A DNA stretch of 64,000 nucleotides, from positions 96,001 through 160,000 of the forward strand of contig CAYLXA010000003.1 in NCBI GenBank assembly GCA_964387845.1. Direction: 5' to 3'. The position numbers and the translations under genes were made by a program. Under the pieces are notes generated by a model. It did not search any database. It saw nothing but the letters and a program-made list of their open reading frames with translations, and was not told the DNA's origin. The first letter of the stretch is position 1; the number at the start of each line of letters is the position of its first letter. Of this stretch, positions 1 through 64,000 are shown in pieces. This stretch comes from an uncultured bacterium (GTDB lineage Bacteria > Omnitrophota > Omnitrophia > Omnitrophales > Abzuiibacteriaceae).

Positions 1-147
1 AAGTCCGGCTTCGCCGTCGTTGGCGGTAATGAATTCGCAGTTTTCCTTTTCAAACCGATAACGCAACAACTCTAAAAAATCTTTGTCATCATCAATGGCC
101 AAAACGCGGGAACGTTTTTTCTGCCCTTGCGGCGCGCCTGCTTCCAT
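1..147 (-). CDS. Response regulator receiver domain protein (N-terminal part only; gene continues beyond window start)
   Basis: Reverse-strand translation from the ATG at 147 gives MEAGAPQGQKKRSRVLAIDDDKDFLELLRYRFEKENCEFITANDGEAGL, a typical CheY-like receiver N-terminus. A GGAGG RBS lies just upstream. Confidence 0.6.
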   Translation of the reverse strand, partial: MEAGAPQGQKKRSRVLAIDDDKDFLELLRYRFEKENCEFITANDGEAGL

Positions 148-258
148 GTAGATTCCTCCGGAAATATGGTTTAGTAACTACTTATGTATCGACTACGCGC
201 GGAAAATCATTTACTCCAGATTTGAATTTGATACTTAACGGGGAGTATAGTATAGTAC

Positions 259-1236
259 TTGACCAATTTCAATAAGGAGATCGGCCGCGTGGTTACACAG
301 CAAAAAACGGGTTCGGTTTTTGACTTACTGGTTAAGAAAATCATGGGTCAATTGATTCAATCGAACTTTCTTAAAAAGCAATCGGTGATCTTGGTTAACG
401 GGCTTGCCGAACAATACGAAAGCTGGTTTTTCAATGTTGGGCCTCTCGGAAAAGATTTTGTCGTTCATTGGCCGAATTTGTATTGGTACCAGAATGAGGC
501 TTTTCATCAAGAGATCCGGCAAGTATCTGTCCCGTGGGTCGCTAAAAAACTCGAAAATTATTTAAACAATTACGTACAAACACCTCCTTACAATCTCGTC
601 GGAAGTTCGAGCGGCTGTCAAACCATCGTTACTTACACGTCTCAAAACCCCCAGTTGGTTTCCAAGCTGATTTTAATATGCCCTTCGGGTTTAGGCGGTG
701 AGGAAAATCTTCCGATGGTAGACGGTGTCGGCCGGCGCGATCTAGCAGCGCTGATTGGAGCCATTTTTTACGACAAAAAGTTTTATGTTCTGGATGAGAT
801 CGTTCAGATTTTGAAGGAACGGTTTGACAATCGGAAATGGCGGCAGGGGTTCGTCCGGATGGCGCAAGTCACCAAGCGGAATTCTATTTTAGACAACCTT
901 GTTCGATTAAAATGCCCGGTTTTATTTATTTGCGGTGAGGAAGACGAAATTGTGCCGACGTGGCAGGCTTACCGGGCCGTAAAAGCAATGCGCGATAACG
1001 GCTGCAATGTGCAAATGATCACATTCCCTAAATGCGGCCACGCACCGCAGATTGAGCGCGCGCAACTGACGAATAAATATATTGCCGATTTCTTGAGGGA
1101 TAAACTTCCAAAGCCGGGTGGGTTCTGGCGTCATCAAGCTGGCGGCCTTCGTCCGTTTGATTTGGATAAAATTGCTCGACAGCATTCCGAAAAACCCACA
1201 AAAACTGGTAAGTCCGCGCTGCCTGTTTTGGTTTAA
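259..1236 (+). CDS. Alpha/beta-fold hydrolase
   Basis: GSSSGCQ nucleophile elbow (G-x-S-x-G) and a C-terminal GHAPQIERA motif are typical of alpha/beta hydrolases. The real start is probably the in-frame GTG at 289, downstream of an AAGGAG RBS. Confidence 0.7.
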   Translation: MTNFNKEIGRVVTQQKTGSVFDLLVKKIMGQLIQSNFLKKQSVILVNGLAEQYESWFFNVGPLGKDFVVHWPNLYWYQNEAFHQEIRQVSVPWVAKKLENYLNNYVQTPPYNLVGSSSGCQTIVTYTSQNPQLVSKLILICPSGLGGEENLPMVDGVGRRDLAALIGAIFYDKKFYVLDEIVQILKERFDNRKWRQGFVRMAQVTKRNSILDNLVRLKCPVLFICGEEDEIVPTWQAYRAVKAMRDNGCNVQMITFPKCGHAPQIERAQLTNKYIADFLRDKLPKPGGFWRHQAGGLRPFDLDKIARQHSEKPTKTGKSALPVLV

Positions 1237-1246
1237 CTTTCCCGCA

Positions 1247-2833
1247 CTACTTCTCAAGAACAGAAAAGCTGCTCAACATATCGGAAATCACTTCGCGGCT
1301 CGCGGAAATCCGCGGAACTTTATACTGTCCGCCGAGTTTTCCTTTTTTGCGCATCCATTCCTTAAAAAATCCGCTCTGTACCGCAATAATTTCCGGCTCA
1401 TCCATTCCAAAACCGCCCGAACGGTGCTGGGCGTAATCCTCGTTTAATCTTTGAAGCTCGGCGTCAAATTTCCCCGAAAATTCTTTTAAATTCTGCGGTT
1501 GTTTCGTGAATTCAATCAAATATTGATGTTTCCCTTTCGGATGGACGGAATCCGGGAAAATAGGCGCCGCGTGATAATCCGTATAGCCCGTACCAAACGC
1601 GAGGCACGTCTCGTGAAGCGCTTTTTCGATTTCTTCCTGGATTAAATGCTCGCCGAACGCGGACAAACAGTATTTCGTCCGGCCCGTGATTTTCAGAAGG
1701 AGCGGTTCCTTCGAAACAAACCGTACCGTGTCGCCCAAAATATAACTCCAGAGGCCGCCGTTCGTGGTTAAGACAATCGCATAATTTTTCCCGACTTCGA
1801 CATCGCGAACGGTGAGACGTGTCGGTGCTTTTGAGGAAATTTCTTCGACCGGCACAAATTCGTAAAACGTGCCGTAATCGGTCATGAGCCGGAGTTCGTT
1901 TTCGCGCGGGTCTTCAATTGCGATAAATGCCTCGGACGCCGGATAGACTTCAAGATAATCCGCATCCGGTCCCAACCATTCTTCGAATTGTTTTTGATAC
2001 GGCTCAAACGGAATGCCGCCGTGAACAAAGAGTTCGAAGTTGGGCCACAAGCTTTTAATATTGCCTTTGATTTTTTTCTTTTCGTTTAATTTTTCCAAAA
2101 ACAAAATCATCCAGGTCGGCACACCGCTCAAGATCGAAAGATTCTGGCTGAGCGCCGCTTCGGCGATGCGGTCGATTTTTTCTTCCCACTGCGGAATAGA
2201 CGCAAGTGCCATGCCCGGGAAATAAGAAGTACAGAAAAGAAACGGAAGGTGATGAATGATGACACCGCTTAAGTCACCGCTTTTGACGCTGCCTTTCCAG
2301 TCTTCCCTTAGAATTGGATTTCCGCCTAGAAGCAGTGTCCGGCCGGCCAGTATTTTGCTGTCGGCTTTTTGAATATAATGAAAAAGCGCGGCATCGACAG
2401 ATGCTTTCCGGTTGGATCTCAACAGTTCGCGCGTCATCGGGATAAATTTCGTGGTACCGCTCGTAGTCCCCGATGAAAGCGAAAAATAACGGATGAGGCC
2501 CGGCCAAATAATGTTGTCGAGATGAGGGCTGTTTAACTTCGGGTCATAATCCGACTTAACTTTCTTTGCGGCTTCAATACTTGAAGGCAAAAAATAATCG
2601 TTAAAAAAATCTTCGTAAGTCCTGAGTTTGACCCGTTTTTGATAGTCGGCGGCTCCGCGAATTTCGGAAAAACCGTGATCAACGCCGAATTTGGTTTTCC
2701 TGGCAGATTGAAGAAGAGAACTTAGCGTTTTTTCCTGCTCCCGCATGCTCTCATCGATATTCTTTAATCGATCGATCGCGGGCTTCCGGAATTTTTCAAG
2801 CGATGATTTGGCAATAGAATTAAAAAGACTCAT
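1247..2833 (-). CDS. GH3-family acyl-acid amido synthetase-like adenylating enzyme
   Basis: LSSGTTSGTTKFIPMTRE matches the SSGTT...K-x-IP AMP-binding motif of the GH3 family. Start chosen at the internal Met (MSLFNSIAK), 8 nt after the upstream gene's stop; the ORF-track 5' extension overlaps the neighbouring gene. Confidence 0.6.
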   Translation of the reverse strand: MSLFNSIAKSSLEKFRKPAIDRLKNIDESMREQEKTLSSLLQSARKTKFGVDHGFSEIRGAADYQKRVKLRTYEDFFNDYFLPSSIEAAKKVKSDYDPKLNSPHLDNIIWPGLIRYFSLSSGTTSGTTKFIPMTRELLRSNRKASVDAALFHYIQKADSKILAGRTLLLGGNPILREDWKGSVKSGDLSGVIIHHLPFLFCTSYFPGMALASIPQWEEKIDRIAEAALSQNLSILSGVPTWMILFLEKLNEKKKIKGNIKSLWPNFELFVHGGIPFEPYQKQFEEWLGPDADYLEVYPASEAFIAIEDPRENELRLMTDYGTFYEFVPVEEISSKAPTRLTVRDVEVGKNYAIVLTTNGGLWSYILGDTVRFVSKEPLLLKITGRTKYCLSAFGEHLIQEEIEKALHETCLAFGTGYTDYHAAPIFPDSVHPKGKHQYLIEFTKQPQNLKEFSGKFDAELQRLNEDYAQHRSGGFGMDEPEIIAVQSGFFKEWMRKKGKLGGQYKVPRISASREVISDMLSSFSVLEK

Positions 2834-2840
2834 GGCTCGA

Positions 2841-3818
2841 TTAAGCCGGAAATTTGATCCAGCCCTTCTCTTTTGCTTGCTTAAGCATAGCGTCTGTTTC
2901 TTTAAAAATGGTCTTACTGTCTTCGGCTGTGAGTTGATGCACCCATTGATTGCGCCATCTGGCATCCGCCGTTGCTTTCATTAAACCGGCAGTAGATTGA
3001 AATGCATCTTCCAAAATTGATTTTGAGATGACATCAAAAAAGTGAGTGCGCACATCAAGAACTTCCAGCTTCGATTTCACAAAACTCAAACCGTTTGTAA
3101 GCAAATTTCCCTTTTCGTCTTTCTTTTCTTCCTCTACCGGCGCTTTGATCGGAATAATTCCCGTGTTCGGCAAAGTAAACATACCGCCGACATAAAGCGT
3201 TTTTCCGTCATCAAGGCTTTGAATATATTCAAAACCTTCCATTTCCTGCATGATATCGCGAGCGCCGGCTTTTCCGCCATCGAGCATCAGACTGGAACGG
3301 GTTAACAGATATTTGCCGTCCTTGATTGTTATCTCGCTGCGGATTTTATAATCGGCATCTTTTAATCCGGCAAGAAGCGGCGGCATTTGGCGCTTTCGGT
3401 TAATGATGAGGGTCGATTTTTCGGGTGTTAGGCGTTTTCGCTCGATTATCTTCGTTTCAAGAAGGCCGGGCGTAAATTTTGAAGTGTCCTGGTAAGCCGA
3501 GAGCGCTTGTTGAACCCGGAAAAAAGGCGCATCTACCCGTACAAACGTGAAAAATCCGATATAGCTGGTGATTTTCGAAATGTCTGTATCTTTTACCCAC
3601 TGTTTCGGATCCAGCCACACAACTCTGACTTCGCGGTCCGGCGTTTTGGATATTGGAAACGAGAAAATTTTATCCGGATTTTCGCCGGATACCAATTCAT
3701 GCGTGATTTGATCAACTGTTTTGACGAGCGGCGATGCAGGTTCGGTGAAAGAATTCAAAGAAATAAAAAAATTGAATATAACAAAAAAGGATGTGATTCG
3801 GATAAAACGGGACGTCAT
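2841..3818 (-). CDS. Hypothetical exported protein
   Basis: N-terminal hydrophobic signal-like segment (FFVIFNFFISLNSF); no recognisable catalytic motif. Confidence 0.4.
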   Translation of the reverse strand: MTSRFIRITSFFVIFNFFISLNSFTEPASPLVKTVDQITHELVSGENPDKIFSFPISKTPDREVRVVWLDPKQWVKDTDISKITSYIGFFTFVRVDAPFFRVQQALSAYQDTSKFTPGLLETKIIERKRLTPEKSTLIINRKRQMPPLLAGLKDADYKIRSEITIKDGKYLLTRSSLMLDGGKAGARDIMQEMEGFEYIQSLDDGKTLYVGGMFTLPNTGIIPIKAPVEEEKKDEKGNLLTNGLSFVKSKLEVLDVRTHFFDVISKSILEDAFQSTAGLMKATADARWRNQWVHQLTAEDSKTIFKETDAMLKQAKEKGWIKFPA

Positions 3819-4939
3819 GACAATGTGCCGGATTCGCTCTCGATCGATTCTCTTTGCGCGGTTTCGCCTTTTTTGTAGCGTTCGATTTTATCGATTTTCG
3901 AGCTTATTTTCTGATAACTTGTTTTCGCAATTTTCTCGTAAGCTGTTTTTAAATGATCGATTGATTCGCCGAATTCTTCGAACCGCTCTTTAAAACGGAC
4001 CAGGTCTTCATCTAATTTTTCGATCAGCGCCACGATTTCCTGAATTTTTTCTTCAAAATGAAAATAACGGAACGACTGATAAATCACTTTCAAAATCGCA
4101 ATGAGGGAAAACGGCGCTGCTAAAACGACTTTTTTGGATTCCGCAATTTCAAAAAGTCGGCGGCAGTGCGTGAAGATAAGCGCATAAACGCTTTCGCTCG
4201 GCACAAACAAAATGGCGTAATCAAGCGTGTTTTCATCCGGATTGATATAATCCCGGCCCGCGACTTCATCAATGCGCCGCTTCACATCCTGCTCAAAATC
4301 AGTTAGAAATCTCTTTTGTTCTGCCTGATCCTGAGAATCCTGCGCTTTCATTAAATTTGCAATAGGAAATTTGACATCGAGACTGACTTTGTGCTGATCG
4401 GGAAGAAAGATCGTAAAGTCCGGGCGGTTGGCGCTCGTTTCCATTTGCTTGTTCTTTTGATAATGAAGCCCTTCGATCAGCCCGGAAGCTTTCAAAATAT
4501 CATCCGCGATCCGCTCGCCCCACTGTCCGCGCAGATTGTTGGTGTGAAGCACCTGATTTAATTTAGTTGCCGAATTGGTAAGGTTTGATACGGCTTGTTT
4601 TTGTTCGTTCAGAAGCGTTGAAAGTTCGCTGAACTTTCCGACCCGGTCTTTCTCGGTGGCTTTGATTTCCTGTTGATAAGTTTTGACGAGTGATTCAACG
4701 TTTGAGATCAGGGACTTAAAGGATTGTTCCTTGTCATTTAATGTTTCGTGAATTCGCGTGGTTTTCTCTTCAAGCGATTTCCCCGCGAGCGTCAGGATTG
4801 ACTCGAGGTTGTCTTTGACCATCTTCGCACTTGCCTGCTCCAGTTTTTGAGCCATCATGCGCTCAAAGGACTTTTGCAGCCAAAAACCGAAAATAACCAG
4901 GAATAAAAGCCCGATTAACAGATAAATAAGGGTTGCCAT
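3815..4939 (-). CDS. rmuC: DNA recombination protein RmuC
   Basis: N-terminal TM helix, long coiled-coil, and a conserved RmuC C-terminal region (FLPDQHKVSLDVKFPIANL, DYAILFVPSESVYA). Confidence 0.7.
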   Translation of the reverse strand: MATLIYLLIGLLFLVIFGFWLQKSFERMMAQKLEQASAKMVKDNLESILTLAGKSLEEKTTRIHETLNDKEQSFKSLISNVESLVKTYQQEIKATEKDRVGKFSELSTLLNEQKQAVSNLTNSATKLNQVLHTNNLRGQWGERIADDILKASGLIEGLHYQKNKQMETSANRPDFTIFLPDQHKVSLDVKFPIANLMKAQDSQDQAEQKRFLTDFEQDVKRRIDEVAGRDYINPDENTLDYAILFVPSESVYALIFTHCRRLFEIAESKKVVLAAPFSLIAILKVIYQSFRYFHFEEKIQEIVALIEKLDEDLVRFKERFEEFGESIDHLKTAYEKIAKTSYQKISSKIDKIERYKKGETAQRESIESESGTLS

Positions 4940-4999
4940 AGCACAAAAGTTTCTAACTTTTGAGTTCGAATGTCAAGAGCACTATGATAAAATTCCGCC

Positions 5000-5833
5000 A
5001 TGAGAAGTTCCTCTTTCGACTCGGTTATTTTTGATATCGATAACGTTTTAATCGATACACGCGCCTCTTACACCGACTGCATCCGCGAAACCGTCCGGCG
5101 CTATCTGGGCAAACACCTTAAGTTAAAGAATCAAAAGGACTTACTGCTTTCACGCGCGGATGTGGAGCAATTTAAACTCTTGGGCGGATTTAACGACGAT
5201 TGGGACACCTGTTACGGATTATTACTTTTTCTTTCTAGTTCAAAAGTAAAAACTAAAAATTTGAAAGCTTTTTCAAAAAAAGTCGGGAAACCTTTATTTG
5301 TGAAAGGGATTGAACGAATTTGCGGGAAAAATTCAAAAATAAACATGAAAAAAGTTGCCGCGATTTTTCAAAAACTTTATTGGACAAAATATATCAAGCG
5401 CGAAAAATTAATTGTTCCAAAAAATGTAATCCGGGATTTGGCGGAGTCAGGCATCAAAATCGGGATCGCAACAGGCCGAAACCGGAAAGAAGCTTACTAT
5501 GCGCTTAGAAAAGCCGGGATTTCGAAATATATGTCCAAAGTGATGACTTTGAACGATTTGCCGTCCGCGAAATTCAAAAAGCCGCATCCCTATTTGCTTG
5601 AGAAAATTTCTGAAAAATTCGGAAAGGATCTTCGGTATCTTTACGTCGGTGATTTGCCGGATGATATTCAAATGGCGCGGAATTTAGATTCCCGAATTAA
5701 AATATCCACGATCGGATTTTCTTACTCGGCTGTTTCGGAAAAGGATGCGAGGCGCGCTCTTTTAAAATCCGGCGCCGTTTGCGTGATACGCTCCGCCAAA
5801 TCACTTTCCACCTTCCTCCGTCATAATTTGTGA
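5000..5833 (+). CDS. HAD-superfamily hydrolase
   Basis: DIDNVLIDT (DxDx[TV]) motif I, and VGDLPDDIQMA matching HAD motif IV. Confidence 0.65.
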   Translation: MRSSSFDSVIFDIDNVLIDTRASYTDCIRETVRRYLGKHLKLKNQKDLLLSRADVEQFKLLGGFNDDWDTCYGLLLFLSSSKVKTKNLKAFSKKVGKPLFVKGIERICGKNSKINMKKVAAIFQKLYWTKYIKREKLIVPKNVIRDLAESGIKIGIATGRNRKEAYYALRKAGISKYMSKVMTLNDLPSAKFKKPHPYLLEKISEKFGKDLRYLYVGDLPDDIQMARNLDSRIKISTIGFSYSAVSEKDARRALLKSGAVCVIRSAKSLSTFLRHNL

Positions 5834-5842
5834 CGGAAGATA

Positions 5843-5872
5843 CCGTCATTCTGCCTCCGGCCTTTCAGGCCG
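5843..5872. repeat. GC-rich palindromic element, copy 1 (CCTCCGGCCTTTCAGGCCGATAGGCCCGGAG)
   Basis: About 31 bp imperfect direct repeat of the element at 7601-7630. The two copies flank a lower-GC island. Confidence 0.45.
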
Positions 5873-6084
5873 ATAGGCCCGGAGAGAGCGAAGCGAAGAA
5901 TCTCAGCTCAATTTATTTCTCTCCGCTTCCCTGCGCGCGTTGATTTTTAGCCGAGTGGGCTAAACAAAAATCATCGTGCTCGGCCCACGTCAAAAATTTG
6001 AGCCATTCAAATTTTTGCCGTGATGGCGCTCCGAGAAACAAATTGATCTTCGATTCTTCGTCAGTCTGACACCTTGTTATAGTG

Positions 6085-6627
6085 TTAATCGGTGTTTTTC
6101 AACTGAACAAATTCTTTCAAAAAGTCGGCAAGTTCGGCGTAAAAATCGGAAAAAAGCCCCGAGTATAACATGATGATTCTAACGTCCATGCCATCGTGAT
6201 TACCGAAAGCGCCAATCGATGCCTTTTTGCTTATGCAATATAAAGGGTTATTTAATGTAGATTTATCATTAACTTCTTTTGACCTCTTGAGTGAGTCATT
6301 CCATACCTCCATGTATTCAATCATTCTTATGTGATGCACGGCTATCGCGGCTGGAAATTGTTCCTTGGCAAATCTCTGATTTCTTAACCTACTATTTAAA
6401 TTGGAGCGAAATGTCTTAATAACAGATTCAAACTGACTTGGGAAAATCTCTTTAATAGCTAAATAAATTCCATACACATACAGGTGCGATAACTCTTCAA
6501 AGAATCTTCTCTTATCTATTTCAAAATCAATTTTAATAGATTTCTGCTCTTTAATTCGGCTTAGTAATGCTTCTATTAGGAAGTCAACTAATTCTGGTTT
6601 TGAATATTTATCACTGTCATTGGACAT
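6085..6627 (-). CDS. Hypothetical protein (AT-rich island)
   Basis: 180 aa ORF, distinctly AT-rich relative to its neighbours. No recognisable motifs. Confidence 0.4.
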   Translation of the reverse strand: MSNDSDKYSKPELVDFLIEALLSRIKEQKSIKIDFEIDKRRFFEELSHLYVYGIYLAIKEIFPSQFESVIKTFRSNLNSRLRNQRFAKEQFPAAIAVHHIRMIEYMEVWNDSLKRSKEVNDKSTLNNPLYCISKKASIGAFGNHDGMDVRIIMLYSGLFSDFYAELADFLKEFVQLKNTD

Positions 6628-6751
6628 GATGATTAGCCATGATTTTACGCTTTGTTTACCGGATACCCTCCGGTTGGGAGAGATTAGCTCCTTAAAAATG
6701 ATGCATTTTATGCCTCAAATAAGGAAGTGTCTAGGGGAACGAAATTTGAAT

Positions 6752-7030
6752 TTAGAAGTTCTTAAGAAAGCGCTTCACGTCGTCGTGATTGCCGGCGAGG
6801 ACAAACTCGACCAAGTCGCCTGTCCATCTAAACAAAATGCGGGCTTTAATTCCCTTCCGGACTTCCCACAAATCTCCCGCGAGGCGCTTGAGGCCCAGGC
6901 CTTGGTAGATTTGTCTATCTTTAGAAAGTACATCGATCAATTGAGAAGCCGCATGCTTCACTTCGGATTTTTCAGATAGCGGCAACGACTTAATGGAACG
7001 TTCAAAGGATGGCTTGAATTCAAACCGCAT
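6752..7030 (-). CDS. Type II toxin, RelE/ParE superfamily
   Basis: 92 aa protein; FKPSFERSIKSL, LWEVRKGI and ARILFR...FVLAGNHDDVKRFLKN resemble RelE/ParE/HigB-type mRNA-interferase toxins. Confidence 0.65.
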   Translation of the reverse strand: MRFEFKPSFERSIKSLPLSEKSEVKHAASQLIDVLSKDRQIYQGLGLKRLAGDLWEVRKGIKARILFRWTGDLVEFVLAGNHDDVKRFLKNF

Positions 7031-7080
7031 GAAAATACTTTCTAGTGGTAACCCCGCGTCGCCAAAAAGCGGCTCATGGG

Positions 7081-7138
7081 GCGACTATCTCCCTAGATAA
7101 ATAGCAACTTGAGTCTTCATAGGTAGGAGATAGTCGTC
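7081..7138. promoter_or_regulatory. 12 bp inverted repeat (GCGACTATCTCC ... GGAGATAGTCGTC) between antitoxin and toxin genes
   Basis: 11/12 bp inverted repeat with a 33 nt spacer, ending right at the antitoxin stop codon. Candidate operator or RNA structure. Confidence 0.35.
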
Positions 7139-7408
7139 TCATAATCCGGCAAGGTGCTTTTTAGCAGCGACCTCGTCGGTGAAAGTTTTTCCTTTTTCAG
7201 ACGCCAGCTTCTCAATTTTTTTCCATTGTTTCGGGCTGTAAGGCAAACGGGCGGTCATTTCGCACGGCAAAAGAAGGATGCCTTCTTTGGTAACGCCGAA
7301 AGCGACAGCGGAGCCCGCTTCCAGATGAAGGAGCTTTCTCACACGATTTGGAATGGTCACTTGTCCTTTAGATGTCATTTTGGTTGTTTCAATAATGGTC
7401 ATGGCCAA
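7139..7408 (-). CDS. AbrB/MazE (SpoVT-AbrB) family antitoxin
   Basis: MTSKGQVTIPNRVRKLLHLEAGSAVAF is a swapped-hairpin AbrB/MazE DNA-binding domain. It sits upstream of the toxin on the same strand. The true start may be the internal MTSKGQ. Confidence 0.6.
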   Translation of the reverse strand: MAMTIIETTKMTSKGQVTIPNRVRKLLHLEAGSAVAFGVTKEGILLLPCEMTARLPYSPKQWKKIEKLASEKGKTFTDEVAAKKHLAGL

Positions 7409-7600
7409 TCTCCTTTTGTATGCATTCCTTACTTCCTTACAAAAGGATAGCAGACGTACTACCAGAAATCAAGATTCAAGATAGGTTTTATCTGTTCATG
7501 AGCCGGTTACTAACGTGGAAGGCTTGGGTGGAGATTTGTATGACGATTATGATATTGGATTATTATTTTATGTCAATATAAATTATCCCCCCTCACCCCC

Positions 7601-7630
7601 TCCGGGCCTAAGGCCCGATAGGGCCGGAGC
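7601..7630. repeat. GC-rich palindromic element, copy 2 (CCTCCGGGCCTAAGGCCCGATAGGGCCGGAG), followed by hairpin CCCTCTCCCAAAGGGAGAGGG
   Basis: Direct repeat of 5843-5872. Confidence 0.45.
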
Positions 7631-7914
7631 CTGCCCTCTCCCAAAGGGAGAGGGGAAAAGCTTTGAAGAAGCACCGAAGCGAATTGGATTCGCATATGAG
7701 AAATCATGTGCGGAAGCATTGGAAAGCCGATGGCCTGCAGCGATTTGTAGGGCAGGAACAGCGGAAGGTGTTCCAATGCCGGAGCGAATAGATTTCTTAC
7801 AATGAATCCACTGAGCGGAGGGCTTCTTCAAAGCTTTAAACGGAGATTGCTTCGACGACAAATAATGCGTCTTCCGCCAAAAAGCGCGGCGGACAGGCGC
7901 AATGACGGTAAATG

Positions 7915-8361
7915 TTAGTCCGCTAATTTGCCGTTTATTTTGACGCGCATCATCTGTCGCCCCCACCGGAGCGCGGCCTTGTGGCCGCCCATGGAATCGG
8001 GAATAAATAAATCAATGTGCCGGCCGCGGATTTTCCCGCCGCGGTCTTTGACCGTAAATTCCGTCCGGTTTTTTAGGATGCTATAAACTTTCCAGAATTC
8101 CCACGGCCACACGCGCATCAACTTGACTTCGGACCCGAACGGCACATTTTTGGAAGCTGCAATGCCGCCCCAGCTTACTTTTTCGCCGTTTGCAAATTTT
8201 CCGTCTCGAAATTCAGGCACATTAATGCAAATCGGGCAATTGCAATACGCTGTCACAATATAAAGATGTTTGCCCCAAAGTTCGTGATAAGAAACAGCGC
8301 CTACCAAAAAAATCAAAAGCCAAGTGATGATTTTGGCTTTCCACTTTTTAATAATGCCCAC
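7915..8361 (-). CDS. 3D (Asp-Asp-Asp) domain protein, MltA-like cell-wall associated
   Basis: N-terminal TM/signal segment; C-terminal DRGGKIRGRHIDLFIPD matches the 3D-domain aspartate signature. Confidence 0.5.
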   Translation of the reverse strand: MGIIKKWKAKIITWLLIFLVGAVSYHELWGKHLYIVTAYCNCPICINVPEFRDGKFANGEKVSWGGIAASKNVPFGSEVKLMRVWPWEFWKVYSILKNRTEFTVKDRGGKIRGRHIDLFIPDSMGGHKAALRWGRQMMRVKINGKLAD

Positions 8362-8369
8362 GCTTTGCC

Positions 8370-8573
8370 CTATCCGCCGCGTTCTTCAAGCCACGCCATT
8401 TGGATGGCTTCCAGGATCTTTTCGTTGGAGTTTTTGGGATCATCTGAAAAATCGGCAAGCTCGGTGATCCATTTGTGCAAATCGGTAAAACGAACGGTTA
8501 GAGGGTCAATCTCCGGAAATTTCTCTGCCAGCTGGATGCCGATCTCTTCCGTGTCGGTCCATTTAAGTTTCAT
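8370..8573 (-). CDS. iscX: Fe-S assembly protein IscX
   Basis: [12 protein letters not shown]...[10 protein letters not shown]...[14 protein letters not shown] closely resembles E. coli IscX (YfhJ). It is the last gene of the isc operon. Confidence 0.7.
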
Positions 8574-8938
8574 CAGTGCGACCCCGAAATTTGGTTGATT
8601 GTATATTTCGGAATTTCGACGATAATTTCACCGCCCTTAACGACCGACTGGCATGCAAGACGCGAAGACAGCGTGGCACCGGATGCTTTATCAACCAAAT
8701 CCGCTTCACGGTCTTCCATTTCGGTCAAATTCTCCATGCCTTTTTTGATAATGATGTGGCATGTGGTACAGGCACAATTGCCGCCGCAGGCGTGTTCTAA
8801 ATCGATGCCGTTTGCAAGCGCGATAGACAAAATGGAACCCGGCTCGCCATCGTGGCCTGTTACGGGGGTGTTGGAATCTACCTCGACGGTTTTATTGAGA
8901 GGAAGAAAAGTAACTTTTGCTTTAGCCATTTTGGTCAA
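8573..8938 (-). CDS. fdx: [2Fe-2S] ferredoxin Fdx of the ISC system
   Basis: [11 protein letters not shown] cysteine motif and an EIPKYTIN C-terminus like E. coli Fdx. Located in the isc operon. Confidence 0.8.
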
Positions 8939-10742
8939 TCCGTTTTCCGACGACCGACTTTTTCAATACGTCATTCATCACAATTTCGGCCAAATGTTCG
9001 GTAGTTTTATTTAAAATTTCGGTCGCGTCTTTGATTTTTTTCCGGTCATTGCCGGAAAGCTCTGTTTTTAAGACCTGAAGTGCATCTTCGATCTTTTTCT
9101 TTTCTTCTTTTGAAACTGCACTACCAGCCTGCACGAGTCCCTTTTCCGTCGCGCGGATAATCAAATCTGCTTCATTCTTAGCATCGATTAAAAGATGCGC
9201 GTCGAAATCTTCTTTGGCTTTCGAGTAAGATTCCTGAACGATATTCTGAATTTCCTGTTCTGTCAATCCATAGGTGGGTTTCACCTCGATCGACTGCTCC
9301 TTACCGTTTCGTTGGTCTTTTGCCTTCACCTGCAAAATTCCGTTTTCATCAATTAAAAACGTAACCTCAATGCGCGGCATACCGGCCTGCATCGGCTCAA
9401 TTCCCTTTAATTGAAACCGCGCAAGACTCCGGCAGTCCTTCGCCAGTTCGCGCTCGCCCTGAACAATGTGAATATCGACCGAAGTTTGGCCGTCTACGAA
9501 AGTTGTGAACACATCGTTGGCACGTGCCGGGATCGTTGAATTCCGCTCGATGATCCTTGCTACCGCACCGCCGTAAGTTTCGATTCCAAGACTGAGCGGG
9601 GTAACATCCAGCAGCAGCATGTCTTTCAGCTGCCCCGTTAAAATATGAGCTTGCACGGCAGCGCCCAAAGCCACAACTTCATCGGGATTCAAGTCGCAGT
9701 GCGGCTCTTTTTCGAATATTCCCTTTACGATTTCTCTGACGATCGGCATGCGCGTCGAGCCGCCGACTAAAATCACTTCATCAATGTCGCTTGCGGAAAG
9801 TTCGGCGTCTTTGAGCGCCTGCTTGCACGGCTTGACGGTCCGTTCCACAATCGGCCTGATGATGGTTTCGAATTCTTTGCGTGTGAGAAAATACTCAAAG
9901 CTCATTTCGGAATTTTTGATTTGAATCGTGGCTTTTTCTTTTATCGAAAGCTCTATTTTTGCCTTCTCGGCCGTTTCGACAATAAGTTGTGTTAACTCCG
10001 GGTTGCCGGCAGCTTTGCTTCCGATTTTTTCGATCAGCATTTGCGCAAGCTTCCAATCCACATCGTCACCGCCCAAATGCGTATCGCCTGCGGTGGCAAG
10101 GACTTCGAAAATTCCGTCATGCAGGTTTAAAATCGAAATATCAAACGTGCCACCGCCCAAATCGTAAACCGCGATTTTGCCGCGGTCTTTTTTATGAAGC
10201 CCGTAAGCAAGGCTCGCCGCGGTCGGTTCGTTAATGATCCGCATCACGTGAAACCCGGCAATTTTCCCCGCGTCTTTTGTGGCTTGCCGCTCTGAATCAT
10301 TAAAATAGGCCGGAACCGTAATGACGGCAGATTTAACGGGTGATTTGAAGAAGGTTTCTGCGCGGGTTTTCAAATTTTTAAGCACAAGCGCCGAAATTTC
10401 CGGAGGTGTTAAAAGCTGATCACCCAATTTGATTCGAATAATTTTTTCATCCGAAAGATCGACGGGATACGGAATGTATTCGGATTTCAAATCGACTTCG
10501 CGCGAGCCTTTTCCCATGAGACGTTTAACGCTCGAAATGGTTAAAGCCGGCTTCGAAACACGCTGATGTTTGGCTTCGTTACCAACCAAAATTTCGCCTT
10601 TCGCGCCGATCGAAACAACGGACGGCAGCAGGATGGTTTTCTTTGAATCCGGAATCGCTTTCGGTTTTCCGGATTCATCCACATAAGCTGCAACGCTAAA
10701 TGTTGTTCCTAAATCAATGCCGATGACTGGTTCCATAATCAA
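8922..10742 (-). CDS. hscA: Fe-S cluster assembly chaperone HscA (Hsp70 family)
   Basis: [11 protein letters not shown]-terminus and DLGGGTFD actin-like ATPase motifs of Hsp70. Located between hscB and fdx. Confidence 0.9.
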
Positions 10743-11311
10743 CTTTCAAGCGCGGTTTCAACCGTTTGGCGCGCCGTTTCTAAATATTTTCGCTCGTGAA
10801 TCAATTTTTGAATTTCTAACGCAAGATTTTCATGCTTCGACCCGCCGGAGTCCCATTCGCGGAATATATCCTGAAGTCTTTCTTCAACGTTTTTGATTTT
10901 ACCCTGCACGGTTTTAAGCGACTCGTTCAGTCCTTGCTCAATCGCTTTCAATTCCTCGGCAGAAACGTTGGATTGCTTTGCTTGCTTCAAGTTATCCACA
11001 TGCTCTTGAATTTCAAACATCTCCGCCAAAAGCTCGGGGGGTGTTTTTTGATCCGTATTCTTTTTGGAAAAACCCTCAATATCCATCATATAACCCGCAC
11101 GAAGCCAAGGATCTTTGATGGTTTCGTAGGCTTTGTTAAGGACGGATGACTGTTCAAGCGCGTTTTGCTTTTCCTGCGGCGTTGCCTGCTGATGATAATC
11201 GGGGTGAAGTTTTTTGGACAGTTCGTAGAATTTTTTTTCGAGCGATTTGGTATCGACCGTTAATTTTTTAGGAAAGCCGAAAAAAGTGAAATAATCCAAA
11301 GTTTTATCCAT
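10739..11311 (-). CDS. hscB: Co-chaperone HscB (J-domain)
   Basis: J domain with HPD tripeptide (KLHPDYHQ); isc operon context. Confidence 0.8.
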
Positions 11312-11338
11312 GCGAATATCATAGAAAATTTGGGCAGA

Positions 11339-11686
11339 TTAAACCGAAAAGGACTCGCCGCAGCCGCAGCTTTTGGAGGCGTTTGGATTGACGAATTTAA
11401 ATCCGCGGCCTTCAAGGCCGTCTACGAAATCAAGATGAGTGCCGTTCAAATATAAATAGCTCTTAGGATCGACAAACACTTTGACGCCGTTGAAATCAAA
11501 TTCGTTATCGCCCTGCTGTTTCTTATCGAATGCCATATTGTAGGACAAGCCCGAACAGCCGCCGCCCTTGACGCCGAGTCTTAAGCCTAATTCGGCGTTA
11601 TTTTGCTTTTCGAGCAGCCGTTTTACTTCTGCTTGGGCAGATTCGGTGAGAACAACACTGCCCGATGTTTTTTCTGTTTTATCCAT
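11339..11686 (-). CDS. iscA: Iron-sulfur cluster insertion protein IscA (HesB/A-type carrier)
   Basis: C-terminal CGCGESF motif. Start taken at the internal Met (MDKTEK), which overlaps the iscU stop by 8 nt. Confidence 0.8.
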   Translation of the reverse strand: MDKTEKTSGSVVLTESAQAEVKRLLEKQNNAELGLRLGVKGGGCSGLSYNMAFDKKQQGDNEFDFNGVKVFVDPKSYLYLNGTHLDFVDGLEGRGFKFVNPNASKSCGCGESFSV

Positions 11687-12089
11687 GAGACACCTTACTT
11701 TCCGCCTGCAAATCTGATTTCTTTTTATAGTCTGAAATGGCTGCTTTGATCGCATCTTCGGCCAAAACCGAACAATGGATCTTAATCGGAGGAAGCGACA
11801 ATTCCTTCACGATATCCGTATTCTTAATCTTGAGCGCATCCTCTACGGTTTTGCCCTTGATCCATTCCGTTGCAAGACTTGATGATGCGATCGCGGAACC
11901 GCAGCCGAACGTTTTGAACTTCGCATCTTCTATAATTCCCTTTTCGTTGACGCGGATCTGCAGTTTCATCACGTCACCGCACTCCGGAGCGCCAACCACA
12001 CCAGTGCCGACATCCTTCGACGTTTTTTCGAAACTCCCGACATTTCGCGGGTTATTGTAGTGATCTAAAACTTTGTCTGAATAAGCCAT
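11679..12089 (-). CDS. iscU: Fe-S cluster scaffold IscU
   Basis: MAYSDKVLDHYNNPRNVGSF..., GAPECGDVMKLQI and GCGSAIASSS are the canonical IscU/NifU motifs. Confidence 0.9.
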   Translation of the reverse strand: MAYSDKVLDHYNNPRNVGSFEKTSKDVGTGVVGAPECGDVMKLQIRVNEKGIIEDAKFKTFGCGSAIASSSLATEWIKGKTVEDALKIKNTDIVKELSLPPIKIHCSVLAEDAIKAAISDYKKKSDLQAESKVSHG

Positions 12090-12100
12090 TTTATTCTCCC

Positions 12101-13327
12101 TTAATGCGACCCGGTCCACTGGACCGATTTAATGTCTACGCCTTCTTTAAACATTTCATACAGCGGTGATAATTCGCGAAGCCGCGAAACCACTTTCACC
12201 ACTTTTTCAATCGTATAATCGACTTCTTCCTGAGTATTAAACCGGCCCAAGCCGAAACGAATCGATGTGTGCGCCAAATCTTCGCCGACACCGAGCGCTT
12301 TCAATACATAAGAAGGCTCGAGACTTGCTGATGTGCAAGCAGAGCCCGATGAAACCGCGATTTCTTCGTTGATGCCCATCAAGAGCGATTCGCCTTCCAC
12401 AAATGCGAAACTGATATTCAGATTTCCGGGAAGCCTTTTCTCTAAACTTCCGTTTAAATAAACTTCTTCCAACTTTGCGTTGATTCCGTTCCGCAAACGC
12501 TCACGCAATTCGAGTAATCTCTTCGATTCTTGCGGCATATCCTGAACCGCAATTTCGATCGCTTTTCCGAATCCGACAATTCCGGGAACATTCAAAGTGC
12601 CTGAGCGCATGCCTCGCTCATGGCCACCGCCGTGAATAATGGGCGACAATCTCACGCGCGGGTTCTTCTTTCTGACGTAAAGCGCCGCGATGCCTTTTGG
12701 GCCGTACATTTTATGCGCCGATACCGACAATAAATCAACGCCCATCGCTTGAACATCCACCGGGATTTTCCCGACGGCTTGCACGGCATCACAGTGAAAC
12801 AGAATTCCTTTTTCCTTCGCGATTTTCCCGATTTCTGCGACCGGCTGCACAACGCCGATTTCATTATTAGCATGCATAATCGAAATCAAAATTGTCTTGT
12901 CGGTAATCGCCGCTTTTAATTCATCCAACCGAATCAAACCGTCTTTTCCGACCGGCAAATAAGTAACCTGAATGCCTTGGCTTTCCAAATATTTACAGGT
13001 ATCAAGAACGCATTTATGTTCGATCACGCTCGTAATAATATGATTGCCGCGCTCCTTGTACATATCCGCGACACCCTTGATTGCAAGGTTGTTGGATTCT
13101 GTAGCGCCGCTCGTGAAAATAATTTCTTTCGCATCGATCGCGTTAATTGTTTTTGCGATTTTCTCGCGCGCAGCTTCAACAGCAGCCTCAGCGTGCCAGC
13201 CGAACGGATGATTGCGGCTTGCCGCATTTCCGAATTCATTTTTCAAATATGGGAGCATGGCTTCGAGCACACGCGGATCGACCGGCGTTGTTGCTTGATT
13301 GTCCATATAAATCGGTAATTTCACCAT
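12101..13327 (-). CDS. iscS: Cysteine desulfurase IscS
   Basis: [21 protein letters not shown]-terminus, PLP-lysine region [12 protein letters not shown], and SSGSACTS catalytic-cysteine loop. Confidence 0.9.
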
Positions 13328-13329
13328 GT

Positions 13330-13851
13330 TTACCCCTTCAAAGATTTTTTGGCCGATTTCACTGCGGTTTTGCTGCGGCCGTTATTTTCAACATCCAATA
13401 AATTAAAAGTTGATAAATTCCATTGCTTTTGCAAGTCATCCTCACCTTCGGCGAGCGACGCGAGCGTTACGCTGCTGCAAAAATCATCGATCAATTGCTT
13501 CAGCTTCCGCCAAAACGGCCGGACGCTACAGCTTGAGAAATGCTGGCAAACAATCCGTTCGCGAAGCCTCGGCGAACAAAACACTTCAAATATGTCGCCT
13601 TCTACCGATTCAATAACTTGCTTCAATGTGATTTGTTCGGGTTCTTTTGCAAGCACAAACCCGCCGTAAATTCCCTTAACACTTTTGATAATGCCGCCCT
13701 TGCGGAGCTTCACGAAAATCTGTTCTACATAATCCTTGGGCAGATGTTCGGCATCGGACACTTCCGAAACCGAAATCGGGTTGCCGTTTGCATGATCGCA
13801 AAGGTACTTTAAACTGACTAATGCGTATTCGCTTTTGGTGGTTAGCTTCAT
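13330..13851 (-). CDS. iscR: Rrf2-family transcriptional regulator IscR
   Basis: [17 protein letters not shown] winged-helix N-terminus; three clustered Cys ([17 protein letters not shown]). It is the first gene of the isc operon. Start taken at the internal Met. Confidence 0.75.
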
Positions 13852-13981
13852 AGATTTATCCTTAAACCCGCAAAACCCACTAAAATTGTACAATATATGA
13901 CTGTTTTAATCAAGATTTATTAAAAAAGTCTCAAAATTTATCTTAAGTTGTTTAATTATAATAATTTATAACTATTACGAA

Positions 13982-14551
13982 TTATTCTAAAGCAGCTTCG
14001 ATTTGACGTTTTACAGAGAGAAAATCAGGATCCGAAATTTTCGCTGCCGGCTCGCGGACTTCTAAAAAACGGTCCAATTCTACCCATGATTTACAGCCGG
14101 CATACTGAGAAGTCATTGAAATAATGTGCGGGTACAAAAGCTCAAAAGTACGGACCAAAATCAGATAAATTCCCTTCTCTTTTCCATAATGAAAACGCTT
14201 TTCAATCTCCCGGTCAGACCAAATGTGAAACGGTGAAATGTGCGGAATTCGTTTTTCGTCCGAAACGCGGAATATTTTTTCAACTTTCACATAATACCGA
14301 AGCGCTGCCTGATCAGGCTCTCCTCGATTTTGGATTACCTGCTTCAAATCTTCATGAAATGCGGATTTCAAATCAGCCGGCTCCTGATGTTCATAAGTGG
14401 GAAACAGGAAAAACTCTTCGTGTTCTACGCGAAATTCTCTATTTTTTTCCTGAATGCCGCCCTTGCGCAAAATAATGCTTTGCTTGCCCTGTGCCAGCGC
14501 GTTGATCACAACGGCCCATTCTTTGAATGCGTTTTTGTTTTCGGCAAGCAT
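13982..14551 (-). CDS. Hypothetical protein (conserved DUF-like, about 189 aa)
   Basis: Clean ORF with no recognisable motif. Confidence 0.4.
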   Translation of the reverse strand: MLAENKNAFKEWAVVINALAQGKQSIILRKGGIQEKNREFRVEHEEFFLFPTYEHQEPADLKSAFHEDLKQVIQNRGEPDQAALRYYVKVEKIFRVSDEKRIPHISPFHIWSDREIEKRFHYGKEKGIYLILVRTFELLYPHIISMTSQYAGCKSWVELDRFLEVREPAAKISDPDFLSVKRQIEAALE

Positions 14552-14555
14552 TGAT

Positions 14556-14918
14556 TTACTTCAAATATTTTTTAATGATTTTCGGAAGAGTTTTTGAAAA
14601 TGCGGATTTGGGAAGCACGGAATCACAGCCTGCGGATTCGGCACGGGCTTTTTCAGCTTCCATGACATGCGGAATAAATGCCACGATCGGAAAACTCGGG
14701 TCGCGGTCTTTGATGTCGCCGATGTGTTTATAAATCCACTCGGAATCGGTCCCCGACAAATCCAAAATCAAAAGGAAAGGTTTAAAATTACGGACAATCT
14801 GCGCCAAATGCTCGCCGCGCGTCACAAACTCGCACCGTGCACCTTCGGCTTTGGCGGCCAGTTCGATTTGGGATTGAAAAAAAAGATCATTGACTGCAAC
14901 CAGAACCAAATCATCCAT
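14556..14918 (-). CDS. Stand-alone CheY-like receiver domain protein
   Basis: About 120 aa with a (beta-alpha)5 receiver pattern and the phospho-acceptor Asp in LLILDLSG. Confidence 0.5.
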   Translation of the reverse strand: MDDLVLVAVNDLFFQSQIELAAKAEGARCEFVTRGEHLAQIVRNFKPFLLILDLSGTDSEWIYKHIGDIKDRDPSFPIVAFIPHVMEAEKARAESAGCDSVLPKSAFSKTLPKIIKKYLK

Positions 14919-14936
14919 CTCGGCACCCGATAAGCG

Positions 14937-15566
14937 TCAAAACAAACTGGTAGGAAATGCGGTTTCTTTCTTGGCCGTTTCAGCTTCCGACCAATTCACG
15001 GGAACTTCATACTTTTGCCAATCGCGCGTCGAAATAAAGTACACTTTGTTTTTCTTTTTCCCGTACTCGTACAAATCTTTTGTGATCCGGACGTCATCCA
15101 GGCAATATTTTTTGAGCAGATCCATCTGACCTCGCTTGTACATTTCAACCGCATCAATACCTTGCCCGCTTTTGCTGATTTCGAGGCTCGCTTGCGCCAA
15201 ACTCTGAAGACTGACGCGATGGCCCCGGACCCGCTCGATCTCATCCAGCAAATCCAAGACCGGAATAGAGTCGGCTTGTGTAAACAGATAAGGCTGCAGG
15301 ACAGGCAAATCAAACCGACGGATATTAAACCCGATAAGAAGGTCGCAAGATTTTAGCCGTTCTTCCAATTGATGAATTTCCCGCTCTTCGTAGCAGACAT
15401 ATTCATCCGTCAGATAATCGTAAGTGCCCACTACCGACACTTTGAGCTTATGAAGATTTTGCCTTCCGACTTCGTCGAAGGTTTTTTGGGTTTCCAGATC
15501 GAGAACTAAAATATTAGGGCGATGTTTAGACATGAATAACGGATAGTGTTGCAAAAAAAATCTCAA
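14937..15566 (-). CDS. RNase H-fold DEDDy-type 3'-5' exonuclease-like protein
   Basis: ILVLDLETQ (Exo I), GFNIRRFDLPVL (Exo II) and YCLDDV (Exo III, Y-x3-D) motifs. Confidence 0.5.
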   Translation of the reverse strand: MRFFLQHYPLFMSKHRPNILVLDLETQKTFDEVGRQNLHKLKVSVVGTYDYLTDEYVCYEEREIHQLEERLKSCDLLIGFNIRRFDLPVLQPYLFTQADSIPVLDLLDEIERVRGHRVSLQSLAQASLEISKSGQGIDAVEMYKRGQMDLLKKYCLDDVRITKDLYEYGKKKNKVYFISTRDWQKYEVPVNWSEAETAKKETAFPTSLF

Positions 15567-15683
15567 AACTCAAGTATAAATTCGGGAAATTACGGCGATT
15601 GACAAAAAAGCTTTGCTTCATTATATTATCCGCTCGTATATCTTCTTATTGCGAGCGGTTGTCTCCATGAAATGCGTGATTTG

Positions 15684-15800
15684 GAGGCATCTTCGCCCAA
15701 AAGGCGGAGAAATTGAGGGACAGGCCCTATGAAACCGCGGCAACCAATTCGCTCAAAAGCAGGCGAATCCGGTGCCAACTCCTGAGAGCTGATGATTACT
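15684..15800 (+). ncRNA. SAM-I (S-box) riboswitch aptamer
   Basis: GAGGGACAGGCCCTATGAAACCGCGGCAACC ... GGTGCCAACTCCTG matches the S-box core (GAGGGAnnGGCCCnaUGAAnCCnGGCAACC ... GGUGCnAAnUCCUG). The P1 strands CATC/GATG close the aptamer. Confidence 0.8.
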
Positions 15801-15841
15801 AGAAGCCCGGCTCTAAAATAAGGGGAGGAAAAGTTTTGATT

Positions 15842-15880
15842 AAACCTCTTCTTGAATGCTCAAGAAAGAGGTTTTTTTAT
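15842..15880 (+). terminator. Intrinsic terminator (riboswitch expression platform)
   Basis: CCTCTTCTTG-aatgct-CAAGAAAGAGG hairpin followed by TTTTTTTATTTTT, immediately before the ThrC-like start codon. Confidence 0.65.
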
Positions 15881-15898
15881 TTTTAGGGGGTTTTACAA

Positions 15899-17128
15899 AT
15901 GAGTTTTGTCAGAGGCCTTAAGTGCCGCGAATGCGGAAAAATTTACCCGAAGCAGGCGCTCTATGTTTGCGAATTTTGCTTTGGTTCTTTGGAAGTTGAC
16001 TACGATTACGACGCGATTAAAAAAGCCGTCACACGTGAAAAAATCGAAAAAGGCCCCAGGAGCCTTTGGCGCTACAAAGCGCTTCTTCCCATAGACAACG
16101 AACCGACGGTCGGATTTCATTCGGGATTTACGCCGCTCGTGAAAGCCAACCAACTTGCCAAAACTTTGGGTGTTTCCGAGCTGTATATTAAAGACGATAC
16201 CGTTTGCCATCCGACATTTTCATTCAAAGACCGCGTCGTATCCGTTGCGCTCTCGAAAGCCCGCGAGCTCGGTTTCGATACGGTTTCCTGCGCTTCGACC
16301 GGAAACTTGGCGAACTCGGTTGCGGCCCACGCCGCCGCCGCAGGATTGAAGCGCTACATCTTTATCCCTCACGATTTGGAATACGCCAAAGTGCTCGGCA
16401 GTTTGATTTATCAGCCCAATTTAATTGCCGTGAAAGGCAATTATGACGACGTGAACCGGCTTTGTTCTGAAATCGCAGGCAAATACAAATGGGCTTTTGT
16501 GAACGTCAATATTCGCCCTTACTACGCGGAAGGTTCCAAAACTTTCGGATATGAAATAGCCGAACAGCTCGGCTGGAAAACGCCGAAGCATTTAGTCTGC
16601 CCGGCCGCAAGCGGTTCGCTGCTCACCAAAATCTGGAAAGCGTTTAAAGAATTTCACAAACTGGGATTCATCGAAAAACCGGAAACGAAGCTTTATTGCG
16701 CGCAGCCCGAAGGCTGTTCGCCGATTTCGGCTGCGATTAAAAATAAATCGGATGCGATCAAGCCTGTCAAGCCGAACACGATCGCCAAGTCGCTTGCGAT
16801 CGGAAATCCGGCGGATGGTTATTATGCCAAAGATGCCGTTTTGGAATCAGGCGGCGCTTCGATGATCGCCACAGACGATGAAATCCGGGAAGCGATTAAA
16901 CTGCTGGCGCAAACCGAAGGCATTTTCACGGAAACCGCGGGCGGCGTTACGGTTGCGTGCGCGAAAAAATTGATCGAACAGGGCGTCATTCCAAAAAATG
17001 AATCCATTGTGATTTCAATCACCGGAAACGGGCTCAAAACACAAGGCGCCATCCGGGATTCTGTCGGAGAGCCATCAATGATCGAGCCGAACTTAAAATC
17101 ATTTGAATCGATTCTGAACAAAAAATAA
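15899..17128 (+). CDS. Threonine synthase-family PLP enzyme with N-terminal Zn-ribbon; candidate MetM-type O-phosphohomoserine-dependent homocysteine synthase
   Basis: FSFKDR PLP-lysine motif and fold-type II PLP layout. CxxC...CxxC sits at the N-terminus. It follows an S-box riboswitch and precedes a ThiS/MoaD-like gene. Confidence 0.75.
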   Translation: MSFVRGLKCRECGKIYPKQALYVCEFCFGSLEVDYDYDAIKKAVTREKIEKGPRSLWRYKALLPIDNEPTVGFHSGFTPLVKANQLAKTLGVSELYIKDDTVCHPTFSFKDRVVSVALSKARELGFDTVSCASTGNLANSVAAHAAAAGLKRYIFIPHDLEYAKVLGSLIYQPNLIAVKGNYDDVNRLCSEIAGKYKWAFVNVNIRPYYAEGSKTFGYEIAEQLGWKTPKHLVCPAASGSLLTKIWKAFKEFHKLGFIEKPETKLYCAQPEGCSPISAAIKNKSDAIKPVKPNTIAKSLAIGNPADGYYAKDAVLESGGASMIATDDEIREAIKLLAQTEGIFTETAGGVTVACAKKLIEQGVIPKNESIVISITGNGLKTQGAIRDSVGEPSMIEPNLKSFESILNKK

Positions 17129-17165
17129 CGTATACTATCCAGACTTCACAAGGAGACAATAAATC

Positions 17166-17447
17166 ATGGCTGTCAAAGTAAGAATCCCGACACCTTTGCA
17201 AAAACTCACCAAAGATCAAGAAGAAGTAGAGTTAAAAGCAGCTTCTATTAAAGAAATGATTAACAGCCTTGAAAAACAATTCCCCGGAATCAAAGACCGG
17301 CTTTGTGATGAATCCGGCAACATCCGCCGCTTCGTCAACATTTTCCTCAACGAAGAAGACATTCGCTTCTTGAATAAAGAAGAAACTGTTTTGAAAGACG
17401 GCGATGAAGTTTCGATTGTCCCCGCAATTGCCGGAGGCGCAAGGTAA
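17166..17447 (+). CDS. MoaD/ThiS-family sulfur-carrier protein; candidate MetO-type
   Basis: 93 aa beta-grasp-like protein ending AIAGG-AR, i.e. a Gly-Gly near the C-terminus. Its stop overlaps the bioB start (TAATG). Confidence 0.6.
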   Translation: MAVKVRIPTPLQKLTKDQEEVELKAASIKEMINSLEKQFPGIKDRLCDESGNIRRFVNIFLNEEDIRFLNKEETVLKDGDEVSIVPAIAGGAR

Positions 17448-18430
17448 TGACGGTCACCACAAGCTTGATCGGTGACTTACGGGACCGCGTGCTGTTGGGC
17501 GGTGAAATTACGCGCGAAGAAGCGTGTTCATTAATTGAAATTCAGGATGAACAGCTTTTAAACGAACTCGTCAACGCCGCTCACGAAATTACGGTTTTCT
17601 TCAATTCCGAGCAGGCTCACCTTTGCTCGCTCATCAACGCAAAAAGCTATCTTTGCAGTGAAGACTGCGGATTTTGTTCCCAATCGACTCATTTTAAAAC
17701 CGAAGCCTCGCGCTACGAATTGCTCTCGGCAGATGAGATCGTCAAATCCGCGAAAAATGTAGAAGCACAAGGGATCGAAAATTTCTGTATCGTGACAAGC
17801 GGCGGTTCTTTAAATGAAAAGGAGTTTGAGCATATCATCGAAGCGGTTAAACGCTTGAAAGCCGAAACCAAACTCAACATTGACGGCTCGCTTGGTTTTC
17901 TGACGCCTGAACGCGTCGAAAAATTGAAAGAAGCCGGTATGCGGCGCTTCAACGATAATTTACAGTCCTCACGCGAATTTTATAACAAGATCGTTTCCAC
18001 ACATTCCTATGATAAACGTCTTGAGACCTTGGATTTCCTGCGCCAGGGTGATATGGATTTGTGTTCGGGCGGTATTTTCGGCATGGGCGAAACACGCGAA
18101 GACCGCGTGAATATGGCATTTGAACTAAAACGTTTTACGCCCGAATGCGTTCCGGTTAATATTTTAAATCCCCGGCCCGGGACACCGCTTGAGAATGCGC
18201 CCAAAATTGACCCGATGGAAGTTGTCAAAGCCATCGCGGTTTACCGCTTCATCCTTCCTAAATCCAATATTAAACTCGCCGGCGGCCGCGAAATTAATTT
18301 GGGTGAATTTCAAAAACTTGCTTTAAAAGCCGGTGCCAATGGCCTTGTCTCGGGCGGTTACCTCACAACAGGCGGAAACTCCTTCGACACCGACAAGGCC
18401 ATGCTCAAAGAAGCCGGTTACGACGTTTAG
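17447..18430 (+). CDS. bioB: Biotin synthase (radical SAM)
   Basis: CSEDCGFCSQ (Cx3Cx2C). FNDNLQSS matches the BioB YNHNLDTS motif, CSGGIFGMGET matches BioB CSGGIVGLGET, and KLAGGRE matches BioB RLSAGRE. Confidence 0.8.
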   Translation: MTVTTSLIGDLRDRVLLGGEITREEACSLIEIQDEQLLNELVNAAHEITVFFNSEQAHLCSLINAKSYLCSEDCGFCSQSTHFKTEASRYELLSADEIVKSAKNVEAQGIENFCIVTSGGSLNEKEFEHIIEAVKRLKAETKLNIDGSLGFLTPERVEKLKEAGMRRFNDNLQSSREFYNKIVSTHSYDKRLETLDFLRQGDMDLCSGGIFGMGETREDRVNMAFELKRFTPECVPVNILNPRPGTPLENAPKIDPMEVVKAIAVYRFILPKSNIKLAGGREINLGEFQKLALKAGANGLVSGGYLTTGGNSFDTDKAMLKEAGYDV

Positions 18431-18441
18431 CTTTCCTTTCG

Positions 18442-19170
18442 ATGGAAGTTTCTCTCGCTGGAAAAACCATTTTAATCACCGGCGGAACAAGCGCGCTGGG
18501 ATCCGAATTCGTTAAACGAGCGCTCAAAGAAAATGCCAAAATTTTCTTCACCTACTACACGAATGAAACCAAAGCCCGCGAACTTTCGGATTTGGGCGCA
18601 ATTGGTTTTAAAATCGACCTGTCAAAAATTGCTGAAATCAAATCTCTGGCTGCACAACTAAAAGCCCATACAAACGCGCTTGATGGCTTAATCAACAATG
18701 CTGCGTCCGTTAAAGACAGGACGGTTCAAAATATGTCGGATGAAGAATGGGATGAAGTGTTAAACACCGATCTAAAAGCAGCTGCTTTTATGGTCAAAGA
18801 AATGCTCCGATTTTTATTTAAAAAGAAACCGAGCAAAATTTTAAATGTGATCAGCCGCGTCGGTGTTCAAGGCGCTTTCGGCCAGGCCAATTACGCGGCG
18901 GCAAAAGGCGGACTGATTTTGCTCACGAAAAGCCTGGCCAAAGAACTCGGGAAAAAGAAAATTCTGATCAATGCTCTCAATCCCGGATTCATGAAATCCA
19001 AAATGACAGACGTGCTGCCTGCTGAGGTTATTGAGCGCAACCGACATGAAAGCGTCTTGGATGAAATCTCGAATCCTGAAGAAGCCGCGGATTTTATGAT
19101 TTATTTAATGTCGGACAAAATGACGCTTGTGAGCGGCCAAATTTTTAACATCGAGTCGAGATTGCGATGA
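18442..19170 (+). CDS. SDR-family oxidoreductase, FabG-like 3-oxoacyl reductase
   Basis: TGGTSALG Rossmann motif and a YAAAKGG (YxxxK) catalytic motif. Confidence 0.75.
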   Translation: MEVSLAGKTILITGGTSALGSEFVKRALKENAKIFFTYYTNETKARELSDLGAIGFKIDLSKIAEIKSLAAQLKAHTNALDGLINNAASVKDRTVQNMSDEEWDEVLNTDLKAAAFMVKEMLRFLFKKKPSKILNVISRVGVQGAFGQANYAAAKGGLILLTKSLAKELGKKKILINALNPGFMKSKMTDVLPAEVIERNRHESVLDEISNPEEAADFMIYLMSDKMTLVSGQIFNIESRLR

Positions 19171-20363
19171 ATCGTGTTGTGGTTACCGGCATCGGCTGCG
19201 TAGCGCCCATCGGAAATAATCAAAAAGAGTTCGCCAAAAACCTGAGCGAAGGAAAATCGGGAGCTGGGCCAATTTCAAAATTTGACACGTCAAACTTCCC
19301 CGTTAAAAAAGCGTTTGAAGTCCGTTCGTTCTCACCTGTGCCCGCTTCTAAAGCGCTCGATCCTTTCATTCAATACGGCCTCACAGCCGCTGAAGAAGCG
19401 ATTCGGGACAGCAAGCTCGATATTCCATCGATGGACCCTTATCGAGTTGGAATCGCGGTTAGTTCCAGCAAAGGCGGCATGACAACGCTCGAAAAATTCC
19501 GTGATCGATTCTTGAAACGGCCAAGCGCGCTTCTCGGAGCCCGGATTTACGCCAATACCGTTCCGAATATTTTGTCGCAGTGGATCGCGAGGCGTTGGGA
19601 ACTCAAAGGCCCCGCAAAACCTGCCGTGGCAGCCTGCGCAACCGGAACTTACGCAATTATTGAGGGCATCCGGATGATCGAGGATGATGAAACGGATGTC
19701 TGCATCGCCGGCGCAAGCGATGCGTCGATCACCAAACTAATGCTTGCCGGATATCACCAAATGGGCGTTCTTTCACCGAACGGTGTTTCTCCGTTTGATA
19801 AAACGCGCGGCGGATTTTTGGTCGGTGAAGGCGCGGGTGTTGTTATTTTAGAAAAGGAAAACCACGCGAAAGCCAGACATGCACAAATTTACGGGCGGAT
19901 TTTGAGCCATACATACGGAAATGAATGCCGGCACTTAATTTCGTTTCCGGTTGAAAGCGACGGCCTTTCATCGACGCTTATGCGGTCTATCAAAAGTGCT
20001 AATATTACGCCTTGTGACATTGATTCGCTTCAACTCCACGGAACCGCAACAGTTTCCGGTGATTTATATGAAACCGCCCAAATTAAAAAAGCATTTGGCA
20101 AGGATGCTTACAAGATTTCGATGAGCGCCATCAAATCCATGATCGGACACACGGCCGGTGCGGCAGGCGCTTTTTCATTTATCGCAAACTTGCTTTCGCT
20201 GCGCGACCAAATCATTCACCCGACGATTAATTTGAATTCGCCGGATGCCGAATGCGATTTAGACTATACGCCTTGTTATTCTAAAAAGAAAAAAATTAAA
20301 GTCGCCGGTTCGATCAGCATGGGTTTCGGCGGCCACATTGGGGCTATTTTGGTGGGAAAATGA
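19167..20363 (+). CDS. Beta-ketoacyl-ACP synthase (KAS I/II family)
   Basis: Active-site Cys in AACATGTYAI; the HGTAT and GHTAGAAG His motifs are typical of FabF/FabB. Confidence 0.8.
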   Translation: MNRVVVTGIGCVAPIGNNQKEFAKNLSEGKSGAGPISKFDTSNFPVKKAFEVRSFSPVPASKALDPFIQYGLTAAEEAIRDSKLDIPSMDPYRVGIAVSSSKGGMTTLEKFRDRFLKRPSALLGARIYANTVPNILSQWIARRWELKGPAKPAVAACATGTYAIIEGIRMIEDDETDVCIAGASDASITKLMLAGYHQMGVLSPNGVSPFDKTRGGFLVGEGAGVVILEKENHAKARHAQIYGRILSHTYGNECRHLISFPVESDGLSSTLMRSIKSANITPCDIDSLQLHGTATVSGDLYETAQIKKAFGKDAYKISMSAIKSMIGHTAGAAGAFSFIANLLSLRDQIIHPTINLNSPDAECDLDYTPCYSKKKKIKVAGSISMGFGGHIGAILVGK

Positions 20364-21508
20364 AAACCGATCAGGAATTTTCCAGTATTTCAGAAGAACT
20401 TCAATTCTTAAAAGATAGTCATCTGTTCCGAAAATTAAGAACCCTGGAAAGCATTGACTCGACTCATGTGTTATTAAATGGGAAAAAGGTTTCTTTGTTT
20501 TGTCATAACGACTACCTGGGCCTAAGCAAACACCCTGATGTTGCAGAAGCCTTCTCACAAGGTGTCCGTGATTTTGGCGCCGGCTCGGGCGCTGCGCGGC
20601 TCATCACCGGCAATACAACCGTATTTGAAAAATTAGAAGAGCGTCTCGCCCAGTTTAAGAAAAAAGAACGCGCACTTCTGTTTTCGACCGGTTATTTGGC
20701 TAATCTCGGCATCATCTCGGCCTTTTGCGAGAAAGAGGATGTTGTGATTGTCGATAAGCTTAATCACGCTTCAATCATTGATGCCTGCAAGCTTTCGGGC
20801 GCAACCATTCGTGTTTATCCGCACAAAGATTTGGATTATTTGGAGAAAATTCTCAAGCAATCTGATCGATTCCGAAGAAAATTAATCGTTACGGATTCTG
20901 TTTTCAGCATGGACGGCGACTTGGCCCCGCTGCCTGAAATTGTAAAGCTTAAGAACCGCTACGGCGCTTATTTAATGATTGATGAAGCGCATGGAACCGG
21001 CGTTTTTGGAAAGTCAGGACGCGGAGCAGCGGAATATTTGAACGTAGAGGATGAAATCGACATTTCGATGGGAACTTTGTCAAAAGCGTTTGGGACGCAC
21101 GGCGGATTTGTGGCGGGGAGTTCTGAGCTCATCGAATTTTTAATCAACCGGAGCCGTAGTTTTATATTCTCAACCGCCCTTCCGCCCGCGGTTTGCGCGG
21201 CAAGCTTGAAATCGTTGGAATTAATCGAACAAAAGCCGGAGCTAAGAGATCGTTTGTGGAAAAATATTAAAAGCACGGTAGACAACCTAAAACTTTCCGG
21301 CACTTCACCGATTATCCCTGTCATGATTGGCGATGAGCAAAAAGCGATGAATTTATCCGAAAAACTACTCGAAAACAGCATTTTGATCCCGGCAGTTCGG
21401 TATCCGACAGTCCCTAAAAAATCCGCGCGTCTTCGCTTAACTGTTTCGGCTGCTCACAGCCAAAGCGACCTGGAAACCCTGATTTCTACACTTAAAAAAC
21501 ACCTTTAA
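20360..21508 (+). CDS. bioF: 8-amino-7-oxononanoate synthase (alpha-oxoamine synthase family)
   Basis: PLP-lysine region TLSKAFGTHGG and DEAHGTG. Biotin-cluster context. Confidence 0.7.
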   Translation: MKTDQEFSSISEELQFLKDSHLFRKLRTLESIDSTHVLLNGKKVSLFCHNDYLGLSKHPDVAEAFSQGVRDFGAGSGAARLITGNTTVFEKLEERLAQFKKKERALLFSTGYLANLGIISAFCEKEDVVIVDKLNHASIIDACKLSGATIRVYPHKDLDYLEKILKQSDRFRRKLIVTDSVFSMDGDLAPLPEIVKLKNRYGAYLMIDEAHGTGVFGKSGRGAAEYLNVEDEIDISMGTLSKAFGTHGGFVAGSSELIEFLINRSRSFIFSTALPPAVCAASLKSLELIEQKPELRDRLWKNIKSTVDNLKLSGTSPIIPVMIGDEQKAMNLSEKLLENSILIPAVRYPTVPKKSARLRLTVSAAHSQSDLETLISTLKKHL

Positions 21509-21606
21509 CCCCTAATTTTCTCGACATTCGTTTTTTGCATCGATATAATGACGTCCTTGCTTCACATAACTCTCAAGAGATTCCACGCAGAAGACGAAAC
21601 TTACTC

Positions 21607-21975
21607 ATGATGACAAAACGATTTTGGATTAGCTTAACTGCATCTATTTTCTTATTCGCAAGCATCCCTGCTTCGGCAAATCCTGTCCTGCAAACCTTAA
21701 GCGGACTTGTGCTTTCGGTCAATTTAAATACCAGCCAGCTTCATGTCAAATTCGAACATCCTGTGACCGGTGAAAGCGAATTGAAAATTTTTGATGTCGA
21801 CAATAGGACCGGATTTAAACATGTGAAGGGTCTTAATCAAATCAAGCCGCAAGATCCGGTGAGTATTGATTACGAAGAAAAAACGCCGGATCAATTAAAA
21901 GCCGTTTACATCGAAGTTGTCCGTCTCAATGATGTTCCTTTTACCAAGGAACAAATTCAAAAAGCAATTCTTTAA
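21607..21975 (+). CDS. Hypothetical secreted protein
   Basis: Signal peptide MMTKRFWISLTASIFLFASIPASA. Confidence 0.4.
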   Translation: MMTKRFWISLTASIFLFASIPASANPVLQTLSGLVLSVNLNTSQLHVKFEHPVTGESELKIFDVDNRTGFKHVKGLNQIKPQDPVSIDYEEKTPDQLKAVYIEVVRLNDVPFTKEQIQKAIL

Positions 21976-21999
21976 TCTTCCGCTGTACTTGAAATATCC

Positions 22000-22863
22000 A
22001 TGAAGTGTTTTCTGGTTTTTTTTCTAGCTTTCCTTCTTCTGAATACACCGCTCGGATTTTCCGAATCAAATCCCGATACCGAAGCCGATGCTTTGATTCA
22101 AGAGGCAAACCGCTTGATGGCTGAGCGGCAATGGGACACTTCGGCTGAAAAATATGAAGAAGCGCTTAAACTGAACCCTGATTTGACCGAAGCGTTGTTT
22201 GGTTTGGGGTTAATTGCCGAAACAGAAAATGATTTCAACGCAGCGCATGATTATTTTCGCTCTGTCATTCAGCGGAATCCAAGGCATGTAGATTCGCTTT
22301 TTCATTTGGGCGCTATCGCTTATTCACGCGAGCAGCCCTCCGAAGCGCGCGATTATTTCCGGCTCGCAGCCGAATCCAGCCCGAATATGATTCCCGCCCA
22401 TTACAATTTGGGCCTTTGTTATACTGAACTTTATGAACTTGAAAAAGCCCGCGAATCTTTTAAGCAGGCTATTATTTTGGACGCTAAAAATCCGTGGCCT
22501 TTTTACCAAATCGGAAGGACTTACGAAATGCAGGGTTTTGCGCGGGAAGCCAGAATGGGATATGAGGAAGCGTTGAAATTAAACCCAAATTTTCCCGAAG
22601 CACGGGAAGGTTTTGAACGGCTCTCCGGCATCAATCCGGCAAGAGGAGAAGATTCAATCGGTGAAATGCGGCAGAAAGCCAATCGGCAGGTTTCATTGAT
22701 CGGCGGGTCTTTCGGAAGCGGGGGTTTTAAACCGGTGACGCCCCTTGATTCATTCCGCGATTTGGCTTACCCGGCTCAATCTACCAACAACAAGGCAATG
22801 CTCATGCAGCTTGGCGCTCAACTTGTCCAAGGATTTGTAAACTCCCGGCGCCAGCAAAGTTAA
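22000..22863 (+). CDS. TPR-repeat protein with signal peptide
   Basis: Several 34-aa TPR-like repeats (A..Y..AL.L.P); N-terminal signal sequence. Confidence 0.6.
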   Translation: MKCFLVFFLAFLLLNTPLGFSESNPDTEADALIQEANRLMAERQWDTSAEKYEEALKLNPDLTEALFGLGLIAETENDFNAAHDYFRSVIQRNPRHVDSLFHLGAIAYSREQPSEARDYFRLAAESSPNMIPAHYNLGLCYTELYELEKARESFKQAIILDAKNPWPFYQIGRTYEMQGFAREARMGYEEALKLNPNFPEAREGFERLSGINPARGEDSIGEMRQKANRQVSLIGGSFGSGGFKPVTPLDSFRDLAYPAQSTNNKAMLMQLGAQLVQGFVNSRRQQS

Positions 22864-22867
22864 ATTT

Positions 22868-22950
22868 CAAATATCAAAATCTAAATATCAAAACAAATTC
22901 AAAAGTTCAATATTAAATACTTTTGAATTTTGATATTTGAGTTTTGAATT
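22868..22950. terminator. Long AT-rich palindrome; bidirectional terminator between convergent genes
   Basis: Left arm aaattcaaatatcaaaatctaaatatcaaaacaaattcaaaagt mirrors right arm acttttgaattttgatatttgagttttgaattt. Confidence 0.5.
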
Positions 22951-22955
22951 TAAAC

Positions 22956-23771
22956 TTACATGCCCATTATTCTATAACCGGCATCCACATAAATAATTTC
23001 GCCGGTAATACCGCTTGAAAGCGGGCTTAGAAGAAAAAGCGCCGTGTTCCCCACTTCTTCGACCTCGATATTCCGGCCAAGCGCAGCTTTTTGGCGGTGA
23101 ATTTCGAGCATTTTCGTAAATCCCGAAATACCGCGCGCCGCCAGCGTATTGACAGGCCCTGCGGAAACTGCATTCACACGGATATTTTTTTTACCAAGCT
23201 CGGAAGCTAAATAACGAACGCCGGATTCGAGGCTTGCTTTTGCCATTCCCATCACGTTGTAATGCGGAACGGCTTTTTCAGAGCCCAAATACGTGAGTGC
23301 TAAAATACTGCCGCCTTCCTTCTCCATCAAAGGCTCAGCTGCCTTTGCAAGCGCCAAAAGCGAATAGGCGCTTACATCTTGCGCAAGATGAAACCCTTCG
23401 CGGGAAGTGTCAATGGTGCGGCCTTCCAAGTCTTCTTTTTTGGCAAACGCGATGCAATGTACCAAAAAATGCAGCGCGCCGAATTCTTCTCCGATGCGGC
23501 CGAAAACATTCTTAATTTCGTCATCTTTTGTCGCATCACAAGGAAGAACCAGCGATTTTTGAGACAAAGTCGCGGTCAACTCTTCGACGCCTTCTTTCAA
23601 GCGCTCGCCCTGGTACGTAAATGCCAATTGTGCGCCGTGATTGGCAAGCGCTTGCGAAATCGCCCACGCGATGCTGCGTTTATTGGCAACGCCGACAACC
23701 AATCCCTTTTTCCCGGCCAAAAGATTGGAGGTGAACGCCGGTTTTTTGTTTTCGGTTTGTGGTAATGACAT
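22956..23771 (-). CDS. fabI: Enoyl-ACP reductase FabI
   Basis: GKKGLVVGVANKRSIAWAI N-terminus, and the Y-x6-K catalytic region typical of FabI. Confidence 0.85.
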   Translation of the reverse strand: MSLPQTENKKPAFTSNLLAGKKGLVVGVANKRSIAWAISQALANHGAQLAFTYQGERLKEGVEELTATLSQKSLVLPCDATKDDEIKNVFGRIGEEFGALHFLVHCIAFAKKEDLEGRTIDTSREGFHLAQDVSAYSLLALAKAAEPLMEKEGGSILALTYLGSEKAVPHYNVMGMAKASLESGVRYLASELGKKNIRVNAVSAGPVNTLAARGISGFTKMLEIHRQKAALGRNIEVEEVGNTALFLLSPLSSGITGEIIYVDAGYRIMGM

Positions 23772-23801
23772 AAATTAATTCCTCCTATTTTATAGATCCT
23801 T

Positions 23802-23848
23802 TCCGCCACAAAACTTTGGCGGACCTGCCGCGATTTATGGCGGGCGCT
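23802..23848. repeat. Paired-hairpin REP-like element (CCGCCA-loop-TGGCGG, twice), copy A
   Basis: Similar copies occur at 38061-38105 and 57850-57885. Confidence 0.45.
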
Positions 23849-23870
23849 ACGCTCTCAGAATGACAGTAAA

Positions 23871-25049
23871 TTACGACGTCACTTTCGACCGCATAGCTTC
23901 GATTAAAATTTCAGCAACTTCGGGCCGCGTGATTTCAATCGGCGGAATTTCACCGTTCCGAAGCATTTCGCGAAGCTTTGTGCCCGAAACGTTAAAAGCA
24001 TCTGCATTCGGCGGCGCGGTTTTAAAACTTACCATTCCGCCTGTCTTTTTATCAAAAAATGTGTGTTCAAATTTGAAAAGCTCGATTCCGATATCCTTCG
24101 GATCAAACTTATCGAAAATAAGCTGCGCATCATAGGAACCATAATAAGACTTTCCGTCCGGTTTGCTTGCGCCTGCGTGGTCACGGCCGACGATAAAATG
24201 CGTGCAGCCGTAGTTTTTACGCACAATCGCGTGCCACACGGCTTCGCGCGGCCCCGCGTAACGCATCGCGGCAGGAAATACGGCTAGTATTGAGCGGTCT
24301 TTCGGATAATATTTGTCGAGAAGCACTTGATAACATTTCATACGCACATCGGCCGGAACATCGTCGCCTTTTGTCTGCCCGACCAGCGGATGAATTAAGA
24401 GGCCGTCTACACATTCAAGCGCCACTTTTGTTAAATATTCATGCGCGCGATGAATCGGATTACGCGTTTGGAAAGCAACAATAGTGCGCCAATTGCGTTT
24501 CTTGAATTCTTCACGGGTTTCGGCGGGGCTTAAACGATATTCCGTAAAATCTTTGTGTTTCGGCTGATTAAATAACGAAACCTTGCCCCCGACAAGCCAG
24601 TTGCCCATGAGCCCGATTTGGACATTGCCGGGATGTGCAGCATCATCCGTTCCGTAGAGCAGCATTGAATGTTTCTGCTTGTCGTGTTTATAAATACCTT
24701 CGATTTCTAAAATCGCAAGCGGGTGGCCTGAAGCATCTTTCAGCGCAACTTCCTTTTGGTTTGCCACTTTTGATTTTTCATCATCCGTCAGAGACTTGAC
24801 GACCGGAATTGTCCAAGGAAGACCGCTTGTTAAAACTAAATTATCCAGACAGGAATTAAAATCATCTTCACTCATGAAGCCATCCAACGGACTCATGGCG
24901 CCGGATGCGATCATTTCAAGATCACAGAGTTCGCGCTCAGATAGCGCAAGCGCAACTAGCTTGCTTGCTTTGCTTTCCGCTTCGTCGCGTTTCTTGCCTT
25001 TTAATTCACGGTTAATTAAGGTTCCGCCGTGTGCTGCAATGCTACTCAT
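23871..25049 (-). CDS. sat: Sulfate adenylyltransferase (ATP sulfurylase)
   Basis: QTRNPIHRAHE and GRDHAG motifs of ATP sulfurylase. Confidence 0.85.
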   Translation of the reverse strand: MSSIAAHGGTLINRELKGKKRDEAESKASKLVALALSERELCDLEMIASGAMSPLDGFMSEDDFNSCLDNLVLTSGLPWTIPVVKSLTDDEKSKVANQKEVALKDASGHPLAILEIEGIYKHDKQKHSMLLYGTDDAAHPGNVQIGLMGNWLVGGKVSLFNQPKHKDFTEYRLSPAETREEFKKRNWRTIVAFQTRNPIHRAHEYLTKVALECVDGLLIHPLVGQTKGDDVPADVRMKCYQVLLDKYYPKDRSILAVFPAAMRYAGPREAVWHAIVRKNYGCTHFIVGRDHAGASKPDGKSYYGSYDAQLIFDKFDPKDIGIELFKFEHTFFDKKTGGMVSFKTAPPNADAFNVSGTKLREMLRNGEIPPIEITRPEVAEILIEAMRSKVTS

Positions 25050-25819
25050 ATATCACTTCCCCCGTCTGTTGATTTGTCTGCTTTTTCTGTTTTTGCCGAA
25101 GGTTTCGGTTTCATGAATGTATGAAGGCCGCATTCGGTTTTATCTTTGCCTGCCCAGCGGCCCGAACGTTCGTCATCGCCCGGCTGAACTGGTTTCGTGC
25201 ACGGCCAGCAGCCGATGCTTAAATATCCTTTTTCAAAAAGCGCGTGAATCGGCAGTTTGTGCTCTTTGATGTACCACCAAATGTCGCCTGAGGTGACATT
25301 GGCAAATGGGTTGATTTTATAAAGACCGCCTTCATATTCTTCAACAATCTGGATTTCTTTGCGTGTCTTGGATTGTGAGCGGCGGATCCCGGAAATCCAG
25401 GCATCGAGGCCCTTCAAAGCTTCCTGCATAGGCTCTACTTTGTTAATTTGGCAGCAAAGATCCGGATTTTTTTCGTAGGGTTTCCCGTCATAATCCTTCA
25501 CCAATTGTTCCCGGCGCTTGGGGTCCGCTCTTAAGTCAACCACGTTGGTCAATTTGAGCCTGTCTGTAACCAATTTTTTGAAATCAAGCGTTTCCTGAAA
25601 ATGAAAACCGGTCTCAAGAAAGAAGATTTTAATCACGGGATCAATTTTGGAAACCATGTCGAGAAGGACGATGCTTTCGGTCTGAAATGAGGAGCTCACG
25701 GCAATCTTTGGGCGAAATTCTTCAATCGCCCAGCGCAGAATCACCTGCGGCTGTTCTTTTTCAAACTTTTCGTTTAATGCCGCTAAATCCAGCTTTTTAC
25801 TCACCAGCATGCCTTTCAA
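25046..25819 (-). CDS. cysH: Phosphoadenosine/adenosine phosphosulfate reductase
   Basis: PAPS-reductase fold; C-terminal ECGLH motif (KDKTECGLH). Confidence 0.8.
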   Translation of the reverse strand: MKGMLVSKKLDLAALNEKFEKEQPQVILRWAIEEFRPKIAVSSSFQTESIVLLDMVSKIDPVIKIFFLETGFHFQETLDFKKLVTDRLKLTNVVDLRADPKRREQLVKDYDGKPYEKNPDLCCQINKVEPMQEALKGLDAWISGIRRSQSKTRKEIQIVEEYEGGLYKINPFANVTSGDIWWYIKEHKLPIHALFEKGYLSIGCWPCTKPVQPGDDERSGRWAGKDKTECGLHTFMKPKPSAKTEKADKSTDGGSDI

Positions 25820-26697
25820 GATTCCTTCGTGTTTAACCGCAAACGCAAACGATCGATCGTGTCATAATACAAACAAGCGCCTTCGCCCATCCAGCCCAAA
25901 TCAACATTGGGCCGGTTATCGCCGTGAAAATCGCTGCCGCCGGTTGTAATGAGACTGAATCGATCCGCTACTTTCTTATAATAAGAAGCTTCTTCCCTGG
26001 ACTGGCAGCTCGAAAATACTTCCATGCCGTCTAGGCCTTGATCGACAAGCTTTGAAATTTCCGTTTCAAATTCCTTTTCGCCTTTTAATTTCAGCTGCTT
26101 CGGATGCGCCAAAGAAGCCACACCGCCTGCCGCATGAATCATCCGGATCGCGGTTTCGCTTGTGATGTTGCGCTTATCCACATAAGCCGGGGCGCCTTTT
26201 GCCAAAAAGCGGTTGAACGCATCCTGCGAATCTTGCGCGTAGCCTTTTTTGACCAGCACGCGCGCAAAATGCGGCCGGCCGATTTGATCACCGCCCGACT
26301 CTGCGGCAACTTCATCCAGCGTGATTTTAACGCCAAGCTTGCCCAATTTTTCAATGATCTGCGGATTGCGCTTTGAGCGCGCATCCTGAACTAATTTCAA
26401 ACCACTCAACAACTCTTGATTCGCCGTGTTGATGAAATAGCCGAGAATATGCATCGTACCCGGCGGAAAAATGACGCTGATCTCAACGCCGGCAATTACT
26501 TCAACGCCCAGCTTTGCGCCGGCGTCTTTCGCTTCGCGCACGCCGCTCACCGTATCATGATCGGTAAGCGCGATGCAATCTACCCGGCGCGACTTTGCAC
26601 GCGCAACCAGCTGTTCGGGCGTTAAGGTGCCGTCTGAATGCGTGGTATGCATATGCAAATCCACGCGCTTCAGAAATTTTTCTTCGGAAGAAATCAC
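25816..26697 (-). CDS. PHP-domain phosphoesterase (TrpH/YciV-like); candidate 3',5'-bisphosphate nucleotidase
   Basis: [16 protein letters not shown] metal-binding N-terminus. Embedded in the cysC-cysH-sat operon with 4-nt overlaps on both sides. Confidence 0.65.
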
Positions 26698-27245
26698 TTT
26701 GCGGCTGCCAATTCGTCCTGTGTCACAAACCCAAGCTCTTCTAACTTCTGGAGAACTCTTTCGGCGGATTGTTCCGGCGTTTCTTTGTGAGTTTCACAAA
26801 CCACTTCGGCACTCAGCGGCTCTTCGTAAGGATCGTCAACACCTGTGAAACCTTTTATTTCTCCGGCCATGGCTTTTTTATAAAGCCCTTTGGTATCGCG
26901 CTCTGCGCAAGTCTCAAGCGGGCATTTCGCGTAAACCTCGATAAAATTTCCGATCAAAGAACGGTTATAATCGCGCACTTCGCGGTACGGCGAAATCGCG
27001 GCCGACAAAACAATGACGTCGTTGCGCGTGAGCAAATCGCAAACAAAACCGATGCGCTTGATATTGGTATCGCGGTCTTCTTTTGAAAACCCGAGCCCTT
27101 TGCTAAGATTGGTACGGACAACATCGCCGTCCAAAATTTCCACTTTACGGCCTGCTTTTTTGAGCCGTTTCTCAACAATTCGAGCGATGGTTGACTTGCC
27201 AGAACCCGATAAACCGGTAAACCATACTGTGACACCTTTTGACAT
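26694..27245 (-). CDS. cysC: Adenylylsulfate kinase
   Basis: Walker [12 protein letters not shown] and APS-kinase layout. Confidence 0.85.
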
Positions 27246-27338
27246 TCTAAAATCCTCCTAACCTTATATTTGACAATTAGTTACATAAAATTTAATTCGG
27301 CGGCGAAATATTGATTATAGCCCTAAAAATTCCGAACG

Positions 27339-28076
27339 TCAATCACGCTTCCGGTCAACCAAACGCGAAACCAGCAAGCTGATTTCAAACAAAATCCATA
27401 GCGGAACCGCAAGCGCGCATTGGCTGAAAGGGTCCGGCGACGGTGTCACCACGGCAGCAAAAATAAAAATGACGACAATGGCATATTTCCGCAATGATTG
27501 AAGCTGACCTGACTTCAGAACACCAAGATGCACCAGACCGACCAAAAGTACCGGCATCTGAAATGCGATGCCAAAACTAAGCGACATCCAGACAACAAAA
27601 TTAAAATATTTTTCGACGGACAAAAGCGGCTGCAAAACAGGGCTCGAAAAACTCAGGAAAAAAGAAAGTGCGGCCGGTACAATCCAAAATAACGAGAGTG
27701 CTACGCCGGTTAAAAAAAGTACAATCACCGGGAATAAAATCATTAAAAAAACGGCTCTTTCCTTTTTATACAGCCCGGGCGCAATAAAAAACCAAAACTC
27801 CGTTAAAAGCAGGGGGCTGGTAATAAAAATCGCGCTCCAAAACGAAACTTGCAGCTTAATCACAAAAGCGTCGTACGGTGAGGTGAAATAAACTTTCTGG
27901 GAAAGCTTTTCGAGAGGACTCGTAATCACCAAAAGAATCGTGTCAGAAAAAAAATAACAGCCGACGGAAGCTGCGATTAAAACAAAAATCGTCAAAAGAA
28001 GCCGGTTCCTGAGCTCATCGACATGATCCCACACCGAAGATCCCTGGTTGTAGAAATCAGAAATTTGTTTAAGCAT
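27339..28076 (-). CDS. tatC: Twin-arginine translocase subunit TatC
   Basis: Six predicted TM segments; N-terminal HVDELRNRLL matches the conserved TatC start. Confidence 0.65.
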   Translation of the reverse strand: MLKQISDFYNQGSSVWDHVDELRNRLLLTIFVLIAASVGCYFFSDTILLVITSPLEKLSQKVYFTSPYDAFVIKLQVSFWSAIFITSPLLLTEFWFFIAPGLYKKERAVFLMILFPVIVLFLTGVALSLFWIVPAALSFFLSFSSPVLQPLLSVEKYFNFVVWMSLSFGIAFQMPVLLVGLVHLGVLKSGQLQSLRKYAIVVIFIFAAVVTPSPDPFSQCALAVPLWILFEISLLVSRLVDRKRD

Positions 28077-28143
28077 GGTTGAATAAAAAAGCCCTCAATC
28101 GTGGCGACTGAGGGCTTTGGTTTGATAAATTAACGAGTTAAAC

Positions 28144-29436
28144 TTACGCTTGCGCAAAAACTTCGCGTGCAACAATGCCGACAACGCCGAGCGCGACCGC
28201 ATTTTCACCGAAAGCAGACGGAATAATCTTCACCTGGCTCGAAGCTTCTTCGACCGACCACTCTTTAACAGATGCCTTAATCGCATCCAAAAGCGGCGCG
28301 CCGCAGTCCTCGATACCGCCGCCGATCACGACAATTTCGGGGTTAAATAAATTGACGAGAAACGCTACTTTTTTCCCAAAAAGATTCGCATGCTCTTCCA
28401 CCAATTTAAGCGCAAGCGGGTCTTTGTCCTTGGTTGCACGAACTACTTCTCTAAATGTAACTTTCGATAAATCTCCCGAAACATAATCCTTAATGAGCGA
28501 TGAAGATCCCTTCTTGATCATTTCAACCGCATGCGCGGTCATGCCGAGGTCCATTTCCCAACGGCCGATCCCAGTCGACATTTCCAGAATTTCTTCTTTA
28601 GACGCTTTCATGCTGGAGATGCCGAGTTCGCCGGCTGCGCCGGTTGCGCCGCGGTAAATTTCGCTGTTAATCAAAATGCCGGAACCGACGCCCGAGAACA
28701 TATAAATCATGTGCCGGACATCGCGGTCAAGGCCGAGCCACTTCTCGCCCAATACGGCTGCGTTCGCATCATTTTCCACAAACGTCGGAATATTAAGGCG
28801 CTTTTCAAAGGTATCTTTAATAGAAAGACAAACTGAAATATCTTTTTCGCCGAGACTTTGCGGCCATCGGATAGTCCTTCCTTTTTCGTCGATAATTCCC
28901 GGCACACCGACGCCTGCGCCTAAAATTTTTGATTTATCAATTTCTGATTTTTCGATAATTTCAACCGCCAAATCCACCATTTTTTGAATCATGGCTTCGG
29001 AGTTTTCAGGGATGCGTTCGCGCTTAATTTCGGAAATCACGTTAATTTCCAAATCTACGAGCACTGCAACCGTGCTGAGCATGTTAAGCCCGACGCCGAC
29101 GATATAACCGGCTTTGGGGTTCAATTCAACCAGGACCGGCTTACGGCCGCCCGTCGATTCATCCAGCTCGCCTTCTACAACCAATCCTTTTTTGATGTAG
29201 TGGCTGACATAGTTGGATACCGTGACAATGTTGAGCTCTGTGATTTTTGAAATATCGGTTCTTGAAATCGGGCCATTTTTCCGGATGACTTCAAGAATCG
29301 CAAGGTTTTTGCGCTCCTTGTCCGTCAAAATCCGATCTTTCAACATCTGCTTAATCACGGTAGCCTCCTTTGCAATAAATTTTTTGACAACATCTGCGTT
29401 CTGTTTTTCCAAACTTTCCACTATCTTCACCCTCAA
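28144..29436 (-). CDS. ROK-family transcriptional regulator (NagC/XylR-like)
   Basis: N-terminal wHTH followed by a ROK sugar-kinase-like domain with glycine-rich ATPase motifs. Confidence 0.75.
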   Translation of the reverse strand: MRVKIVESLEKQNADVVKKFIAKEATVIKQMLKDRILTDKERKNLAILEVIRKNGPISRTDISKITELNIVTVSNYVSHYIKKGLVVEGELDESTGGRKPVLVELNPKAGYIVGVGLNMLSTVAVLVDLEINVISEIKRERIPENSEAMIQKMVDLAVEIIEKSEIDKSKILGAGVGVPGIIDEKGRTIRWPQSLGEKDISVCLSIKDTFEKRLNIPTFVENDANAAVLGEKWLGLDRDVRHMIYMFSGVGSGILINSEIYRGATGAAGELGISSMKASKEEILEMSTGIGRWEMDLGMTAHAVEMIKKGSSSLIKDYVSGDLSKVTFREVVRATKDKDPLALKLVEEHANLFGKKVAFLVNLFNPEIVVIGGGIEDCGAPLLDAIKASVKEWSVEEASSQVKIIPSAFGENAVALGVVGIVAREVFAQA

Positions 29437-29490
29437 AACAAACGCCTAAAGATTTAAGCCGATTAAATCTAGAAGCGCAATGATTCGGTC

Positions 29491-30132
29491 TTATTCCGCA
29501 GAAACGCTGACGTTATCCAAATAAACCGAGCCGGCTTTTGGATTGCTGTTGATGTCGTCAAAAACAAGCACAAACTCTGTAAGCTGTTTCCAGTCACTGA
29601 TTTTTCTAAATTTTTCAAACGGAATCGAAAACTTCTGCCACTGATCCGTAATACCGTTCAAAATGTACGGCGAAGACCCCTTTGAATCTTTCACTTCCAC
29701 TTTTATCCTTTTCGTGAAACCTTTCTCAGCGTCACCTTTCAAATAAAAGTTTAGTGTGTTGTAGGATGTTGCATCCAGATTATTGAAACGCATCCAAAAT
29801 CCGTTGTAAGCCGGATTCGGAGAATCAACGTCATAGTCAAACCGAAGCGCGTATCCTGTCTTATCGCCCAAAGCATCGTCAGATTCAAAACTCATGCGGC
29901 AGCCTTGTGTTTCGTCATTGGGGTCCTTGTCCCATGAGCCAAAATCGCCGCCTAAATTGTTTGGCTTGTCCCCTGTATCAAAATCCGCCACCATCAACTC
30001 ATCGCTTCCTGAAGCAGCTTCTGCTCCGGATCCCGTTGAATCGCCATATTCCACTGCAAAAACAGACGCTGGGCCTGCAATGCAAAACAGAAAAATAAAT
30101 GCCGTAACCATCAACAAAGCTAACTTTTTCAT
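29491..30132 (-). CDS. Secreted carbohydrate-binding-module-like protein
   Basis: Signal peptide; beta-sandwich-like sequence ending VYLDNVSV (CBM-like). Adjacent to GH94. Confidence 0.4.
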   Translation of the reverse strand: MKKLALLMVTAFIFLFCIAGPASVFAVEYGDSTGSGAEAASGSDELMVADFDTGDKPNNLGGDFGSWDKDPNDETQGCRMSFESDDALGDKTGYALRFDYDVDSPNPAYNGFWMRFNNLDATSYNTLNFYLKGDAEKGFTKRIKVEVKDSKGSSPYILNGITDQWQKFSIPFEKFRKISDWKQLTEFVLVFDDINSNPKAGSVYLDNVSVSAE

Positions 30133-30512
30133 ATTGCCTCTCCTTTACGTTATTTGAATGACGCCAGCAAATTTGAAAATGCGACTGACTTCTTCGTTAT
30201 CAAGGTAACGCTTCTATTTAAATTGATGTGTATTAATTGATTAATTGAATGCAGGAATTTTTTGAAATGATTTAATTGGGATAAGGCAACGGAAGCACTC
30301 GAAACTTTTTCCACGGGACTCCAGGACTCACTTGGTTTTTTAGAACACTTGAACAATTTACCGCCCCCAGGTTAAAGCTAAGGAAAATATGCGGTTTAAA
30401 ACCACGTACAATCGGGACCAAAAAAAAGTCTTTAAAAAGCACTAAAAATTATATGCCTCTCAAAATTTGAAGTCAATAGAAAATTGATTAAAAAACTTTC
30501 TTAAAGCTTTTT

Positions 30513-30560
30513 GGGCAAAAAACAACCCAAGGCAAATATTTAAAATTCACCTTGGGTTGT
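30513..30560 (-). terminator. Intrinsic terminator downstream of GH94 gene
   Basis: CAACCCAAGG...CCTTGGGTTG hairpin with an A-run on the plus strand, i.e. a U-tail on the minus strand. Confidence 0.5.
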
Positions 30561-30569
30561 TATAACTGC

Positions 30570-33029
30570 TTAACCTAAAACAACTTCGACAACATGAGGT
30601 CCTTTTCCTTTTTGAGGAGGAATCACATTGCCGTCTATTTTTTTGCCATTTACCTTAAGTACCCGGACTCCCGAAGACACGCCATCAGGGTTCTTGACCT
30701 TAATATCGTAAGTTGCCCCTCTGAAAAGACGGCGCATTCTGAAACCATCCCATTTTCTTGGGATAACCGGGTTAATTTTAAGGCCTTTCACGCTCGGTTG
30801 AACGCCTAAAACATAATTGAGTGCGACCCGGTAATTCCAGCCGGCGGCGCCGGTATACCAAGTCCAAGCAGCACGGCCCGGATGTGGGGATTCGGGGCCG
30901 TCTACGTTGCCGGGAAGTACATAAGGCTCGCCGTAGTAGCTATCGGCATCTTTGCCGCGAATTGCCGGCGAAAAGCTTTGATAGCATTTATGGGCCTTAT
31001 CACCTTCGCCCATAATGGCAAGTGCTTGAATCGCCCAATTGCCTGCATGTGTATACAAACCGCCGTTTTCACGAACCGCCGGCGCGTAGCGCGTAATATA
31101 GCCGATGGTCGGATCTGTTTTTGTGTAAGCCGGCGTTAACAGCAATGGGCCGTACGGCTTAAATAATTTGTGCTCCGCGGACTTCATGCAGATCTTTGCG
31201 CGTTCAGGCGTTGCAACGTCATTGATAACTGCCCAAGTCTGCGTATTCAGGAAGATCTGCCCTTCACCGCTCGTTTTGCTTCCAAGCGGACGGCCGTCGT
31301 CGCGTGTCGCGCCAATGTACCATTCGCCGTCCCAACCGTGCTTGTTGATGGCTTCTTTAAGCGCGGCGGCACGTTTTGCATAATACTTGGTACGCTTCGA
31401 GTCTTTCTTGTTCGGGCAAACCGTATCGGAGAAGCGCATTAAAATTCCGTAAAGGAATTGGCCCAACCAAACTGATTCACCTTTCCATTTAAGACCAACG
31501 TGGCTCAAGCCGTCGTTCCAATCGCCTTCGCCGATCAGCGGCAATCCGCGCTTCGACCAACGAGAGAAAACTTTGTCAATCGCACGGTTGCAATGATCAT
31601 ACAAAGTGCCTTTTGTGACTTTTTTGGTTTTGGGATCCGGCAAAAATTCGACAACTTGATTCAAAATCGAAAAATCGGCCGTTTCATCAATATAGTGGAC
31701 CGTTAAAAACGCAAGCCACAACAAATCGTCCGTCATGTGCGTAATAGCGCCCATGCTGGTTCCCGGATGCCACCAGTGATACACGGTTCCGTCCGGAAAT
31801 TGCTGTGAAGCGTGAAGCAAGATCTGCTTTTTGGTCAGTTCCGGCTTGATCGGTAAGAAAACGTGGCTGTCTTGCAGCTGATCTCTGAATCCGATTCCGC
31901 CTGAGGATTGATAGTAACCGCATTTTGCCCACAACCGGCCCGAAATGGCTTGGTACTTCAGCCAAATATTGGTGAAGAAGTTCATCGCATCGTCCGGCGT
32001 TTCGATAAAAGTAGGGGTTATAAAATCTTCCCATACCTGCTTAGCGCGATCTAATGCTTTCCAAACAGCCCCTTCGGTTTTGAAGTTGCGGATTAACTTT
32101 TCGGCTTCGGCGCGCGTATCCGCTTTTCCGAGTACAAAAATCACGTCTTTTGTCTCGCCCGGTTTTAAATCAACATTGACTTGGAGCGACGCGGTTGCAT
32201 CATAATGCTTTCCGTGTGTGCCTTTGAGCTGCCCTTCTACGACAGACTGAGGAGCGCGAATTCCGCCGTAACGGCCGAAAAACGTTTCTTTGTCGCCGTC
32301 AAATCCCGCAGCCGGCATATTGGTAACCGCATGAAAAGATTGAAGCGGTTTTTCGGAAAGCCCGGAGGAAATAAACCCCGGGACAAGTGCGCGGCGTTTC
32401 CAGCCGTAAATAGCGCCTAGTTTTTCATCGAAATCCGTTTCGATAAACGTTTTTTGGAATTCGCGGTGTGTATCGGCTGCGTTTCCGAGGCACCACTCAA
32501 AATAAGTAAACAAGCTCAGCTTGCGCGGCGAATCTGATTCGTTTGTGATCGAAACATTCCAAACTTCGACAGGATCTTTGGCATCCACAAACACTGTTTT
32601 TTCGATGCGGATTCCTTTGTAGAGACTCTTCAGAACCGAATAACCTTGCCCGTGGCGGACTTCGTAAAAATCATACTCGGTGCAGCAGGGTTTCCAGGTT
32701 GCAGACCAAAATTCTTCCGACTCATTGTCGCGAACATAGATGTATTTGCCCCACTCGTCCTTGATTAAGTCCTGTTCCCAACGTGTGATGCGCGACAAAT
32801 TGGAATTTCCGTACCATGAAAATCCGGAACCGGTCTGTGATTCAATCATCCCGTAATCGGGATTTGCAATTACGTTGACCCACGGACGCGGCGTATCAGG
32901 GCGCGTGATCACATATTCACGGCCGTCCTTTGTGAAGTAGCCGTATTTATTCTCGAATTTTTTTTCTTCTTTTGTTGCACCTGACTTCTGCTTCATTTTT
33001 CTCTCCCCCGCTAATGCTTGAGCGCTCAT
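30570..33029 (-). CDS. GH94 glycoside phosphorylase (cellobiose/cellodextrin/chitobiose phosphorylase family)
   Basis: N-terminal YGYFTKDGREYVITRPDTPRPWVNV resembles the cellobiose phosphorylase N-terminus. About 800 aa, as in GH94. Confidence 0.7.
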   Translation of the reverse strand: MSAQALAGERKMKQKSGATKEEKKFENKYGYFTKDGREYVITRPDTPRPWVNVIANPDYGMIESQTGSGFSWYGNSNLSRITRWEQDLIKDEWGKYIYVRDNESEEFWSATWKPCCTEYDFYEVRHGQGYSVLKSLYKGIRIEKTVFVDAKDPVEVWNVSITNESDSPRKLSLFTYFEWCLGNAADTHREFQKTFIETDFDEKLGAIYGWKRRALVPGFISSGLSEKPLQSFHAVTNMPAAGFDGDKETFFGRYGGIRAPQSVVEGQLKGTHGKHYDATASLQVNVDLKPGETKDVIFVLGKADTRAEAEKLIRNFKTEGAVWKALDRAKQVWEDFITPTFIETPDDAMNFFTNIWLKYQAISGRLWAKCGYYQSSGGIGFRDQLQDSHVFLPIKPELTKKQILLHASQQFPDGTVYHWWHPGTSMGAITHMTDDLLWLAFLTVHYIDETADFSILNQVVEFLPDPKTKKVTKGTLYDHCNRAIDKVFSRWSKRGLPLIGEGDWNDGLSHVGLKWKGESVWLGQFLYGILMRFSDTVCPNKKDSKRTKYYAKRAAALKEAINKHGWDGEWYIGATRDDGRPLGSKTSGEGQIFLNTQTWAVINDVATPERAKICMKSAEHKLFKPYGPLLLTPAYTKTDPTIGYITRYAPAVRENGGLYTHAGNWAIQALAIMGEGDKAHKCYQSFSPAIRGKDADSYYGEPYVLPGNVDGPESPHPGRAAWTWYTGAAGWNYRVALNYVLGVQPSVKGLKINPVIPRKWDGFRMRRLFRGATYDIKVKNPDGVSSGVRVLKVNGKKIDGNVIPPQKGKGPHVVEVVLG

Positions 33030-33050
33030 CTTTCCTGTTCCTTTCTGAAT

Positions 33051-34334
33051 TTAATTTTTCGATTTTAAAAGTTCATTCACCTTTGGTGCAATTTTAGCTG
33101 CAGCTTCTTCGGCGGTTTCTTTTCCGTTAAACAACAAATCAAATTCCGGCTGAATAATTTTTGCTTCTATTTCGCGCCACCTGGGGTGAAAAGGGTCAAA
33201 AACAATATATTTTACTGCTTCGTTAAGCATCGACTTATTTTCCGGAAGGCCGGGATGTGTGGCCCAATGAGGCCCTTTCGAAACCGACTGAAGCGCCGGC
33301 TGCGCAAGGCCGCGTTCGGCGAGCTGAATTTGGCCGGCCGGACCCGTCAGAGCTTTTACAACTTCCCAGGCTTCTTTTTTATGTTTTGATGATTTTAAAA
33401 CACCGTAGCCGGACCCGCCGGTTCCAAATTTCCGAACGCCTTTCGAATTTTTCGGAAACATCGCAACATCCCAATTAAAAGAATAATTCCGGAGGCTCGG
33501 TGTTTCCCAAATGCCCGACATAAGCATCGCAAGCCGGCCGCTTGAAAACATGGTGTCGACCCCCATGCCCAAATTCGCTAAAGCAACCGGCGTCGGCATT
33601 ACGCGGTGAATATTAATCAGATCTGAGAAAAATTGAAGGCCTTCGACTGAAAGCGGGTCATCGATTTTCGTAACGGTCGGATTTTGAACATCGTCCACGA
33701 GCGCGCCGCCGTTTCCGTAAATAAAATTCTGCCAAGCCCAGCCGTAAAAACCGTATTGAACAATGCGCCCCGCTTCATCTTTTTTAGTCAAAGTTTTGGC
33801 TTTTTCCAAAAGATCATCCCAGTTCCAATCATCGCTCGGATATGGGATGCCGGCTTCGTCAAATAAATCCTTATTGTAAAAAACACAGGCAAACGGCGCC
33901 ACGTCGCGCGGAATTGCGTATACGTTTCCTTCTACTGTAAAACGGCTCAAAATCTCCGGGAAAAAATCACTTTTCTGAAAATCAGGATCGGATTCTATAA
34001 AAGGCGCCAGATTCTCAAACACGTTTTTCCCGGCAAACGTAACGAAATAATTCACTTCGGTTGCAATTACATCGGGCGCCGCGCCGCCCGCAATTCTGGT
34101 TAGGATCTTGCTGTCATAGCCGGAATACGGCGTATGTTCCAATCTGACTTTAATATGCGGATTTTTCTCCTGCCAAGGCTCAATGGCGCGCGTAATAATA
34201 TCGATTTCCTGGGGGCTCCCCCAGAATGCAACTTTAATCTCAATAGCACCATTATCGTCTTCGGTCTTTGCACAACCGTTAAAAAAAGCGCCGACTAAAG
34301 TCGATAGAGCGATAGCAAGAATTAATTTTCTCAT
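33051..34334 (-). CDS. ABC transporter sugar-binding lipoprotein (solute-binding family 1)
   Basis: Lipobox FFNGC; periplasmic binding-protein fold. Confidence 0.7.
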   Translation of the reverse strand: MRKLILAIALSTLVGAFFNGCAKTEDDNGAIEIKVAFWGSPQEIDIITRAIEPWQEKNPHIKVRLEHTPYSGYDSKILTRIAGGAAPDVIATEVNYFVTFAGKNVFENLAPFIESDPDFQKSDFFPEILSRFTVEGNVYAIPRDVAPFACVFYNKDLFDEAGIPYPSDDWNWDDLLEKAKTLTKKDEAGRIVQYGFYGWAWQNFIYGNGGALVDDVQNPTVTKIDDPLSVEGLQFFSDLINIHRVMPTPVALANLGMGVDTMFSSGRLAMLMSGIWETPSLRNYSFNWDVAMFPKNSKGVRKFGTGGSGYGVLKSSKHKKEAWEVVKALTGPAGQIQLAERGLAQPALQSVSKGPHWATHPGLPENKSMLNEAVKYIVFDPFHPRWREIEAKIIQPEFDLLFNGKETAEEAAAKIAPKVNELLKSKN

Positions 34335-34337
34335 GAA

Positions 34338-34862
34338 TTAAGCCCAGACCCTTCGTGTGACGGTTTCTTTGACTTCCTTGGTGGGGTAAATATCAAAAAT
34401 GATTTCATCGGGCTGGAACCACAATTTGATTTCACGCTCGGCTTCTTGTTGATTAGAAGAGGTATGGACGACATTCTCATAAACACCTTTTGTCGTAATT
34501 CGCCCGAATTGCCCTCGAATAGAAACCGAGTCAGCTTCTTCCGGATTTGTAGCACCCGAAATATTCCGGCATTTTTGGATAGCGCCTTCACCGGCATACA
34601 CCAGCGCCAGCACCTTTTTGCGGCTATGATATTCGCCCTGCAAATATCCGATCAATTCTTCAAAGAAAGGTTTTTCGCGGAGATGATAATAATGCTCTTC
34701 TGCCAGCTCACGGGAAACACGAATGCATTTGGCAGCAGCAATCTGCAATTTTGTTTCCGAGAGACGTGTTAACACATTCCCTGTTAACGACTTAGCAAGC
34801 CCGTCCGGCTTGATTAAAACCAGCGTTTGTTCCCAACCCATCGGCGTTTTTTCTTTTTCCAT
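34338..34862 (-). CDS. ndk: Nucleoside diphosphate kinase
   Basis: TLVLIKPDG and NVVHTSS (NxxHGSD-like) active-site His motif. Confidence 0.8.
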   Translation of the reverse strand: MEKEKTPMGWEQTLVLIKPDGLAKSLTGNVLTRLSETKLQIAAAKCIRVSRELAEEHYYHLREKPFFEELIGYLQGEYHSRKKVLALVYAGEGAIQKCRNISGATNPEEADSVSIRGQFGRITTKGVYENVVHTSSNQQEAEREIKLWFQPDEIIFDIYPTKEVKETVTRRVWA

Positions 34863-35152
34863 TGAACCAACTTTTTAAAAAGGGTTTCTGAACTCGGCAT
34901 TCAAATCCAAAGATTGAATTTTCCTATTGATGATACGGCGGAAAAACAGCCCCGGAGCAAAATGAAAAGTTCGGGAATTATAGCATAGGAGGGTTGATTG
35001 TCAAATGGGTGTTTTAGATGTATTTTTGACAAAATAAATGGAAAAAATCAAAGTTTCATCTATACTTTTATTCTTTAAAAAATAAGCAATCCAAAATCGC
35101 GATACACGGGCATGTCATATAAAATTAGGCTTGATTTCACAAGCTTTACCTC

Positions 35153-36115
35153 ATGAAAAAAGCTATATCAGCGCTTGTTTTTTCTTTGTTCATTATCGCT
35201 CAGGTATTCGTTCTTTGTGAATTAGGAATCCGCACTTACGAATATTTCGTTTATAAAATCCCTTTCCTAAGGTCTATTAGTACTCATTTTGACCCAAAAT
35301 TTGGGTGGGTTGGTTCGCAAGGCGTCTTTTCTTCTTCCCGGCCTAATTTGACTTTATTCGTTGTCGGCGATTCTTATACAAATGGAGAGGGGGTTTCGAC
35401 CGAACACGTTTATTACAACTACCTTCAGCATTACGCAAAAGCATACGTTTTTGTATACGGCGGGTCGGGTTTCGGAAATTTACAAGAATATTTGGTCATG
35501 GACGAATACCTAGATTTGGTCAATCCGGATTTGATTTTGTGGCAAGTAGACGGAAATGATTTTGAGAACAACACATGGGAAATTGAAAGAAGCACATCAA
35601 GAACCGGCAACATCATGATACGGCCTTACTTAATCAACGGAAAGATAGAATACCGGCATCCCAGGCCTTACGGATTTCTTGCCATTCGTTCAAGGTTTTT
35701 TTATAGAGTTTTGATAGCGATCGAAAAATATCAAAAACTACTCACACAGAAAGGCATTATTCTTAATCACGATTCGGAAATCAAACGCAAATATTTTGAT
35801 GCATCTTATAAAGTTACAGCTGAAATTGTGAAAATGGCAAAACATCGTGCCGGCAAAACCCCCGTGGTCGCTTTTATCTCTGACGGAACTTCTGAACGCA
35901 TTAAATCATTTTCTAAGATTTTTAAGGAGAATGGAATTCCCTTTATCGATCAGGTTCCGCAAGTCATGATTGAAGAAACTCGAAAAAGAAAGAAAGATCT
36001 AAGCGCAGGGCCCGGAGTTGGCCACTGGTCTCCCGAGGGGCATTTGATTGTCGCGCAATTTTTAGTGAAGGAATTGATCGAACTAGGTTATTTCCCGCCA
36101 GAATCTCAAACTTGA
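35153..36115 (+). CDS. SGNH/GDSL-family hydrolase, membrane-anchored
   Basis: N-terminal TM; GDSYT (block I) and VDGNDF (block III). AT-rich. Confidence 0.5.
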   Translation: MKKAISALVFSLFIIAQVFVLCELGIRTYEYFVYKIPFLRSISTHFDPKFGWVGSQGVFSSSRPNLTLFVVGDSYTNGEGVSTEHVYYNYLQHYAKAYVFVYGGSGFGNLQEYLVMDEYLDLVNPDLILWQVDGNDFENNTWEIERSTSRTGNIMIRPYLINGKIEYRHPRPYGFLAIRSRFFYRVLIAIEKYQKLLTQKGIILNHDSEIKRKYFDASYKVTAEIVKMAKHRAGKTPVVAFISDGTSERIKSFSKIFKENGIPFIDQVPQVMIEETRKRKKDLSAGPGVGHWSPEGHLIVAQFLVKELIELGYFPPESQT

Positions 36116-36119
36116 CGGA

Positions 36120-36539
36120 TCATTTCTTAACCAAGCCGTTATAGAAATCGTTTTCCAATTCAGCAATCGTCTTAATTAGGATAGGCAAAATGGTGCTATT
36201 AATGTTCACCATACCGCTTTTCAGTAGTGAATCTACTTTTTTAAGATAAAACTCGGGGGGGTTTAAGATTGCTGTGTTCTGGTTGACGCGGAACCTTTCG
36301 ATAGCCAATTTAACAGCAGTTTTTTTATCGAAATCGGAAAGCTGGTCCCATTGCTTAAGATGTCTTGTTAAAGAATTCATAACAATAATATCCGCTTTCA
36401 AAGAAGATGCTTTTGCGTTTATGCCGTAAGACGCGATGCTTTCCGGATTCATCATAACGGCAAGAGTAATTGCGCTTGTTAAGATAAAAAATGCGGCTGA
36501 AAAAATCGGGATTTTTTGATTTGATTGATTTTGTTTCAC
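36120..36539 (-). CDS. Hypothetical small membrane protein (start uncertain)
   Basis: The ORF-track N-terminus runs into the tRNA-derived repeat; GTG at 36539 is a more plausible start. AT-rich. Confidence 0.3.
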   Translation of the reverse strand: MKQNQSNQKIPIFSAAFFILTSAITLAVMMNPESIASYGINAKASSLKADIIVMNSLTRHLKQWDQLSDFDKKTAVKLAIERFRVNQNTAILNPPEFYLKKVDSLLKSGMVNINSTILPILIKTIAELENDFYNGLVKK

Positions 36540-36567
36540 AATAATTTTAATCCAAAATGCCAAAATG

Positions 36568-36592
36568 GCGGAGAGATAGGGATTCGGCGCCC
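36568..36592 (-). repeat. Duplicate of tRNA-Ser(GGA) 3' end (AAAATGGCGGAGAGATAGGGATTCG)
   Basis: Exact 25-nt direct repeat of 36744-36768; att-like duplication. Confidence 0.55.
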
Positions 36593-36747
36593 TCCGCGCG
36601 CAATCCGCGCTCCGGGTCGGCCACCCGCCCTGCAAACCTGATGCTCAGCTTTACTTCGCATCATGCAGGGCTCCCTTCGAATCCCTCATGCCACACCGTA
36701 GGCGGCTTCCTCAGCCGCCACGGTGCCGTCATTTTTCATCAGAAAAA

Positions 36748-36839
36748 TGGCGGAGAGATAGGGATTCGAACCCTAGAGACCCCGTTAAGGGCCTACGTAC
36801 TTTCCAGGCACGCCCGTTCGACCGCTCCGGCATCTCTCC
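36748..36839 (-). tRNA. tRNA-Ser (anticodon GGA), CCA encoded
   Basis: Reverse complement folds as a class II tRNA: acceptor GGAGAGA/TCTCTCC, anticodon loop CTGGAAA, long variable arm, T-loop GGGTTCGAATCCC. Confidence 0.85.
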
Positions 36840-36909
36840 GTAATTACAAAATATAAACAGGTAAAAAGGCTGGTATTATATCAACCTGCGCGCCAAATGA
36901 AACGGAATA

Positions 36910-37479
36910 TTAATGCTGATGCCCGTCATGATCAGAGTGCGGCGGGGCAGGCTGGTTTGGGTTTGGTTGTAACGGCGGCATTGATGTCTGAAGAAAGCGC
37001 TGCATATTCATGCGCTCATCATTAATCTGTTTAATCACCACATCAAGCTCTTCTTTTGGTGCTTTCTTATCGATCAAATCCTTATAAGCTTTCCCCAATT
37101 CATCCAACTTTGCTTTGTGAGCTAGAAATTCCTGGTCAAAAACTTTTTGAGCGTCTGCCGACATATTTGAAACCAAGGGGGGCCGGCTTGCAAGCGACCG
37201 TGATTTCCCTTGAATTCTTTGGGTGATTTCTTCGATTTCGGCAGGTTTAGCACCGCGGTCTACCATTCCGCGCCGCTCCTCAATCATTACTTTTAACTCT
37301 TGCTGAAGGGCTTGCCTATCTTCCTGGCCGGTTTCCGACATTCCGGCAGCAGAAAATGAAACAAATAAACACACCGATGCAAAGAAAAAACATACTGCTC
37401 GATTGTTAAAAATTTTTTTGCTAATCATTGGATTCTCCACGAATTGAAATAATTTTAGCACTTTGAATGAAAGATGCAA
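36910..37479 (-). CDS. Periplasmic protein with His-rich C-terminus (possible Spy/CpxP/ZraP-like)
   Basis: Signal/TM segment, helical charged repeats, C-terminal HSDHDGHQH. Confidence 0.3.
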   Translation of the reverse strand: MHLSFKVLKLFQFVENPMISKKIFNNRAVCFFFASVCLFVSFSAAGMSETGQEDRQALQQELKVMIEERRGMVDRGAKPAEIEEITQRIQGKSRSLASRPPLVSNMSADAQKVFDQEFLAHKAKLDELGKAYKDLIDKKAPKEELDVVIKQINDERMNMQRFLQTSMPPLQPNPNQPAPPHSDHDGHQH

Positions 37480-37492
37480 TTGCCGTTTCGGG

Positions 37493-37990
37493 TCAGCGTT
37501 TTTCCTTTCGCAGATTCTTAAAGAAGCTTTGCAGCAGCATTTTTGACTCCATCTCTAAAATCCCGCTTGTTACTTTTAATTGATGGTTTAAGCGGTCATC
37601 TTTATGAAGATTGTAAAGCGTGCCGCAGGCGCCGAACTTCGGATCCGGTGCACCGAAAATCAAATTTGCGCAATGTGCAAGCAGCAAAGCGCCCGCGCAC
37701 ATCGGGCACGGTTCGAGTGTCACGTAAAACGATACGCCTTCCAAAGAACCTCGATGCTCAGGGCCGCCCTGTTCATGCAGAAAATCAGACGCCTGTGTGA
37801 TTGCGATCATCTCAGCATGTGCAGTCGGGTCATGCAAAAGTTCGACTTGGTTATAGCCTTTTGCAATGACGCGGTTTTTGTAAACCGCGACAGCACCGAC
37901 AGGGACATCTCCCTTTTCAAATGCGCGCTTGGCTTCTTTTAACGCCTCACGCATGAAAGTTTCATGAATGCTTTTTTGTTCGTTTTCCAT
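37493..37990 (-). CDS. tadA: tRNA-specific adenosine deaminase
   Basis: HAEMIAI and PCPMCAGAL zinc-binding deaminase motifs. Confidence 0.85.
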   Translation of the reverse strand: MENEQKSIHETFMREALKEAKRAFEKGDVPVGAVAVYKNRVIAKGYNQVELLHDPTAHAEMIAITQASDFLHEQGGPEHRGSLEGVSFYVTLEPCPMCAGALLLAHCANLIFGAPDPKFGACGTLYNLHKDDRLNHQLKVTSGILEMESKMLLQSFFKNLRKEKR

Positions 37991-38060
37991 TATAATGCTT
38001 TCTCGCCTTTATTCCTTTTTACCCATCATGCGGCCATAGCTTCCGCCAAACTGCGCGGCG

Positions 38061-38105
38061 GACCCGCCATGCTTTGTGGCGGGCAATTGAATATATTAAG
38101 GCTCT
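38061..38105. repeat. Paired-hairpin REP-like element, copy B
   Basis: CCGCCAAACTGCGCGGCGG-ACC-CGCCATGCTTTGTGGCGGG. Confidence 0.45.
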
Positions 38106-38144
38106 GTTTTTTATATTAACTTTCCGCTACAATATCGACTTCAT

Positions 38145-38221
38145 GCGGCCATAGCTCAATTGGATAGAGCATCAGTCTACGGAACTGAGGGTTGGCGGTT
38201 CAAATCCGTCTGGCCGCACCA
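38145..38221 (+). tRNA. tRNA-Arg (anticodon ACG), CCA encoded
   Basis: GCGGCCA acceptor, anticodon loop CTACGGA, T-loop GGTTCAAATCC. Confidence 0.9.
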
Positions 38222-38315
38222 ATTTACCTTAGAAGCTCCCGCAGTTTATTAATCAAAAATTGGTGCAGCCCTCAGTTACATATAGAAATTTATCTAAGCT
38301 GAGGGCCGCATTACA

Positions 38316-39512
38316 TCAACGCCCGCCTGCCACTTCTCTCAACACTTCTCTGTACTTCCGGATCGCGTTGCCGCGGAAATCCATTTTTTCGGCGTAAGCA
38401 CGCGCATTCTTACCCCACGCGGACAACTGCCCCGGATTCTTCGCTAATTTTTTAACAGCGTCCGCTGCTTCACCTGCCGAAATTGTATCCAACACAACGC
38501 CGCAATTTGCTTCTTGGATCATTCGGGCTACTTCGCTGCTTTGCTCCAACAATCCTACGATCGGACGGCCGCTCGGCAAGAGAGAATACGTTTTGCTGGG
38601 AACTGAGTTACCTGCCAATCCCCGTTTAAGCGAAACCAAATGAAGATCGGCGCTTGCAAGTGTTTCGGCTAACTTTTCGCGCGGTTGGAAATCCAAAAAC
38701 ACAACGTTCGCAAGCTTCATGCCTTTTGCTTTTTCTTGCACAGAACTTCTCAAAGCCCCGCCGCCGACAAAAACCAGCCGGAATTTGTCGTCATCCTGAA
38801 GTTTTTCGGCAAGCTGAAGCATGAAATCAAAATCCTGAACCAAACCGAAATTGCCCGAATGCATCAATACAAAATATCGATCAAGCCAATATTGGCTCGA
38901 CACCGAATTCGACTTCGGAAGCGGTTTGATTTCGCTTGAATCCGCCCAATTCGGAATTACATCAACCCGATCTTCCAAAACACCGTCTTTTGCGAGCAAC
39001 TCTTTCATATCACGGCCGATGGCAATTACGCGTGCCGCTTTTTTTAACGAATATAAATTCAAAGATTTAAAAAGCCGGCTCAAAAAACCTTCTTTCATCC
39101 ATCCGCTCAGAACCGCCGTATTCGGAAAATAATCATTACACAAATAAACATACGGAAACCCGCGAAATGCACAGGCAAATAAAGACACAAACGGCAAAAG
39201 CGGCGGCGATGTGCCTATTAATACCGCATCTGCCTTGGCGTGAAATAAAATGGCAAACGGCGTCATTAATAAAAACGTGGCATAGTTAATGAATCTCCCG
39301 ATTAATGAACTTTGATCTAAAGAAGTAGAAGGAACGGTTGAGACTTTGATGTTCCCAAGTTCTTTGCTGCCTGCACTTTTAAAATCTGAAGCCGGCCCGC
39401 ACAAAACATCGATGTCAAAGTTCTTTGAGAGTTCTTTTGCGATATCCGTCAACAAAACGGAAGTTGCCTGCAAGTCAGGATAAAAATAGCGGTCAACGAT
39501 TAAAAACTTCAT
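38316..39512 (-). CDS. Glycosyltransferase family 4 (GT-B)
   Basis: GT4-like two-Rossmann layout; C-terminal EX7E-like region. Confidence 0.7.
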   Translation of the reverse strand: MKFLIVDRYFYPDLQATSVLLTDIAKELSKNFDIDVLCGPASDFKSAGSKELGNIKVSTVPSTSLDQSSLIGRFINYATFLLMTPFAILFHAKADAVLIGTSPPLLPFVSLFACAFRGFPYVYLCNDYFPNTAVLSGWMKEGFLSRLFKSLNLYSLKKAARVIAIGRDMKELLAKDGVLEDRVDVIPNWADSSEIKPLPKSNSVSSQYWLDRYFVLMHSGNFGLVQDFDFMLQLAEKLQDDDKFRLVFVGGGALRSSVQEKAKGMKLANVVFLDFQPREKLAETLASADLHLVSLKRGLAGNSVPSKTYSLLPSGRPIVGLLEQSSEVARMIQEANCGVVLDTISAGEAADAVKKLAKNPGQLSAWGKNARAYAEKMDFRGNAIRKYREVLREVAGGR

Positions 39513-39514
39513 GA

Positions 39515-40732
39515 TTAATTTGTCCCGCGTAAAAATTGATCAAAAGCGGCTTTGATGTTTCCTTGATAATAAAGCCACGAAAAATGCTGCGCTTTTTTCC
39601 GTGCATTTTCGCCCATTTCCAAGACTTTAACCGGGCTTTCGTAAAAGTACAAAATCTTTTCTTTAAGTGGTTCGACATTTCCAACCGGAATTATAAAACC
39701 TTCCTTGCCGTCTTCAACCACATCTTTGGCCCCGGTATTTTCGGAAACAATCACCGGAATGCCCGACGCCATCGCTTCCAAAACCGGAAGCCCAAAACCT
39801 TCAGCAACAGACGGCAGAACAAGCAAATCTGCTTTTTCATAATAACTTTTCATCATCGAAAAAGGAACTTGGGGCACATGACGGAACCATCCGGCATACG
39901 GTTTGTAAGGCGCGCGCGGCCCGTAAAAATTACCCACCAATGTGAGTTCTATTTTTTTGTTTCCGATTTTTTTGATTGCTTCGAGCAAGTATTTAATTCC
40001 CTTCCGCTGCCCGATCGTGCCCACGAATAAAATCCGGATTACGTTGTCTTTAAAAAATGACTCCCCGTCACGCCTACAGGCGAATGCTTCGGCATTAACT
40101 CCGTAAGTAACGACTCGGATTTTTGCGCTGTCAATTTTTTCTTTCTCTAGAGACTGCTTCACCAAATAAGATCCGCAGACAATTAAGTCCGCAAGCCGGG
40201 CTTCTTCTGCCCGGCTCTCCTGCCAAGCCGGATCTTCAAGGCCTTCGTCTATTGTTGCTGCAAAATCCGGATTAAGTTCGGCTTCGTTTTTTAAAATCTG
40301 GCGGGCGTTTATGGTAAATAATGCTGGCTGATCTAAAACACGGCGGATTTTTTTCTTTTTTGCTTCCTTAAAAGATTCGAGAGTTGAACCTGAAAAACCG
40401 ATGATTGCATCAATATCTTTGACGAAATGTTTACTTACATATAAATCCATAACTCGGCCTGCAAAGAAAGCAGCTTGTTTTTTTAAATAGCCCGGAAAAT
40501 AAGCTTGCGAAAACGCGAAGCGGAAAAGTTCCGGCCAAGGGTAGCGGACTACCAGAGAAGGATCTAATTCAGACAACGAAAAACGGGCTTTTGTAAAATT
40601 TGCCCGGCCGAGTGTTGTGATGTAGTAATTTAAAATTTTGGCTTGCTGAAGAGCAAATGCAAATTCCTGCGAATGCTGAACGCCGGGATGAAAGATGTTG
40701 GCCCTGTGCGAAATTTGAGAAGCATTCATCAA
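39515..40732 (-). CDS. Glycosyltransferase family 4 (GT-B)
   Basis: EGFGLPVLEAMASGIPVI motif of the GT4/RfaG family. Confidence 0.75.
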   Translation of the reverse strand: MMNASQISHRANIFHPGVQHSQEFAFALQQAKILNYYITTLGRANFTKARFSLSELDPSLVVRYPWPELFRFAFSQAYFPGYLKKQAAFFAGRVMDLYVSKHFVKDIDAIIGFSGSTLESFKEAKKKKIRRVLDQPALFTINARQILKNEAELNPDFAATIDEGLEDPAWQESRAEEARLADLIVCGSYLVKQSLEKEKIDSAKIRVVTYGVNAEAFACRRDGESFFKDNVIRILFVGTIGQRKGIKYLLEAIKKIGNKKIELTLVGNFYGPRAPYKPYAGWFRHVPQVPFSMMKSYYEKADLLVLPSVAEGFGLPVLEAMASGIPVIVSENTGAKDVVEDGKEGFIIPVGNVEPLKEKILYFYESPVKVLEMGENARKKAQHFSWLYYQGNIKAAFDQFLRGTN

Positions 40733-40737
40733 ATTTT

Positions 40738-41448
40738 TTACTCTTTATAGGCTTTGCTGAGGCGGATTAAGCTTTCAAACATTCGAATACTATCAGCCAA
40801 TGGGCTTACTTTGCTCTGATGATAATTAACCCATGTGATTGGGATTTCTCGGACAACAAGTCTTGATTTGTGCGCAATCAAAAGTAGCTCAACGTCAAAA
40901 TTGAAGCCGCTTTCTTTGATCTTGGGAAAAACCGTTTGGGCAGCTTCTTTTCTAAATCCTTTAAACCCGCACTGAGTATCTTCGAAACGTAATGGGGTCA
41001 ATATTTTAACGAACAAATTAAACACTCTGCCCATTAATCTGCGATGGCAAGGCTGCGGAATTTTGATCTTTGAGCTACGCACATGCCTTGAACCGATTAA
41101 AATGTCGGATTTCTCCGACTCAAAAATTTCCACAAATTTGAGAATTTCGCGCGGCGGCGTCGACAAATCAGCATCAGTAAAAAAAATAAAATCGCCTTTT
41201 GCGCTTTCAACACCGCATTTGACCGCATAGCCTTTTCCATGATTAACGCGGTTATGAATAACCCGGAGAGCTTGAAATTGTTTGACAAGATTTTGCAATA
41301 TGGGATACGTTTCATCTTGGCTGCCGTCATCCACGACGATGATTTCGTGCGAATAGGGTAGCTTTCTGAGATACGAGGCCAGGCGAGCAATGGCTTTCTT
41401 AATTTGCCGGGCTTCGTTATAGGCAGGGACAATCACAGAAAGTTTCAA
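40738..41448 (-). CDS. Glycosyltransferase family 2 (polyprenyl-phosphate sugar transferase-like)
   Basis: VIVPAYNE, VVDDGSQD and DAD motifs of GT2 DPM1-like enzymes. Confidence 0.8.
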   Translation of the reverse strand: MKLSVIVPAYNEARQIKKAIARLASYLRKLPYSHEIIVVDDGSQDETYPILQNLVKQFQALRVIHNRVNHGKGYAVKCGVESAKGDFIFFTDADLSTPPREILKFVEIFESEKSDILIGSRHVRSSKIKIPQPCHRRLMGRVFNLFVKILTPLRFEDTQCGFKGFRKEAAQTVFPKIKESGFNFDVELLLIAHKSRLVVREIPITWVNYHQSKVSPLADSIRMFESLIRLSKAYKE

Positions 41449-41467
41449 AATGGCCTCTAAGAAAAAC

Positions 41468-41554
41468 CGGAGAGGGTAGGATTCGAACCCACGAGACCCG
41501 TAAGGGCCTAACGGTTTTCAAGACCGCCGCATTCGACCGCTCTGCCACCTCTCC
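41468..41554 (-). tRNA. tRNA-Ser (anticodon TGA)
   Basis: Reverse complement GGAGAGGTGGCAGAGCGGTCGAATGCGGCGGTCTTGAAAACCG...GGGTTCGAATCC...CTCTCC-G; anticodon loop CTTGAAA. Confidence 0.85.
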
Positions 41555-41635
41555 AAGTATCAGTTGTAAGCTGTAAGTGCTAAGAATTCTTTTTTTGACT
41601 TACCACTTACAACTTATCGCTTAACACTAGAAGAA

Positions 41636-41728
41636 CGGAGAGGGGGGGATTTGAACCCCCGGTGGCACTTTTCAATGCCACAGCGGTTTAGCAAACCGCC
41701 GCACTAAACCGGGCTATGCGACCTCTCC
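41636..41728 (-). tRNA. tRNA-Ser (anticodon GCT)
   Basis: Reverse complement GGAGAGGTCGCATAGCCCGGTTTAGTGCGGCGGTTTGCTAAACCGC...GGGGGTTCAAATCCCCC...CTCTCC-G; anticodon loop TTGCTAA. Confidence 0.85.
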
Positions 41729-41810
41729 ACATATCAGTCGTAAGTTATAAGTGTTAAGTGATAAGAAACACCTATTTCTTGGCTTACCACTTACAACTTA
41801 TCACTTACCA

Positions 41811-43067
41811 CTAAGCTAAGTACTGATCTAAAACTTTTGGCAGTTTGATGCTGCCATCTGCTTGCTGACAATTCTCGAGTAAACATAGAAACGTTCTCGC
41901 AAGCGCAACGCCGGAACCATTCAGCGTATGGACAAACTTGGGTTTTCCGCCGTCTGCCGGCTTATATTTCACATTGATCCGCCGCGCCTGAAAATCAAAA
42001 AACGTGCTGCAGCTGGATACTTCAAACCATCTTCCGGTTCCCGGCGCCCATGCTTCGATATCATAACATTTTGCCGCTGCAAAACTCATGTCGCCGCTTG
42101 AAAGCAGCAAAACTCTGTAAGGAATCTCGAGAAGCTGCAAAATTTCCTCGGCATCTTTCACCAATTTTTCAAGTTCATTGAGCGACTCTTCCGGCTTTAC
42201 AAATTTTACCAGCTCAACTTTATCAAATTGATGAACACGCGAAAGCCCTTTTGTATCTTTCCCGTAAGAGCCGGCTTCCCTTCTAAAACATGGTGTGTAG
42301 GCCACATATTTCACGGGTAAATCTTTTTCGCCAAGCACATCATCCCGGTGCATATTGGTCACCGGAACTTCCGCCGTCGGGATCAAAAACAAATCATCAT
42401 CTTTGAGCCGGTACATGTCTTCTTCAAATTTTGGAAGCTGGCCTGTGCCGGTCATGCTTGCACGGTTGACCAAAAGCGGCGGCCAAACCTGTTTGTAACC
42501 ATGCTTTTTGGCATGAAGATCGACCATTAAATTAATGAGCGCCCGCTCGAGCTTGGCGCCATCACCTTTAAAAATAGGAAAAGCACTGCCTGAAATTTTG
42601 GCGCCTGTTTCCATGGATAGCCAGCCAAGCGCATTGGCCAGAGCAACGTGGTCCTTGGTTTTAAAGGAGAATTCGGTCTTTTTACCCCATTCCCGCACAA
42701 CCTGATTAGCTGAAGCGTCTTTCCCGATAGGCACGCTATCATCTATAATATTTGGGATATTAAGTATTAATTTATCAATATGTAATTCTATATGCCCCAC
42801 TTTTGAGTCAATTTCAGCTATTTTTTGGGATAATGTCTTTCCTTCTTCTATTTGCTTAGAAATGTCCTTTTTGTCGTGTTTAAGACGGCTTACTTGATCG
42901 TTTAATTCGTTCCGTTTGGCCTTAAAAACATCGGTTTCCTGGATCAATTTACGCTTTTCGGCATCTAAAGCGACGATTTCATCAATGGTTTTTGGGTCGA
43001 CACGCTTTGCGGACAGTTTTTTCTTGTACAAATCTGGGTTTTCGCGAATGAGTTTAAGGTCAAGCAT
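41811..43067 (-). CDS. serS: Seryl-tRNA synthetase
   Basis: MLDLKLIREN N-terminal coiled-coil arm and class II aaRS motifs. Confidence 0.9.
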   Translation of the reverse strand: MLDLKLIRENPDLYKKKLSAKRVDPKTIDEIVALDAEKRKLIQETDVFKAKRNELNDQVSRLKHDKKDISKQIEEGKTLSQKIAEIDSKVGHIELHIDKLILNIPNIIDDSVPIGKDASANQVVREWGKKTEFSFKTKDHVALANALGWLSMETGAKISGSAFPIFKGDGAKLERALINLMVDLHAKKHGYKQVWPPLLVNRASMTGTGQLPKFEEDMYRLKDDDLFLIPTAEVPVTNMHRDDVLGEKDLPVKYVAYTPCFRREAGSYGKDTKGLSRVHQFDKVELVKFVKPEESLNELEKLVKDAEEILQLLEIPYRVLLLSSGDMSFAAAKCYDIEAWAPGTGRWFEVSSCSTFFDFQARRINVKYKPADGGKPKFVHTLNGSGVALARTFLCLLENCQQADGSIKLPKVLDQYLA

Positions 43068-43112
43068 AGTATTCTCCTAAGTTCCAGAGAGAGGTCATTT
43101 TACTCTCCCTGT

Positions 43113-45638
43113 TTAGGATTTACTACTACTTGATTTGGGTGTTTTTTTTGCGGGGGCTTCGTCTGCAACAGAATCTTCCGCTTCTTTGGAAACCACTCGA
43201 GTTGCGGAAGCTACATGGTCTTTATCTTTTAATTTAATCAGGCGGACGCCCTGGGTGTTGCGGCCGCAGGTGCGGATTTGTTCGCCGGGGCAACGGACAA
43301 CCATTCCGGATGATGTGGCTAAAATAACTTCGTCTTCATCCTGTACGGTCAACACGTTGACGATGTGGCCGTTCTTGTCCGTCACTTTTGTGTTGATGAT
43401 GCCCTTCCCGCCGCGGGATTGCAGCCGGTATTCTTTGTACAGCGTCTTTTTACCGAATCCTTTGCTTGTAACCGTCAGCGCCGTGTCTTTTTCGCTGACG
43501 ATTTCGACTGCGACTACTTCGTCTTTTTTCTCGAGACGGATGCCGCGAACACCCGAAGCCGTGCGGCCCATCTCGCGCGCGTCTTTCTCATTAAAACGGA
43601 TGGCTTTGCCCAATTTGGTCGCGATGAAAATTTCGTTTTTGCCATCCGTGATCTTGCAGCCGATAAGTTCATCTTTGTCGCGAAGCTTGATAGCCTGAAT
43701 ACCGGTTGTTCTGGGGTGTGAATAGGCCTCGAGATTGGTTTTCTTGATCGTTCCATCTTTTGTGACCATCACCAAGAAATTTTTATCGCTATATTCTTTC
43801 ACCTGAATAAAACTCGATACGGTTTCCCCTTGCCCGAGCGCGAGCAAATTGACAATGGCCTTGCCGCGCGCCTGCCTGGAGCCTTGCGGAATTTCGTAAG
43901 CTTTCCGCCAATAACACCGGCCTTTGTTTGTAAAAAACATGATGTGATCGTGCGTCGATGCTAAAAACAAATGCTCGATAAAATCTGTATCTTCATCGCC
44001 GACACCGCCGCCCGTTACGCCGCGGCCTCCGCGCTTTTGAAGCCGGTACATGCTGACCGGAATCCGCTTGATATAACCCTGATGCGAAATGGAGATCAAA
44101 ACATCCTCTTCGGCAATCAAATCTTCGATGTCAATATCGGTTTCCGCTGCAACGATTTGTGTGCGCCGTTCGTCGCCGTATTTCTTCGAGATTTCCTGAG
44201 ATTCTTCTTTAACAATCGCAAGGATTTTTTGCCGGCTCTTTAAAAGCGATTTGTAGTATTCGATTCTTTTGAGGAGCTCTAGATATTCTTCCTCGATTTT
44301 ATCCCGCTCAAGTGCCGTCAAGCGCTGAAGCTGCATTTCGAGAATGGCTTTTGCCTGGATTTCCGAGAGTTTGAAATTTTTAACGAGCGCTTCTTTTGCG
44401 ATCTCCGGATTTTTGGATGCGCGGATGGTTTTGATGACCTTGTCGAGATTGGCAATTGCGATTTTTAAGCCTTCCAAAATATGCGCGCGCTTCTCGGCCT
44501 TATCGAGCTCGAATTTGGTCCTTCGTGTAATGACTTCCGCACGGAACTGAATAAAATATTCGAGCATCTGCTTGATATTGAGCACGCGCGGCTGGCCATC
44601 GACCAGCGCAAGCATGATCACGCCGAATGTTTCCTGCATCTGTGTATGTTTGAAGAGTTGATTCAGAATAATGTTGGCGTTTGCATCGCGTTTTAATTCG
44701 ACTACAACCCGCATGCCATCGCGGTCGGATTCGTCGCGGATGTTGGAAATGCCTTCGACTTTTTTGTTCTCGACAAGCCTCACGATTGATTCGATGAGGT
44801 TTGTTTTGTTAACCTGATAAGGAATTTCGGTGATGATAATCGCGTCTTTCTTGCCTTTTGTTTCCGAAGTCTCGATTAACGCTTTTGCGCGCACCACGAT
44901 GCGGCCGCGGCCGGTTTCCTGGTAATTTTTGATGCCGTCTTTCCCGCAAATAATTCCGGCGGTCGGAAAATCAGGGCCTTTGATTAATTTGGAAATGTCT
45001 TTGATCGAAATGGTTGGATCGTCAATCACGGCACAAATGCCGTCGACGATTTCTTTCAAATTGTGCGGCGGAATGTTGGTTGCCATGCCGACTGCAATGC
45101 CGCTTGAACCATTTACCAAACAATTTGGAATGCGCGTCGGTAAAATCGAAGGTTCTTCAAGCGATTCGTCGAAATTAGGAACAAATTCGACCGTATCTTT
45201 ATCAATGTCACCCAGAAATTCGCTTGAAATCGCAGAAAGCCGGGCTTCCGTATAACGCATCGCTGCTGCGTTGTCGCCGTCGACCGAGCCGAAGTTCCCC
45301 TGGCCGTCAACGAGCGGATAACGAAGCGAAAAATCTTGGACCATGCGGACGAGCGTGTCATAAACTGCTGTGTCGCCGTGCGGGTGGTATTTTCCGAGCA
45401 CTTCTCCGACGATACGCGCGGATTTCTTGTAGGGTTTGTTGTGCGGAAGGCCGAGTTCGTTCATTGCGTGAAGAATGCGGCGATGCACGGGTTTTAAGCC
45501 GTCACGAACGTCCGGCAATGCGCGGCCGACGATGACGCTCATTGCGTAGTCAATATAACTACGCTCCATCTCGTCTTCGATCGGAATCGGAATAATTTTT
45601 TCGTTCATTGCATATATATTTTGCTCATCAGCGGCCAT
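43113..45638 (-). CDS. gyrA: DNA gyrase subunit A
   Basis: [30 protein letters not shown] and [10 protein letters not shown] (active-site Tyr region). Confidence 0.95.
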
Positions 45639-45656
45639 GTTTGCTTTGTTCCTTTA

Positions 45657-48203
<2,547 letters not shown>

Positions 48204-48512
48204 TTACAAATCGCTTACACAAAACCATATTTTTTTAATTCTTTCTTCGCCGAACTCGTTTTGGAGACGTTTTAAAATCGCGGGGCCGTAATTCTGGCTT
48301 AATTCGAACGACAGCGCCGAACTCTCCGTATAAACCTTCACGCCGCCTTGATTTAATGAAGGCTTTGTTTTTGCTGCAATTCTTTCTCCGACAATCTTGG
48401 GCCAACACTCGGCCAAACGCGTATTTTCTTTTTTGGGTTCTTCCGTAAACCCGGCAAATATTCTTTTGATCGCCGCCGCGAGCGGCTTTGTTTCTTGTAG
48501 CGCTGTGTTCAT
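48204..48512 (-). CDS. DUF721/DciA-like protein
   Basis: About 100 aa protein directly between dnaN and gyrB, the usual position of DUF721/DciA. Confidence 0.55.
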   Translation of the reverse strand: MNTALQETKPLAAAIKRIFAGFTEEPKKENTRLAECWPKIVGERIAAKTKPSLNQGGVKVYTESSALSFELSQNYGPAILKRLQNEFGEERIKKIWFCVSDL

Positions 48513-49610
48513 TTAGGCAATCTGCATCGGCATGATGACGTACATGTAATTGTCTTTACCGCGAATCAGGCCCGGTTTATCCGATTTCGACATCGAAATT
48601 TTTACTTCGCCTTCTTCCATGATTTTTAATACATCGATTAAATAGTGCGGGTTAAATCCGATGCTGATCGAGTCGCCATTCACGGAAGCATCCAATTCCT
48701 CTTTCACTTCGCCCAGATTTGCCGAATGAGCCGATACCAGCACTTTCCCGTTCATAAAATCAAGTTTCACGGCTTGTGCATCTTGTGAGGTAAAAAGAGA
48801 TGCGCGCTTAACGGCTGAGAGAAATGTTTGGCGGTCGACAGAACCGATTGTGCTTTCTTCTTTTGGGATCACTTGTTCGTAGTTTGGGAAGCGTCCTTCT
48901 ATTAATCTTGTAATCACGTAGGTGTTGTCGAGATGAAATAAAACTTGGTTTTGCAACTCAGCAATTTTTAAAACACCGTCCGGTTTCAAGATTTTCCCAA
49001 GCTCATGAACCGCTTTCACAGGCACAATCACTTCTAGTGATTTTTTAACAGGCTTGCTTAATTCTTTTTCAACATAAGCCAGCCGCCTGCCGTCGGTCGC
49101 GATAAATCTGATTTTTTTATCGCTCGCTTTAATCAAAACACCGTTCAGCACATAACGAGCTTCATCATGAGAAATAGCAAATGATGTGAGCGATAAACAC
49201 TCTTTGACGATATTTTGATCAATTTCGATCGCGTCATTGAGGTTAAATTCGGGAAGTTTCGGAAAATCTTCCCGCCCTAATCCCATCAACTTACAATATG
49301 TTTTTCCTGTTTTGATATTTACGGCATTGTTCTTATTAACTGTAACCAAAACCTCTCCGGACGGAAGCTCGCGAATCACATCCAGGAACTTACGTGCCGG
49401 CACCGTAATACTACCTTCCGTTATGTTGCGCGATTTCACTTTTGTGCACAGCCCGATTTCTAAATCAGTGCTTGTGAATTGAACCGTATCTTTCCCCACG
49501 GTTTCCACCAAAATATTTCCCAAAATCGGCAATGTCGCACGCGGATTTACACCACCCACTGTGATGCTGAGAGCATTATTAAGATCTTCTTTGTTGATGT
49601 TGAATTCCAT
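48513..49610 (-). CDS. dnaN: DNA polymerase III beta sliding clamp
   Basis: Three-domain clamp of about 365 aa, immediately downstream of dnaA. Confidence 0.9.
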   Translation of the reverse strand: MEFNINKEDLNNALSITVGGVNPRATLPILGNILVETVGKDTVQFTSTDLEIGLCTKVKSRNITEGSITVPARKFLDVIRELPSGEVLVTVNKNNAVNIKTGKTYCKLMGLGREDFPKLPEFNLNDAIEIDQNIVKECLSLTSFAISHDEARYVLNGVLIKASDKKIRFIATDGRRLAYVEKELSKPVKKSLEVIVPVKAVHELGKILKPDGVLKIAELQNQVLFHLDNTYVITRLIEGRFPNYEQVIPKEESTIGSVDRQTFLSAVKRASLFTSQDAQAVKLDFMNGKVLVSAHSANLGEVKEELDASVNGDSISIGFNPHYLIDVLKIMEEGEVKISMSKSDKPGLIRGKDNYMYVIMPMQIA

Positions 49611-49779
49611 GTTTTGCTCCTCTTATACTCTTTTAAATATTAAAAACAGAAGAAAAAGTAGTAGGTGTTCAAAATTATGTTGATAACTATCGTATCCTAT
49701 TTAAAATAAACATCTTACAAATACATAAAGTTGTGAACAACTTAGACATAAACCGCCAAACTCTTATGACAAATGTTAA
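49611..49779. promoter_or_regulatory. AT-rich dnaA-dnaN intergenic region with DnaA-box-like sequences (candidate oriC part)
   Basis: TGTTGATAA (reverse complement TTATCAACA, one mismatch to TTATCCACA) and TTGTGAACA. Confidence 0.35.
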
Positions 49780-51141
49780 TTATTTTCTGATCGCTGCCAA
49801 GAGCTGATCAACTGCCCGTTTTGTTTCAAAATCATGCTTAACCCTGTTTTTGATCTTATTGATGGCGTGAATGACAGTAGCGTGGCCCCGGCCGCCAAAA
49901 AAATCACCGATTTCGGGCAATGACTTAACTGTAAGCTCACGAACCAGATACATCGCAACTTGCCTAGGGAAAACCACCGATTTAGAGCGCCGTTTTGCGC
50001 GCAAATCAGAAACTTTGATTCCGAAATAATCACAAACACAGCGCTGAATGTGTTCGATTGTGATTTTGCTTTCTTCCTCCCGGAAAGAGTCTTTTAAAAC
50101 ATTCTGTGCCGAGTGAATATCGACCGGGATACCGGTTAAGGACGCATACGCAATGACCCTGACAAGCGCACCCTCAAGTTCGCGGATGTTAGACCGGATT
50201 TTATCAGCGATAAAAAACAACACCTCGTTTGATACCGAAACTTTTTGCCGATCGACAATCTTTTTTAAGATGGCAACGCGCGTCTCCAGCTCGGGCGGCT
50301 GGATGTCGGCAACCAGCCCCCAGCCAAATCTCGAAACAAGGCGCTCTTCAAGCCCTGGGATATCTTTGGGCGGCCGGTCGCTTGTGACAACGATTTGTTT
50401 ATGTGCATCGTAGAGCGTATTGAATGTATGGAAAAATTCTTCCTGTGTTGATTCCTTGCCCGCAATGAAGTGAATGTCATCGATCAGCAGCAAATCCGCC
50501 GTTCTGTATCTTTCTCTAAATGCCGCTGTGGTACGGGTTTGTATTGCAGAAATGAGTTGATTTGTGAATTGTTCGCTTGAAATATAAACTACTTTCGAAG
50601 AAGGGTTTTTTGCCATCACTGTTTGGGCAATAGATTGGAGCAAGTGTGTTTTTCCAAGCCCAACACTTCCGTAAATGAACAGCGGGTTGTATTGCTTTGC
50701 CGGGTCTTCAGCGACTGCGAGCGCGGCTGCGTGCGCAAAACGGTTCCCGGGGCCGATTACAAAATCATCAAAAGTATATTTCCGGTTAAGATCAATATCA
50801 GATGGTCTTTTCTTCGTTCCGCTGGGCCGGTCCGGCGTCGGCGCAACCGTTGTTTCAAATTGCGGCTGCTCAACCACGACATAGTGTATTTCCGGCCGAG
50901 CGCCAATCATCTCAGCCGCGGCACTTTTCATAATGTCTTCATAATGTTCATGCAGCCATTCACCATAAAACTGATCCGGAACTGATAAAACCAAAGCCTC
51001 CGTCCCTATGGATTTGCAAGCGACGGGTTTTATCCATGTGTTAAAGCTCTGCTCGCTTAACTCTTTTCTTATTCCTGAGAGGATCTTTTGCCAGATATTA
51101 TTGGCATCAGAAAGAGTTTCTTGAGGGGTCTTATTTTCCAT
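49780..51141 (-). CDS. dnaA: Chromosomal replication initiator DnaA
   Basis: Walker A GSVGLGKTHLL and the C-terminal DNA-binding helix VVFPRQVAMYL. Confidence 0.95.
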   Translation of the reverse strand: MENKTPQETLSDANNIWQKILSGIRKELSEQSFNTWIKPVACKSIGTEALVLSVPDQFYGEWLHEHYEDIMKSAAAEMIGARPEIHYVVVEQPQFETTVAPTPDRPSGTKKRPSDIDLNRKYTFDDFVIGPGNRFAHAAALAVAEDPAKQYNPLFIYGSVGLGKTHLLQSIAQTVMAKNPSSKVVYISSEQFTNQLISAIQTRTTAAFRERYRTADLLLIDDIHFIAGKESTQEEFFHTFNTLYDAHKQIVVTSDRPPKDIPGLEERLVSRFGWGLVADIQPPELETRVAILKKIVDRQKVSVSNEVLFFIADKIRSNIRELEGALVRVIAYASLTGIPVDIHSAQNVLKDSFREEESKITIEHIQRCVCDYFGIKVSDLRAKRRSKSVVFPRQVAMYLVRELTVKSLPEIGDFFGGRGHATVIHAINKIKNRVKHDFETKRAVDQLLAAIRK

Positions 51142-51390
51142 AAATCATTTATTTAAAATAACTTACGAGTATATCAGGAGAGGCATTCACAAGTAACAAA
51201 AGTTATTAACAATTATCAACAATAATTAACAAGTTATAAACAGAATAGAAACAACCGTTATTATCCTCAGAATTCTGAGCAAATCAAGCCAAAAACACCA
51301 AATTTAAAGAGCCGTATTTTAGCCACGAAAAAATGAAAAGTCTATTTTTATTTTGGCCCCATCGGGCGAGTTCTGTTATAATGCGCGGCT
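51142..51390. promoter_or_regulatory. AT-rich region between dnaA and rpmH with DnaA-box-like motifs (candidate oriC / divergent promoters)
   Basis: TTATTAACA, TTATCAACA and TTATCCTCA boxes, plus a TATAAT just before rpmH. Confidence 0.35.
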
Positions 51391-51528
51391 ATGAATCCAA
51401 CATATAATCCATCAAAAAGAAAACGCAAGCGAAAACACGGTTTTTTGAAGCGGTCGAAAACTTCCAAAGGTCGTCAGGTTTTACAGCGCCGTAGACGCAA
51501 GGGCCGGAAGCGTTTAACGACTGTTTAA
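51391..51528 (+). CDS. rpmH: 50S ribosomal protein L34
   Basis: [45 protein letters not shown] (45 aa). Not in the ORF track because it is under 60 aa. Confidence 0.85.
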
Positions 51529-51572
51529 TAAAAGCAGCCAAGCTGTTCATCCTTTCCGCTATTTCAATTTGA

Positions 51573-51923
51573 ATGCGCCAGTCTTTTTCTAAACAGGAAA
51601 AACTTTCTCGGGCTTCGGATATTCGCCGCGTGCTCCGGTCGCATCAAAGCGCAAGAGGCGGCGGTTTTTCCGTTCAGTGGCGGAGGGCGGACGCGGCACA
51701 GGATCATTCGCGCTTCGGCGTTTTGGTTTCGGCGAAATCAATCAAAGGCGCCGCGAAACGAAACCGAATGAAGCGGCTTGTGCGTGAATTTTTCAGGTTG
51801 AACAAACAGAATTTTCGCTTTAAAGGCGATTTTGTAATTCGCGTGAATGATTATAAGCATTTGAAATATAAAGAGTTAGAGCAAATTTTAAAACCAGTTT
51901 TAACACGCGTAGGTTTGTTTTAA
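51573..51923 (+). CDS. rnpA: RNase P protein component
   Basis: Basic protein of about 116 aa directly after rpmH. Confidence 0.8.
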
Positions 51924-52132
51924 TGAAAACAATATTGTTGATCGTTATAGGCTTTTATCAAAAATGGATTTCGCCTTTACTCGGCAATCATTGCCGGTTT
52001 GCACCGAGCTGTTCAGAGTATGCGAAATCGGCGATCGAGCAAAAAGGGATTTTAAAAGGAACCGGCCTCGCTGTTGTGAGAATTTCAAAATGTCATCCGC
52101 TGCACGAAGGCGGCTATGACCCTGTGGTGTAA
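51923..52132 (+). CDS. yidD: Membrane protein insertion efficiency factor YidD
   Basis: [23 protein letters not shown] signature. Confidence 0.8.
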
Positions 52133-52135
52133 ATA

Positions 52136-53749
52136 ATGAGTACGGAAAAACGACTTTTACTTGCGACCGCACTTTCGTTCTTGGTGCTGATGGTTTTTTA
52201 TCCCTGGATGACCAAAAAGCAAACAAGCCAAACACCGCCGCCCGCCGCAGAAACTGTCGAAAACAAAGCTTCCGAGCCGGTACCTGCCGTGGTGAAGGAA
52301 GCAACTGCGCAGAAAGATATTCCGGTCATTGAGCCCGCTGAATTTTATGAACTCACAAACGATATTTATTCCATTAAATTTTCAAACGTAGGTGCAGGAA
52401 TTTCGGAGCTTCTTATTAAACAATGGGGCAAGAAAAAAATCGGACGCACAGAACTGATTCAGCCGGCTGATCCGGTCCCCGCTTTTGCGGTGAGCGTTCT
52501 CAACGATCCCAACATGTCCGGCCTTGCACATTACCGGATGGAACACATCGACCATCAAGCCAAAATCATCAGTTTTGTGCACGATTCTTCGAATGATTTG
52601 CGGATCCGGAAGAAATATCAGCTTTTTGAGGATAAATCCGCTTTTTATTTAACCATTCAAGTCGACAACTTGAGCAGCCAAACCAGACAAGTGCCTCTCC
52701 AAATCCGGAACCAGATCTTTTTTGGAAAACTGCATGACGCAATGGACCGCGACCAAATCGAATCTTTCGTAATTCCCAAAGCCGGAAAAGTTCAGGTTAA
52801 AAAGGAAGGCAAAATCGTTAAAAATCCGTTTCTGGTTGAGGACCGGATTGACTGGCAGGCGCTCACCATTAAATATTTTTCTGTCATCGTGAAGCCCGAA
52901 ACGCTTGTGGCAGAGCGTGCCAAAACAACCGTTTCCGCAAACGGCGAATCGCTGGTTTCAACCCTTGATTTTCCCGCCGAAACACTGGCGCCCGGCGCGC
53001 AATTTGAAACCAAGTTTTTAATTTATGCCGGGCCGGAATATCGGGAAGATTTAAAATCTTTCGGATACGGATTTGAACAAACATTAACGCAAGGTGTTTT
53101 CGGCGCGTTTCGGTATTATTTGTTCGTTCTGCTGATGTATTGCCATCAACTCACGGGCAACTTTGGTTTTGCCATTATTGTGCTTACGATTTTGGTGAAA
53201 GTACTGTTCAGCCCCTTTACACACATGAGTTTTGAATCGATGCGAAAGATGCAGGCGGTCCAACCGAAAATCAAAGCGCTTCAGGAGCAATTCAAAAAAG
53301 ATCCGCAGCGCATGAACAAGGAAATGATGGAGCTTTACCGCCGTCATAAAGTCAATCCGATGGGCGGCTGCCTGCCGATGGTTTTGCAAATTCCTATTTT
53401 CATCGGTTTTTATCAAGTACTCGGGCAAATGGTGGAACTCAAGGGCGAATCCATTTGGTGGGTCAAGGATCTGACACTGCCCGATCAATTGGCCAAGATT
53501 TCCGGCTTCGAATTCAATCTGCTTCCGATTTTGATGGTAGGGTCCATGTGGTGGCAGCAAAAAATGACGCCACAGCCTGCAACATCCACCGACCAGGCAA
53601 AAATCATGCAATGGATGCCGGTCATCATGGGCTTTTTCTTTTACGGGTTGCCCTCAGGGCTTGTGTTGTACTGGACTTTGAGCAATTTGCTCACGGTTGC
53701 GCATCAAATTTTAATTCACCACCGCGCAAAACCAATCGCAATCGATTAG
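52136..53749 (+). CDS. yidC: Membrane protein insertase YidC
   Basis: N-terminal TM, periplasmic domain and a C-terminal five-TM Oxa1-like core. Confidence 0.9.
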   Translation: MSTEKRLLLATALSFLVLMVFYPWMTKKQTSQTPPPAAETVENKASEPVPAVVKEATAQKDIPVIEPAEFYELTNDIYSIKFSNVGAGISELLIKQWGKKKIGRTELIQPADPVPAFAVSVLNDPNMSGLAHYRMEHIDHQAKIISFVHDSSNDLRIRKKYQLFEDKSAFYLTIQVDNLSSQTRQVPLQIRNQIFFGKLHDAMDRDQIESFVIPKAGKVQVKKEGKIVKNPFLVEDRIDWQALTIKYFSVIVKPETLVAERAKTTVSANGESLVSTLDFPAETLAPGAQFETKFLIYAGPEYREDLKSFGYGFEQTLTQGVFGAFRYYLFVLLMYCHQLTGNFGFAIIVLTILVKVLFSPFTHMSFESMRKMQAVQPKIKALQEQFKKDPQRMNKEMMELYRRHKVNPMGGCLPMVLQIPIFIGFYQVLGQMVELKGESIWWVKDLTLPDQLAKISGFEFNLLPILMVGSMWWQQKMTPQPATSTDQAKIMQWMPVIMGFFFYGLPSGLVLYWTLSNLLTVAHQILIHHRAKPIAID

Positions 53750-53859
53750 TTGATATTTTCATTCCGTTTATATTTTGTTGATAAGTTTATCTTTCTAGTC
53801 ATAAGTTATTTTTAATAAATGACTTATGATGTATTAAAAATCCACTCAGGCTGTTCAAA

Positions 53860-55674
53860 ATGTCAGAAAAAATCTACGATTGTATTGTAATCGGCGCCGG
53901 TCATGCCGGCACGGAAGCTGCACTTGCCATTGCCCGCACAAACCACAATGTTCTCTTCCTCACGATGAACATTGATTCAATTTGTCAAATGTCGTGCAAC
54001 CCGGCGATCGGCGGGCTTGCCAAAGGCCATATGGTCCGCGAAATTGATGCGCTTGGCGGCCAAATGGCTCTCACGACGGATCAAACCGGCATTCAATTCC
54101 GCATGCTCAACAAATCCAAAGGCCCTGCCGTGTGGGCGCCGCGCGCTCAGTCGGATAAAAAACAATATCAAATGCTGATGAAAAAAATTGTCGAGGCCGA
54201 GAAAAATATTGATCTCAAACAAGATCAAGCCGTTGAGTTGCTTGTTAAAAACGGAAAAGCGACTGGCGTTAGGACGCAGCTCGGAATTTCTTATTACGCA
54301 CAAACCATCGTGATTTCAAGCGGCACGTTCATGCGCGGCTTAATTCATGTAGGCGATGTGAACTTCCCCGGCGGCCGCGGAGGCGATCCGCCGTCTTTGG
54401 GGCTGTCGGATTCGCTGAAAGCGCACGGAATTGAGCTTATGAGATTTAAAACCGGAACGCCGCCCCGTTTGCGGAAAGGCACAATCGATTTTTCAGTCTG
54501 TGAAGAGCAGCCCGGCGATGAAAACCCATCGCCGTTTTCATTTCAAACCGAGAAAATTTCACAAAAACAGCTTTCCTGTTATCTCACACACACAAATGAG
54601 AAAACGCACACTATTATCAAACAAAATCTCTACCGCTCCCCTCTCTACGGCGGCATTATCCAAGGAACCGGCCCGCGCTACTGCCCTTCGATCGAAGATA
54701 AAGTTGTGAAATTCGGTGATAAAGAGCGCCACCAAATTTATTTAGAGCCGGAGGGTTGGGACACGGAAGAAACTTATGTAAACGGAATTTCAACGAGTCT
54801 TCCGCAAGATGTTCAAATCGAGCTCGTGCGCTCAATCCGCGGACTTGAAAATGCCGAGCTGATGAGGTTTGGTTATGCAATCGAATATGATTGCGCGCAG
54901 CCAACACAGCTTAAACATTCACTCGAAACCAAAAAAATCGAGAACCTATTTTTTGCGGGCCAAATCAATTGCACTTCCGGCTATGAAGAGGCTGCCGCGC
55001 AAGGTTTGATTGCCGGTTTGAACGTTATCCGGAAGCTTCGCAACCAACCCCCCTTCATTTTGAGCCGGTCCGAGGCCTATATCGGCGTTTTAATTGATGA
55101 CCTTGTGACGCGCGGGACAACGGAGCCGTACCGGATGTTTACTTCGAGAGCCGAGTTTCGCCTTTTGCTTCGGCAAGACAACGCAGATGAGCGGCTTATG
55201 AAATATGGCCGTGAGTTTGGTTTGATACCGGAAGCCGTATTTGAAAAGACGGAAAATACGATCCGAAAGGTCCAAGAAACAATCAACCAACTACACAAAA
55301 CTCCAATGGGTAGCATATCGGCAAGACAATTTCTAAGACGTCCAGAAGTTACATTTAACTCATTTAAATATAATAAGTTAGACTTAGAAGAACTTGATAA
55401 AGATATCGTCCAACGCATTGAAAATGAAGTGAAATATGAAGGCTATGTGAAGCGGCAATTAATTGATGTGGAAAAATTCAGCAAATTGGAGCGGCGAAAA
55501 ATTCCGGAAGGAATCAATTATCAAACAATTCATAATTTGAGCCGAGAAGCTCGGGAAAAGCTTTCCAAAGTAAAACCGGTATCAATCGGCCAAGCTTCCC
55601 GGATTCCTGGGATTTCTCCTGCGGATCTTTCTGTATTGTCTATTGTGGTTGAGAAGATTTTACGAAATTCGTGA
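53860..55674 (+). CDS. mnmG: tRNA uridine 5-carboxymethylaminomethyl modification enzyme MnmG (GidA)
   Basis: YDCIVIGAGHAGTEAA FAD-binding N-terminus; about 600 aa. Confidence 0.9.
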   Translation: MSEKIYDCIVIGAGHAGTEAALAIARTNHNVLFLTMNIDSICQMSCNPAIGGLAKGHMVREIDALGGQMALTTDQTGIQFRMLNKSKGPAVWAPRAQSDKKQYQMLMKKIVEAEKNIDLKQDQAVELLVKNGKATGVRTQLGISYYAQTIVISSGTFMRGLIHVGDVNFPGGRGGDPPSLGLSDSLKAHGIELMRFKTGTPPRLRKGTIDFSVCEEQPGDENPSPFSFQTEKISQKQLSCYLTHTNEKTHTIIKQNLYRSPLYGGIIQGTGPRYCPSIEDKVVKFGDKERHQIYLEPEGWDTEETYVNGISTSLPQDVQIELVRSIRGLENAELMRFGYAIEYDCAQPTQLKHSLETKKIENLFFAGQINCTSGYEEAAAQGLIAGLNVIRKLRNQPPFILSRSEAYIGVLIDDLVTRGTTEPYRMFTSRAEFRLLLRQDNADERLMKYGREFGLIPEAVFEKTENTIRKVQETINQLHKTPMGSISARQFLRRPEVTFNSFKYNKLDLEELDKDIVQRIENEVKYEGYVKRQLIDVEKFSKLERRKIPEGINYQTIHNLSREAREKLSKVKPVSIGQASRIPGISPADLSVLSIVVEKILRNS

Positions 55675-55676
55675 TT

Positions 55677-55692
55677 TGTTTCACGTGAAACA
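55677..55692. promoter_or_regulatory. parS site (TGTTTCACGTGAAACA)
   Basis: Perfect match to the ParB/Spo0J parS palindrome, 226 bp upstream of parA. Confidence 0.85.
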
Positions 55693-55822
55693 CAAATTAG
55701 TATTAATTCGTAAGTTGTTATATATAAATTATTTATTTAAATTAAATAGATTGATTGACTAAATATTAAAGATTAGATATAAAGAACGAAATTGTTGTAG
55801 TCGAAACAAAATCTATGAAGAA

Positions 55823-55838
55823 TGTTTCACGTGGAACA
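55823..55838. promoter_or_regulatory. parS site, one mismatch (TGTTTCACGTGGAACA)
   Basis: 15/16 match to the parS consensus, 80 bp upstream of parA. Confidence 0.7.
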
Positions 55839-55917
55839 ATCGGTCTAATGTTTTTTAAAATGCCTCTCAATTTATCAGTGCCTTTCGAAATTAAAAGAAA
55901 TTAACCCGGAGATCACA

Positions 55918-56766
55918 ATGGCAAAAATTATTTCTTTCTCCAATCAAAAAGGCGGCGTCGGGAAAACAACCTCAGCCGTCAATATTGCGTCCATTTGCGC
56001 GCGCGAAAAAGTTCGCACGCTTTTGATTGATTTGGATCCGCAAGGCAATGCAACGAGCGGATTAGGATTTGACAGAAATACATTAGAATCAACAATTTAC
56101 AATTCATTAATCGATCATAGTGATGTTAAAACGTCTATCATTAACACACCCATTGCCAATCTGGATTTAATACCGGCTAACAGCGATTTGGCAGCCGCAG
56201 AATTGGAATTAATTGAAGTCCCAGAACGCGAATTTGTTCTTCGAAAAGTTTTAGAACAAGCGGCGAGTGATTACGATTTGATCATTATAGATTGTCCGCC
56301 GTCGCTAGGGCTTTTGACAATCAACTCGCTAGTCGCAAGCCATCATCTCATGATTCCGCTCCAGTGCGAGTATTATGCGCTTGAGGGATTAACGCAACTC
56401 CTTAATACACATACACTTGTGAAGGAGAAGCTCAATCTGGAGCTTGAAATCGGCGGCGTCATATTAACGATGGCAGATTTCCGAACGAATCTAACGCAGC
56501 AAGTAATTGAAGAAGTGAAAAAATTTTTCGGCGATAAGGTTTTCCAAACCGTGGTGTCGCGTTCTGTGAAAATCAGCGAGGCGCCAAGTTTTGGTAAGCC
56601 GGTAACACTTTACGATCCTTCATCAAAAGGCGCAAAGGCCTATGAAGCGATTGCGATTGAGTTAATCAATAGATTGGGCCTTAAGAAAACAGAAGAACTG
56701 CCAGTTGAAAATTCTCAGCCGACTATTACAGAAGAAACGGTCGGCGCACAAGAACCAAATAATTAA
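55918..56766 (+). CDS. parA: Chromosome partitioning ATPase ParA/Soj
   Basis: Deviant Walker A KGGVGKTT. Confidence 0.9.
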   Translation: MAKIISFSNQKGGVGKTTSAVNIASICAREKVRTLLIDLDPQGNATSGLGFDRNTLESTIYNSLIDHSDVKTSIINTPIANLDLIPANSDLAAAELELIEVPEREFVLRKVLEQAASDYDLIIIDCPPSLGLLTINSLVASHHLMIPLQCEYYALEGLTQLLNTHTLVKEKLNLELEIGGVILTMADFRTNLTQQVIEEVKKFFGDKVFQTVVSRSVKISEAPSFGKPVTLYDPSSKGAKAYEAIAIELINRLGLKKTEELPVENSQPTITEETVGAQEPNN

Positions 56767-56781
56767 TGAAAGGGAAATCAC

Positions 56782-57687
56782 ATGGAAATTAAAAAGAAAG
56801 CATTGGGCAAGGGGTTAAGCGCATTGATTCCGGACAGCTATACAAAAATCATCCAAGAACAGAAAGAGAAAATTGCGCAAGGCGAACAGGCAAAATCCGA
56901 TGCGCCGATCCAGGAGGTTGCGATTGCGGACATTCAGCCGAATCAAGATCAGCCGCGCCGGCATTTTAATGACGAAGCGCTTTCTGAACTGGCAAACTCG
57001 ATTAAAGAGCAGGGAATTTTGCAGCCTGTGATCGTGAAGCGCAAAGGAAACGGATTTGAGCTGATTTGCGGTGAAAGACGTCTTCGCGCTTCAAAATTAG
57101 CAGGGCTTTCGAAAGTTCCGGTCATTATTAAAGATGTCGCGGATCAGAAATTGTTGGAGCTTGCGTTGGTCGAGAACATCCAACGTGAAGATTTAAACGC
57201 GATTGAAGAGGCGCAAGCCTATTTACGTCTTGTCGAAGAACGCGGGCTTTCCCAAGATCAAGTTGCAGACCGTGTCGGGAAAAACAGGACAACGGTTGCG
57301 AATACAATCCGGATTTTGCGGCTCCCGCAGGATGTTTTATCAGAGCTTGCGGCAGACCGGATCACAAACGGCCATGCACGCGCACTTTTATCACTTCCGA
57401 CACCGGAACATCAGCGTCAGGTTTGCAAGCGGATTGTTCAGGACAAATTGTCGGTTCGGCAAGTAGAAGATTTGGTCAATCGCTCGCTTGCGCGTAAACG
57501 GCGTGCGAAACAGGCGCGTCTTTTAAGCCCCGAAATCCAGGATCTTGAACATAAGTTAGAGCGCAAGCTTGGGACCAGCGTTAAAATTTTTGCCCGCAAA
57601 AATAATCAAGGCCGCATTGAAGTTCAGTATTATTCGCTGGACGATCTCGACCGCGTGCTGAACCTGATTGGAATTCCGAGAACCTAA
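56782..57687 (+). CDS. parB: Chromosome partitioning protein ParB/Spo0J
   Basis: GERRLRA ParB box and an HTH. Confidence 0.9.
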   Translation: MEIKKKALGKGLSALIPDSYTKIIQEQKEKIAQGEQAKSDAPIQEVAIADIQPNQDQPRRHFNDEALSELANSIKEQGILQPVIVKRKGNGFELICGERRLRASKLAGLSKVPVIIKDVADQKLLELALVENIQREDLNAIEEAQAYLRLVEERGLSQDQVADRVGKNRTTVANTIRILRLPQDVLSELAADRITNGHARALLSLPTPEHQRQVCKRIVQDKLSVRQVEDLVNRSLARKRRAKQARLLSPEIQDLEHKLERKLGTSVKIFARKNNQGRIEVQYYSLDDLDRVLNLIGIPRT

Positions 57688-57707
57688 CGGTATAATCGCG
57701 AACTCAC

Positions 57708-57893
57708 GGAGAGATGGCAGCCCTTTGCGCTTCCTTATAAACCAATCCACTATTTTTAGTTGAAAGCGCAAGGGCAGCCCTGATTTCTTATAAGAGCCAA
57801 TCATCCTTCAATGAGAATCAGGGCAGAGTGGTCGAATGCGGCGGTCTCGCCCGCCAAAAATCGTGGCGGGTCCGCCTTTGGCGGGAAAACCGG
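57708..57893 (+). pseudogene. Disrupted tRNA-Ser pseudogene interrupted by hairpin and REP-like elements
   Basis: GGAGAGATGGCAG (tRNA-Ser 5' end), about 110 bp hairpin insert, GCAGAGTGGTCGAATGCGGCGGTCTCG (D-arm and anticodon stem), REP-like copy C (57850-57885), AAAACCG. No T-arm or acceptor 3' strand is present. Confidence 0.45.
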
Positions 57894-57906
57894 GCGATAG
57901 AAAATT

Positions 57907-58191
57907 ATGGCGTGTGTTTATGTTATTTATAGTCAGATAAAAGAGAAATTTTACGTAGGTTCGAGCAGAGAAGAAACTGCCACCCAAAGAATTCTATCCC
58001 ACAACGCAGGCAAAACAAGATCAACTAAATCTGGCCGCCCTTGGGTGTTAGTATTTGAAGAACAATTTCTCAACTATACGGAAGCAAGAAAAAGAGAAAA
58101 CTTCTTAAAGTCAGGTGTTGGTAGACAATTTATTAAGCAAAAATGGAGAGGTGCCAGAGCGGTCGAATGGGGCGGTCTCGAAAACCGTTAG
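57907..58191 (+). CDS. GIY-YIG nuclease-superfamily protein (YhbQ-like)
   Basis: VYVIYS...FYVGSS...R...H...NAGKTRST...E layout of a GIY-YIG domain. Its last 47 nt overlap the tRNA-Ser(CGA) gene. Confidence 0.6.
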   Translation: MACVYVIYSQIKEKFYVGSSREETATQRILSHNAGKTRSTKSGRPWVLVFEEQFLNYTEARKRENFLKSGVGRQFIKQKWRGARAVEWGGLENR

Positions 58192-58231
58192 GCTCTTATG
58201 GGTCTCCTGGGTTCGAATCCCAGCCTCTCCG
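58145..58231 (+). tRNA. tRNA-Ser (anticodon CGA)
   Basis: GGAGAGGTGCCAGAGCGGTCGAATGGGGCGGTCTCGAAAACCG...GGGTTCGAATCCC...CTCTCC-G; anticodon loop CTCGAAA. Confidence 0.85.
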
Positions 58232-58240
58232 ATTATTTTT

Positions 58241-58495
58241 ATGAAACCTAAGCAAACCAACATCGAAAAAAGCTGGCATGAACGCGGGTTTTCATGCAGC
58301 CTTTGGACCGATGCGCCGGGAACCCGGTGGGAAGATTATGTCCACGATGTCGACGAATTGCTCGTGGTTTTGGAAGGTGATGTTGAGTTTGAAATGAAAG
58401 GCAAAAAGTCAGTTCTTAGAATCGGCGAAGAAATTTTGATTCCTGCCCGCACAACTCACTCTGTCCGCAATGTCGGTAAAATCACCTCAAAATAG
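58241..58495 (+). CDS. Small cupin-domain protein
   Basis: The ORF-track N-terminus overlaps the tRNA, so ATG at 58241 is the real start. VVLEGDVEFE...HSVRN is a cupin motif. Confidence 0.55.
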   Translation: MKPKQTNIEKSWHERGFSCSLWTDAPGTRWEDYVHDVDELLVVLEGDVEFEMKGKKSVLRIGEEILIPARTTHSVRNVGKITSK

Positions 58496-58619
58496 CTATA
58501 CGGCTATAAGCACCACTAATTAAATATCATAAGTAACTCATTTTAAAGAGTTTACGAATTTGCAAAGTCGCCGTTTAGCGTTTAAGCTATAACTAAAGGC
58601 GAGTGGAGGCCGCCCCGCT

Positions 58620-59558
58620 ATGGTTAAAAGCGCAACCCTCAATCTGATTTTTTTGATAGCCCTGTCAGGTTGCGCGACAACAGTCGATCCTTCACGGCCG
58701 ATTAGCCCCACACTTCCGCTTTCTTTCAACGATCTTGCCGAAATTCGTGATGGCTATGATCAGCATTTAATCATCATGAAGGAACGAAAATTTTTCAATG
58801 AAGCAGATCTTAATCAATACATTCGCACGATCGGGTACCGGCTGACTTCTGCCTCGGATCGCCCCCATCTCCCGTATCAATTTTTTGTTCTGGATGATGA
58901 TTCGGTGGATGTTTTTAGCTACGGCGGCGGTTATATTTATATCACACGCGGACTCCTAAATTTCGTTGATTCCGAGGCGGAGTTAGCTGCTGTACTCGCA
59001 CACGAAGTTGCTCACGTTGCATCCGGAGCTCATACGCAAGGCGGTCAACAAACATCAACCGGCGGTATGATTTTTGATGCGATGCGTTCAGGCGCGGCTG
59101 CGGCAGGCGGTGCGGTCGGCGGGCCGGCCGGATCCGTCGCAAGCTCGGCGCTTGGCAACGGCATGGAAGTTGTGATACCAAAAATTAAACGGCGCTTCGA
59201 GAAAAACGAGGAAATCGAAGCCGATAGAAAAGCGGTGCATATTTTAATGAAGGCTAATTATGATCCTCGAGAACTTGCAAAGTTTCTTGGGAAAATGTCT
59301 AACATCAAAGTCTACGGAATCGTTCCATATCTGAATTACCTGAATTCACACCCGCCTTACGAGGAGCGCCGGGAGGAATTGATCGATCTGCTGGCGGATA
59401 TTAATTTTAAGTCCCGCGAGTTTAACAAAAATGAAGACCGCTATGTCGCGATCCGCTTTATGACCATGCACGCCGATTCGGTCCCTACGGGAAAAGTTCA
59501 GGTCGTGGCCGTGACCTCCGCGCAAAAAACGCCGCTCGAAACCCCTGCAATTTCCTAA
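58620..59558 (+). CDS. M48-like zinc metalloprotease lipoprotein
   Basis: Lipobox LSGCA; HEVAHV (HExxH) zinc site; Gly/Ala-rich linker. Confidence 0.6.
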   Translation: MVKSATLNLIFLIALSGCATTVDPSRPISPTLPLSFNDLAEIRDGYDQHLIIMKERKFFNEADLNQYIRTIGYRLTSASDRPHLPYQFFVLDDDSVDVFSYGGGYIYITRGLLNFVDSEAELAAVLAHEVAHVASGAHTQGGQQTSTGGMIFDAMRSGAAAAGGAVGGPAGSVASSALGNGMEVVIPKIKRRFEKNEEIEADRKAVHILMKANYDPRELAKFLGKMSNIKVYGIVPYLNYLNSHPPYEERREELIDLLADINFKSREFNKNEDRYVAIRFMTMHADSVPTGKVQVVAVTSAQKTPLETPAIS

Positions 59559-59630
59559 TATTTTTGCTTTCCATGCGAAGCAAATTCGGTATGATAATGT
59601 CGTTCTGTTCATCGATAAAGGAAGCAAAAT

Positions 59631-60218
59631 ATGATTTGTCTTGATATGGAAGGCGTTTTGGTCCCCGAGATTTGGATTAATGTCGCCAAGAAAACAAAAA
59701 TCAAAGAATTGCGGCTGACAACGCGCGATATCCCGAATTATGACATCCTCATGAAACGCCGGCTTAAAATCCTGCGTGCCGAGGGAATTAAATTAAAAGA
59801 TATTCAAAAAGTAATCGGCGCAATGGGGCCGCTCCCAGGCGCTAAGCAGTTTTTAGACAAATTGCGTACCCGTGAGCAAGTTTTAATTCTTTCCGACACT
59901 TTCTACGAATTCGCAATGCCGCTCATGAAAAAACTCGGTTACCCGACGCTTTTTTGTAATTGGCTTTCGGTGAACAGCAAAGGGTTTATCAGCGGCTATC
60001 GTCTCCGTCAAAAAAACGGCAAAGAAAAAGCCGTCCGGGCTCTTAAATCCGCCGGTTTTAAGGTGTTTGCAGCGGGGGATTCTTACAATGATATCACCAT
60101 GCTGAAAGCGGCAGACCGGGGGATTCTATTTAATCCGCCGGCCAATATCAAAAAAGAGTTTCCGAAATTCCACGTGGCAAAAAATTATAACGATCTGTTC
60201 CGGCTTCTAACTCAATAA
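59631..60218 (+). CDS. thrH: ThrH-type phosphoserine phosphatase / homoserine phosphotransferase (HAD family)
   Basis: Near full-length collinearity with Pseudomonas ThrH: CLDMEGVLVPEIWI, TTRDIPNYDILMKRRL, ILSDTFYEF, AAGDSYND. Confidence 0.7.
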   Translation: MICLDMEGVLVPEIWINVAKKTKIKELRLTTRDIPNYDILMKRRLKILRAEGIKLKDIQKVIGAMGPLPGAKQFLDKLRTREQVLILSDTFYEFAMPLMKKLGYPTLFCNWLSVNSKGFISGYRLRQKNGKEKAVRALKSAGFKVFAAGDSYNDITMLKAADRGILFNPPANIKKEFPKFHVAKNYNDLFRLLTQ

Positions 60219-60222
60219 CCCC

Positions 60223-60987
60223 ATGAAAATTCTGTGTTGGAATGTCAACGGCGTCCGGGCCGCCCAGAGAAAGGGGTTTCTCAAATGGCTGGCCAAAGAA
60301 AAGCCCGATGCGCTATGCCTTCAAGAGACCAAAGCCCGCCCCGAACAGCTTGATGAAGAGCTTTTAAACCCGCCCGGGTACGAAACTCACTGGAATTGGG
60401 CCGAGAAGCCCGGCTATAGCGGTACCGCCATCTACACAAAGCAAAAGCCGCTATCCGTCTCTCGCGGCATTGGAATTAAAAAGCACGACCAGGAAGGCCG
60501 CGTGCTGACGGCGGAGTATGACGATTTTTCACTGGTCAACGTTTATGTCCCCAATTCAAAGGATGATCTTTCAAGACTCCCATACCGATTCAAGGAATGG
60601 GATGTTGAGTTCCTGTCATTTCTCAAAAAGCTCGAAAAGAAAAAACCGGTCGTTGTATGTGGGGATTTCAACGTAGCGCACAAAGAAATTGACCTTTCTA
60701 GGCCAAAAGAGAACGAATTTACCCACGGATTCACCAAAGAAGAGCGCGCAGGCTTCGATAATTTCGTAAAAGCCGGTTTGATTGATACTTTCCGCGAATT
60801 CTGCACTGATGGCGGCCATTACACCTGGTGGCATCACTTCAACAATTGCAGGGCGCGCAATATTGGATGGCGGATCGATTATTTCCTGATCTCTAAAGCC
60901 CTCCGGCCTAAGCTCAAGGATGCTTTTATCATGCCCGACGTTATGGGCTCCGATCATTGCCCGGTAGGAATAGACTTAAAATTTTAA
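60223..60987 (+). CDS. xth: Exodeoxyribonuclease III
   Basis: MKILCWNVNGVRA N-terminus and the C-terminal SDHCPV motif of EEP-family AP endonucleases. Confidence 0.9.
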   Translation: MKILCWNVNGVRAAQRKGFLKWLAKEKPDALCLQETKARPEQLDEELLNPPGYETHWNWAEKPGYSGTAIYTKQKPLSVSRGIGIKKHDQEGRVLTAEYDDFSLVNVYVPNSKDDLSRLPYRFKEWDVEFLSFLKKLEKKKPVVVCGDFNVAHKEIDLSRPKENEFTHGFTKEERAGFDNFVKAGLIDTFREFCTDGGHYTWWHHFNNCRARNIGWRIDYFLISKALRPKLKDAFIMPDVMGSDHCPVGIDLKF

Positions 60988-61199
60988 CATCCCATATTTT
61001 TAAATTACAATAAGTAATAAGTGGGATATTAAATTTTATAATAAGAAATATGTTTGTATAATATCCTAATAATATAGTTAAATTTATAACGTATTGAATA
61101 CATAAAAAATCGGGTTTTATCTGTTAGTATTTTCACCTAAAATCGGGACTTTTCAAAAGTCCGGCACTTTGCAGGCATATTTGTGATATTATTTCCATC

Positions 61200-61601
61200 A
61201 TGACACCAAAAAAAGGAAAGCTTAGCGTCAAATCCAGAGTGAGCAGCCTGAAACATGCGTTCTCGGGCCTTGTGGATATGCTGCTGACAGAGCCGAATGC
61301 GTGGGTTCACATGATTGCCACGGTTCTTGTTCTATTAATGTCGTGGTGGCTTCAAATCAGTATCGGCGGCTTTGTTGCTATTGTCATTGCCATCGGCGGC
61401 GTCTGGATGGCGGAAGCTTTTAACACCGTTCTTGAGATTGTGGTCGATTTGGTATCCTCCGGCCAATATTCGGACGCGGCAAAGCGTGCTAAGGATATCG
61501 CGGCCGCCGCTGTTCTCATTTGGACCGTTGCCGCCAGCCTGATCGGTTTTATCGTTCTCGGCCCGCCGCTTTATGCGCGCCTCCTCCCCCTCTTCTCTTA
61601 A
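61200..61601 (+). CDS. dgkA: Diacylglycerol/undecaprenol kinase (DgkA family)
   Basis: Three-TM protein of about 130 aa with E...N...D conserved layout and an AAAAVLIWTVAASLIGF helix. Confidence 0.75.
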   Translation: MTPKKGKLSVKSRVSSLKHAFSGLVDMLLTEPNAWVHMIATVLVLLMSWWLQISIGGFVAIVIAIGGVWMAEAFNTVLEIVVDLVSSGQYSDAAKRAKDIAAAAVLIWTVAASLIGFIVLGPPLYARLLPLFS

Positions 61602-62072
61602 ACAACGATTTACCAGCATTTTAACTACGCTCAGGCCCTCGACTCAGCCGACGTTCGGATTTCCCAGCGAGAAATCCTCACTCGACTTCCGGCTGCCCTC
61701 GGCAAGAATAGGCTTCTCAAGAAGCATCTCTCGGAGCTCTTGGGAGCTTGGCTCCCCGCCGTTTTGCTTCGCAAAGCAAAGCAGCGGGGATCCCAAGAGC
61801 GAGAGCGAAGGCACCGAGACGCCGCAGCCCGTCACCCATATTAAATTTTCTATTGAAGGTGAGGGCTGTCCCAATTCTCAAATGAATATACGCCCCAGAC
61901 GCTTTATTGATAATTGGGACAGGAGCGGCTCGAGTGCCGGTGCTGGATGAGAAGTCCATTCTTGCCGCCATGCTCGGGCAGCCTCCAGACGCGTCTTCGC
62001 CGAGGCCTTCGCAGTTAAAAATGCTGAATTGGGCGTTGTGGATTAAAGTAAATCGTTGTACAATTCTTCGCT

Positions 62073-63758
62073 ATGTCATATCAAGTCTTCGCGCGCAAGT
62101 TCAGGCCGCAAACTTTTGATGAAGTCATCGGCCAAGAACACATCACCACAACCCTTAAAAATGCGATTAAAAAGGGCCGAGTTGCGCAAAGCTTCCTATT
62201 TTCGGGCTCCCGCGGCGTCGGGAAAACATCCACAGCCCGGATTTTAGCCAAAGCGCTCAACTGCCAAAAGGGCCCCAGCGAAAATCCGTGCGGGAAATGC
62301 CCGAGCTGTGAAGAAATCACGCGCGGCGCAAGCCTTGATGTGCTCGAAATCGACGGTGCATCAAACCGCGGCATCGATGAAATCCGGAATCTTCGCGACA
62401 ACGTCAAATTTAAGCCTTCCAGCGGGCGTTATAAGATTTACATTATTGACGAAGTCCACATGCTGACGGGAGAAGCGTTTAATGCGCTTCTAAAAACACT
62501 TGAAGAGCCTCCGGAACATGTGAAATTTGTTTTTGCGACAACCGAATCGCACAAAGTTCCCCTGACAATCCTTTCAAGGTGCCAAAGGTTTTCATTCCGC
62601 CGCGTTTCCACTTCATTGATTCACGATAAATTGAAGGAAATCTGCAAAAAAGAAAAAATCAAGGCAGGCGAGAAAACACTTTTCCTGATCGCAAAGTCCG
62701 CAGAAGGAAGTTTGCGTGACGGCGAAGGGCTTCTGGACCAAATGTCGAGTTTCGGCGAAGGCGAAATCAAAGAAGACGATGTTTTGTTTTCACTCGGCCT
62801 GACATCGGATGAAACTTATCTTCAATTAATCCGCGCGGTTGAATCGAGAAAATCAAAAGACGTTTTGTCGCTTGTCAGCGAGTTGGTGGATCAAGGGAAA
62901 GACATCGAGCAATTTACCAAAGGCCTTTTGGAGTATTTCCGTGATCTTTTGGTGCTGAAGCTCGGTGATGTAAAGTCCGAATTCATCGAGCGCGATGAAG
63001 AATCGCTCTCGGAGCTTCTGAAATTTTCAGAAAGTTTCAAACGCGAAGAGCTTTTCTTGATTTTAAGCCTGCTTCAGCAGCTTCTCCGGGAAATTAAATG
63101 GTCAAAAAGCCCGCGTTATCTTTTAGAAATTTGCCTGCTCAAAATCGCAAACCGGGAAGAGCTTTCGGCGATTCAAGATATTTTGTCTGAACTCCGGCAG
63201 ATTTCAAAAACACCGGCGCAGTTTTCACCTTCATCAAGCGGTGTTTCCAATTTTCAAGCGGCCTCGTTTCAGGATAAAAAAAAAGCCGTTGAGCGCCCCG
63301 AAATAAAATTCCAACTCAAACCTGCTTTGAAATCCGAGGCAAAAAATCCGGAAGAAACCGCGGTTTCCGCTTACGGCGTGCGCGATATCGATTTTGAAGA
63401 AATGGAGCGCGCCTGGCCGGAACTTTTGTCGCGCGTAAAAACCACCAGGATGTCGGTCGGCACTTATCTTTCGGAATCGGAACCTTTGGAAGTTGCGGGC
63501 AATAAAATTACATTCGGATTTCCGCCGGAATTTAAATTTCATATGGAAAATCTGGAGCATCAGGGCAATAAGGGCTTTATTCAAAAAACGCTCGAGGATA
63601 TTCTGAAAGCGAAAGTGCAAATTCAGTTTGTTGTGGCAAAAGCGGAAAAAATCGAAAAAGTTGTGCCCAAAACCGAACCCGAAAAAGAAAATAATTCAGA
63701 AGTCATTTTGTCCGCGCTGGATATTTTTCAAGGCAGTAAAGTGATCCGGAAAGCTTAG
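62073..63758 (+). CDS. dnaX: DNA polymerase III subunit tau/gamma
   Basis: Walker A SGSRGVGKTST, Zn module CQKGPSENPCGKCPSC and SRC motif. Confidence 0.9.
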   Translation: MSYQVFARKFRPQTFDEVIGQEHITTTLKNAIKKGRVAQSFLFSGSRGVGKTSTARILAKALNCQKGPSENPCGKCPSCEEITRGASLDVLEIDGASNRGIDEIRNLRDNVKFKPSSGRYKIYIIDEVHMLTGEAFNALLKTLEEPPEHVKFVFATTESHKVPLTILSRCQRFSFRRVSTSLIHDKLKEICKKEKIKAGEKTLFLIAKSAEGSLRDGEGLLDQMSSFGEGEIKEDDVLFSLGLTSDETYLQLIRAVESRKSKDVLSLVSELVDQGKDIEQFTKGLLEYFRDLLVLKLGDVKSEFIERDEESLSELLKFSESFKREELFLILSLLQQLLREIKWSKSPRYLLEICLLKIANREELSAIQDILSELRQISKTPAQFSPSSSGVSNFQAASFQDKKKAVERPEIKFQLKPALKSEAKNPEETAVSAYGVRDIDFEEMERAWPELLSRVKTTRMSVGTYLSESEPLEVAGNKITFGFPPEFKFHMENLEHQGNKGFIQKTLEDILKAKVQIQFVVAKAEKIEKVVPKTEPEKENNSEVILSALDIFQGSKVIRKA

Positions 63759-63763
63759 CCCTC

Positions 63764-64000
63764 ATGAGCGAAGGTTACCCCGAGATTCTTACCCGCTTGA
63801 TGAAAGCATTTACCATGCTCCCCGGCATCGGCCCTAAATCTGCCGAGCGGATTGTGCTTCAATTATTAAAAGAAAGCGACCAGCAAGTCCGCGAACTTTC
63901 AAAACTGCTCGTGGATGCAAAAGAGAAAATTTTCTTCTGTGATCTCTGCCGCAATCTAACCACCGAAAAGCTTTGCGGAATCTGCAAAGACCCGACGCGC
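63764..64000 (+). CDS. recR: Recombination protein RecR (N-terminal part; continues beyond window)
   Basis: HhH motif LPGIGPKSAERI and the C4 zinc finger CDLC...CGIC. Confidence 0.8.
   Translation, partial: MSEGYPEILTRLMKAFTMLPGIGPKSAERIVLQLLKESDQQVRELSKLLVDAKEKIFFCDLCRNLTTEKLCGICKDPTR

Follow-up and report, generated by a model that had tools for sequence, protein, structure and literature searches.

A probable lineage-specific mosaic patch with dispersed hairpin repeats at its borders, in place of a repeat-flanked cassette, in the genome of an uncultured bacterium

The question raised by this locus is whether a small group of genes, enclosed by two similar GC-rich repeats of about 31 bp, entered the genome of an uncultured bacterium as a single cassette, with the repeats as traces of its insertion, or whether the repeats have an origin of their own. 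The window analysed is a stretch of 64,000 nucleotides (GCA_964387845.1, CAYLXA010000003.1:96001-160000), in which the segment concerned occupies positions 5834-7914. The initial annotation had proposed a 1.7-kb island flanked by att or target duplications or, alternatively, captured between two copies of a REP-like element, and had considered its 180-aa protein of unknown function a candidate for abortive infection or defence. The features of the locus are collected in Table 1.

Table 1. Features of the variable segment and of its conserved flanks (positions in the 64-kb window)
Feature	Position	Strand	Basis or remark
HAD-family hydrolase gene, conserved left flank	5000..5833	+	PF00702 E=9.6e-21; syntenic in L035, L037, L041
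CGTC-tagged frame CCGTCATTCTG ... GAAGAATCTCAG, left palindrome nested within	5843..5909	+	read from sequence; inverted partner 7895-7910
Left palindromic copy with flanking G...G	5853..5886	.	A-type stem variant; covariance model 54.6 bits; 31-mer of the initial annotation = 5854-5884
28-nt inverted repeat pair (86% complementary) enclosing ~110 nt	5894..6060	.	downstream of 180-aa ORF
AT-rich 180-aa gene, rare family	6085..6627	-	GC 34.4%; 18 relatives; modelled six-helix bundle
Promoter-like site TAGACA-17-TAAAAT upstream of 180-aa ORF	6705..6733	-	consensus match only
RelE-like toxin gene, 92 aa	6752..7030	-	PHROG 1213 'RelE-like toxin' in 13/18 family members
Insertion, 112 nt, between antitoxin and toxin	7025..7136	-	alignment with L004 and L010
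AbrB/MazE-type antitoxin gene, 87 aa	7139..7402	-	PF04014 E=2.8e-7; TIGR01439 E=1.5e-10
Direct repeat GTAAGGAAGTAAGGAA (minus strand) upstream of antitoxin, probable operator	7425..7440	-	kept in all TA loci examined
Promoter-like site of TA operon, TTGACA-16-TATCAT	7549..7576	-	11/12 matches
Right palindromic copy with C...C flanks	7598..7631	.	B-type stems; covariance model 47.2 bits
Perfect hairpin CCCTCTCCC-AAA-GGGAGAGGG, adjoining right copy	7634..7654	.	1 match, 0.01 expected
Perfect 16-nt inverted repeat pair enclosing 149 nt	7657..7837	.	inverted-repeat search
Inverted CGTC-tagged frame (CCGTCATTGCG ... GAAGCAATCTCC on minus strand)	7842..7908	-	palindrome TCCGCCAAAAAGCGCGGCGGA (7873-7893) nested within
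3D-domain protein gene, conserved right flank	7915..8361	-	PF06725; synteny

In the relatives L035 and L037 (about 78% nucleotide identity) and in L041, a gene for a 105-aa P-II protein is situated between the 3D-domain and HAD genes, and in L043 there is nothing between them; no copy of the repeat was found at this position in any of the four, of which the closest is at about 78% nucleotide identity, and no remnant of the P-II gene was detected in the window by tblastn. Since the relatives carry P-II and no repeat at the site, the segment 5834-7914 can be regarded as a lineage-specific replacement, and its restriction to this lineage, proposed earlier, is borne out by neighbours that have P-II or nothing here. 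The non-syntenic DNA continues for 285 nt past the right copy, up to 7914. The whole stretch between the repeats has a GC content of 41.4%; the sharp drop that had been ascribed to it holds for the 180-aa ORF (Table 1) against the window mean of 45.5%, but not for the toxin (47.7%) and antitoxin (46.6%) genes. Antitoxin, toxin and 180-aa ORF make up the whole gene content of the island, none of them matching a recombinase, and the island DNA found no match in plasmids or phages. In short-read assembly graphs belonging to the same strain, breaks fall at 7619, within the right copy, and at 5910-5936, and the sequence enclosed by them is a separate contig of 1,710 bp; a second sample (L002) was assembled straight through the left copy.

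The assignment of the antitoxin to the AbrB/MazE type was confirmed by its matches to both the Pfam and the TIGRFAM profiles (Table 1). For the 92-aa toxin, 578 homologues were retrieved at E<=0.01, the 120 matches listed being 73-90% identical, and the ORF is a real gene under conservation; several homologues come by name from Omnitrophica MAGs, and homologues are labelled RelE or YafQ by JGI. Its placement among the RelE/ParE-type toxins stands in part: PHROG 1213 matches 13 of the 18 family members over the full length, with a best E=5.5e-5, but the protein of the window itself reaches only E=0.009 and has no match in Pfam (E<=10) or in PDB, searched both by sequence and by profile. TIGR02385 matches 3 of the 18 members weakly (E about 0.02), and the hhalign comparison of the toxin, with a shallow profile (Neff 1.6), with RelE and YafQ from E. 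coli gave no match.

The pair resembles the type II TA systems combining an AbrB/MazE antitoxin with a RelE/ParE toxin in the order of antitoxin and then toxin, in the small size of both proteins, and in the conserved direct-repeat operator upstream, the region of the GTAAGGAAGTAAGGAA repeat being 100% identical over 17-19 nt in L004-L012. In the homologous loci the 87-aa antitoxin overlaps the toxin by 4 bp, as in this type of system, whereas in the window the two genes are split and lie 108 nt apart, without this overlap, because of an insertion of 112 nt that supplies a new start codon for the toxin; the toxin is also too divergent for the Pfam and PDB sequence searches. The insertion has TTTGAA on one side and the ancestral start of the toxin, ATGAGA, on the other, and includes an inverted repeat of 23 nt (7070-7092 / 7126-7148). 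At its end stands ATGCGG, which recreates the Met-Arg start; the 4-bp gene overlap is lost through the insertion, of which no second copy was found among the sequences compared. The TA family is frequent and strongly conserved among Omnitrophota-type MAGs, and its homologues in other genomes occupy different neighbourhoods, without the palindromic element. For the lineage of the window, Omnitrophota is suggested only by the names that TA homologues bear; with HscA, the best matches that carry a name are from Rokubacteria, at about 56%.

The 180-aa ORF was rightly taken for a real gene without a known family. A word-indexed search through 5.8 G proteins found only the protein itself, and its 18 relatives were obtained among 1.84 G representatives, sharing the motif Y..WN......DDS.LNNPLY.ISK.AS. 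The AF2 model has a pLDDT of 90.8 and a pTM of 0.87, the model built from the single sequence being poor (pLDDT 50); in the Foldseek comparison of the model with PDB and the viral BFVD nothing was found at E<=0.001, and the sole fold match is a Cbp3-like helical bundle. The protein has no match in PADLOC, Pfam, NCBIfam, PHROG or phages, and none of the 18 family members has a Pfam match at a meaningful E-value. Its closest homologue does not stand beside a TA pair, the neighbours of the homologue in L039 are unrelated unknown genes, and two further homologues are on very short contigs. By the match of its upstream site to the promoter consensus, the gene may be promoted separately from the TA operon. 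The suggested role in defence or abortive infection finds no support, given the empty PADLOC, Pfam, NCBIfam and PHROG searches, this promoter-like site of its own, the position of the closest homologue away from a TA pair and the Cbp3-like bundle as the sole fold match.

That the segment contains a pair of repeats of about 31 bp was correctly seen; their coordinates had to be shifted by about 11 nt, the real ones being 5854-5884 and 7599-7629 and not 5843-5872 and 7601-7630. The copies had been called near-identical, which is overstated for an ungapped identity of 24/31 with 7 mismatches, and directly oriented, which has no real meaning: over 34 nt the direct match is 24/34 and the inverted one 25/34, both fitting equally well because the unit is a palindrome. 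By the flank rule, the right copy is inverted with respect to the left one. The supposed common extension cGAAGCGAA is found as CGAAGCGAA at 5 nt past the left copy (5889-5897) but at 46 nt past the right one (7675-7683); with this unequal spacing and a count of 4 in the window against 1.9 expected, it is not an extension shared by the repeats. A degenerate pattern spanning both copies occurs in 2 places of the 64-kb window and in 0 of 100 shuffles, and a covariance model used with the filters off again recovered just the two copies. In the left copy, hairpin 1 contains a compensatory T-A pair and the terminal position has changed from G to A (G>A); this copy folds as ssDNA with -10 kcal/mol (z=-3.0). 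Among the differences between the two copies is a coordinated swap at three stem positions, the same swap that separates two subfamilies across many genomes; the copies represent different compensatory subtypes, so that neither is a duplicate of the other.

The unit of the family is a GC-rich double hairpin of 32 nt with three arms, CCTCCGG-X-loop-X'-loop-X-CCGGAGG. One flanking base is duplicated as well, which brings the net insertion to 33 nt; the same base stands before and after the unit in 21 of 22 copies. The ssDNA folds of the element have energies from -10 to -13 kcal/mol and z values between -2 and -3, and the alignment columns 15-23 and 23-32 covary (CG/GC, 18 versus 4 sequences); the stems are maintained by compensatory change. 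The pattern scan of 185,579 species genomes gave 22 matches, 21 of them convincing, at unrelated loci, as compared with about 0.3 expected by our own estimate from the pattern length and library size, which is not the output of a tool; in 21 of the 22, common conserved flanks and stems go beyond what the search pattern required. The 22 loci come from about 17 MAGs, a single locus holding as many as 3 copies; relaxed patterns added copies in the loci L016 and L032, and the genome studied here has 2 copies in the 64 kb visible. Since the search pattern prescribed both the GATA loop and the outer CTCCGG/CCGGAG, the diversity and copy number of the family are under-sampled. The MAGs bearing the element are labelled Omnitrophota, Patescibacteria and others, these being MAG labels on short contigs, possibly mis-binned. 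The one match from Thermoplasmata (locus L024) is most likely due to chance, having another spacing, no three-arm structure and a position in a GC-rich coding region.

The element is found in intergenic DNA, in tRNA gene fragments and in frame within housekeeping genes, namely acs, purD, gcvPB, alr and dnaX (DnaX) and the uvrD/pcrA-like, YfiH-like and MiaB-like genes. The 11 residues encoded by it appear as alignment gaps against the solved structures of Acs and PurD, and the copy in the anticodon loop of a tRNA-Trp and the copy in a tRNA D-arm correspond to a net gain of 33 nt each. No strain-level pair of filled and empty alleles was found for any copy, and the pattern has 0 matches in the IMG/VR viral contigs. 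By its sequence behaviour the element is like a miniature insertion element.

Among the known repeats, REPs and the Rickettsia palindromic elements have been described as mostly intergenic and sometimes placed inside coding regions, including those of replication and repair genes (Di Nocera et al. 2013, PMC3733652). The element shares with them the form of a small GC-rich imperfect palindrome of the 20-40-nt class that forms stem-loops, the location dispersed over different genomes, mostly between genes with some copies inside coding regions, and the frequent nesting or clustering. However, it has neither the GTAG tag nor a clean CGTC, beginning with CCTC, which is at best a 'CCTC' variant of the CGTC tag; no Y1 transposase or RAYT gene was seen among the ORFs listed for 3500-10500; judged by the strict pattern, it seems to have few copies per genome; an almost unchanged sequence recurs in MAGs labelled as different phyla; and every insertion adds exactly 33 nt. 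At one distant TA locus (L045) a Y1_Tnp gene is present and the element is absent. The integron attC sites were also considered and set aside, as they measure 55-141 bp, with R''/L''/L'/R' boxes and the GTTRRRY core, and the present unit is of 32 nt and has no GTT core.

With these properties of the repeats, the reading put first in the initial annotation, that they are att sites or target-site duplications of a 1.7-kb site-specific integration, becomes highly improbable and was rejected. The pair does bracket genes missing from the relatives, but its identity of 24/31 leaves seven mismatches that include the subtype-defining compensatory swaps, the alignment of L035, L037, L041 and L043 revealed no empty site with a single repeat copy left, the island has no integrase or other recombinase, the indel boundary lies off the right copy, and the TA homologues occur elsewhere without the element. 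The element is also present at unrelated loci in many genomes, as seen from the 21 convincing matches. It is also unlikely that the two copies act as the ends of a small cassette that moves or recombines, in which the TA pair and the 180-aa gene, captured between REP-like copies, would be moved or could be deleted by recombination between these, in the manner of the minimal mobile elements of Neisseria bordered by dRS3/NTS repeats. Such ends would suit the sole two copies in 64 kb sitting 1.7 kb apart around non-syntenic genes, the assembly graphs that break at both ends of the 1,710-bp contig, and the NTS repeats reported to cluster around variable genes (PMC11893778). However, an identity of 24/31 is poor for homologous recombination, the copies are of different subtypes and, by the flank rule, of opposite orientations, the DNA without synteny reaches 285 nt further than the right copy, both the TA homologues and the closest 180-aa homologue are found elsewhere without the element, and the L002 assembly passes over the left copy without a break.

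A purpose at the level of RNA or DNA, for which the hairpins would be kept, such as transcript termination, protection of mRNA 3' ends or a shielding of the TA promoter against read-through, is quite improbable as well. The left copy is indeed located where the 3' ends of the HAD and 180-aa genes converge, the right copy with its adjoining perfect hairpin of 9 bp lies in the interval from the TA promoter to the 3' end of the 3D gene, the stems are maintained by compensatory changes, and REPs have been reported mostly downstream of genes (PMC3733652). Against it, neither copy is followed by a T-run or was flagged by the terminator scan, no Rfam family matches, and the element occurs in frame within essential genes and in tRNA fragments, where termination would be harmful.

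A further link is offered by the genes next to the element. In the loci L014, L022, L027 and L032 it lies not more than about 60 nt upstream of an ORF of 78-85 aa with PF01541 as its only domain; these are all the GIY-YIG ORFs of the 22 element loci (n=4), each within about 60 nt of the element, the adjacency being limited to 4 of the 22. Single-domain GIY-YIG nucleases of the Ssn type cut ssDNA beside the hairpin repeats that flank their own genes, and these repeats (NTS) cluster around variable genes (Chenal et al. 2025, PMC11893778). In comparison with the Ssn/SRM system (NTS/dRS3 in Neisseria), the likeness consists in short hairpin-forming repeats (20-50 nt), in their adjoining genes for single-domain GIY-YIG proteins of about 80-95 aa, in the clustering around variable genes, and in the NTS-looking frames CGTCATT...GAAT/GCAATCTC at the borders of the island. 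The frame 5843..5909 resembles NTS, CGTCATTCCC...GGGAATCYRG, and SRM, yet the SRM consensus HGTCWYN(0-2)YYVSBRHN(0-5)WNVSBRGN(0-2)RNCYNB has 0 matches in the window (shuffles average 0.13), and the 32-nt element likewise falls outside this consensus (HGTCWY...). In addition, the element is a three-arm double hairpin and SRM a single stem-loop, the architecture of insertion into tRNA genes is seen here and the word 'tRNA' occurs 0 times in PMC11893778, and the nucleases of the element loci are known by the Pfam GIY-YIG domain alone.

The reading that we consider probable is that 5834-7914 is a lineage-specific mosaic patch in the place of P-II, with independent dispersed hairpin repeats at its borders that would mark a hot spot rather than result from the insertion of the island. 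The patch would be composed of independent pieces, that is, the TA operon, the separately promoted AT-rich gene of a rare family, and the nests of GC-rich hairpins at both borders, the so-called 31-bp direct repeat being two independently derived copies of one dispersed palindrome. The element may be recognised as an ssDNA hairpin by a small single-domain nuclease of the Ssn type and GIY-YIG family, and may spread through the repair initiated by this nuclease or by transposition; the hairpins would then pile up at sites prone to recombination and gene swapping, which they may promote, and the repeats would be the markers of such a hot spot. The second option of the initial annotation, a cassette among REP-like elements, comes close to this explanation and is supported to that extent. 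Both copies visible in this genome, in the 64 kb seen, lie within one 2-kb patch, and the element may therefore have a functional link to it.

The minimal mobile elements of Neisseria are variable gene sets that occupy sites between conserved genes and often have dRS3 at their borders. The mosaic patch is similar to them in its conserved flanks, in the cargo that varies with the lineage (P-II versus TA and the 180-aa gene) and in the hairpin borders; it differs in that only one repeat-bearing state of the cargo was observed.

A wider interpretation, which we put forward only tentatively and consider rather doubtful, is that the 32-nt double hairpin is the smallest component of a mobile system not described before, in which a GIY-YIG cassette homes into tRNA genes. 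Under this interpretation, the nuclease cassette would home into tRNA anticodon loops or D-arms, bring a replacement 5' part of the tRNA and leave behind a tRNA fragment with the palindrome as its cap, and the palindrome would also spread on its own; because every insertion is of exactly 33 nt, the palindrome could survive in frame inside essential genes. It would have passed from one lineage to another among Omnitrophota, Patescibacteria and further uncultured bacteria, and the piles of hairpins would be the hot spots where such genes as the TA pair replace the residents.

For the locus itself, a false lead is removed, as there is no att-flanked cassette and no evidence for a defence gene. 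The interest that remains is in a very small palindromic insertion, of exactly 11 codons, in housekeeping genes and tRNA fragments, which recurs in ultra-small uncultured bacteria beside genes for Ssn-like GIY-YIG nucleases. If the link to these nucleases is true, the partnership of Ssn and hairpins extends to the genomes of CPR and of the Omnitrophota type. To our knowledge, the CGTC-type and untagged REPs have so far no dedicated transposase, and a candidate mobilising enzyme would, with the same proviso, be a useful lead. The result would also be a warning for annotation, as these units of 33 nt give rise to spurious ORFs, interrupt assemblies and add peptides to conserved proteins.

The borders of the patch hold other palindromic structures as well (Table 1). 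That at 5894..6060 includes an inner hairpin of 16 bp (5986-6022) and has no Rfam match and no other copy among the sequences compared; with Rfam, neither the search of the window at the gathering score nor that of 5700-8000 at E<=1 found a family at the locus. The regions 5885-6084 and 7630-7914 have no copies among the sequences compared, with the exception of the palindrome at 38040. The palindromes of the family YCCGCC-N-GGCGGR, which is other than that of the 32-nt element, number 6 in the window against 0.23 expected, one of them in the island border at 7873, and members of this family precede or flank the GIY-YIG ORF of the window itself (57907-58191).

The segment 5834-7914 (2,081 bp), which lies between a HAD gene and a 3D-domain gene and holds a toxin-antitoxin (TA) pair together with a 180-aa ORF, is, judging from gene order, a lineage-specific replacement, since in the alignment to relatives proposed by the initial annotation its genes give way to P-II or to nothing, and no P-II remnant was found in the window. 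In a relative at ~78% nucleotide identity (L035/L037) and in the more distant L041, the genes run isc operon, 3D-domain gene, P-II gene, HAD gene, rmuC, and the 3D and HAD genes are adjacent in L043. The island gave no match in the plasmid and phage collections.

The repeat pair reported in the initial annotation has been partly confirmed: two palindromic 31-mers are present, at coordinates ~11 nt away from those first proposed, and they are the only two places in 64 kb that fit a degenerate pattern covering both (0/100 shuffles match), a covariance model run over the window with filters off giving no further copy. The copies, described as near-identical, agree at 24/31 positions, and their direct orientation is uninformative given the palindromic unit (matches over 34 nt: 24/34 as direct vs 25/34 as inverted repeats). 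The cGAAGCGAA stretch said to follow both lies 5 nt past one copy and 46 nt past the other, and is not over-represented, with 4 copies in the window vs 1.9 expected. AT-richness of the island holds for the 180-aa ORF, whose computed GC content is 34.4% against a window mean of 45.5% (~3 SD low), but not for the toxin and antitoxin genes (47%). Other low-GC stretches (<=36%, 543-bp windows) lie outside the patch at ~13800-14100, 30050-30700 and 55200-56250.

Coordinates of the repeats, genes and tRNA-associated layouts (window positions unless another locus is named)
Feature	Position	Strand	Remark
Left 31-mer copy	5854-5884		CCTCCGGCCTTTCAGGCCGATAGGCCCGGAG
180-aa ORF	6085-6627	-	own promoter-like site
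92-aa toxin gene	6752-7030	-	
AbrB/MazE-type antitoxin gene	7139-7402	-	
Right 31-mer copy	7599-7629		CCTCCGGGCCTAAGGCCCGATAGGGCCGGAG
YCCGCC-N(3-11)-GGCGGR copies	7873, 23802, 38042, 38063, 57850, 57871		
tRNA-Ser/GIY-YIG locus	57818-58232		94-aa single-domain GIY-YIG ORF wedged in
tRNA-Ser 5' fragment	57822-57850		ends inside anticodon
Two GC palindromes	57850-57885		followed by AAAACCG, then by GIY-YIG ORF
Intact tRNA-Ser(cga)	58144-58232		overlapped by end of GIY-YIG ORF (57907-58191)
Recurrent layout, L032	7000-7937	-	
Recurrent layout, L019	850-1319		

One genome per species (185,579 species) was scanned with the pattern CTCCGGSCN{5,9}CCGATAGGSCCGGAG, which yielded 22 loci vs ~0.3 expected, a figure that we estimated ourselves from the length of the pattern and the size of the library. 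A match in a Thermoplasmata MAG differs in spacing and is probably due to chance; the remaining 21 loci share features that the pattern did not require, namely a C before, a G after, and free positions that always complete the stems, and the further flanking base is identical on both sides (G...G or C...C) in 21/22 copies. The unit reads CCTCC-GGCCC-TAC-GGGCC-GATA-GGCCC-GGAGG with a G on either side, and its middle arm is able to pair with the outer arm on either side. In 4/22 sequences the three arms change their central base in concert, CG to GC, which defines two subtypes; the left window copy has A-type and the right B-type stems, therefore neither is a fresh duplicate of the other, and the two are independent copies of one miniature insertion element. 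The search pattern preset the GATA loop as well as the outer CTCCGG/CCGGAG, and relaxed patterns recover additional copies with other loops, so that the family is larger than sampled. The element-bearing MAGs are labelled Omnitrophota, Patescibacteria, Saccharibacteria, 'Planctomycetia' and 'Gammaproteobacteria', with mis-binning possible because some of the contigs are short. The element was absent from 2.9 million viral contigs.

Many copies lie in housekeeping genes, within long open frames: those of Acs, PurD, a UvrD/PcrA-like helicase, GcvPB and alanine racemase, as well as DnaX, a YfiH-like protein and a MiaB-like enzyme; the unit itself is open in 4/6 frames. Alignment of the Acs and PurD segments with solved structures places the element-encoded PPAPRADRPGG/PPALRADRPGG in a gap, and the element is therefore an insertion. 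Among tRNA loci in other MAGs, the unit is found in the anticodon loop of tRNA-Trp fragments adjoining an intact tRNA-Trp (L032, L019), or in the D-arm of a duplicated 5' tRNA piece immediately ahead of a tRNA bearing a group I intron (L022, L027; RF00028, 54-77 bits). The net gain is exactly 33 nt wherever an uninterrupted sequence was available for comparison. The element is dispersed, structurally constrained and insertional, and the reading of the pair as an att site or target-site duplication was rejected; the 24/31 identity, the different subtypes, the absence of the 31-mer from the patch site of the relatives and the 285 nt of non-syntenic DNA past the right copy speak against it. Support was found for the other initial suggestion, a cassette among REP-like elements.

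With a small HMM made from element-adjacent ORFs, four GIY-YIG ORFs were detected across the 22 loci, each within ~60 nt of the element, and one ORF in the window (57907-58191, E=3.6e-18), all five proteins matching PF01541 only and being 78-94 aa long. In L032, L019, L022, L027 and L014 the layout recurs as tRNA 5' piece, 32-nt palindrome, GIY-YIG ORF and intact tRNA; it is present twice in tandem at the tRNA-Trp locus of L032, after rpmG, and is followed by tRNA-Pro in L014. The window ORF is arranged likewise, with a tRNA-Ser 5' piece, YCCGCC-N-GGCGGR palindromes, the ORF and an intact tRNA-Ser, and the 5' piece shows 96% complementarity with part of tRNA-Ser(tga), at 41521-41546. The layout looks like a tRNA-targeting GIY-YIG cassette, and a GIY-YIG nuclease may recognise or mobilise the element. 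The YCCGCC-N(3-11)-GGCGGR palindromes form a second family, with 6 window copies vs 0.23 expected from shuffles, and the copy at 7873-7893 falls inside the right border of the island. The stretch 38028-38084 carries a duplicate of the initial 12 nt of tRNA-Arg (GCGGCCATAGCT), ~115 nt upstream of the genuine gene (38145), and then two palindromes, TCCGCCAAACTGCGCGGCGGA and CCCGCCATGCTTTGTGGCGGG, without a nuclease gene; it may be what is left of such an insertion.

The repeat joins a known kind, the REP/SRM-like hairpin elements, with some striking habits. The closest known system is that of Ssn, single-domain GIY-YIG nucleases which cut single-stranded DNA beside hairpin repeats flanking their own genes, such repeats clustering around variable genes (PMC11893778); tRNA is not mentioned in that paper. 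REPs within genes, and CGTC-tagged REPs for which no transposase is known, have been described (PMC3733652). The outer borders of the island carry CCGTCATT...GAAGAATCTC and, in inverted form, CCGTCATTGCG...GAAGCAATCTCC; these frames resemble Neisseria NTS, have other palindromes nested in their loops, and do not fit the SRM pattern published for searches.

All three patch genes are on the minus strand. The 92-aa toxin had no match by sequence in Pfam and PDB; its ORF is clearly a gene because it has 578 homologs at E<=0.01 (73-90% identity among the 120 matches listed, several of them from MAGs named Omnitrophica). Some homologs are named RelE or YafQ by JGI, 13/18 sampled family members match PHROG 1213 'RelE-like toxin' along their entire length (best E=5.5e-5), and 3/18 match TIGR02385 weakly. 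The homologous pairs in other genomes, in which the genes of an 87-aa antitoxin and of the toxin share 4 bp, occupy quite different neighbourhoods, and the direct repeat GTAAGGAAGTAAGGAA upstream of the operon is conserved across all homologous loci compared. The window pair is ordinary apart from its split by a 112-nt insertion (7025-7136), which falls precisely at toxin codon 3, with its own 23-nt inverted repeat and an ATGCGG end recreating the toxin Met-Arg start; the toxin is uncoupled from the antitoxin with both ORFs intact, and no second copy occurs in any sequence compared. In L010/L011, a homologous TA locus of another genome, the pair is bracketed at ~4540 and ~5350 by a different short direct repeat, TACGTGTCCCCGGA, and TA modules of this family may often lie among local repeats. 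Another copy of the family has a Y1 transposase gene (PF01797, IS200/IS605 or RAYT-like) directly upstream (L045, 2914-3501), and L046 shares with it the TA and ~150-bp upstream region, with a different left neighbour.

The defence role guessed for the 180-aa protein found no backing, as it has no match in PADLOC, Pfam, NCBIfam and PHROGs, and its closest homolog is not adjacent to a TA pair. A word-indexed protein search returned nothing but the protein itself, and an exhaustive HMMER search gave 18 relatives of similar length with the conserved motif DDS.LNNPLY.ISK.AS; the structure prediction suggested earlier, run in AlphaFold with their alignment, gave a confident six-helix bundle (pLDDT 90.8).

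We consider it probable that the patch is a recombination-prone variable site, at which P-II gave way to a mobile TA operon and a rare gene, and at which several hairpin families accumulated; the hairpin repeats would promote such replacement. That the 31-mer pair acts as the ends of a cassette is improbable, even though the sole two copies in 64 kb flank the cargo and the same-strain short-read assembly graphs are interrupted at 7619 and near 5910-5936. That the hairpins serve purely as structures or terminators is more doubtful still, being a poor fit with the in-frame copies.

The same-strain assemblies of SRR15237813 (Logan contigs L001, L003, L038) also break at 7768, with 5910-7619 as a separate 1,710-bp contig, and in a second sample, SRR15237816 (L002), the assembly is continuous over 5673-6732; the breaks hint at other loci or strains in the SRR15237813 sample sharing ~30-mers with the border repeats. 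Elsewhere in the window, a 39-nt direct repeat, 90% identical (TTTTTTGACTTACCACTTACAACTTATCGCTTAACACTA, 41591-41629 and 41775-41813), has one copy beside each of two adjacent tRNA-Ser genes and is possibly a duplicated promoter region.

Follow-up and report, generated by a model that had tools for sequence, protein, structure and literature searches.

A SAM-I-type leader upstream of a putative MetM/MetO-type gene pair and biotin genes in an Omnitrophota-like bacterium

Organization of the locus

The 64-kb stretch of DNA analyzed in this study (hereafter the window) carries a promoter, a structured leader and two adjacent genes, one encoding a threonine synthase (ThrC)-like enzyme and the other a small sulfur carrier, with four further genes downstream. 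The features are as follows.

15599-15627, + strand: promoter, sigma-70-type (TTGACA-17 nt-TATATT, 11/12 matches)
15641-15826, + strand: SAM-I (S-box) aptamer, predicted from the RF00162 core match, the MFE fold, model R1 and homologous leaders
15661-15710, + strand: lineage-specific two-hairpin insertion in P2, from folds and leader comparison
15819-15854, + strand: antiterminator, 10-bp helix; equivalent pairing possible in 9/9 homologous leaders
15842-15885, + strand: intrinsic terminator, stem plus U-run
15899-17128, + strand: metM-like gene, 409-aa Zn-ribbon ThrC-family PLP enzyme
17166-17447, + strand: metO/cysO-like gene, 93-aa beta-grasp sulfur carrier ending in PAIAGG-AR
17447-18430, + strand: bioB (biotin synthase), its ATG overlapping the carrier stop codon
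18442-19170, + strand: fabG-like gene, in a gap-free co-directional string
19167-20363, + strand: fabF-like gene, in the same gap-free string
20360-21508, + strand: bioF, last gene of the co-directional string

No convincing terminator was found on the + strand between 17128 and 21508, and the transcription unit runs past the carrier gene via bioB, the fabG-like gene, the fabF-like gene and bioF to about 21508. The preliminary description of this locus had left the biotin genes downstream of the carrier unmentioned. It had also placed the start of the feature at 15684, a position inside the aptamer, of which the true 5' boundary is 15641. The promoter puts the transcript start a few nucleotides ahead of P1, and TTGAC...TATA boxes occupy the equivalent position in the homologous leaders of loci L088, L090, L009, L094 and L103.

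A SAM-I aptamer with an insertion in P2

The evidence on the leader was drawn from Rfam alignments, RNAalifold on a compact set of leaders, an independent covariance model and MFE folds. The Rfam SAM-I model RF00162 matched positions 15707-15817 locally (model positions 11-100) with a score of 38.0 bits and an E-value of 2.9e-7 when the leader alone was searched, or 5.3e-5 when the entire window was. The core was thus matched as anticipated in the preliminary description, but the score fell below the curated gathering score of 44.4 bits, and a default scan omits the aptamer. The score is under the threshold because an insertion of approximately 55 nt separates P1 and the 5' strand of P2a from the core. 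The conserved SAM-I core letters match the consensus (GAGGGA...GGCCC...GAA...CGGCAACC...GGUGCCAA.UCC), and the helices were assigned to P1 (15641-50/15817-26, 10 bp), P2a (15655-60/15733-38), P2b (15716-19/15725-28), P3 (15739-53/15762-76) and P4 (15785-91/15808-14). An unconstrained MFE fold of 15640-15828 recovered P1-P4 with a z-score of -3.06. P4 is wholly absent in the close relatives L088 and L003.

Homologous leaders located ahead of orthologous genes scored 83.4, 77.9, 71.8, 68.5, 65.8 and 46.2 bits against RF00162, the five free of the insertion covering the range of 65.8-83.4 bits. A covariance model built from five relatives with the window left out (R1) matched 15704-15788 with 49.9 bits and an E-value of 2.2e-13, while the second-best match scored 14 bits. 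In the R1 alignment, the 3' strand of P2a was paired with the GCGG of hairpin B (15704-07), not with the conserved GCGG at 15655-58; we regard this pairing, which is absent in L087, as non-native. RNAalifold on the five relatives found changes on both sides in 5 of 24 pairs, three of them in P2a, in a small sample whose MAFFT alignment has flaws in P1 and P4. In the MAFFT alignment of nine leaders, the 5' strand of P2a is misplaced near the insertion, and within the L009 group so are P4 and the 3' strand of P1.

The window leader shares with RF00162 SAM-I riboswitches the core, the four helices round the junction and a platform of terminator and antiterminator that extends into the 3' strand of P1, but differs from them in bearing a two-hairpin module at the usual position of the P2 K-turn bulge. 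This insertion, comprising hairpins 15661-67/15682-88 and 15690-97/15703-10, lies between the 5' strand of P2a and the GA-GGG of the K-turn region and is common to the window, L001 and L087. Hairpin B displays compensatory changes, namely CTTCGCC/GGCGGAG in the window versus CTTTGCTG/CAGCAAAG in L087. L003 possesses an unrelated 57-nt insert at the identical site, and the leaders of L088, L090, L009, L094 and L103 have none. Binding of SAM is not guaranteed, because the aptamer fails the Rfam threshold and the insertion occupies the usual place of the K-turn.

Expression platform

The antiterminator is a helix of 10 bp (-9.8 kcal/mol) that forms in the nascent RNA between TAAGGGGAGG (15819-28), a segment sharing nucleotides with the 3' strand of P1, and CCTCTTCTTG (15845-54) in the 5' arm of the terminator. 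The terminator stem (15842-55/15860-74) has a free energy of -17.6 kcal/mol and is followed by TTTTTTTATTTTT. The pairings of P1, antiterminator and terminator are mutually exclusive and conserved in nine leaders, in all of which (9/9) CCTCTTCTT is invariant. Since the antiterminator reaches only -9.8 to -11.8 kcal/mol and the terminator -17.6 to -19.8 kcal/mol, switching must be kinetic. Sub-threshold matches to PyrG-leader, atoC and psbA at 15808-15883 were rejected, as they reflect the terminator hairpin only.

The RNA architecture of the leader is homologous to that of SAM-I. Altogether, the core detected by RF00162, the R1 match, the four-helix fold and the terminator stem bear out the S-box core and intrinsic terminator first described at this locus, and support a predicted SAM-I riboswitch with a terminator/antiterminator platform. 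Elsewhere, no SAM riboswitch was found in a regex scan of all related loci or in an Rfam scan of seven loci of other phyla, and a riboswitch precedes the enzyme gene only in the subclade of the window and in an actinobacterial locus. Riboswitch control is therefore not general to the ThrC-like family.

The threonine synthase-like enzyme

The first gene had been assigned to the ThrC family on the basis of an FSFKDR motif and an N-terminal Zn-ribbon, and our analysis agrees. The 409-aa ORF contains the Pfam PALP domain (PF00291, E = 1e-66), the FSFKDR motif with K110, and the Zn-ribbon cysteines C9, C12, C24 and C27, which are invariant in 91/91 family members; a Pfam match to NinF was rejected, as it stems merely from the CxxC...CxxC ribbon. 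Canonical ThrC and this enzyme have in common the fold-type II PLP family, the SFKDR lysine motif and probably the substrate O-phosphohomoserine, whereas the family of the enzyme alone has the extra N-terminal Zn-ribbon and has 37 ThrC-invariant positions fixed differently. These family-specific substitutions include the positions T88, S89, S155, N157, R160 and N191 of Bacillus subtilis ThrC, which we take to line the phosphate site.

The view that the enzyme is not a canonical ThrC held up as well. Compared with four bacterial ThrCs of known crystal structure (B. subtilis 6CGQ, Aquifex 2ZSJ, Thermus thermophilus 1UIM and Mycobacterium tuberculosis 2D1F), it scored 166-205 bits, whereas the true ThrC paralog found adjacent to the enzyme family in Nitrospirota scored 431-510 bits (510 to 2ZSJ). 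The identity of the enzyme to canonical ThrCs is only about 33-40%. Cysteate synthase was rejected as an identity of the enzyme (71 bits versus a cutoff of 325). Nevertheless, all of the named homologs are called threonine synthase. The enzyme passes the NCBI thrC equivalog TIGR00260 (276.5 bits versus a cutoff of 167.1), and a family member of Magnetobacterium scored 294 bits, so this model evidently captures MetM-type proteins too. Against PRK08197, the enzyme scored 298.5 bits versus a cutoff of 303.

The enzyme is 61% identical to the Microcystis protein annotated as 'thrC (metM)' but 33% to the canonical Microcystis ThrC. The Microcystis homolog is reportedly 51.6% identical to S. albulus MetM and is treated in the literature as a MetM homolog; in vitro it is reported to have threonine synthase as well as deaminase activity, and in vivo not to be fully MetM-like. 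A second homolog is the Nonomuraea enzyme, which is 52% identical over 407 aa including the Zn-ribbon. Its locus comprises a 68.7-bit SAM-I riboswitch, the ThrC-like gene and a gene for a 91-aa carrier (45% identical to that of the window), in this order, and a separate canonical ThrC is present in Nonomuraea. An NJ tree without bootstrap put the Microcystis and Nonomuraea homologs together in one region of the Zn-ribbon family. A homology search from the Nonomuraea enzyme returned Streptosporangiales only and no Streptomyces, and a representative search with cluster look-up yielded one named actinobacterial member, of Micromonosporaceae. The enzyme and carrier of the window belong to the same families as the riboswitch-linked actinobacterial and the cyanobacterial MetM/MetO homologs.

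The sulfur carrier

The gene located 38 nt downstream of the enzyme gene had been described as encoding a MoaD/ThiS-like protein of 93 aa with a Gly-Gly near the C-terminus. The ORF matched PF02597 (ThiS) with an E-value of 1.7e-17 and ends in PAIAGG-AR; the protein P0121 is 100% identical to it. Full-length matches to CysO were obtained with E-values of 1e-17 to 1e-19. The AF2 model of the carrier (pLDDT 87.5) was searched by Foldseek, and 4N6E_B (TM 0.90, rmsd 1.4 A) and 3DWG_C (TM 0.89) were retrieved. As modeled, the carrier is of the CysO/MetO-type ubiquitin-like beta-grasp fold, and the structural comparison foreseen in the preliminary description came out in favor of a beta-grasp protein, with a TM of 0.90 to CysO.

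PAIAGG is invariant in the carrier family. The earlier caution about the residues AR after GG was apt, as short and unconserved tails occur in 46 of the 63 family carriers, often with JAB in the cluster, and GG is the end of the protein in the remaining 17/63. No clear association between tail and JAB was found, JAB being in the locus for 23/46 tailed and 6/17 GG-ended carriers. The AR tail of the window carrier would need processing before adenylation and thiocarboxylation.

Gene neighborhoods of related loci

The absence of an adenylating E1-like or JAMM partner from the window, already pointed out in the preliminary description, was confirmed by tblastn: the ThiF and JAB proteins of related loci, used as queries, detected neither in the 64 kb at E <= 1e-3. 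Likewise, no homoserine kinase, sulfite reductase or other met gene was found in the 64-kb window, and neither ThiF nor JAB occurs within about 10 kb in the closest bioB-linked relatives. Sulfate-activation genes are found at a distance of 6-10 kb in the window; in L007, L088 and L090 they come immediately upstream.

Among 81 related loci, a ThiS carrier gene follows the enzyme gene in 64. ThiF and a CysM-type enzyme are each found in 43 of these loci, NIL in 36, JAB in 35, sulfite reductase in 33 and TusA in 28. Many of the clusters contain CysM or ThiS-CysM fusions together with sulfite reductase. In 20 loci of Nitrospirota, the enzyme family and a canonical ThrC are encoded beside HomK (TIGR02535), aspartate kinase and homoserine dehydrogenase, the order being hom, TusA, ThiF, JAB, MetM-like, carrier, NIL, ThrC, HomK and aspartate kinase. 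The family is genomically tied to sulfate reduction, E1, JAB, TusA, homoserine dehydrogenase, HomK and a separate canonical ThrC. The arrangement in Nitrospirota lends strong comparative support to O-phosphohomoserine as the predicted substrate.

Proposed pathway and comparison with known systems

We propose, with a probability of roughly 0.75, that a SAM-I switch lies upstream of a MetM-type enzyme and a MetO/CysO-type carrier, which together make homocysteine via the O-phosphohomoserine/thiocarboxylate route. This is the MetM/MetO reading of the preliminary description, and it is supported by the leader, the enzyme family, the adjoining carrier and the actinobacterial locus with the same layout. 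SAM binding, the OFF logic, and the substrates and chemistry of the operon products are what we infer for this locus. The promoter at 15599-15627 would drive transcription of a leader folding into the SAM-I aptamer. When SAM is bound, P1 (15641-50/15817-26) would be stabilised and the segment TAAGGGGAGG kept from the antiterminator; with the antiterminator blocked, the terminator (15842-74 and the U-run) would form, and transcription would end ahead of the genes. At low SAM, the antiterminator would fold first and RNA polymerase would read through. Trimming of the AR tail would expose the C-terminal Gly-Gly of the carrier, which an E1 of the ThiF/MoeZ type, encoded in another part of the genome, would adenylate and convert to the thiocarboxylate; the protease is presumably encoded in the same genome, too. 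The enzyme, a predicted homocysteine synthase dependent on O-phosphohomoserine and the carrier thiocarboxylate, would eliminate phosphate from O-phosphohomoserine and add the thiocarboxylate at C-gamma, and an acyl shift and hydrolysis would release homocysteine. Conversion of homocysteine to methionine and then SAM would close the feedback loop. A SAM-OFF switch ahead of SAM-consuming biotin genes is odd as regulation and counts against this explanation.

The system reported for S. albulus consists of MetM/MetO with Mec and MoeZ, with a SAM riboswitch upstream of metM (Hasebe et al. 2024, Appl Environ Microbiol 90:e01247-24). The window shares with it a ThrC homolog gene, a ThiS/MoaD-type carrier gene thereafter, an upstream SAM riboswitch and an enzyme routinely misannotated as threonine synthase. 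The Nonomuraea locus has exactly the layout of S. albulus in that account, and the comparison of the window enzyme with S. albulus MetM is an indirect one, via the Microcystis and Nonomuraea homologs. The window differs from the S. albulus system in its Omnitrophota-like phylum, the P2 insertion, the biotin genes that follow and the lack of Mec/MoeZ in view; its carrier ends in GG-AR, whereas that of Nonomuraea ends in GG.

Two further systems use a protein thiocarboxylate. The CysM/CysO/Mec cysteine pathway of Mycobacterium tuberculosis was reportedly described by Burns et al. in 2005. Its carrier CysO (PDB 3DWG) and that of the window are 44% identical with TM 0.89-0.90. The logic is shared, in that an O-phospho amino acid and a protein thiocarboxylate are the substrates of a fold-type II PLP enzyme, and related loci of the window family hold ThiS-CysM fusions and JAB proteases. 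On the other hand, the partner in the window is ThrC-like, not CysM-like, and the predicted conversion is of O-phosphohomoserine to homocysteine. Thiocarboxylate-dependent methionine synthesis by HcyS/HcyF/HcyD/MetY in Wolinella succinogenes is said to have been reported by Krishnamoorthy and Begley in 2011. This neighborhood corresponds to type 4e (PMC1779556). In the Wolinella system, a C-terminal extension of the carrier is removed by a JAB/JAMM protease and the product is homocysteine, as proposed here; E1, TusA/SirA, sulfite reductase and sulfate-activation genes are gathered in a single cluster, an arrangement also seen in L006, L017 and many more of the related loci. However, the Wolinella system uses O-acetylhomoserine and MetY of fold-type I, while the window enzyme is ThrC-like and the kinase near relatives of its family is HomK, pointing to O-phosphohomoserine.

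Alternative readings

Downstream of the pair, the carrier stop codon and the bioB ATG overlap (TAATG, 17445-17449), and all riboswitch-bearing loci retain the gene order enzyme-carrier-(NIL)-bioB-fabG-fabF-bioF, including those in which the identity of BioB is down to 49%. The BioB of the window has C/C/D/C/K at the positions of S43/C97/C128/C188/R260 in Escherichia coli, and C/C/D-or-E/C/K was found in 24/24 carrier-linked BioBs. This subtype is Type II-like overall, with Cys at E. coli S43 and C97, Asp/Glu for C128 and Lys for R260, whereas the two BioBs of related loci that are not linked to a carrier are Type II-like. No helper factor for non-Type-I biotin synthases has come out of comparative genomics to date (PMC10813225), and the literature acknowledges that no sulfur donor of these enzymes has been identified. 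These observations would fit recruitment of the carrier, alone or with the ThrC-like enzyme, as a sulfur supply of BioB, besides or instead of homocysteine synthesis. We consider this unlikely, since the linkage is restricted to a single clade and may be a matter of inherited synteny, in most other phyla the enzyme-carrier pair is found with no bioB, no E1 is nearby, and a thiocarboxylate feeding the auxiliary cluster of a radical-SAM enzyme has no precedent. The specific proposal that the carrier is the physiological sulfur donor regenerating the auxiliary cluster of this previously undescribed BioB subtype of an Omnitrophota lineage is equally doubtful.

The pair may also use the thiocarboxylate for a product other than homocysteine, such as cysteine from O-phosphoserine in the manner of CysM, or another thio-amino acid. 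The nearest solved relatives of the carrier are CysOs serving CysM or a thiosugar synthase, and the CysM-rich clusters described above point in the same direction. Nonetheless, we regard such a product as quite improbable: 43/81 loci already have a separate CysM-type enzyme, the homoserine dehydrogenase, HomK and ThrC of Nitrospirota represent O-phosphohomoserine metabolism, the ligand sensed would be SAM and not cysteine, and cysteate synthase was far below its cutoff (71 versus 325 bits).

Finally, that the enzyme is the organism's own threonine synthase, as all databases annotate it, with the carrier serving another pathway, is the least probable reading, because the TIGR00260 and PRK08197 scores, the threonine synthase label of all named homologs and the in vitro activities reported for the Microcystis protein are set against SAM-riboswitch control that makes no sense for thrC, the identity of only 33-38% between the family and canonical ThrCs, the 37 replaced positions, the canonical ThrC coexisting in 20 loci, Nonomuraea and Microcystis, and the carrier gene following in 64/81 loci.

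Implications

Homocysteine synthesis by a MetM/MetO-type pair thus being preferred, the operon is most likely a further example of the route that was reported from Streptomyces in 2024, distinguished by an unusual insertion in the RNA and by its unexpected fusion to biotin genes. The aptamer offers a natural test case, in that a SAM-I riboswitch accommodates two extra hairpins where the K-turn would be; variants of this kind evade the Rfam threshold. The conserved and tight linkage to an atypical BioB makes the carrier a testable candidate sulfur donor for non-Type-I biotin synthases; if this proposal were true, the carrier would supply their missing helper factor.

With this locus, the known range of the O-phosphohomoserine/thiocarboxylate route to homocysteine would grow from Actinobacteria and Cyanobacteria to include Omnitrophota, and the related loci would extend it to Nitrospirota, Margulisiibacteriota/Saganbacteria, Planctomycetia and Elusimicrobiota. 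In these groups, threonine synthase and molybdopterin-synthase subunit are the uniform annotations of the genes, and metabolic reconstructions of these uncultivated groups would therefore show a false gap in methionine synthesis.

Gene organization of the locus

The window has a G+C content of 45%, and its best protein matches are found in Candidatus Omnitrophica/Omnitrophota MAGs. The genes under study form a head-to-tail string and are flanked on both sides by genes on the opposite strand.

Table. The gene string and its flanking genes.
15899-17128, + strand: PALP-domain ORF, 409 aa (the enzyme)
17166-17447, + strand: ThiS-family ORF, 93 aa (the carrier)
17447-18430, + strand: bioB, its ATG overlapped by the TAA stop of the carrier
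18442-19170, + strand: fabG-like gene
19167-20363, + strand: fabF-like gene
20360-21508, + strand: bioF
Upstream, opposite strand: RNase-H-like gene and isc operon (Rrf2, IscS, IscU, HscB, HscA)
Downstream, opposite strand: ATP sulfurylase, PAPS reductase, PHP phosphatase, APS kinase

The remainder of the window comprises a replication-origin region and carbohydrate genes. The chromosomal origin region (43113-57687) carries gyrA, gyrB, dnaN, and dnaA on the - strand, followed by yidC, mnmG, parA, and parB on the + strand. Four tRNA-Ser genes (36748-36839, 41467-41555, 41635-41729, and 58144-58232), with the anticodons GGA, TGA, GCT, and CGA, were found, two of which directly adjoin serS (41811-43067). 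The gene at 58144-58232 scored above the tRNA threshold although the default Rfam scan did not report it, while that at 36748-36839 was detected by ARAGORN only and coincides with a sub-threshold tRNA-Sec match.

SAM-I-type leader of the enzyme gene

At the Rfam curated thresholds, tRNAs alone were listed and RF00162 (the SAM-I family) was absent from the window. A sensitive scan placed an RF00162 match at 15707-15817 with 38.0 bits (gathering score, 44.4) and an E-value of 2.9e-7 for the leader alone or 5.3e-5 for the whole window. This match spans model positions 11-100 only, with P1 missing and the lower P2 pairs non-canonical. For leader comparison, 160 related loci (designated by L-numbers) were gathered from genomes and metagenomes; in the window and nine distinct relatives (enzyme identity of 76-95%), the enzyme gene is preceded by an S-box core at a distance of 150-210 nt. 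All five compact leaders passed RF00162 easily (83.4 bits in L090, 77.9 in L103, 71.8 in L094, 68.5 in L088, and 65.8 in L009), and the leader of L003/L007 scored 46.2 bits. The P1 5' strand and J1/2 (TCTTCTTATTGCGAGCGGT) are common to the window, L001, L087, and L090, and the first three carry approximately 55 extra nt between the P2a 5' strand and the GA-GGG segment. L003 bears an unrelated 57-nt insert (L003 9800-9860) at the site of the P2 insertion of the window. Thus, on the comparison of orthologous loci, we attribute the sub-threshold, P1-less match to the approximately 55 nt inserted in P2; aptamers with such an insert are invisible or marginal at the Rfam threshold because of it.

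When 15640-15828 was folded without constraints, the MFE structure (-67.7 kcal/mol, z = -3.06) contained P2a, P2b, P3, P4, and a P1 of 10 bp (15641-50/15817-26), together with two insertion hairpins. The window and L087 differ by compensatory changes in insertion hairpin B. When a covariance model was derived solely from the five compact relatives, the 64-kb window gave a single strong match at 15704-15788 (49.9 bits, E = 2.2e-13), the runner-up scoring 14 bits. In the RNAalifold analysis of the five compact leaders, both partners had changed in five pairs, including three in P2a. A near-consensus promoter (TTGACA-17-TATATT) is located at 15599-15627. Altogether, the leader is almost certainly a SAM-I-type aptamer. 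The preliminary description had recognized an S-box leader with an intrinsic terminator, which holds, but had set its start at 15684; the boundary is corrected here, as P1 of the aptamer begins at 15641.

The two-hairpin insertion (15661-15710) sits exactly at the usual position of the P2 K-turn bulge and may be a junction that takes the place of the K-turn. Separately, helix P4 is wholly missing in the SAM-I leaders of L088 (3753-3849) and L003 (9784-9941), in which GGTGCCAATTCCTG continues straight into AAAATAAGAG; the two still score 68.5 and 46.2 bits.

The full-leader fold (-85.3 kcal/mol) combines the aptamer with a terminator (stem 15842-55/15860-74, followed by a U-run). In the nascent transcript, TAAGGGGAGG (15819-28), which overlaps the P1 3' strand, pairs with the terminator 5' arm CCTCTTCTTG (15845-54). 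The equivalent competition among antiterminator, P1, and terminator was found in nine of nine leaders, across which CCTCTTCTT is invariant. As judged from the leader sequences, the platform follows the classical OFF logic of S-box leaders. Control is presumably kinetic, since the antiterminator has a lower thermodynamic stability than the terminator.

Affinity of the enzyme to MetM and canonical ThrC

The enzyme passes the NCBI thrC equivalog model, and every named homolog is labeled as threonine synthase, both of which would favor a canonical ThrC. The other evidence points away from canonical ThrC and toward a MetM-type paralog. Its bit scores against four crystallised bacterial ThrCs were 166-205, and these structures do not have the N-terminal Zn-ribbon of the enzyme, whose four cysteines are invariant across the enzyme family. 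Twenty Nitrospirota loci carry, within 1-2 kb of each other, an enzyme-family member (66-68% identical) and a second ThrC-family gene of approximately 360 aa. The product of the latter is only 34-38% identical to the enzyme but reached 431-510 bits against these four structures. This second gene is followed by HomK, an alternative homoserine kinase (TIGR02535, 563 bits), and aspartate kinase, while homoserine dehydrogenase, TusA, ThiF, and JAB lie ahead of the cluster. The order hom, TusA, ThiF, JAB, MetM-like, ThiS, NIL, canonical ThrC, HomK (TIGR02535), and aspartate kinase was observed in L056, L058, L063, L065, L069-L074, and L078-L086.

The Microcystis "thrC (metM)" protein is reported to be 51.6% identical to Streptomyces albulus MetM and to have a metO-like gene adjacent (PMC12172450). 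The enzyme shares 61% identity with this protein, whose sequence is given in the supplement of that paper, and 33% with the canonical ThrC of Microcystis. These values support the preliminary description, which had read the enzyme as a threonine-synthase-family member other than a true ThrC. In Nonomuraea gerenzanensis, a 68.7-bit SAM-I riboswitch is followed by the gene for a Zn-ribbon ThrC-like protein (52% identical to the enzyme) and by that for a carrier of 91 aa (45% identical) that ends at GG, and a canonical ThrC is encoded elsewhere in the genome. The record used (L167; PLSDB NZ_LT559118.1) is an 11.85-Mb replicon that is filed as "plasmid I" but is in effect the chromosome; it is nearly unannotated in PLSDB.

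In an NJ tree without bootstrap, the enzyme clade and an actinobacterial clade grouped together, separate both from the canonical ThrCs and from a more distant group (36-41% identity). Between the enzyme family (n=91) and canonical ThrCs (n=22), 37 alignment positions are fixed differently, including T88L, S89A, S155N, N157R, R160Y, and N191L in the B. subtilis numbering. We take these positions to include phosphate-site residues of ThrC.

The carrier and the neighborhood of the family

The carrier matches PF02597 and archaeal MoaD/SAMP models. Among solved structures, it is most similar to the carrier in the BexX/CysO complex of A. orientalis (4N6E_B, E = 3.6e-19), followed by CysO of M. tuberculosis (3DWG_C, E = 1.9e-17). 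The AF2 model has a pLDDT of 87.5, with disorder in the last four residues, and overlays the A. orientalis structure with a TM of 0.90 and an rmsd of 1.4 A, in agreement with the ThiS-type carrier proposed earlier. The PAIAGG motif is invariant. The C-terminus is GG in 48 of 120 close homologs, the others bearing short unconserved tails, and tails occur in 46 of 63 locus-linked carriers; the AR tail of the window recurs in L017, a locus with JAB and ThiF in its cluster.

Among 81 non-redundant loci, many of which are cut by contig ends, the neighbors were a ThiS-type carrier (64), ThiF (43), a CysM/CysK-type enzyme (43, some being ThiS-CysM fusions), a NIL-domain small protein (36), JAB (35), sulfite reductase (33), TusA (28), PAPS reductase (19), and a PHO4-type transporter (17). 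Siroheme genes are likewise frequent. This is the sulfur-assimilation ubiquitin-like neighborhood catalogued by Iyer et al. 2006 (PMC1779556), albeit with the ThrC-like enzyme added. ThiF, JAB, TusA, NIL, HomK, Hom, AK, SiR, MetX, and MetY were not found within the 64-kb window, consistent with the earlier remark that no E1 or JAMM partner is visible there.

Several arrangements recur around the family. The NIL-domain protein (approximately 79 aa, PF09383) was noted in 37 loci (e.g., L052 7849-8088 and L009 11662-11892), and in many clusters its gene comes immediately after that of the carrier or ThiF; PF09383 is the domain at the MetN C terminus. Fusion proteins of about 370-386 aa that join ThiS to a CysM-like PLP enzyme occur in L006 (8687-9796) and about 25 further loci, and heme/siroheme genes assigned by eye (hemA, hemC, cobA-hemD, hemB, and hemL) are embedded between JAB and CysM in fusion-bearing clusters. 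L066 (547-2868) encodes a 773-aa sulfite-reductase-like protein with an apparent TusA-like C-terminal domain, also recognized by eye.

Linkage to biotin genes

The order enzyme, carrier, (NIL), bioB, fabG, fabF, and bioF was found in every riboswitch-bearing locus with enough sequence, and is kept even at a BioB identity of 49-52%. In L096 and L095, sulfate-activation genes lead directly into the enzyme gene. The bioB of the window is translationally coupled to the carrier gene. Its product scored 273.6 and 230.8 bits against two Type II structures (8VDW and 8VCW) versus 172.3 bits against E. coli BioB, and has C/C/D/C/K at E. coli S43/C97/C128/C188/R260, an atypical ligand pattern for the auxiliary cluster. 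The pattern C/C/D-or-E/C/K is shared by 24 of 24 carrier-linked BioBs (the window, L001, L007-L011, L014, L018, L022, and L087-L100), while the unlinked BioBs of L015 and L036 show the Type II Cys/Ser swap.

According to the paper on Type II BioB (PMC10813225), the physiological sulfur donor is unknown and searches for a helper gene failed; therefore, a sulfur relay from the carrier to BioB would be a testable reading of this gene order. The relay is speculative and quite unlikely, as only one clade shows the linkage and the enzyme-carrier pair occurs elsewhere without bioB.

In the biotin operon (18442-21975), the fabG-like and fabF-like genes lie between bioB and bioF, and a 146-aa ORF (21535-21975) without a Pfam match follows. 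None of bioA, bioD, bioC, and bioH is adjacent. The operon may represent an unusual route to pimeloyl-ACP.

Comparison with the MetM/MetO system

As related in GapMind 2026 and PMC12172450, Hasebe et al. (2024) described S. albulus MetM as an often misannotated ThrC homolog that converts O-phosphohomoserine and the MetO thiocarboxylate to homocysteine, with Mec and MoeZ as accessory enzymes and a SAM riboswitch upstream of metM. Compared with the system in these accounts, the window differs in phylum, the aptamer insertion, the carrier tail, the lack of visible partners, and the fusion to biotin genes, but agrees in gene content, gene order, regulation, and family membership. On account of this agreement, we regard the operon as a probable further example of the already known MetM/MetO system, in line with the candidate route named in the preliminary description. 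The full mechanism, in which a SAM-OFF switch would control MetM/MetO-type homocysteine synthesis, is probable (roughly 75%). In the Nitrospirota cluster, both presumed consumers of O-phosphohomoserine adjoin the alternative homoserine kinase.

Follow-up and report, generated by a model that had tools for sequence, protein, structure and literature searches.

A putative biotin-dedicated ketosynthase and ketoreductase in Omnitrophota bio gene clusters, next to a candidate methionine module

Introduction

In α-proteobacteria, Hu and Cronan are said to have described in 2020 a dedicated ketosynthase, BioZ, that forms 3-oxopimeloyl-ACP and is primed by glutaryl-CoA from lysine catabolism. A fatty acid synthesis (FAS)-like module of the Desulfovibrio bio cluster, DVU2560-DVU2563, was reportedly predicted by Rodionov in 2004 and by Lin and Cronan in 2011. 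The FabF-like and FabG-like genes of the D. vulgaris cluster are needed for growth without biotin, according to RB-TnSeq (Trotter et al. 2023, PMC10102598), and this route is so far known from genetics only.

An earlier note on the DNA studied here had proposed a private pimeloyl-ACP route through a dedicated ketosynthase and ketoreductase, and had listed BioC/BioH, BioI/BioW and BioZ as the known routes. The proposal is supported below by the non-housekeeping status of the two genes, by a bio-gene linkage that persists down to 41% ketosynthase identity and by pocket substitutions, but the list omitted the Desulfovibrio module, which is the closest precedent. We analyzed the whole 64-kb stretch of DNA (hereafter the window), which comes from an uncultured Omnitrophota bacterium, together with related loci (L numbers). 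We consider it fairly probable that a FabF-derived ketosynthase is dedicated to biotin and elongates free ω-carboxy acyl-ACPs as far as pimeloyl-ACP, no methyl-ester disguise being needed, and that the gene pair upstream of bioB constitutes a separate methionine module. If so, a private condensing enzyme and reductase would build the seven-carbon biotin precursor in this bacterium.

Results

Architecture of the locus

The following features were identified in the window:

15599..15627, plus strand: sigma-70-like promoter TTGACA-17-TATATT, 5' of the S-box leader (11 of 12 consensus positions; a consensus match only)
15707..15817, plus strand: divergent SAM-I (S-box) aptamer (RF00162, 38 bits, E 1.7e-6, gathering score 44.4)
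15842..15879, plus strand: intrinsic-terminator hairpin and U-run, the riboswitch expression platform (14-bp stem, -17.6 kcal/mol, z -2.86)
15899..17128, plus strand: ThrC-like gene, followed by the carrier gene
17166..17447, plus strand: ThiS/CysO-like sulfur-carrier gene (93-aa product)
17447..18430, plus strand: bioB, biotin synthase (TIGR00433 match above cut-off)
18442..19170, plus strand: FabG-like SDR ketoreductase, KR (best match FabG TIGR01830, below cut-off)
19167..20363, plus strand: KAS II-type ketosynthase, KAS (best match FabF TIGR03150, below cut-off)
20360..21508, plus strand: bioF, 8-amino-7-oxononanoate synthase, the consumer of the pimeloyl thioester (TIGR00858 match above cut-off)
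22956..23771, minus strand: FabI enoyl-ACP reductase (best FabI model 349 bits, just under the cut-off of 370)

By NCBIfam profile search, BioB scores 381 bits against TIGR00433 (cut-off 225) and BioF 473 bits against TIGR00858 (cut-off 426). The gene order and coordinates of the earlier note (carrier-bioB-KR-KAS-bioF, plus strand) are correct, and so are its TAATG overlap, in which the carrier stop codon TAA (17445-17447) shares its final A with the bioB start codon ATG (17447-17449), and its GGAGG ribosome-binding site (17433-17437, 9 nt upstream of that ATG), which is made of the Gly-Gly codons at the carrier C-terminus. Among the 4-nt overlaps described there from bioB to bioF, those at the KR/KAS (19167-19170) and KAS/bioF (20360-20363) junctions are present, but bioB and KR are separated by an 11-nt spacer (18431-18441) and do not overlap. 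The reported absence of bioC and bioH was borne out by a six-frame search of the whole 64 kb with E. coli queries, which found no homologue of BioA, BioD, BioC, BioH, AcpP, FabZ, FabD or FabH at E <= 1e-3. The FabI gene adjoins the module only in window-type loci, and its product is probably a trans-acting housekeeping partner outside the conserved module.

The BioB protein has the radical-SAM motif and BATS domain of Type I and Type II biotin synthases and is closest in overall sequence to Type II (8VDW, 273.6 bits; 8VCW, 230.8 bits; E. coli 1R30, 172.3 bits). The auxiliary-cluster ligands are S/C/C/C/R in Type I and C/S/C/C/R in Type II enzymes (Lachowicz et al. 2024, PMC10813225). The aligned positions in the window, C43/C97/D128/C188/R260, match neither pattern, although Cys43 is shared with Type II.

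KAS and KR compared with FabF and FabG

Both proteins resemble housekeeping FabF and FabG in fold and catalytic residues, and KAS is ~40% identical to the FabF of the Bacillus group. KAS retains the catalytic Cys157-His291-His328 and Lys323, all invariant in its clade; KR retains the counterparts of Asn86, Ser138, Tyr151 and Lys155 in E. coli FabG, and carries Ser-Arg at the C-terminus in place of the FabG Gly-Gly (8 bio-linked SDRs compared with 50 FabGs). In contrast to this catalytic likeness, both fall below the equivalog cut-offs, KAS scoring 368 bits against FabF TIGR03150 (cut-off 493.75) and KR 187.7 bits against FabG TIGR01830 (cut-off 297.75). In a neighbor-joining tree with 100 bootstraps, the 23 bio-linked KAS proteins with Lys102 form a separate, long-branch clade, recovered as monophyletic in all 100 replicates, apart from the 83 FabFs included. 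Two Omnitrophota loci from genomes other than that of the window (L031 and L055) contain a canonical plsX-fabH-fabD-fabG-acpP-fabF cluster, whose FabFs group with generic FabFs, whereas the window genes lie in a bio operon. Because of the scores below cut-off, the separate KAS clade and the canonical fab clusters elsewhere in Omnitrophota, KAS and KR are not housekeeping genes; the possibility raised earlier, that they are simply the core FAS genes, finds no support in these data.

Conservation of the module

The order bioB-KR-KAS-bioF(-bioA-bioD) is kept in ~85 related loci on independent contigs from Omnitrophota and also TA06, and the arrangement is far beyond chance because it recurs in so many of them. 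KR comes after bioB in 45 of 48 loci, KAS after KR in 47 of 51, and bioF after KAS in 50 of 59. The linkage of KAS to bio genes holds at 41-44% KAS identity and in rearranged contexts, including L009, L010 (with a BioU-like gene), L096 (with inserted cysD-cysN) and L091 (with a KAS/BioU-like pair). Some lineages (L122, L123 and L091) are missing KR. None of the ~85 loci encodes an ACP, a dehydratase, BioC or BioH, and no homologue of a FabH-type KAS was found in the window or the related loci.

Two individual loci have additional genes nearby. A SAM methyltransferase gene lies directly 3' of bioF in L009 (best NCBIfam match BioC, 68 bits, cut-off 185), and an alpha/beta hydrolase is encoded near the cluster in L096 (BioH model, 45 bits, cut-off 207).

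Acyl pocket of KAS

Residue Ile108 is part of the FabF substrate pocket, and the I108F substitution lowers elongation of long-chain acyl-ACPs (PMC5206705; PMC4606726); PDB entries 4LS5 and 4LS6 differ at precisely this column. Lys102 of KAS aligns with Ile108, which would place it in the acyl pocket. Lysine occupies this position in all 23 bio-linked KAS proteins of the tree and in all 64 from the metagenome loci; of the 83 FabFs, 73 have Ile, 8 have Val and 2 have Met. Arg126, Arg142 and Tyr196 are invariant in the core clade and in the 64 metagenome-locus proteins; together with Tyr128 they are specific to the bio-linked clade.

Upstream methionine module

The S-box operon mentioned in the earlier note is supported by the aptamer, the terminator hairpin and the promoter-like site listed above. 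SAM riboswitches occur at the equivalent position in L001 (38.8 bits) and L003 (70.6 bits). The ThrC-like protein (thrC TIGR00260, 276 bits) has a PALP domain and an N-terminal Cys4 motif, and its nearest solved structures are threonine synthases. MetM (Hasebe et al. 2024, as cited in a 2026 GapMind preprint) is described as often misannotated as ThrC, and we regard this PLP enzyme as a candidate MetM-like homocysteine synthase that would use the thiocarboxylate of the carrier. The carrier protein matches the ThiS (PF02597) and MoaD families, and its nearest structures are 4N6E_B and M. tuberculosis CysO (3DWG_C). It ends in AIAGG followed by two extra residues (AR), and most relatives end exactly at GG; it is probably a MetO-like sulfur carrier of the ThiS/MoaD/CysO family. 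Most likely the pair is a MetM/MetO-type homocysteine module under a SAM riboswitch, separate from the bio genes, which would have become fused to the bio operon in the lineage of the window.

Discussion

Proposed pimeloyl-ACP route and its alternatives

The route described next goes beyond what the sequences show: its substrate, its free-carboxylate chemistry, how many cycles it takes and its reliance on housekeeping partners are all inferred. With malonyl-ACP as extender, KAS would elongate malonyl to 3-oxoglutaryl and then glutaryl to 3-oxopimeloyl thioesters. Lys102, Arg126, Arg142 and Tyr196 may shorten the pocket and pair with the distal carboxylate, which would make the BioC/BioH methyl-ester disguise unnecessary. 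KR, which probably works with KAS in most lineages, would reduce the 3-oxo-ω-carboxyacyl-ACPs; housekeeping FabZ, FabI and AcpP would supply dehydration, enoyl reduction and the carrier. Finally, BioF, predicted to be translationally coupled to KAS, would join pimeloyl-ACP with alanine.

A chance placement of ordinary fatty acid or secondary metabolite genes among the bio genes is hardly credible: the families of KAS and KR are indeed very large, and both genes are called FabF/FabG-like by annotation pipelines, but the reading is already contradicted by a linkage that spans ~85 contigs, deep divergence and several rearrangements, and the separate clade with diagnostic pocket residues and the fab clusters elsewhere in the phylum also speak against it. 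It is rather unlikely that KAS acts as BioZ does, condensing only glutaryl-CoA or -ACP (from lysine or other catabolism) with malonyl-ACP to give 3-oxopimeloyl-ACP, which KR would reduce and FabZ and FabI finish. One dedicated condensation reportedly suffices in α-proteobacteria, a lysine in place of Ile108 would be suited to a C5 dicarboxyl primer, and the lineages without KR fit if housekeeping FabG reduces 3-oxopimeloyl-ACP. However, inspection of the gene tables and homologue scans of the loci read revealed no recognizable gene for making glutaryl-CoA (CaiB-like transferase, lysine catabolism); KAS II enzymes (Cys-His-His) are normally primed from ACP and not from CoA; and the presence of a dedicated KR in 45 of 48 loci points to intermediates, 3-oxoglutaryl-ACP for example, on which FabG performs poorly. 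Less probable still, BioC- and BioH-type enzymes encoded elsewhere could mask the carboxylate, with KAS and KR merely replacing FabF and FabG on methyl esters. The search for such enzymes covered the window and the related loci, and the L009 methyltransferase and the L096 hydrolase point in this direction; both score below their family cut-offs, the other ~85 loci scanned contain no BioC or BioH gene although many have bioB, bioF, bioA and bioD together, and an invariant lysine and two arginines in the pocket region are hard to square with a neutral ester tail. We therefore prefer elongation of free ω-carboxy acyl-ACPs by KAS.

The earlier note had left open whether the coupling of the carrier gene to bioB is functional or reflects read-through from the S-box operon. 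A ThiS/CysO-like thiocarboxylate might provide the sulfur that BioB inserts, or reload its auxiliary cluster, which would explain the translational coupling. In favor of such a role, all lineages of the clade, down to 44% KAS identity, have thiS directly 5' of bioB, except one derived subclade and L009, and this position is ancestral; the sulfur donor of Type II-like BioB is not known (PMC10813225), and the BioB ligand set is unusual. The same supra-operon includes mnmA, another sulfur-requiring gene. We nevertheless give this role little credence. A ThrC-like enzyme accompanies the carrier in every case, and in three lineages so does a SAM riboswitch, a combination that is the MetM/MetO methionine signature; the block tatC-cysC-cysH-sat-metM-thiS is missing in 17 of 36 loci with the BioB ligand pattern unchanged. 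Moreover, the spacing between thiS and bioB varies from the 1-nt overlap in the window to 3 nt in L003, 85 nt in L005 and 148 nt in L096, or an NIL-domain ORF intervenes, and the two residues past GG in the window carrier would need trimming before activation. Because of the MetM/MetO-like pair with its SAM riboswitch, the restriction of the TAATG overlap to the window and its close relatives, and the loss of the whole sulfur block in one subclade that retains the same BioB, the evidence leans clearly toward a neighboring methionine module.

Comparison with known systems

The upstream pair resembles MetM/MetO (Hasebe et al. 2024) and M. tuberculosis CysM/CysO in that the gene for a ThrC-/CysM-type PLP enzyme adjoins one for a ThiS-like carrier with a C-terminal Gly-Gly; the nearest solved carriers are of the CysO type, and a SAM riboswitch lies upstream. 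It differs in its fusion to a biotin operon and in the two residues past GG in the window, and no Mec- or MoeZ-type partner stands out on reading the window ORF list.

As in the E. coli BioC-BioH pathway, FAS-type elongation by two-carbon units on ACP would make the pimeloyl moiety, which would then pass to BioF. E. coli hides the carboxylate in a methyl ester and relies on its housekeeping FabB/F and FabG, whereas no BioC or BioH is encoded within or close to the cluster studied here, and its condensing enzyme appears to be specialized. With BioZ the module shares a dedicated ketosynthase whose gene accompanies bio genes, the bypass of BioC/BioH and, as proposed, the product 3-oxopimeloyl-ACP; BioZ is reportedly a KAS III (FabH-like, Cys-His-Asn) without a dedicated KR, in contrast to the KAS II-type enzyme of the window.

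The Desulfovibrio module DVU2560-DVU2563, compared by gene description, likewise has a FabF-like KAS and a FabG-like reductase within a biotin cluster, with KAS adjoining bioF; both clusters are without bioC and bioH, and the organisms are anaerobes. The Omnitrophota module lacks the dedicated ACP, FabZ-like dehydratases and nitroreductase-like gene of Desulfovibrio. The lack of its own dehydratases and ACP counts against the proposed route, in which housekeeping FabZ and FabI are assumed to accept C5 ω-carboxy intermediates. Some of its lineages dispense even with KR. By analogy, the KAS/KR module would represent the bio-cluster module of Desulfovibrio in minimal form, carried in another phylum, Omnitrophota, and also in TA06.

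Organization of the biotin gene string

Open reading frames of the window form one tightly packed gene string on the + strand, from 15.6 to 21.5 kb, with a ketosynthase (KAS) and a ketoreductase (KR) between bioB and bioF. The string and its upstream elements are listed below; Pfam concurs with NCBIfam on the domain assignments.

Features of the gene string and its upstream elements
15599-15627, promoter-like site upstream of the ThrC-like gene
15707-15817, divergent SAM-I aptamer (RF00162, 38 bits, below the gathering score of 44.4, E 1.7e-6)
within the 15707-15879 element, 3' of the aptamer, 14-bp terminator hairpin with a U-run
15899-17128, + strand, ThrC-like PLP enzyme (NCBIfam/Pfam)
17166-17447, + strand, 93-aa ThiS/MoaD-family protein (NCBIfam/Pfam)
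17447-18430, + strand, bioB (NCBIfam TIGR00433, 381 bits, cut-off 225)
18442-19170, + strand, short-chain dehydrogenase, KR (FabG TIGR01830, 187.7 bits, below the cut-off of 297.75)
19167-20363, + strand, KAS I/II-type ketosynthase (FabF TIGR03150, 368.1 bits, below the cut-off of 493.75)
20360-21508, + strand, bioF (NCBIfam, 473 bits, cut-off 426)

Both BioB and BioF exceed their NCBIfam equivalog thresholds. The earlier note had described bioB, KR, KAS and bioF as running in tight 4-nt overlaps, a description that fits two junctions out of three (KR/KAS and KAS/bioF, 4 nt each), whereas bioB and KR are separated by an 11-nt spacer. At the upstream end its reading of a TAATG junction was correct, the final base of the ThiS stop being also the first of the bioB start, as was that of a GGAGG ribosome-binding site, which lies 9 bases 5' of the bioB start and is made by the Gly-Gly codons of the carrier (GGAGGC; window 17433-17447), so that these serve also as the bioB Shine-Dalgarno sequence. 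The absence of bioC and bioH was confirmed when all 64 kb were searched in six frames with E. coli queries; BioA, BioD, AcpP, FabZ, FabD and FabH, searched for in the same way, had no homolog in the window either.

Several neighboring features were recorded. A 146-aa ORF with a signal-peptide-like N-terminus and no family match, followed by a TPR protein, lies 3' of bioF (21535-22863), and this pair is kept in the window-type loci L001, L003, L098 and L100-L102. Beyond the TPR protein, window-type loci carry a convergent fabI on the other strand (22956-23771 in the window); it was rejected as a module member, as it adjoins only in these loci. An iscR-iscS-iscU-iscA-hscB-hscA-like Fe-S assembly cluster (8922-13893, - strand; named via the Pfam tags of syntenic L001) is divergent from the S-box operon, 2 kb upstream of it, and adds to the local concentration of sulfur genes. 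Further along, at about 43100-57700, look-alikes of gyrA, gyrB, dnaN and dnaA on the - strand and of rnpA, yidC, mnmG, parA and parB on the + strand were judged from N-terminal sequences; the cumulative GC skew has its minimum near 50-54 kb, and a chromosomal replication origin is predicted at about 51.2-51.5 kb.

A separate clade of bio-linked ketosynthases

Neither the KAS nor the KR is a housekeeping gene. Among the matches listed in a generic FabF motif scan of species-representative genomes, 79 were ordinary FabFs and a single one belonged to the clade; the ordinary FabFs served as tree outgroup and were also the source of two Omnitrophota fab clusters. A search of 50%-representative sequences was dominated by giant polyketide synthases and left about 13 usable single-domain KAS relatives. 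The view of the ketosynthase as dedicated is supported by its phylogenetic position relative to FabF and FabB: in a neighbor-joining tree of 23 bio-linked KAS and 83 FabFs from many phyla, with E. coli FabB as outgroup, the bio-linked KAS are monophyletic in 100/100 bootstraps and stand apart from the housekeeping FabFs.

The nearest solved structures to the KAS are FabFs, the best being B. subtilis 4LS5 (281 bits). The closest FabF sequences, from Bacillus-group plasmids, are about 40% identical or less, and tblastn against plasmids gave ordinary FabFs only. The KAS homolog of related locus L009 likewise scores 355 bits against TIGR03150 (cut-off 493.75). The catalytic Cys157, His291, His328 and Lys323 are invariant, and thus the Cys-His-His triad and the active-site Lys are present. 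In all eight bio-linked SDRs, the residues aligned to E. coli FabG Asn86, Ser138, Tyr151 and Lys155 are kept, and Ser-Arg replaces the C-terminal Gly-Gly of FabG.

Ordinary fatty-acid synthesis genes were found in two other Omnitrophota loci, as a full plsX-fabH-fabD-fabG-acpP-fabF set (L031) and as fabG-acpP-fabF (L055), and both FabFs place among the ordinary FabFs in the tree. The phylum therefore has normal fatty-acid machinery besides the KAS/KR pair, as judged from these two genomes rather than from the window's own.

Linkage to biotin genes across relatives

Gene contexts were taken from ten contigs obtained by exact-protein look-up, from the one clade member among the 80 listed loci of species-representative genomes, and from 74 JGI/ENA metagenome loci obtained with a clade-specific 70-residue segment as query. 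Named homologs of the KAS come from Candidatus Omnitrophota, plus a few from candidate division TA06, and named members of the bio-linked clade, marked by Lys102, are from these two only. Within the 74 metagenome loci, the KR follows bioB in 45 of 48 cases, the KAS follows the KR in 47 of 51, and bioF follows the KAS in 50 of 59; bioA and bioD are usually downstream of bioF.

The association of the KAS with bio genes outlasts rearrangement (L009, L010, L091, L092, L096, L122, L123). With a KAS 44% identical to that of the window, L009 has the order bioB-KR-KAS-bioF-methyltransferase...bioA-bioD, while in L010 (41% identical) a BioU-like gene comes after bioB-KR-KAS. The KAS adjoins a BioU-like gene in L091 and L092, which have no KR, and directly follows bioB in L122 (4853-7210) and L123 (4639-6968), also without a KR. 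L096 (6248-8976) has an insertion between KR and KAS that consists of cysD and cysN(-cysC fusion), which encode sulfate adenylyltransferase. As the module survives such rearrangements and some loci lack the KR, the KAS is the constant element, and the sole invariant part of the module, and the KR its frequent companion. The cysD-cysN insertion also occurs in L105, L108, L109, L121, L126 and L162. An apparent loss of bioB in L011 was an artefact of a masked N run, the bioB start being visible 5' of the gap. Many loci have cysC-cysH-sat-metM-thiS-bioB...bioD-mnmA as one co-directional 'sulfur plus biotin' supra-operon.

A scan of the window and about 85 related loci found no gene for an ACP, a FabZ-like dehydratase (with E. 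coli FabZ as query, which very divergent hot-dog proteins might escape), a FabH-type KAS, BioC or BioH. Two candidates were too weak to count, a methyltransferase of L009 as BioC (68 bits, cut-off 185) and a hydrolase of L096 as BioH (45 bits, cut-off 207). The former is the first of two SAM-methyltransferase ORFs 3' of bioF (L009 10370-11689); BioC is its best NCBIfam match, and the protein may be either a BioC that has diverged greatly or an enzyme of another kind.

Acyl-pocket residues of the ketosynthase

FabF Ile108 is a substrate-pocket residue that shifts to let acyl chains in, and the I108F FabF variant elongates long chains poorly (PMC5206705; PMC4606726). The bio-linked KAS have Lys at this position (Lys102 in KAS numbering) in 23 of 23 tree members and in 64 of 64 metagenome sequences, whereas the same column in the 83 FabFs holds only hydrophobic residues (73 Ile, 8 Val, 2 Met). 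The difference between the PDB pair 4LS5 and 4LS6 falls exactly at the Ile108 column. Core clade members also have invariant Arg126 (aligned with the first Phe of the E. coli FabF PFF motif), Arg142 and Tyr196 (aligned with a Phe), and Tyr or Phe at position 128. With Lys at the 108 position together with Arg126, Arg142 and Tyr196, the hydrophobic tunnel of FabF would thus be turned into a short, polar and cationic pocket, which is what might be expected for a carboxylate-ended substrate.

A BioB with an atypical ligand pattern

The window BioB has the CxxxCxxC motif and the PF04055 and PF06968 (BATS) domains, in addition to its TIGR00433 score above cut-off. It is closer to two Type II structures, 8VDW (273.6 bits) and 8VCW (230.8 bits), than to E. 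coli BioB (172.3 bits). The auxiliary-cluster positions are Cys43, Cys97, Asp128, Cys188 and Arg260 (E. coli numbering). This C/C/D/C/R pattern is shared by all 7 aligned KAS-linked BioBs, the loci with the pattern being the window, L001, L003-L005, L009, L010 and L096. In 43 of 44 further BioBs of the clade (L098-L171) the Cys spacing is identical, and DGSLG stands where E. coli has the Cys128-containing CMTLG. Variable residues seen at position 128 in a wide alignment were an offset, ruled out by the Cys spacing from the radical-SAM motif. The published ligand sets are S/C/C/C/R for Type I and C/S/C/C/R for Type II (PMC10813225); by alignment, the predicted window pattern is neither, and a Type I label from the published position-97 motif is probably misleading for this BioB.

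Sulfur carrier, ThrC-like enzyme and SAM riboswitch

The SAM-I aptamer of the window is probably a divergent true member of its family. SAM-I riboswitches also precede the ThrC-like gene in L001 (6515-6615, 38.8 bits, below the gathering score) and L003 (4566-4654, 70.6 bits, above it). Since there is no gap ahead of bioB, SAM may exert part of the control over the window's bio genes.

The nearest solved relatives of the carrier are of the CysO type (4N6E_B; M. tuberculosis CysO, 3DWG_C), and it is invariably paired with the ThrC-like enzyme, a ThrC-homologous PLP enzyme thus adjoining a ThiS-family carrier with a C-terminal Gly-Gly. The MetM/MetO route, described recently, leads from O-phosphohomoserine to homocysteine, MetM being a ThrC homolog that is often misannotated. 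By analogy, the ThrC-like/carrier pair behind the SAM riboswitch matches the MetM/MetO route, and this is its putative activity. The carrier of most relatives has Gly-Gly as its very last residues; two further residues (Ala-Arg) and the TAATG overlap are confined to the window and its nearest relatives, a lineage in which the carrier stop codon has moved two codons downstream. With Ala-Arg after the diglycine, trimming would be needed before carrier activation.

The earlier note had left the carrier-bioB coupling as either functional or read-through. Elsewhere thiS and bioB are 3 nt (L003), 85 nt (L005) or 148 nt (L096) apart, or are separated by a NIL-domain ORF. Among the 36 loci with enough upstream DNA, thiS lies 5' of bioB in 19. 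The 17 loci without it form one derived subclade, nested within the thiS-bearing lineages, in which the block tatC-cysC-PHP-cysH-sat-(cysK)-metM-thiS is wholly absent and bioB directly follows a ROK gene. The loss of thiS in a nested subclade implies that the adjacency is ancestral and long-lived, yet a junction of two separable modules. Direct transfer of sulfur from the carrier to BioB would be the more exciting of the two, since what donates sulfur to anaerobic BioBs is an acknowledged open question (PMC10813225), and it is more speculative that the co-inherited CysO-like carrier also supplies the atypical C43/C97/D128 BioB. We consider such a hand-over very improbable: the BioB ligand pattern is identical with or without the sulfur block. 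With the whole block absent from 17 of 36 loci and the BioB pattern unchanged, the coupling is best explained by fusion of the bio genes with a methionine/sulfur-assimilation operon.

The NIL-domain ORF between thiS and bioB, of about 80 aa, was observed in L011 (~8660-8900), L126, L127, L131, L134, L143 and L165. NIL domains are companions of methionine and sulfur metabolism proteins.

Proposed route to pimeloyl-ACP and its significance

The earlier note had proposed a private pimeloyl-ACP route through a dedicated KAS and KR. The separate clade, the bio linkage and the residue changes, which together with the gene identities were demonstrated in this analysis, argue for such a route at the sequence level. 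In the route that we consider most likely, the KAS would take an omega-carboxy acyl primer and extend it with malonyl-ACP, the primer being glutaryl alone or, over two cycles, first malonyl and then glutaryl. The 3-oxo product would be reduced by the KR, the other steps would come from housekeeping FabZ, FabI and AcpP, and pimeloyl-ACP would be passed to BioF. We infer the substrate, its free carboxylate, the cycle number and the borrowed partners. We put forward tentatively, as a possibility a little short of even, that Omnitrophota and neighboring candidate phyla make pimeloyl-ACP via essentially one specialized FabF-derived KAS, whose pocket Lys and Arg bind the free omega-carboxylate, without a methyl-ester disguise, a dedicated ACP or a dedicated dehydratase. 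Such binding would allow ordinary fatty-acid synthesis enzymes and an ordinary ACP to build a dicarboxylic acid.

Of all parts of biotin synthesis, the making of the pimelate moiety is the least conserved and the least settled. The genes bioF, bioA, bioD and bioB are present in many anaerobes and uncultured phyla that have no recognizable early pathway and so are scored as 'partial' or auxotrophic, as in a recent survey of 176 complete Omnitrophota genomes, where the biotin pathway is labelled 'partial'. The module would fill this early-pathway gap for a whole phylum, and in it Lys at FabF position 108, together with Arg126 and Arg142, is a concrete and testable candidate for what determines specificity. 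If true, the proposal would be the simplest known answer to the pimelate problem; its confirmation would make for better metabolic predictions in candidate phyla and would give engineered strains a compact two-gene part with which to produce biotin or pimelate. How the sulfur-donating cluster is bound and reloaded in anaerobic biotin synthases is a newly opened question, which the BioB variant widens.

Comparison with known pimelate modules

We found no literature description of a KAS/KR bio module in Omnitrophota. The BioC-BioH pathway uses an O-methyltransferase and a pimeloyl-ACP methyl ester esterase, neither of which occurs in the window or related loci. BioZ is a KAS III with a FabH-like fold and a Cys-His-Asn triad, whereas the enzyme described here is KAS II-like, and a FabH homolog is found in neither the window nor the related loci.

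The closest precedent is the bio cluster of D. vulgaris, in which FabF-like (DVU2563), FabG-like (DVU2561), ACP and two FabZ-like genes are all required for biotin-free growth, and for which elongation without a methyl ester, in less hydrophobic active sites, was proposed (PMC10102598). Here too, FabF-like and FabG-like genes stand amid bioB and bioF. However, Desulfovibrio has a dedicated ACP (DVU2562), whereas the window and about 85 related loci have no AcpP homolog, and it has FabZ-like dehydratases (DVU2560, DORF42491), whereas none was found here with the E. coli FabZ query. Likened by gene content, the Omnitrophota module would be a minimal version of the D. vulgaris idea, cut down to a KAS with or without a KR, and, if the proposal is true, the pocket residues would give a residue-level explanation for the still uncharacterized Desulfovibrio-type route. 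The module is a new, minimal version of a known but biochemically uncharacterized kind of pimelate module.
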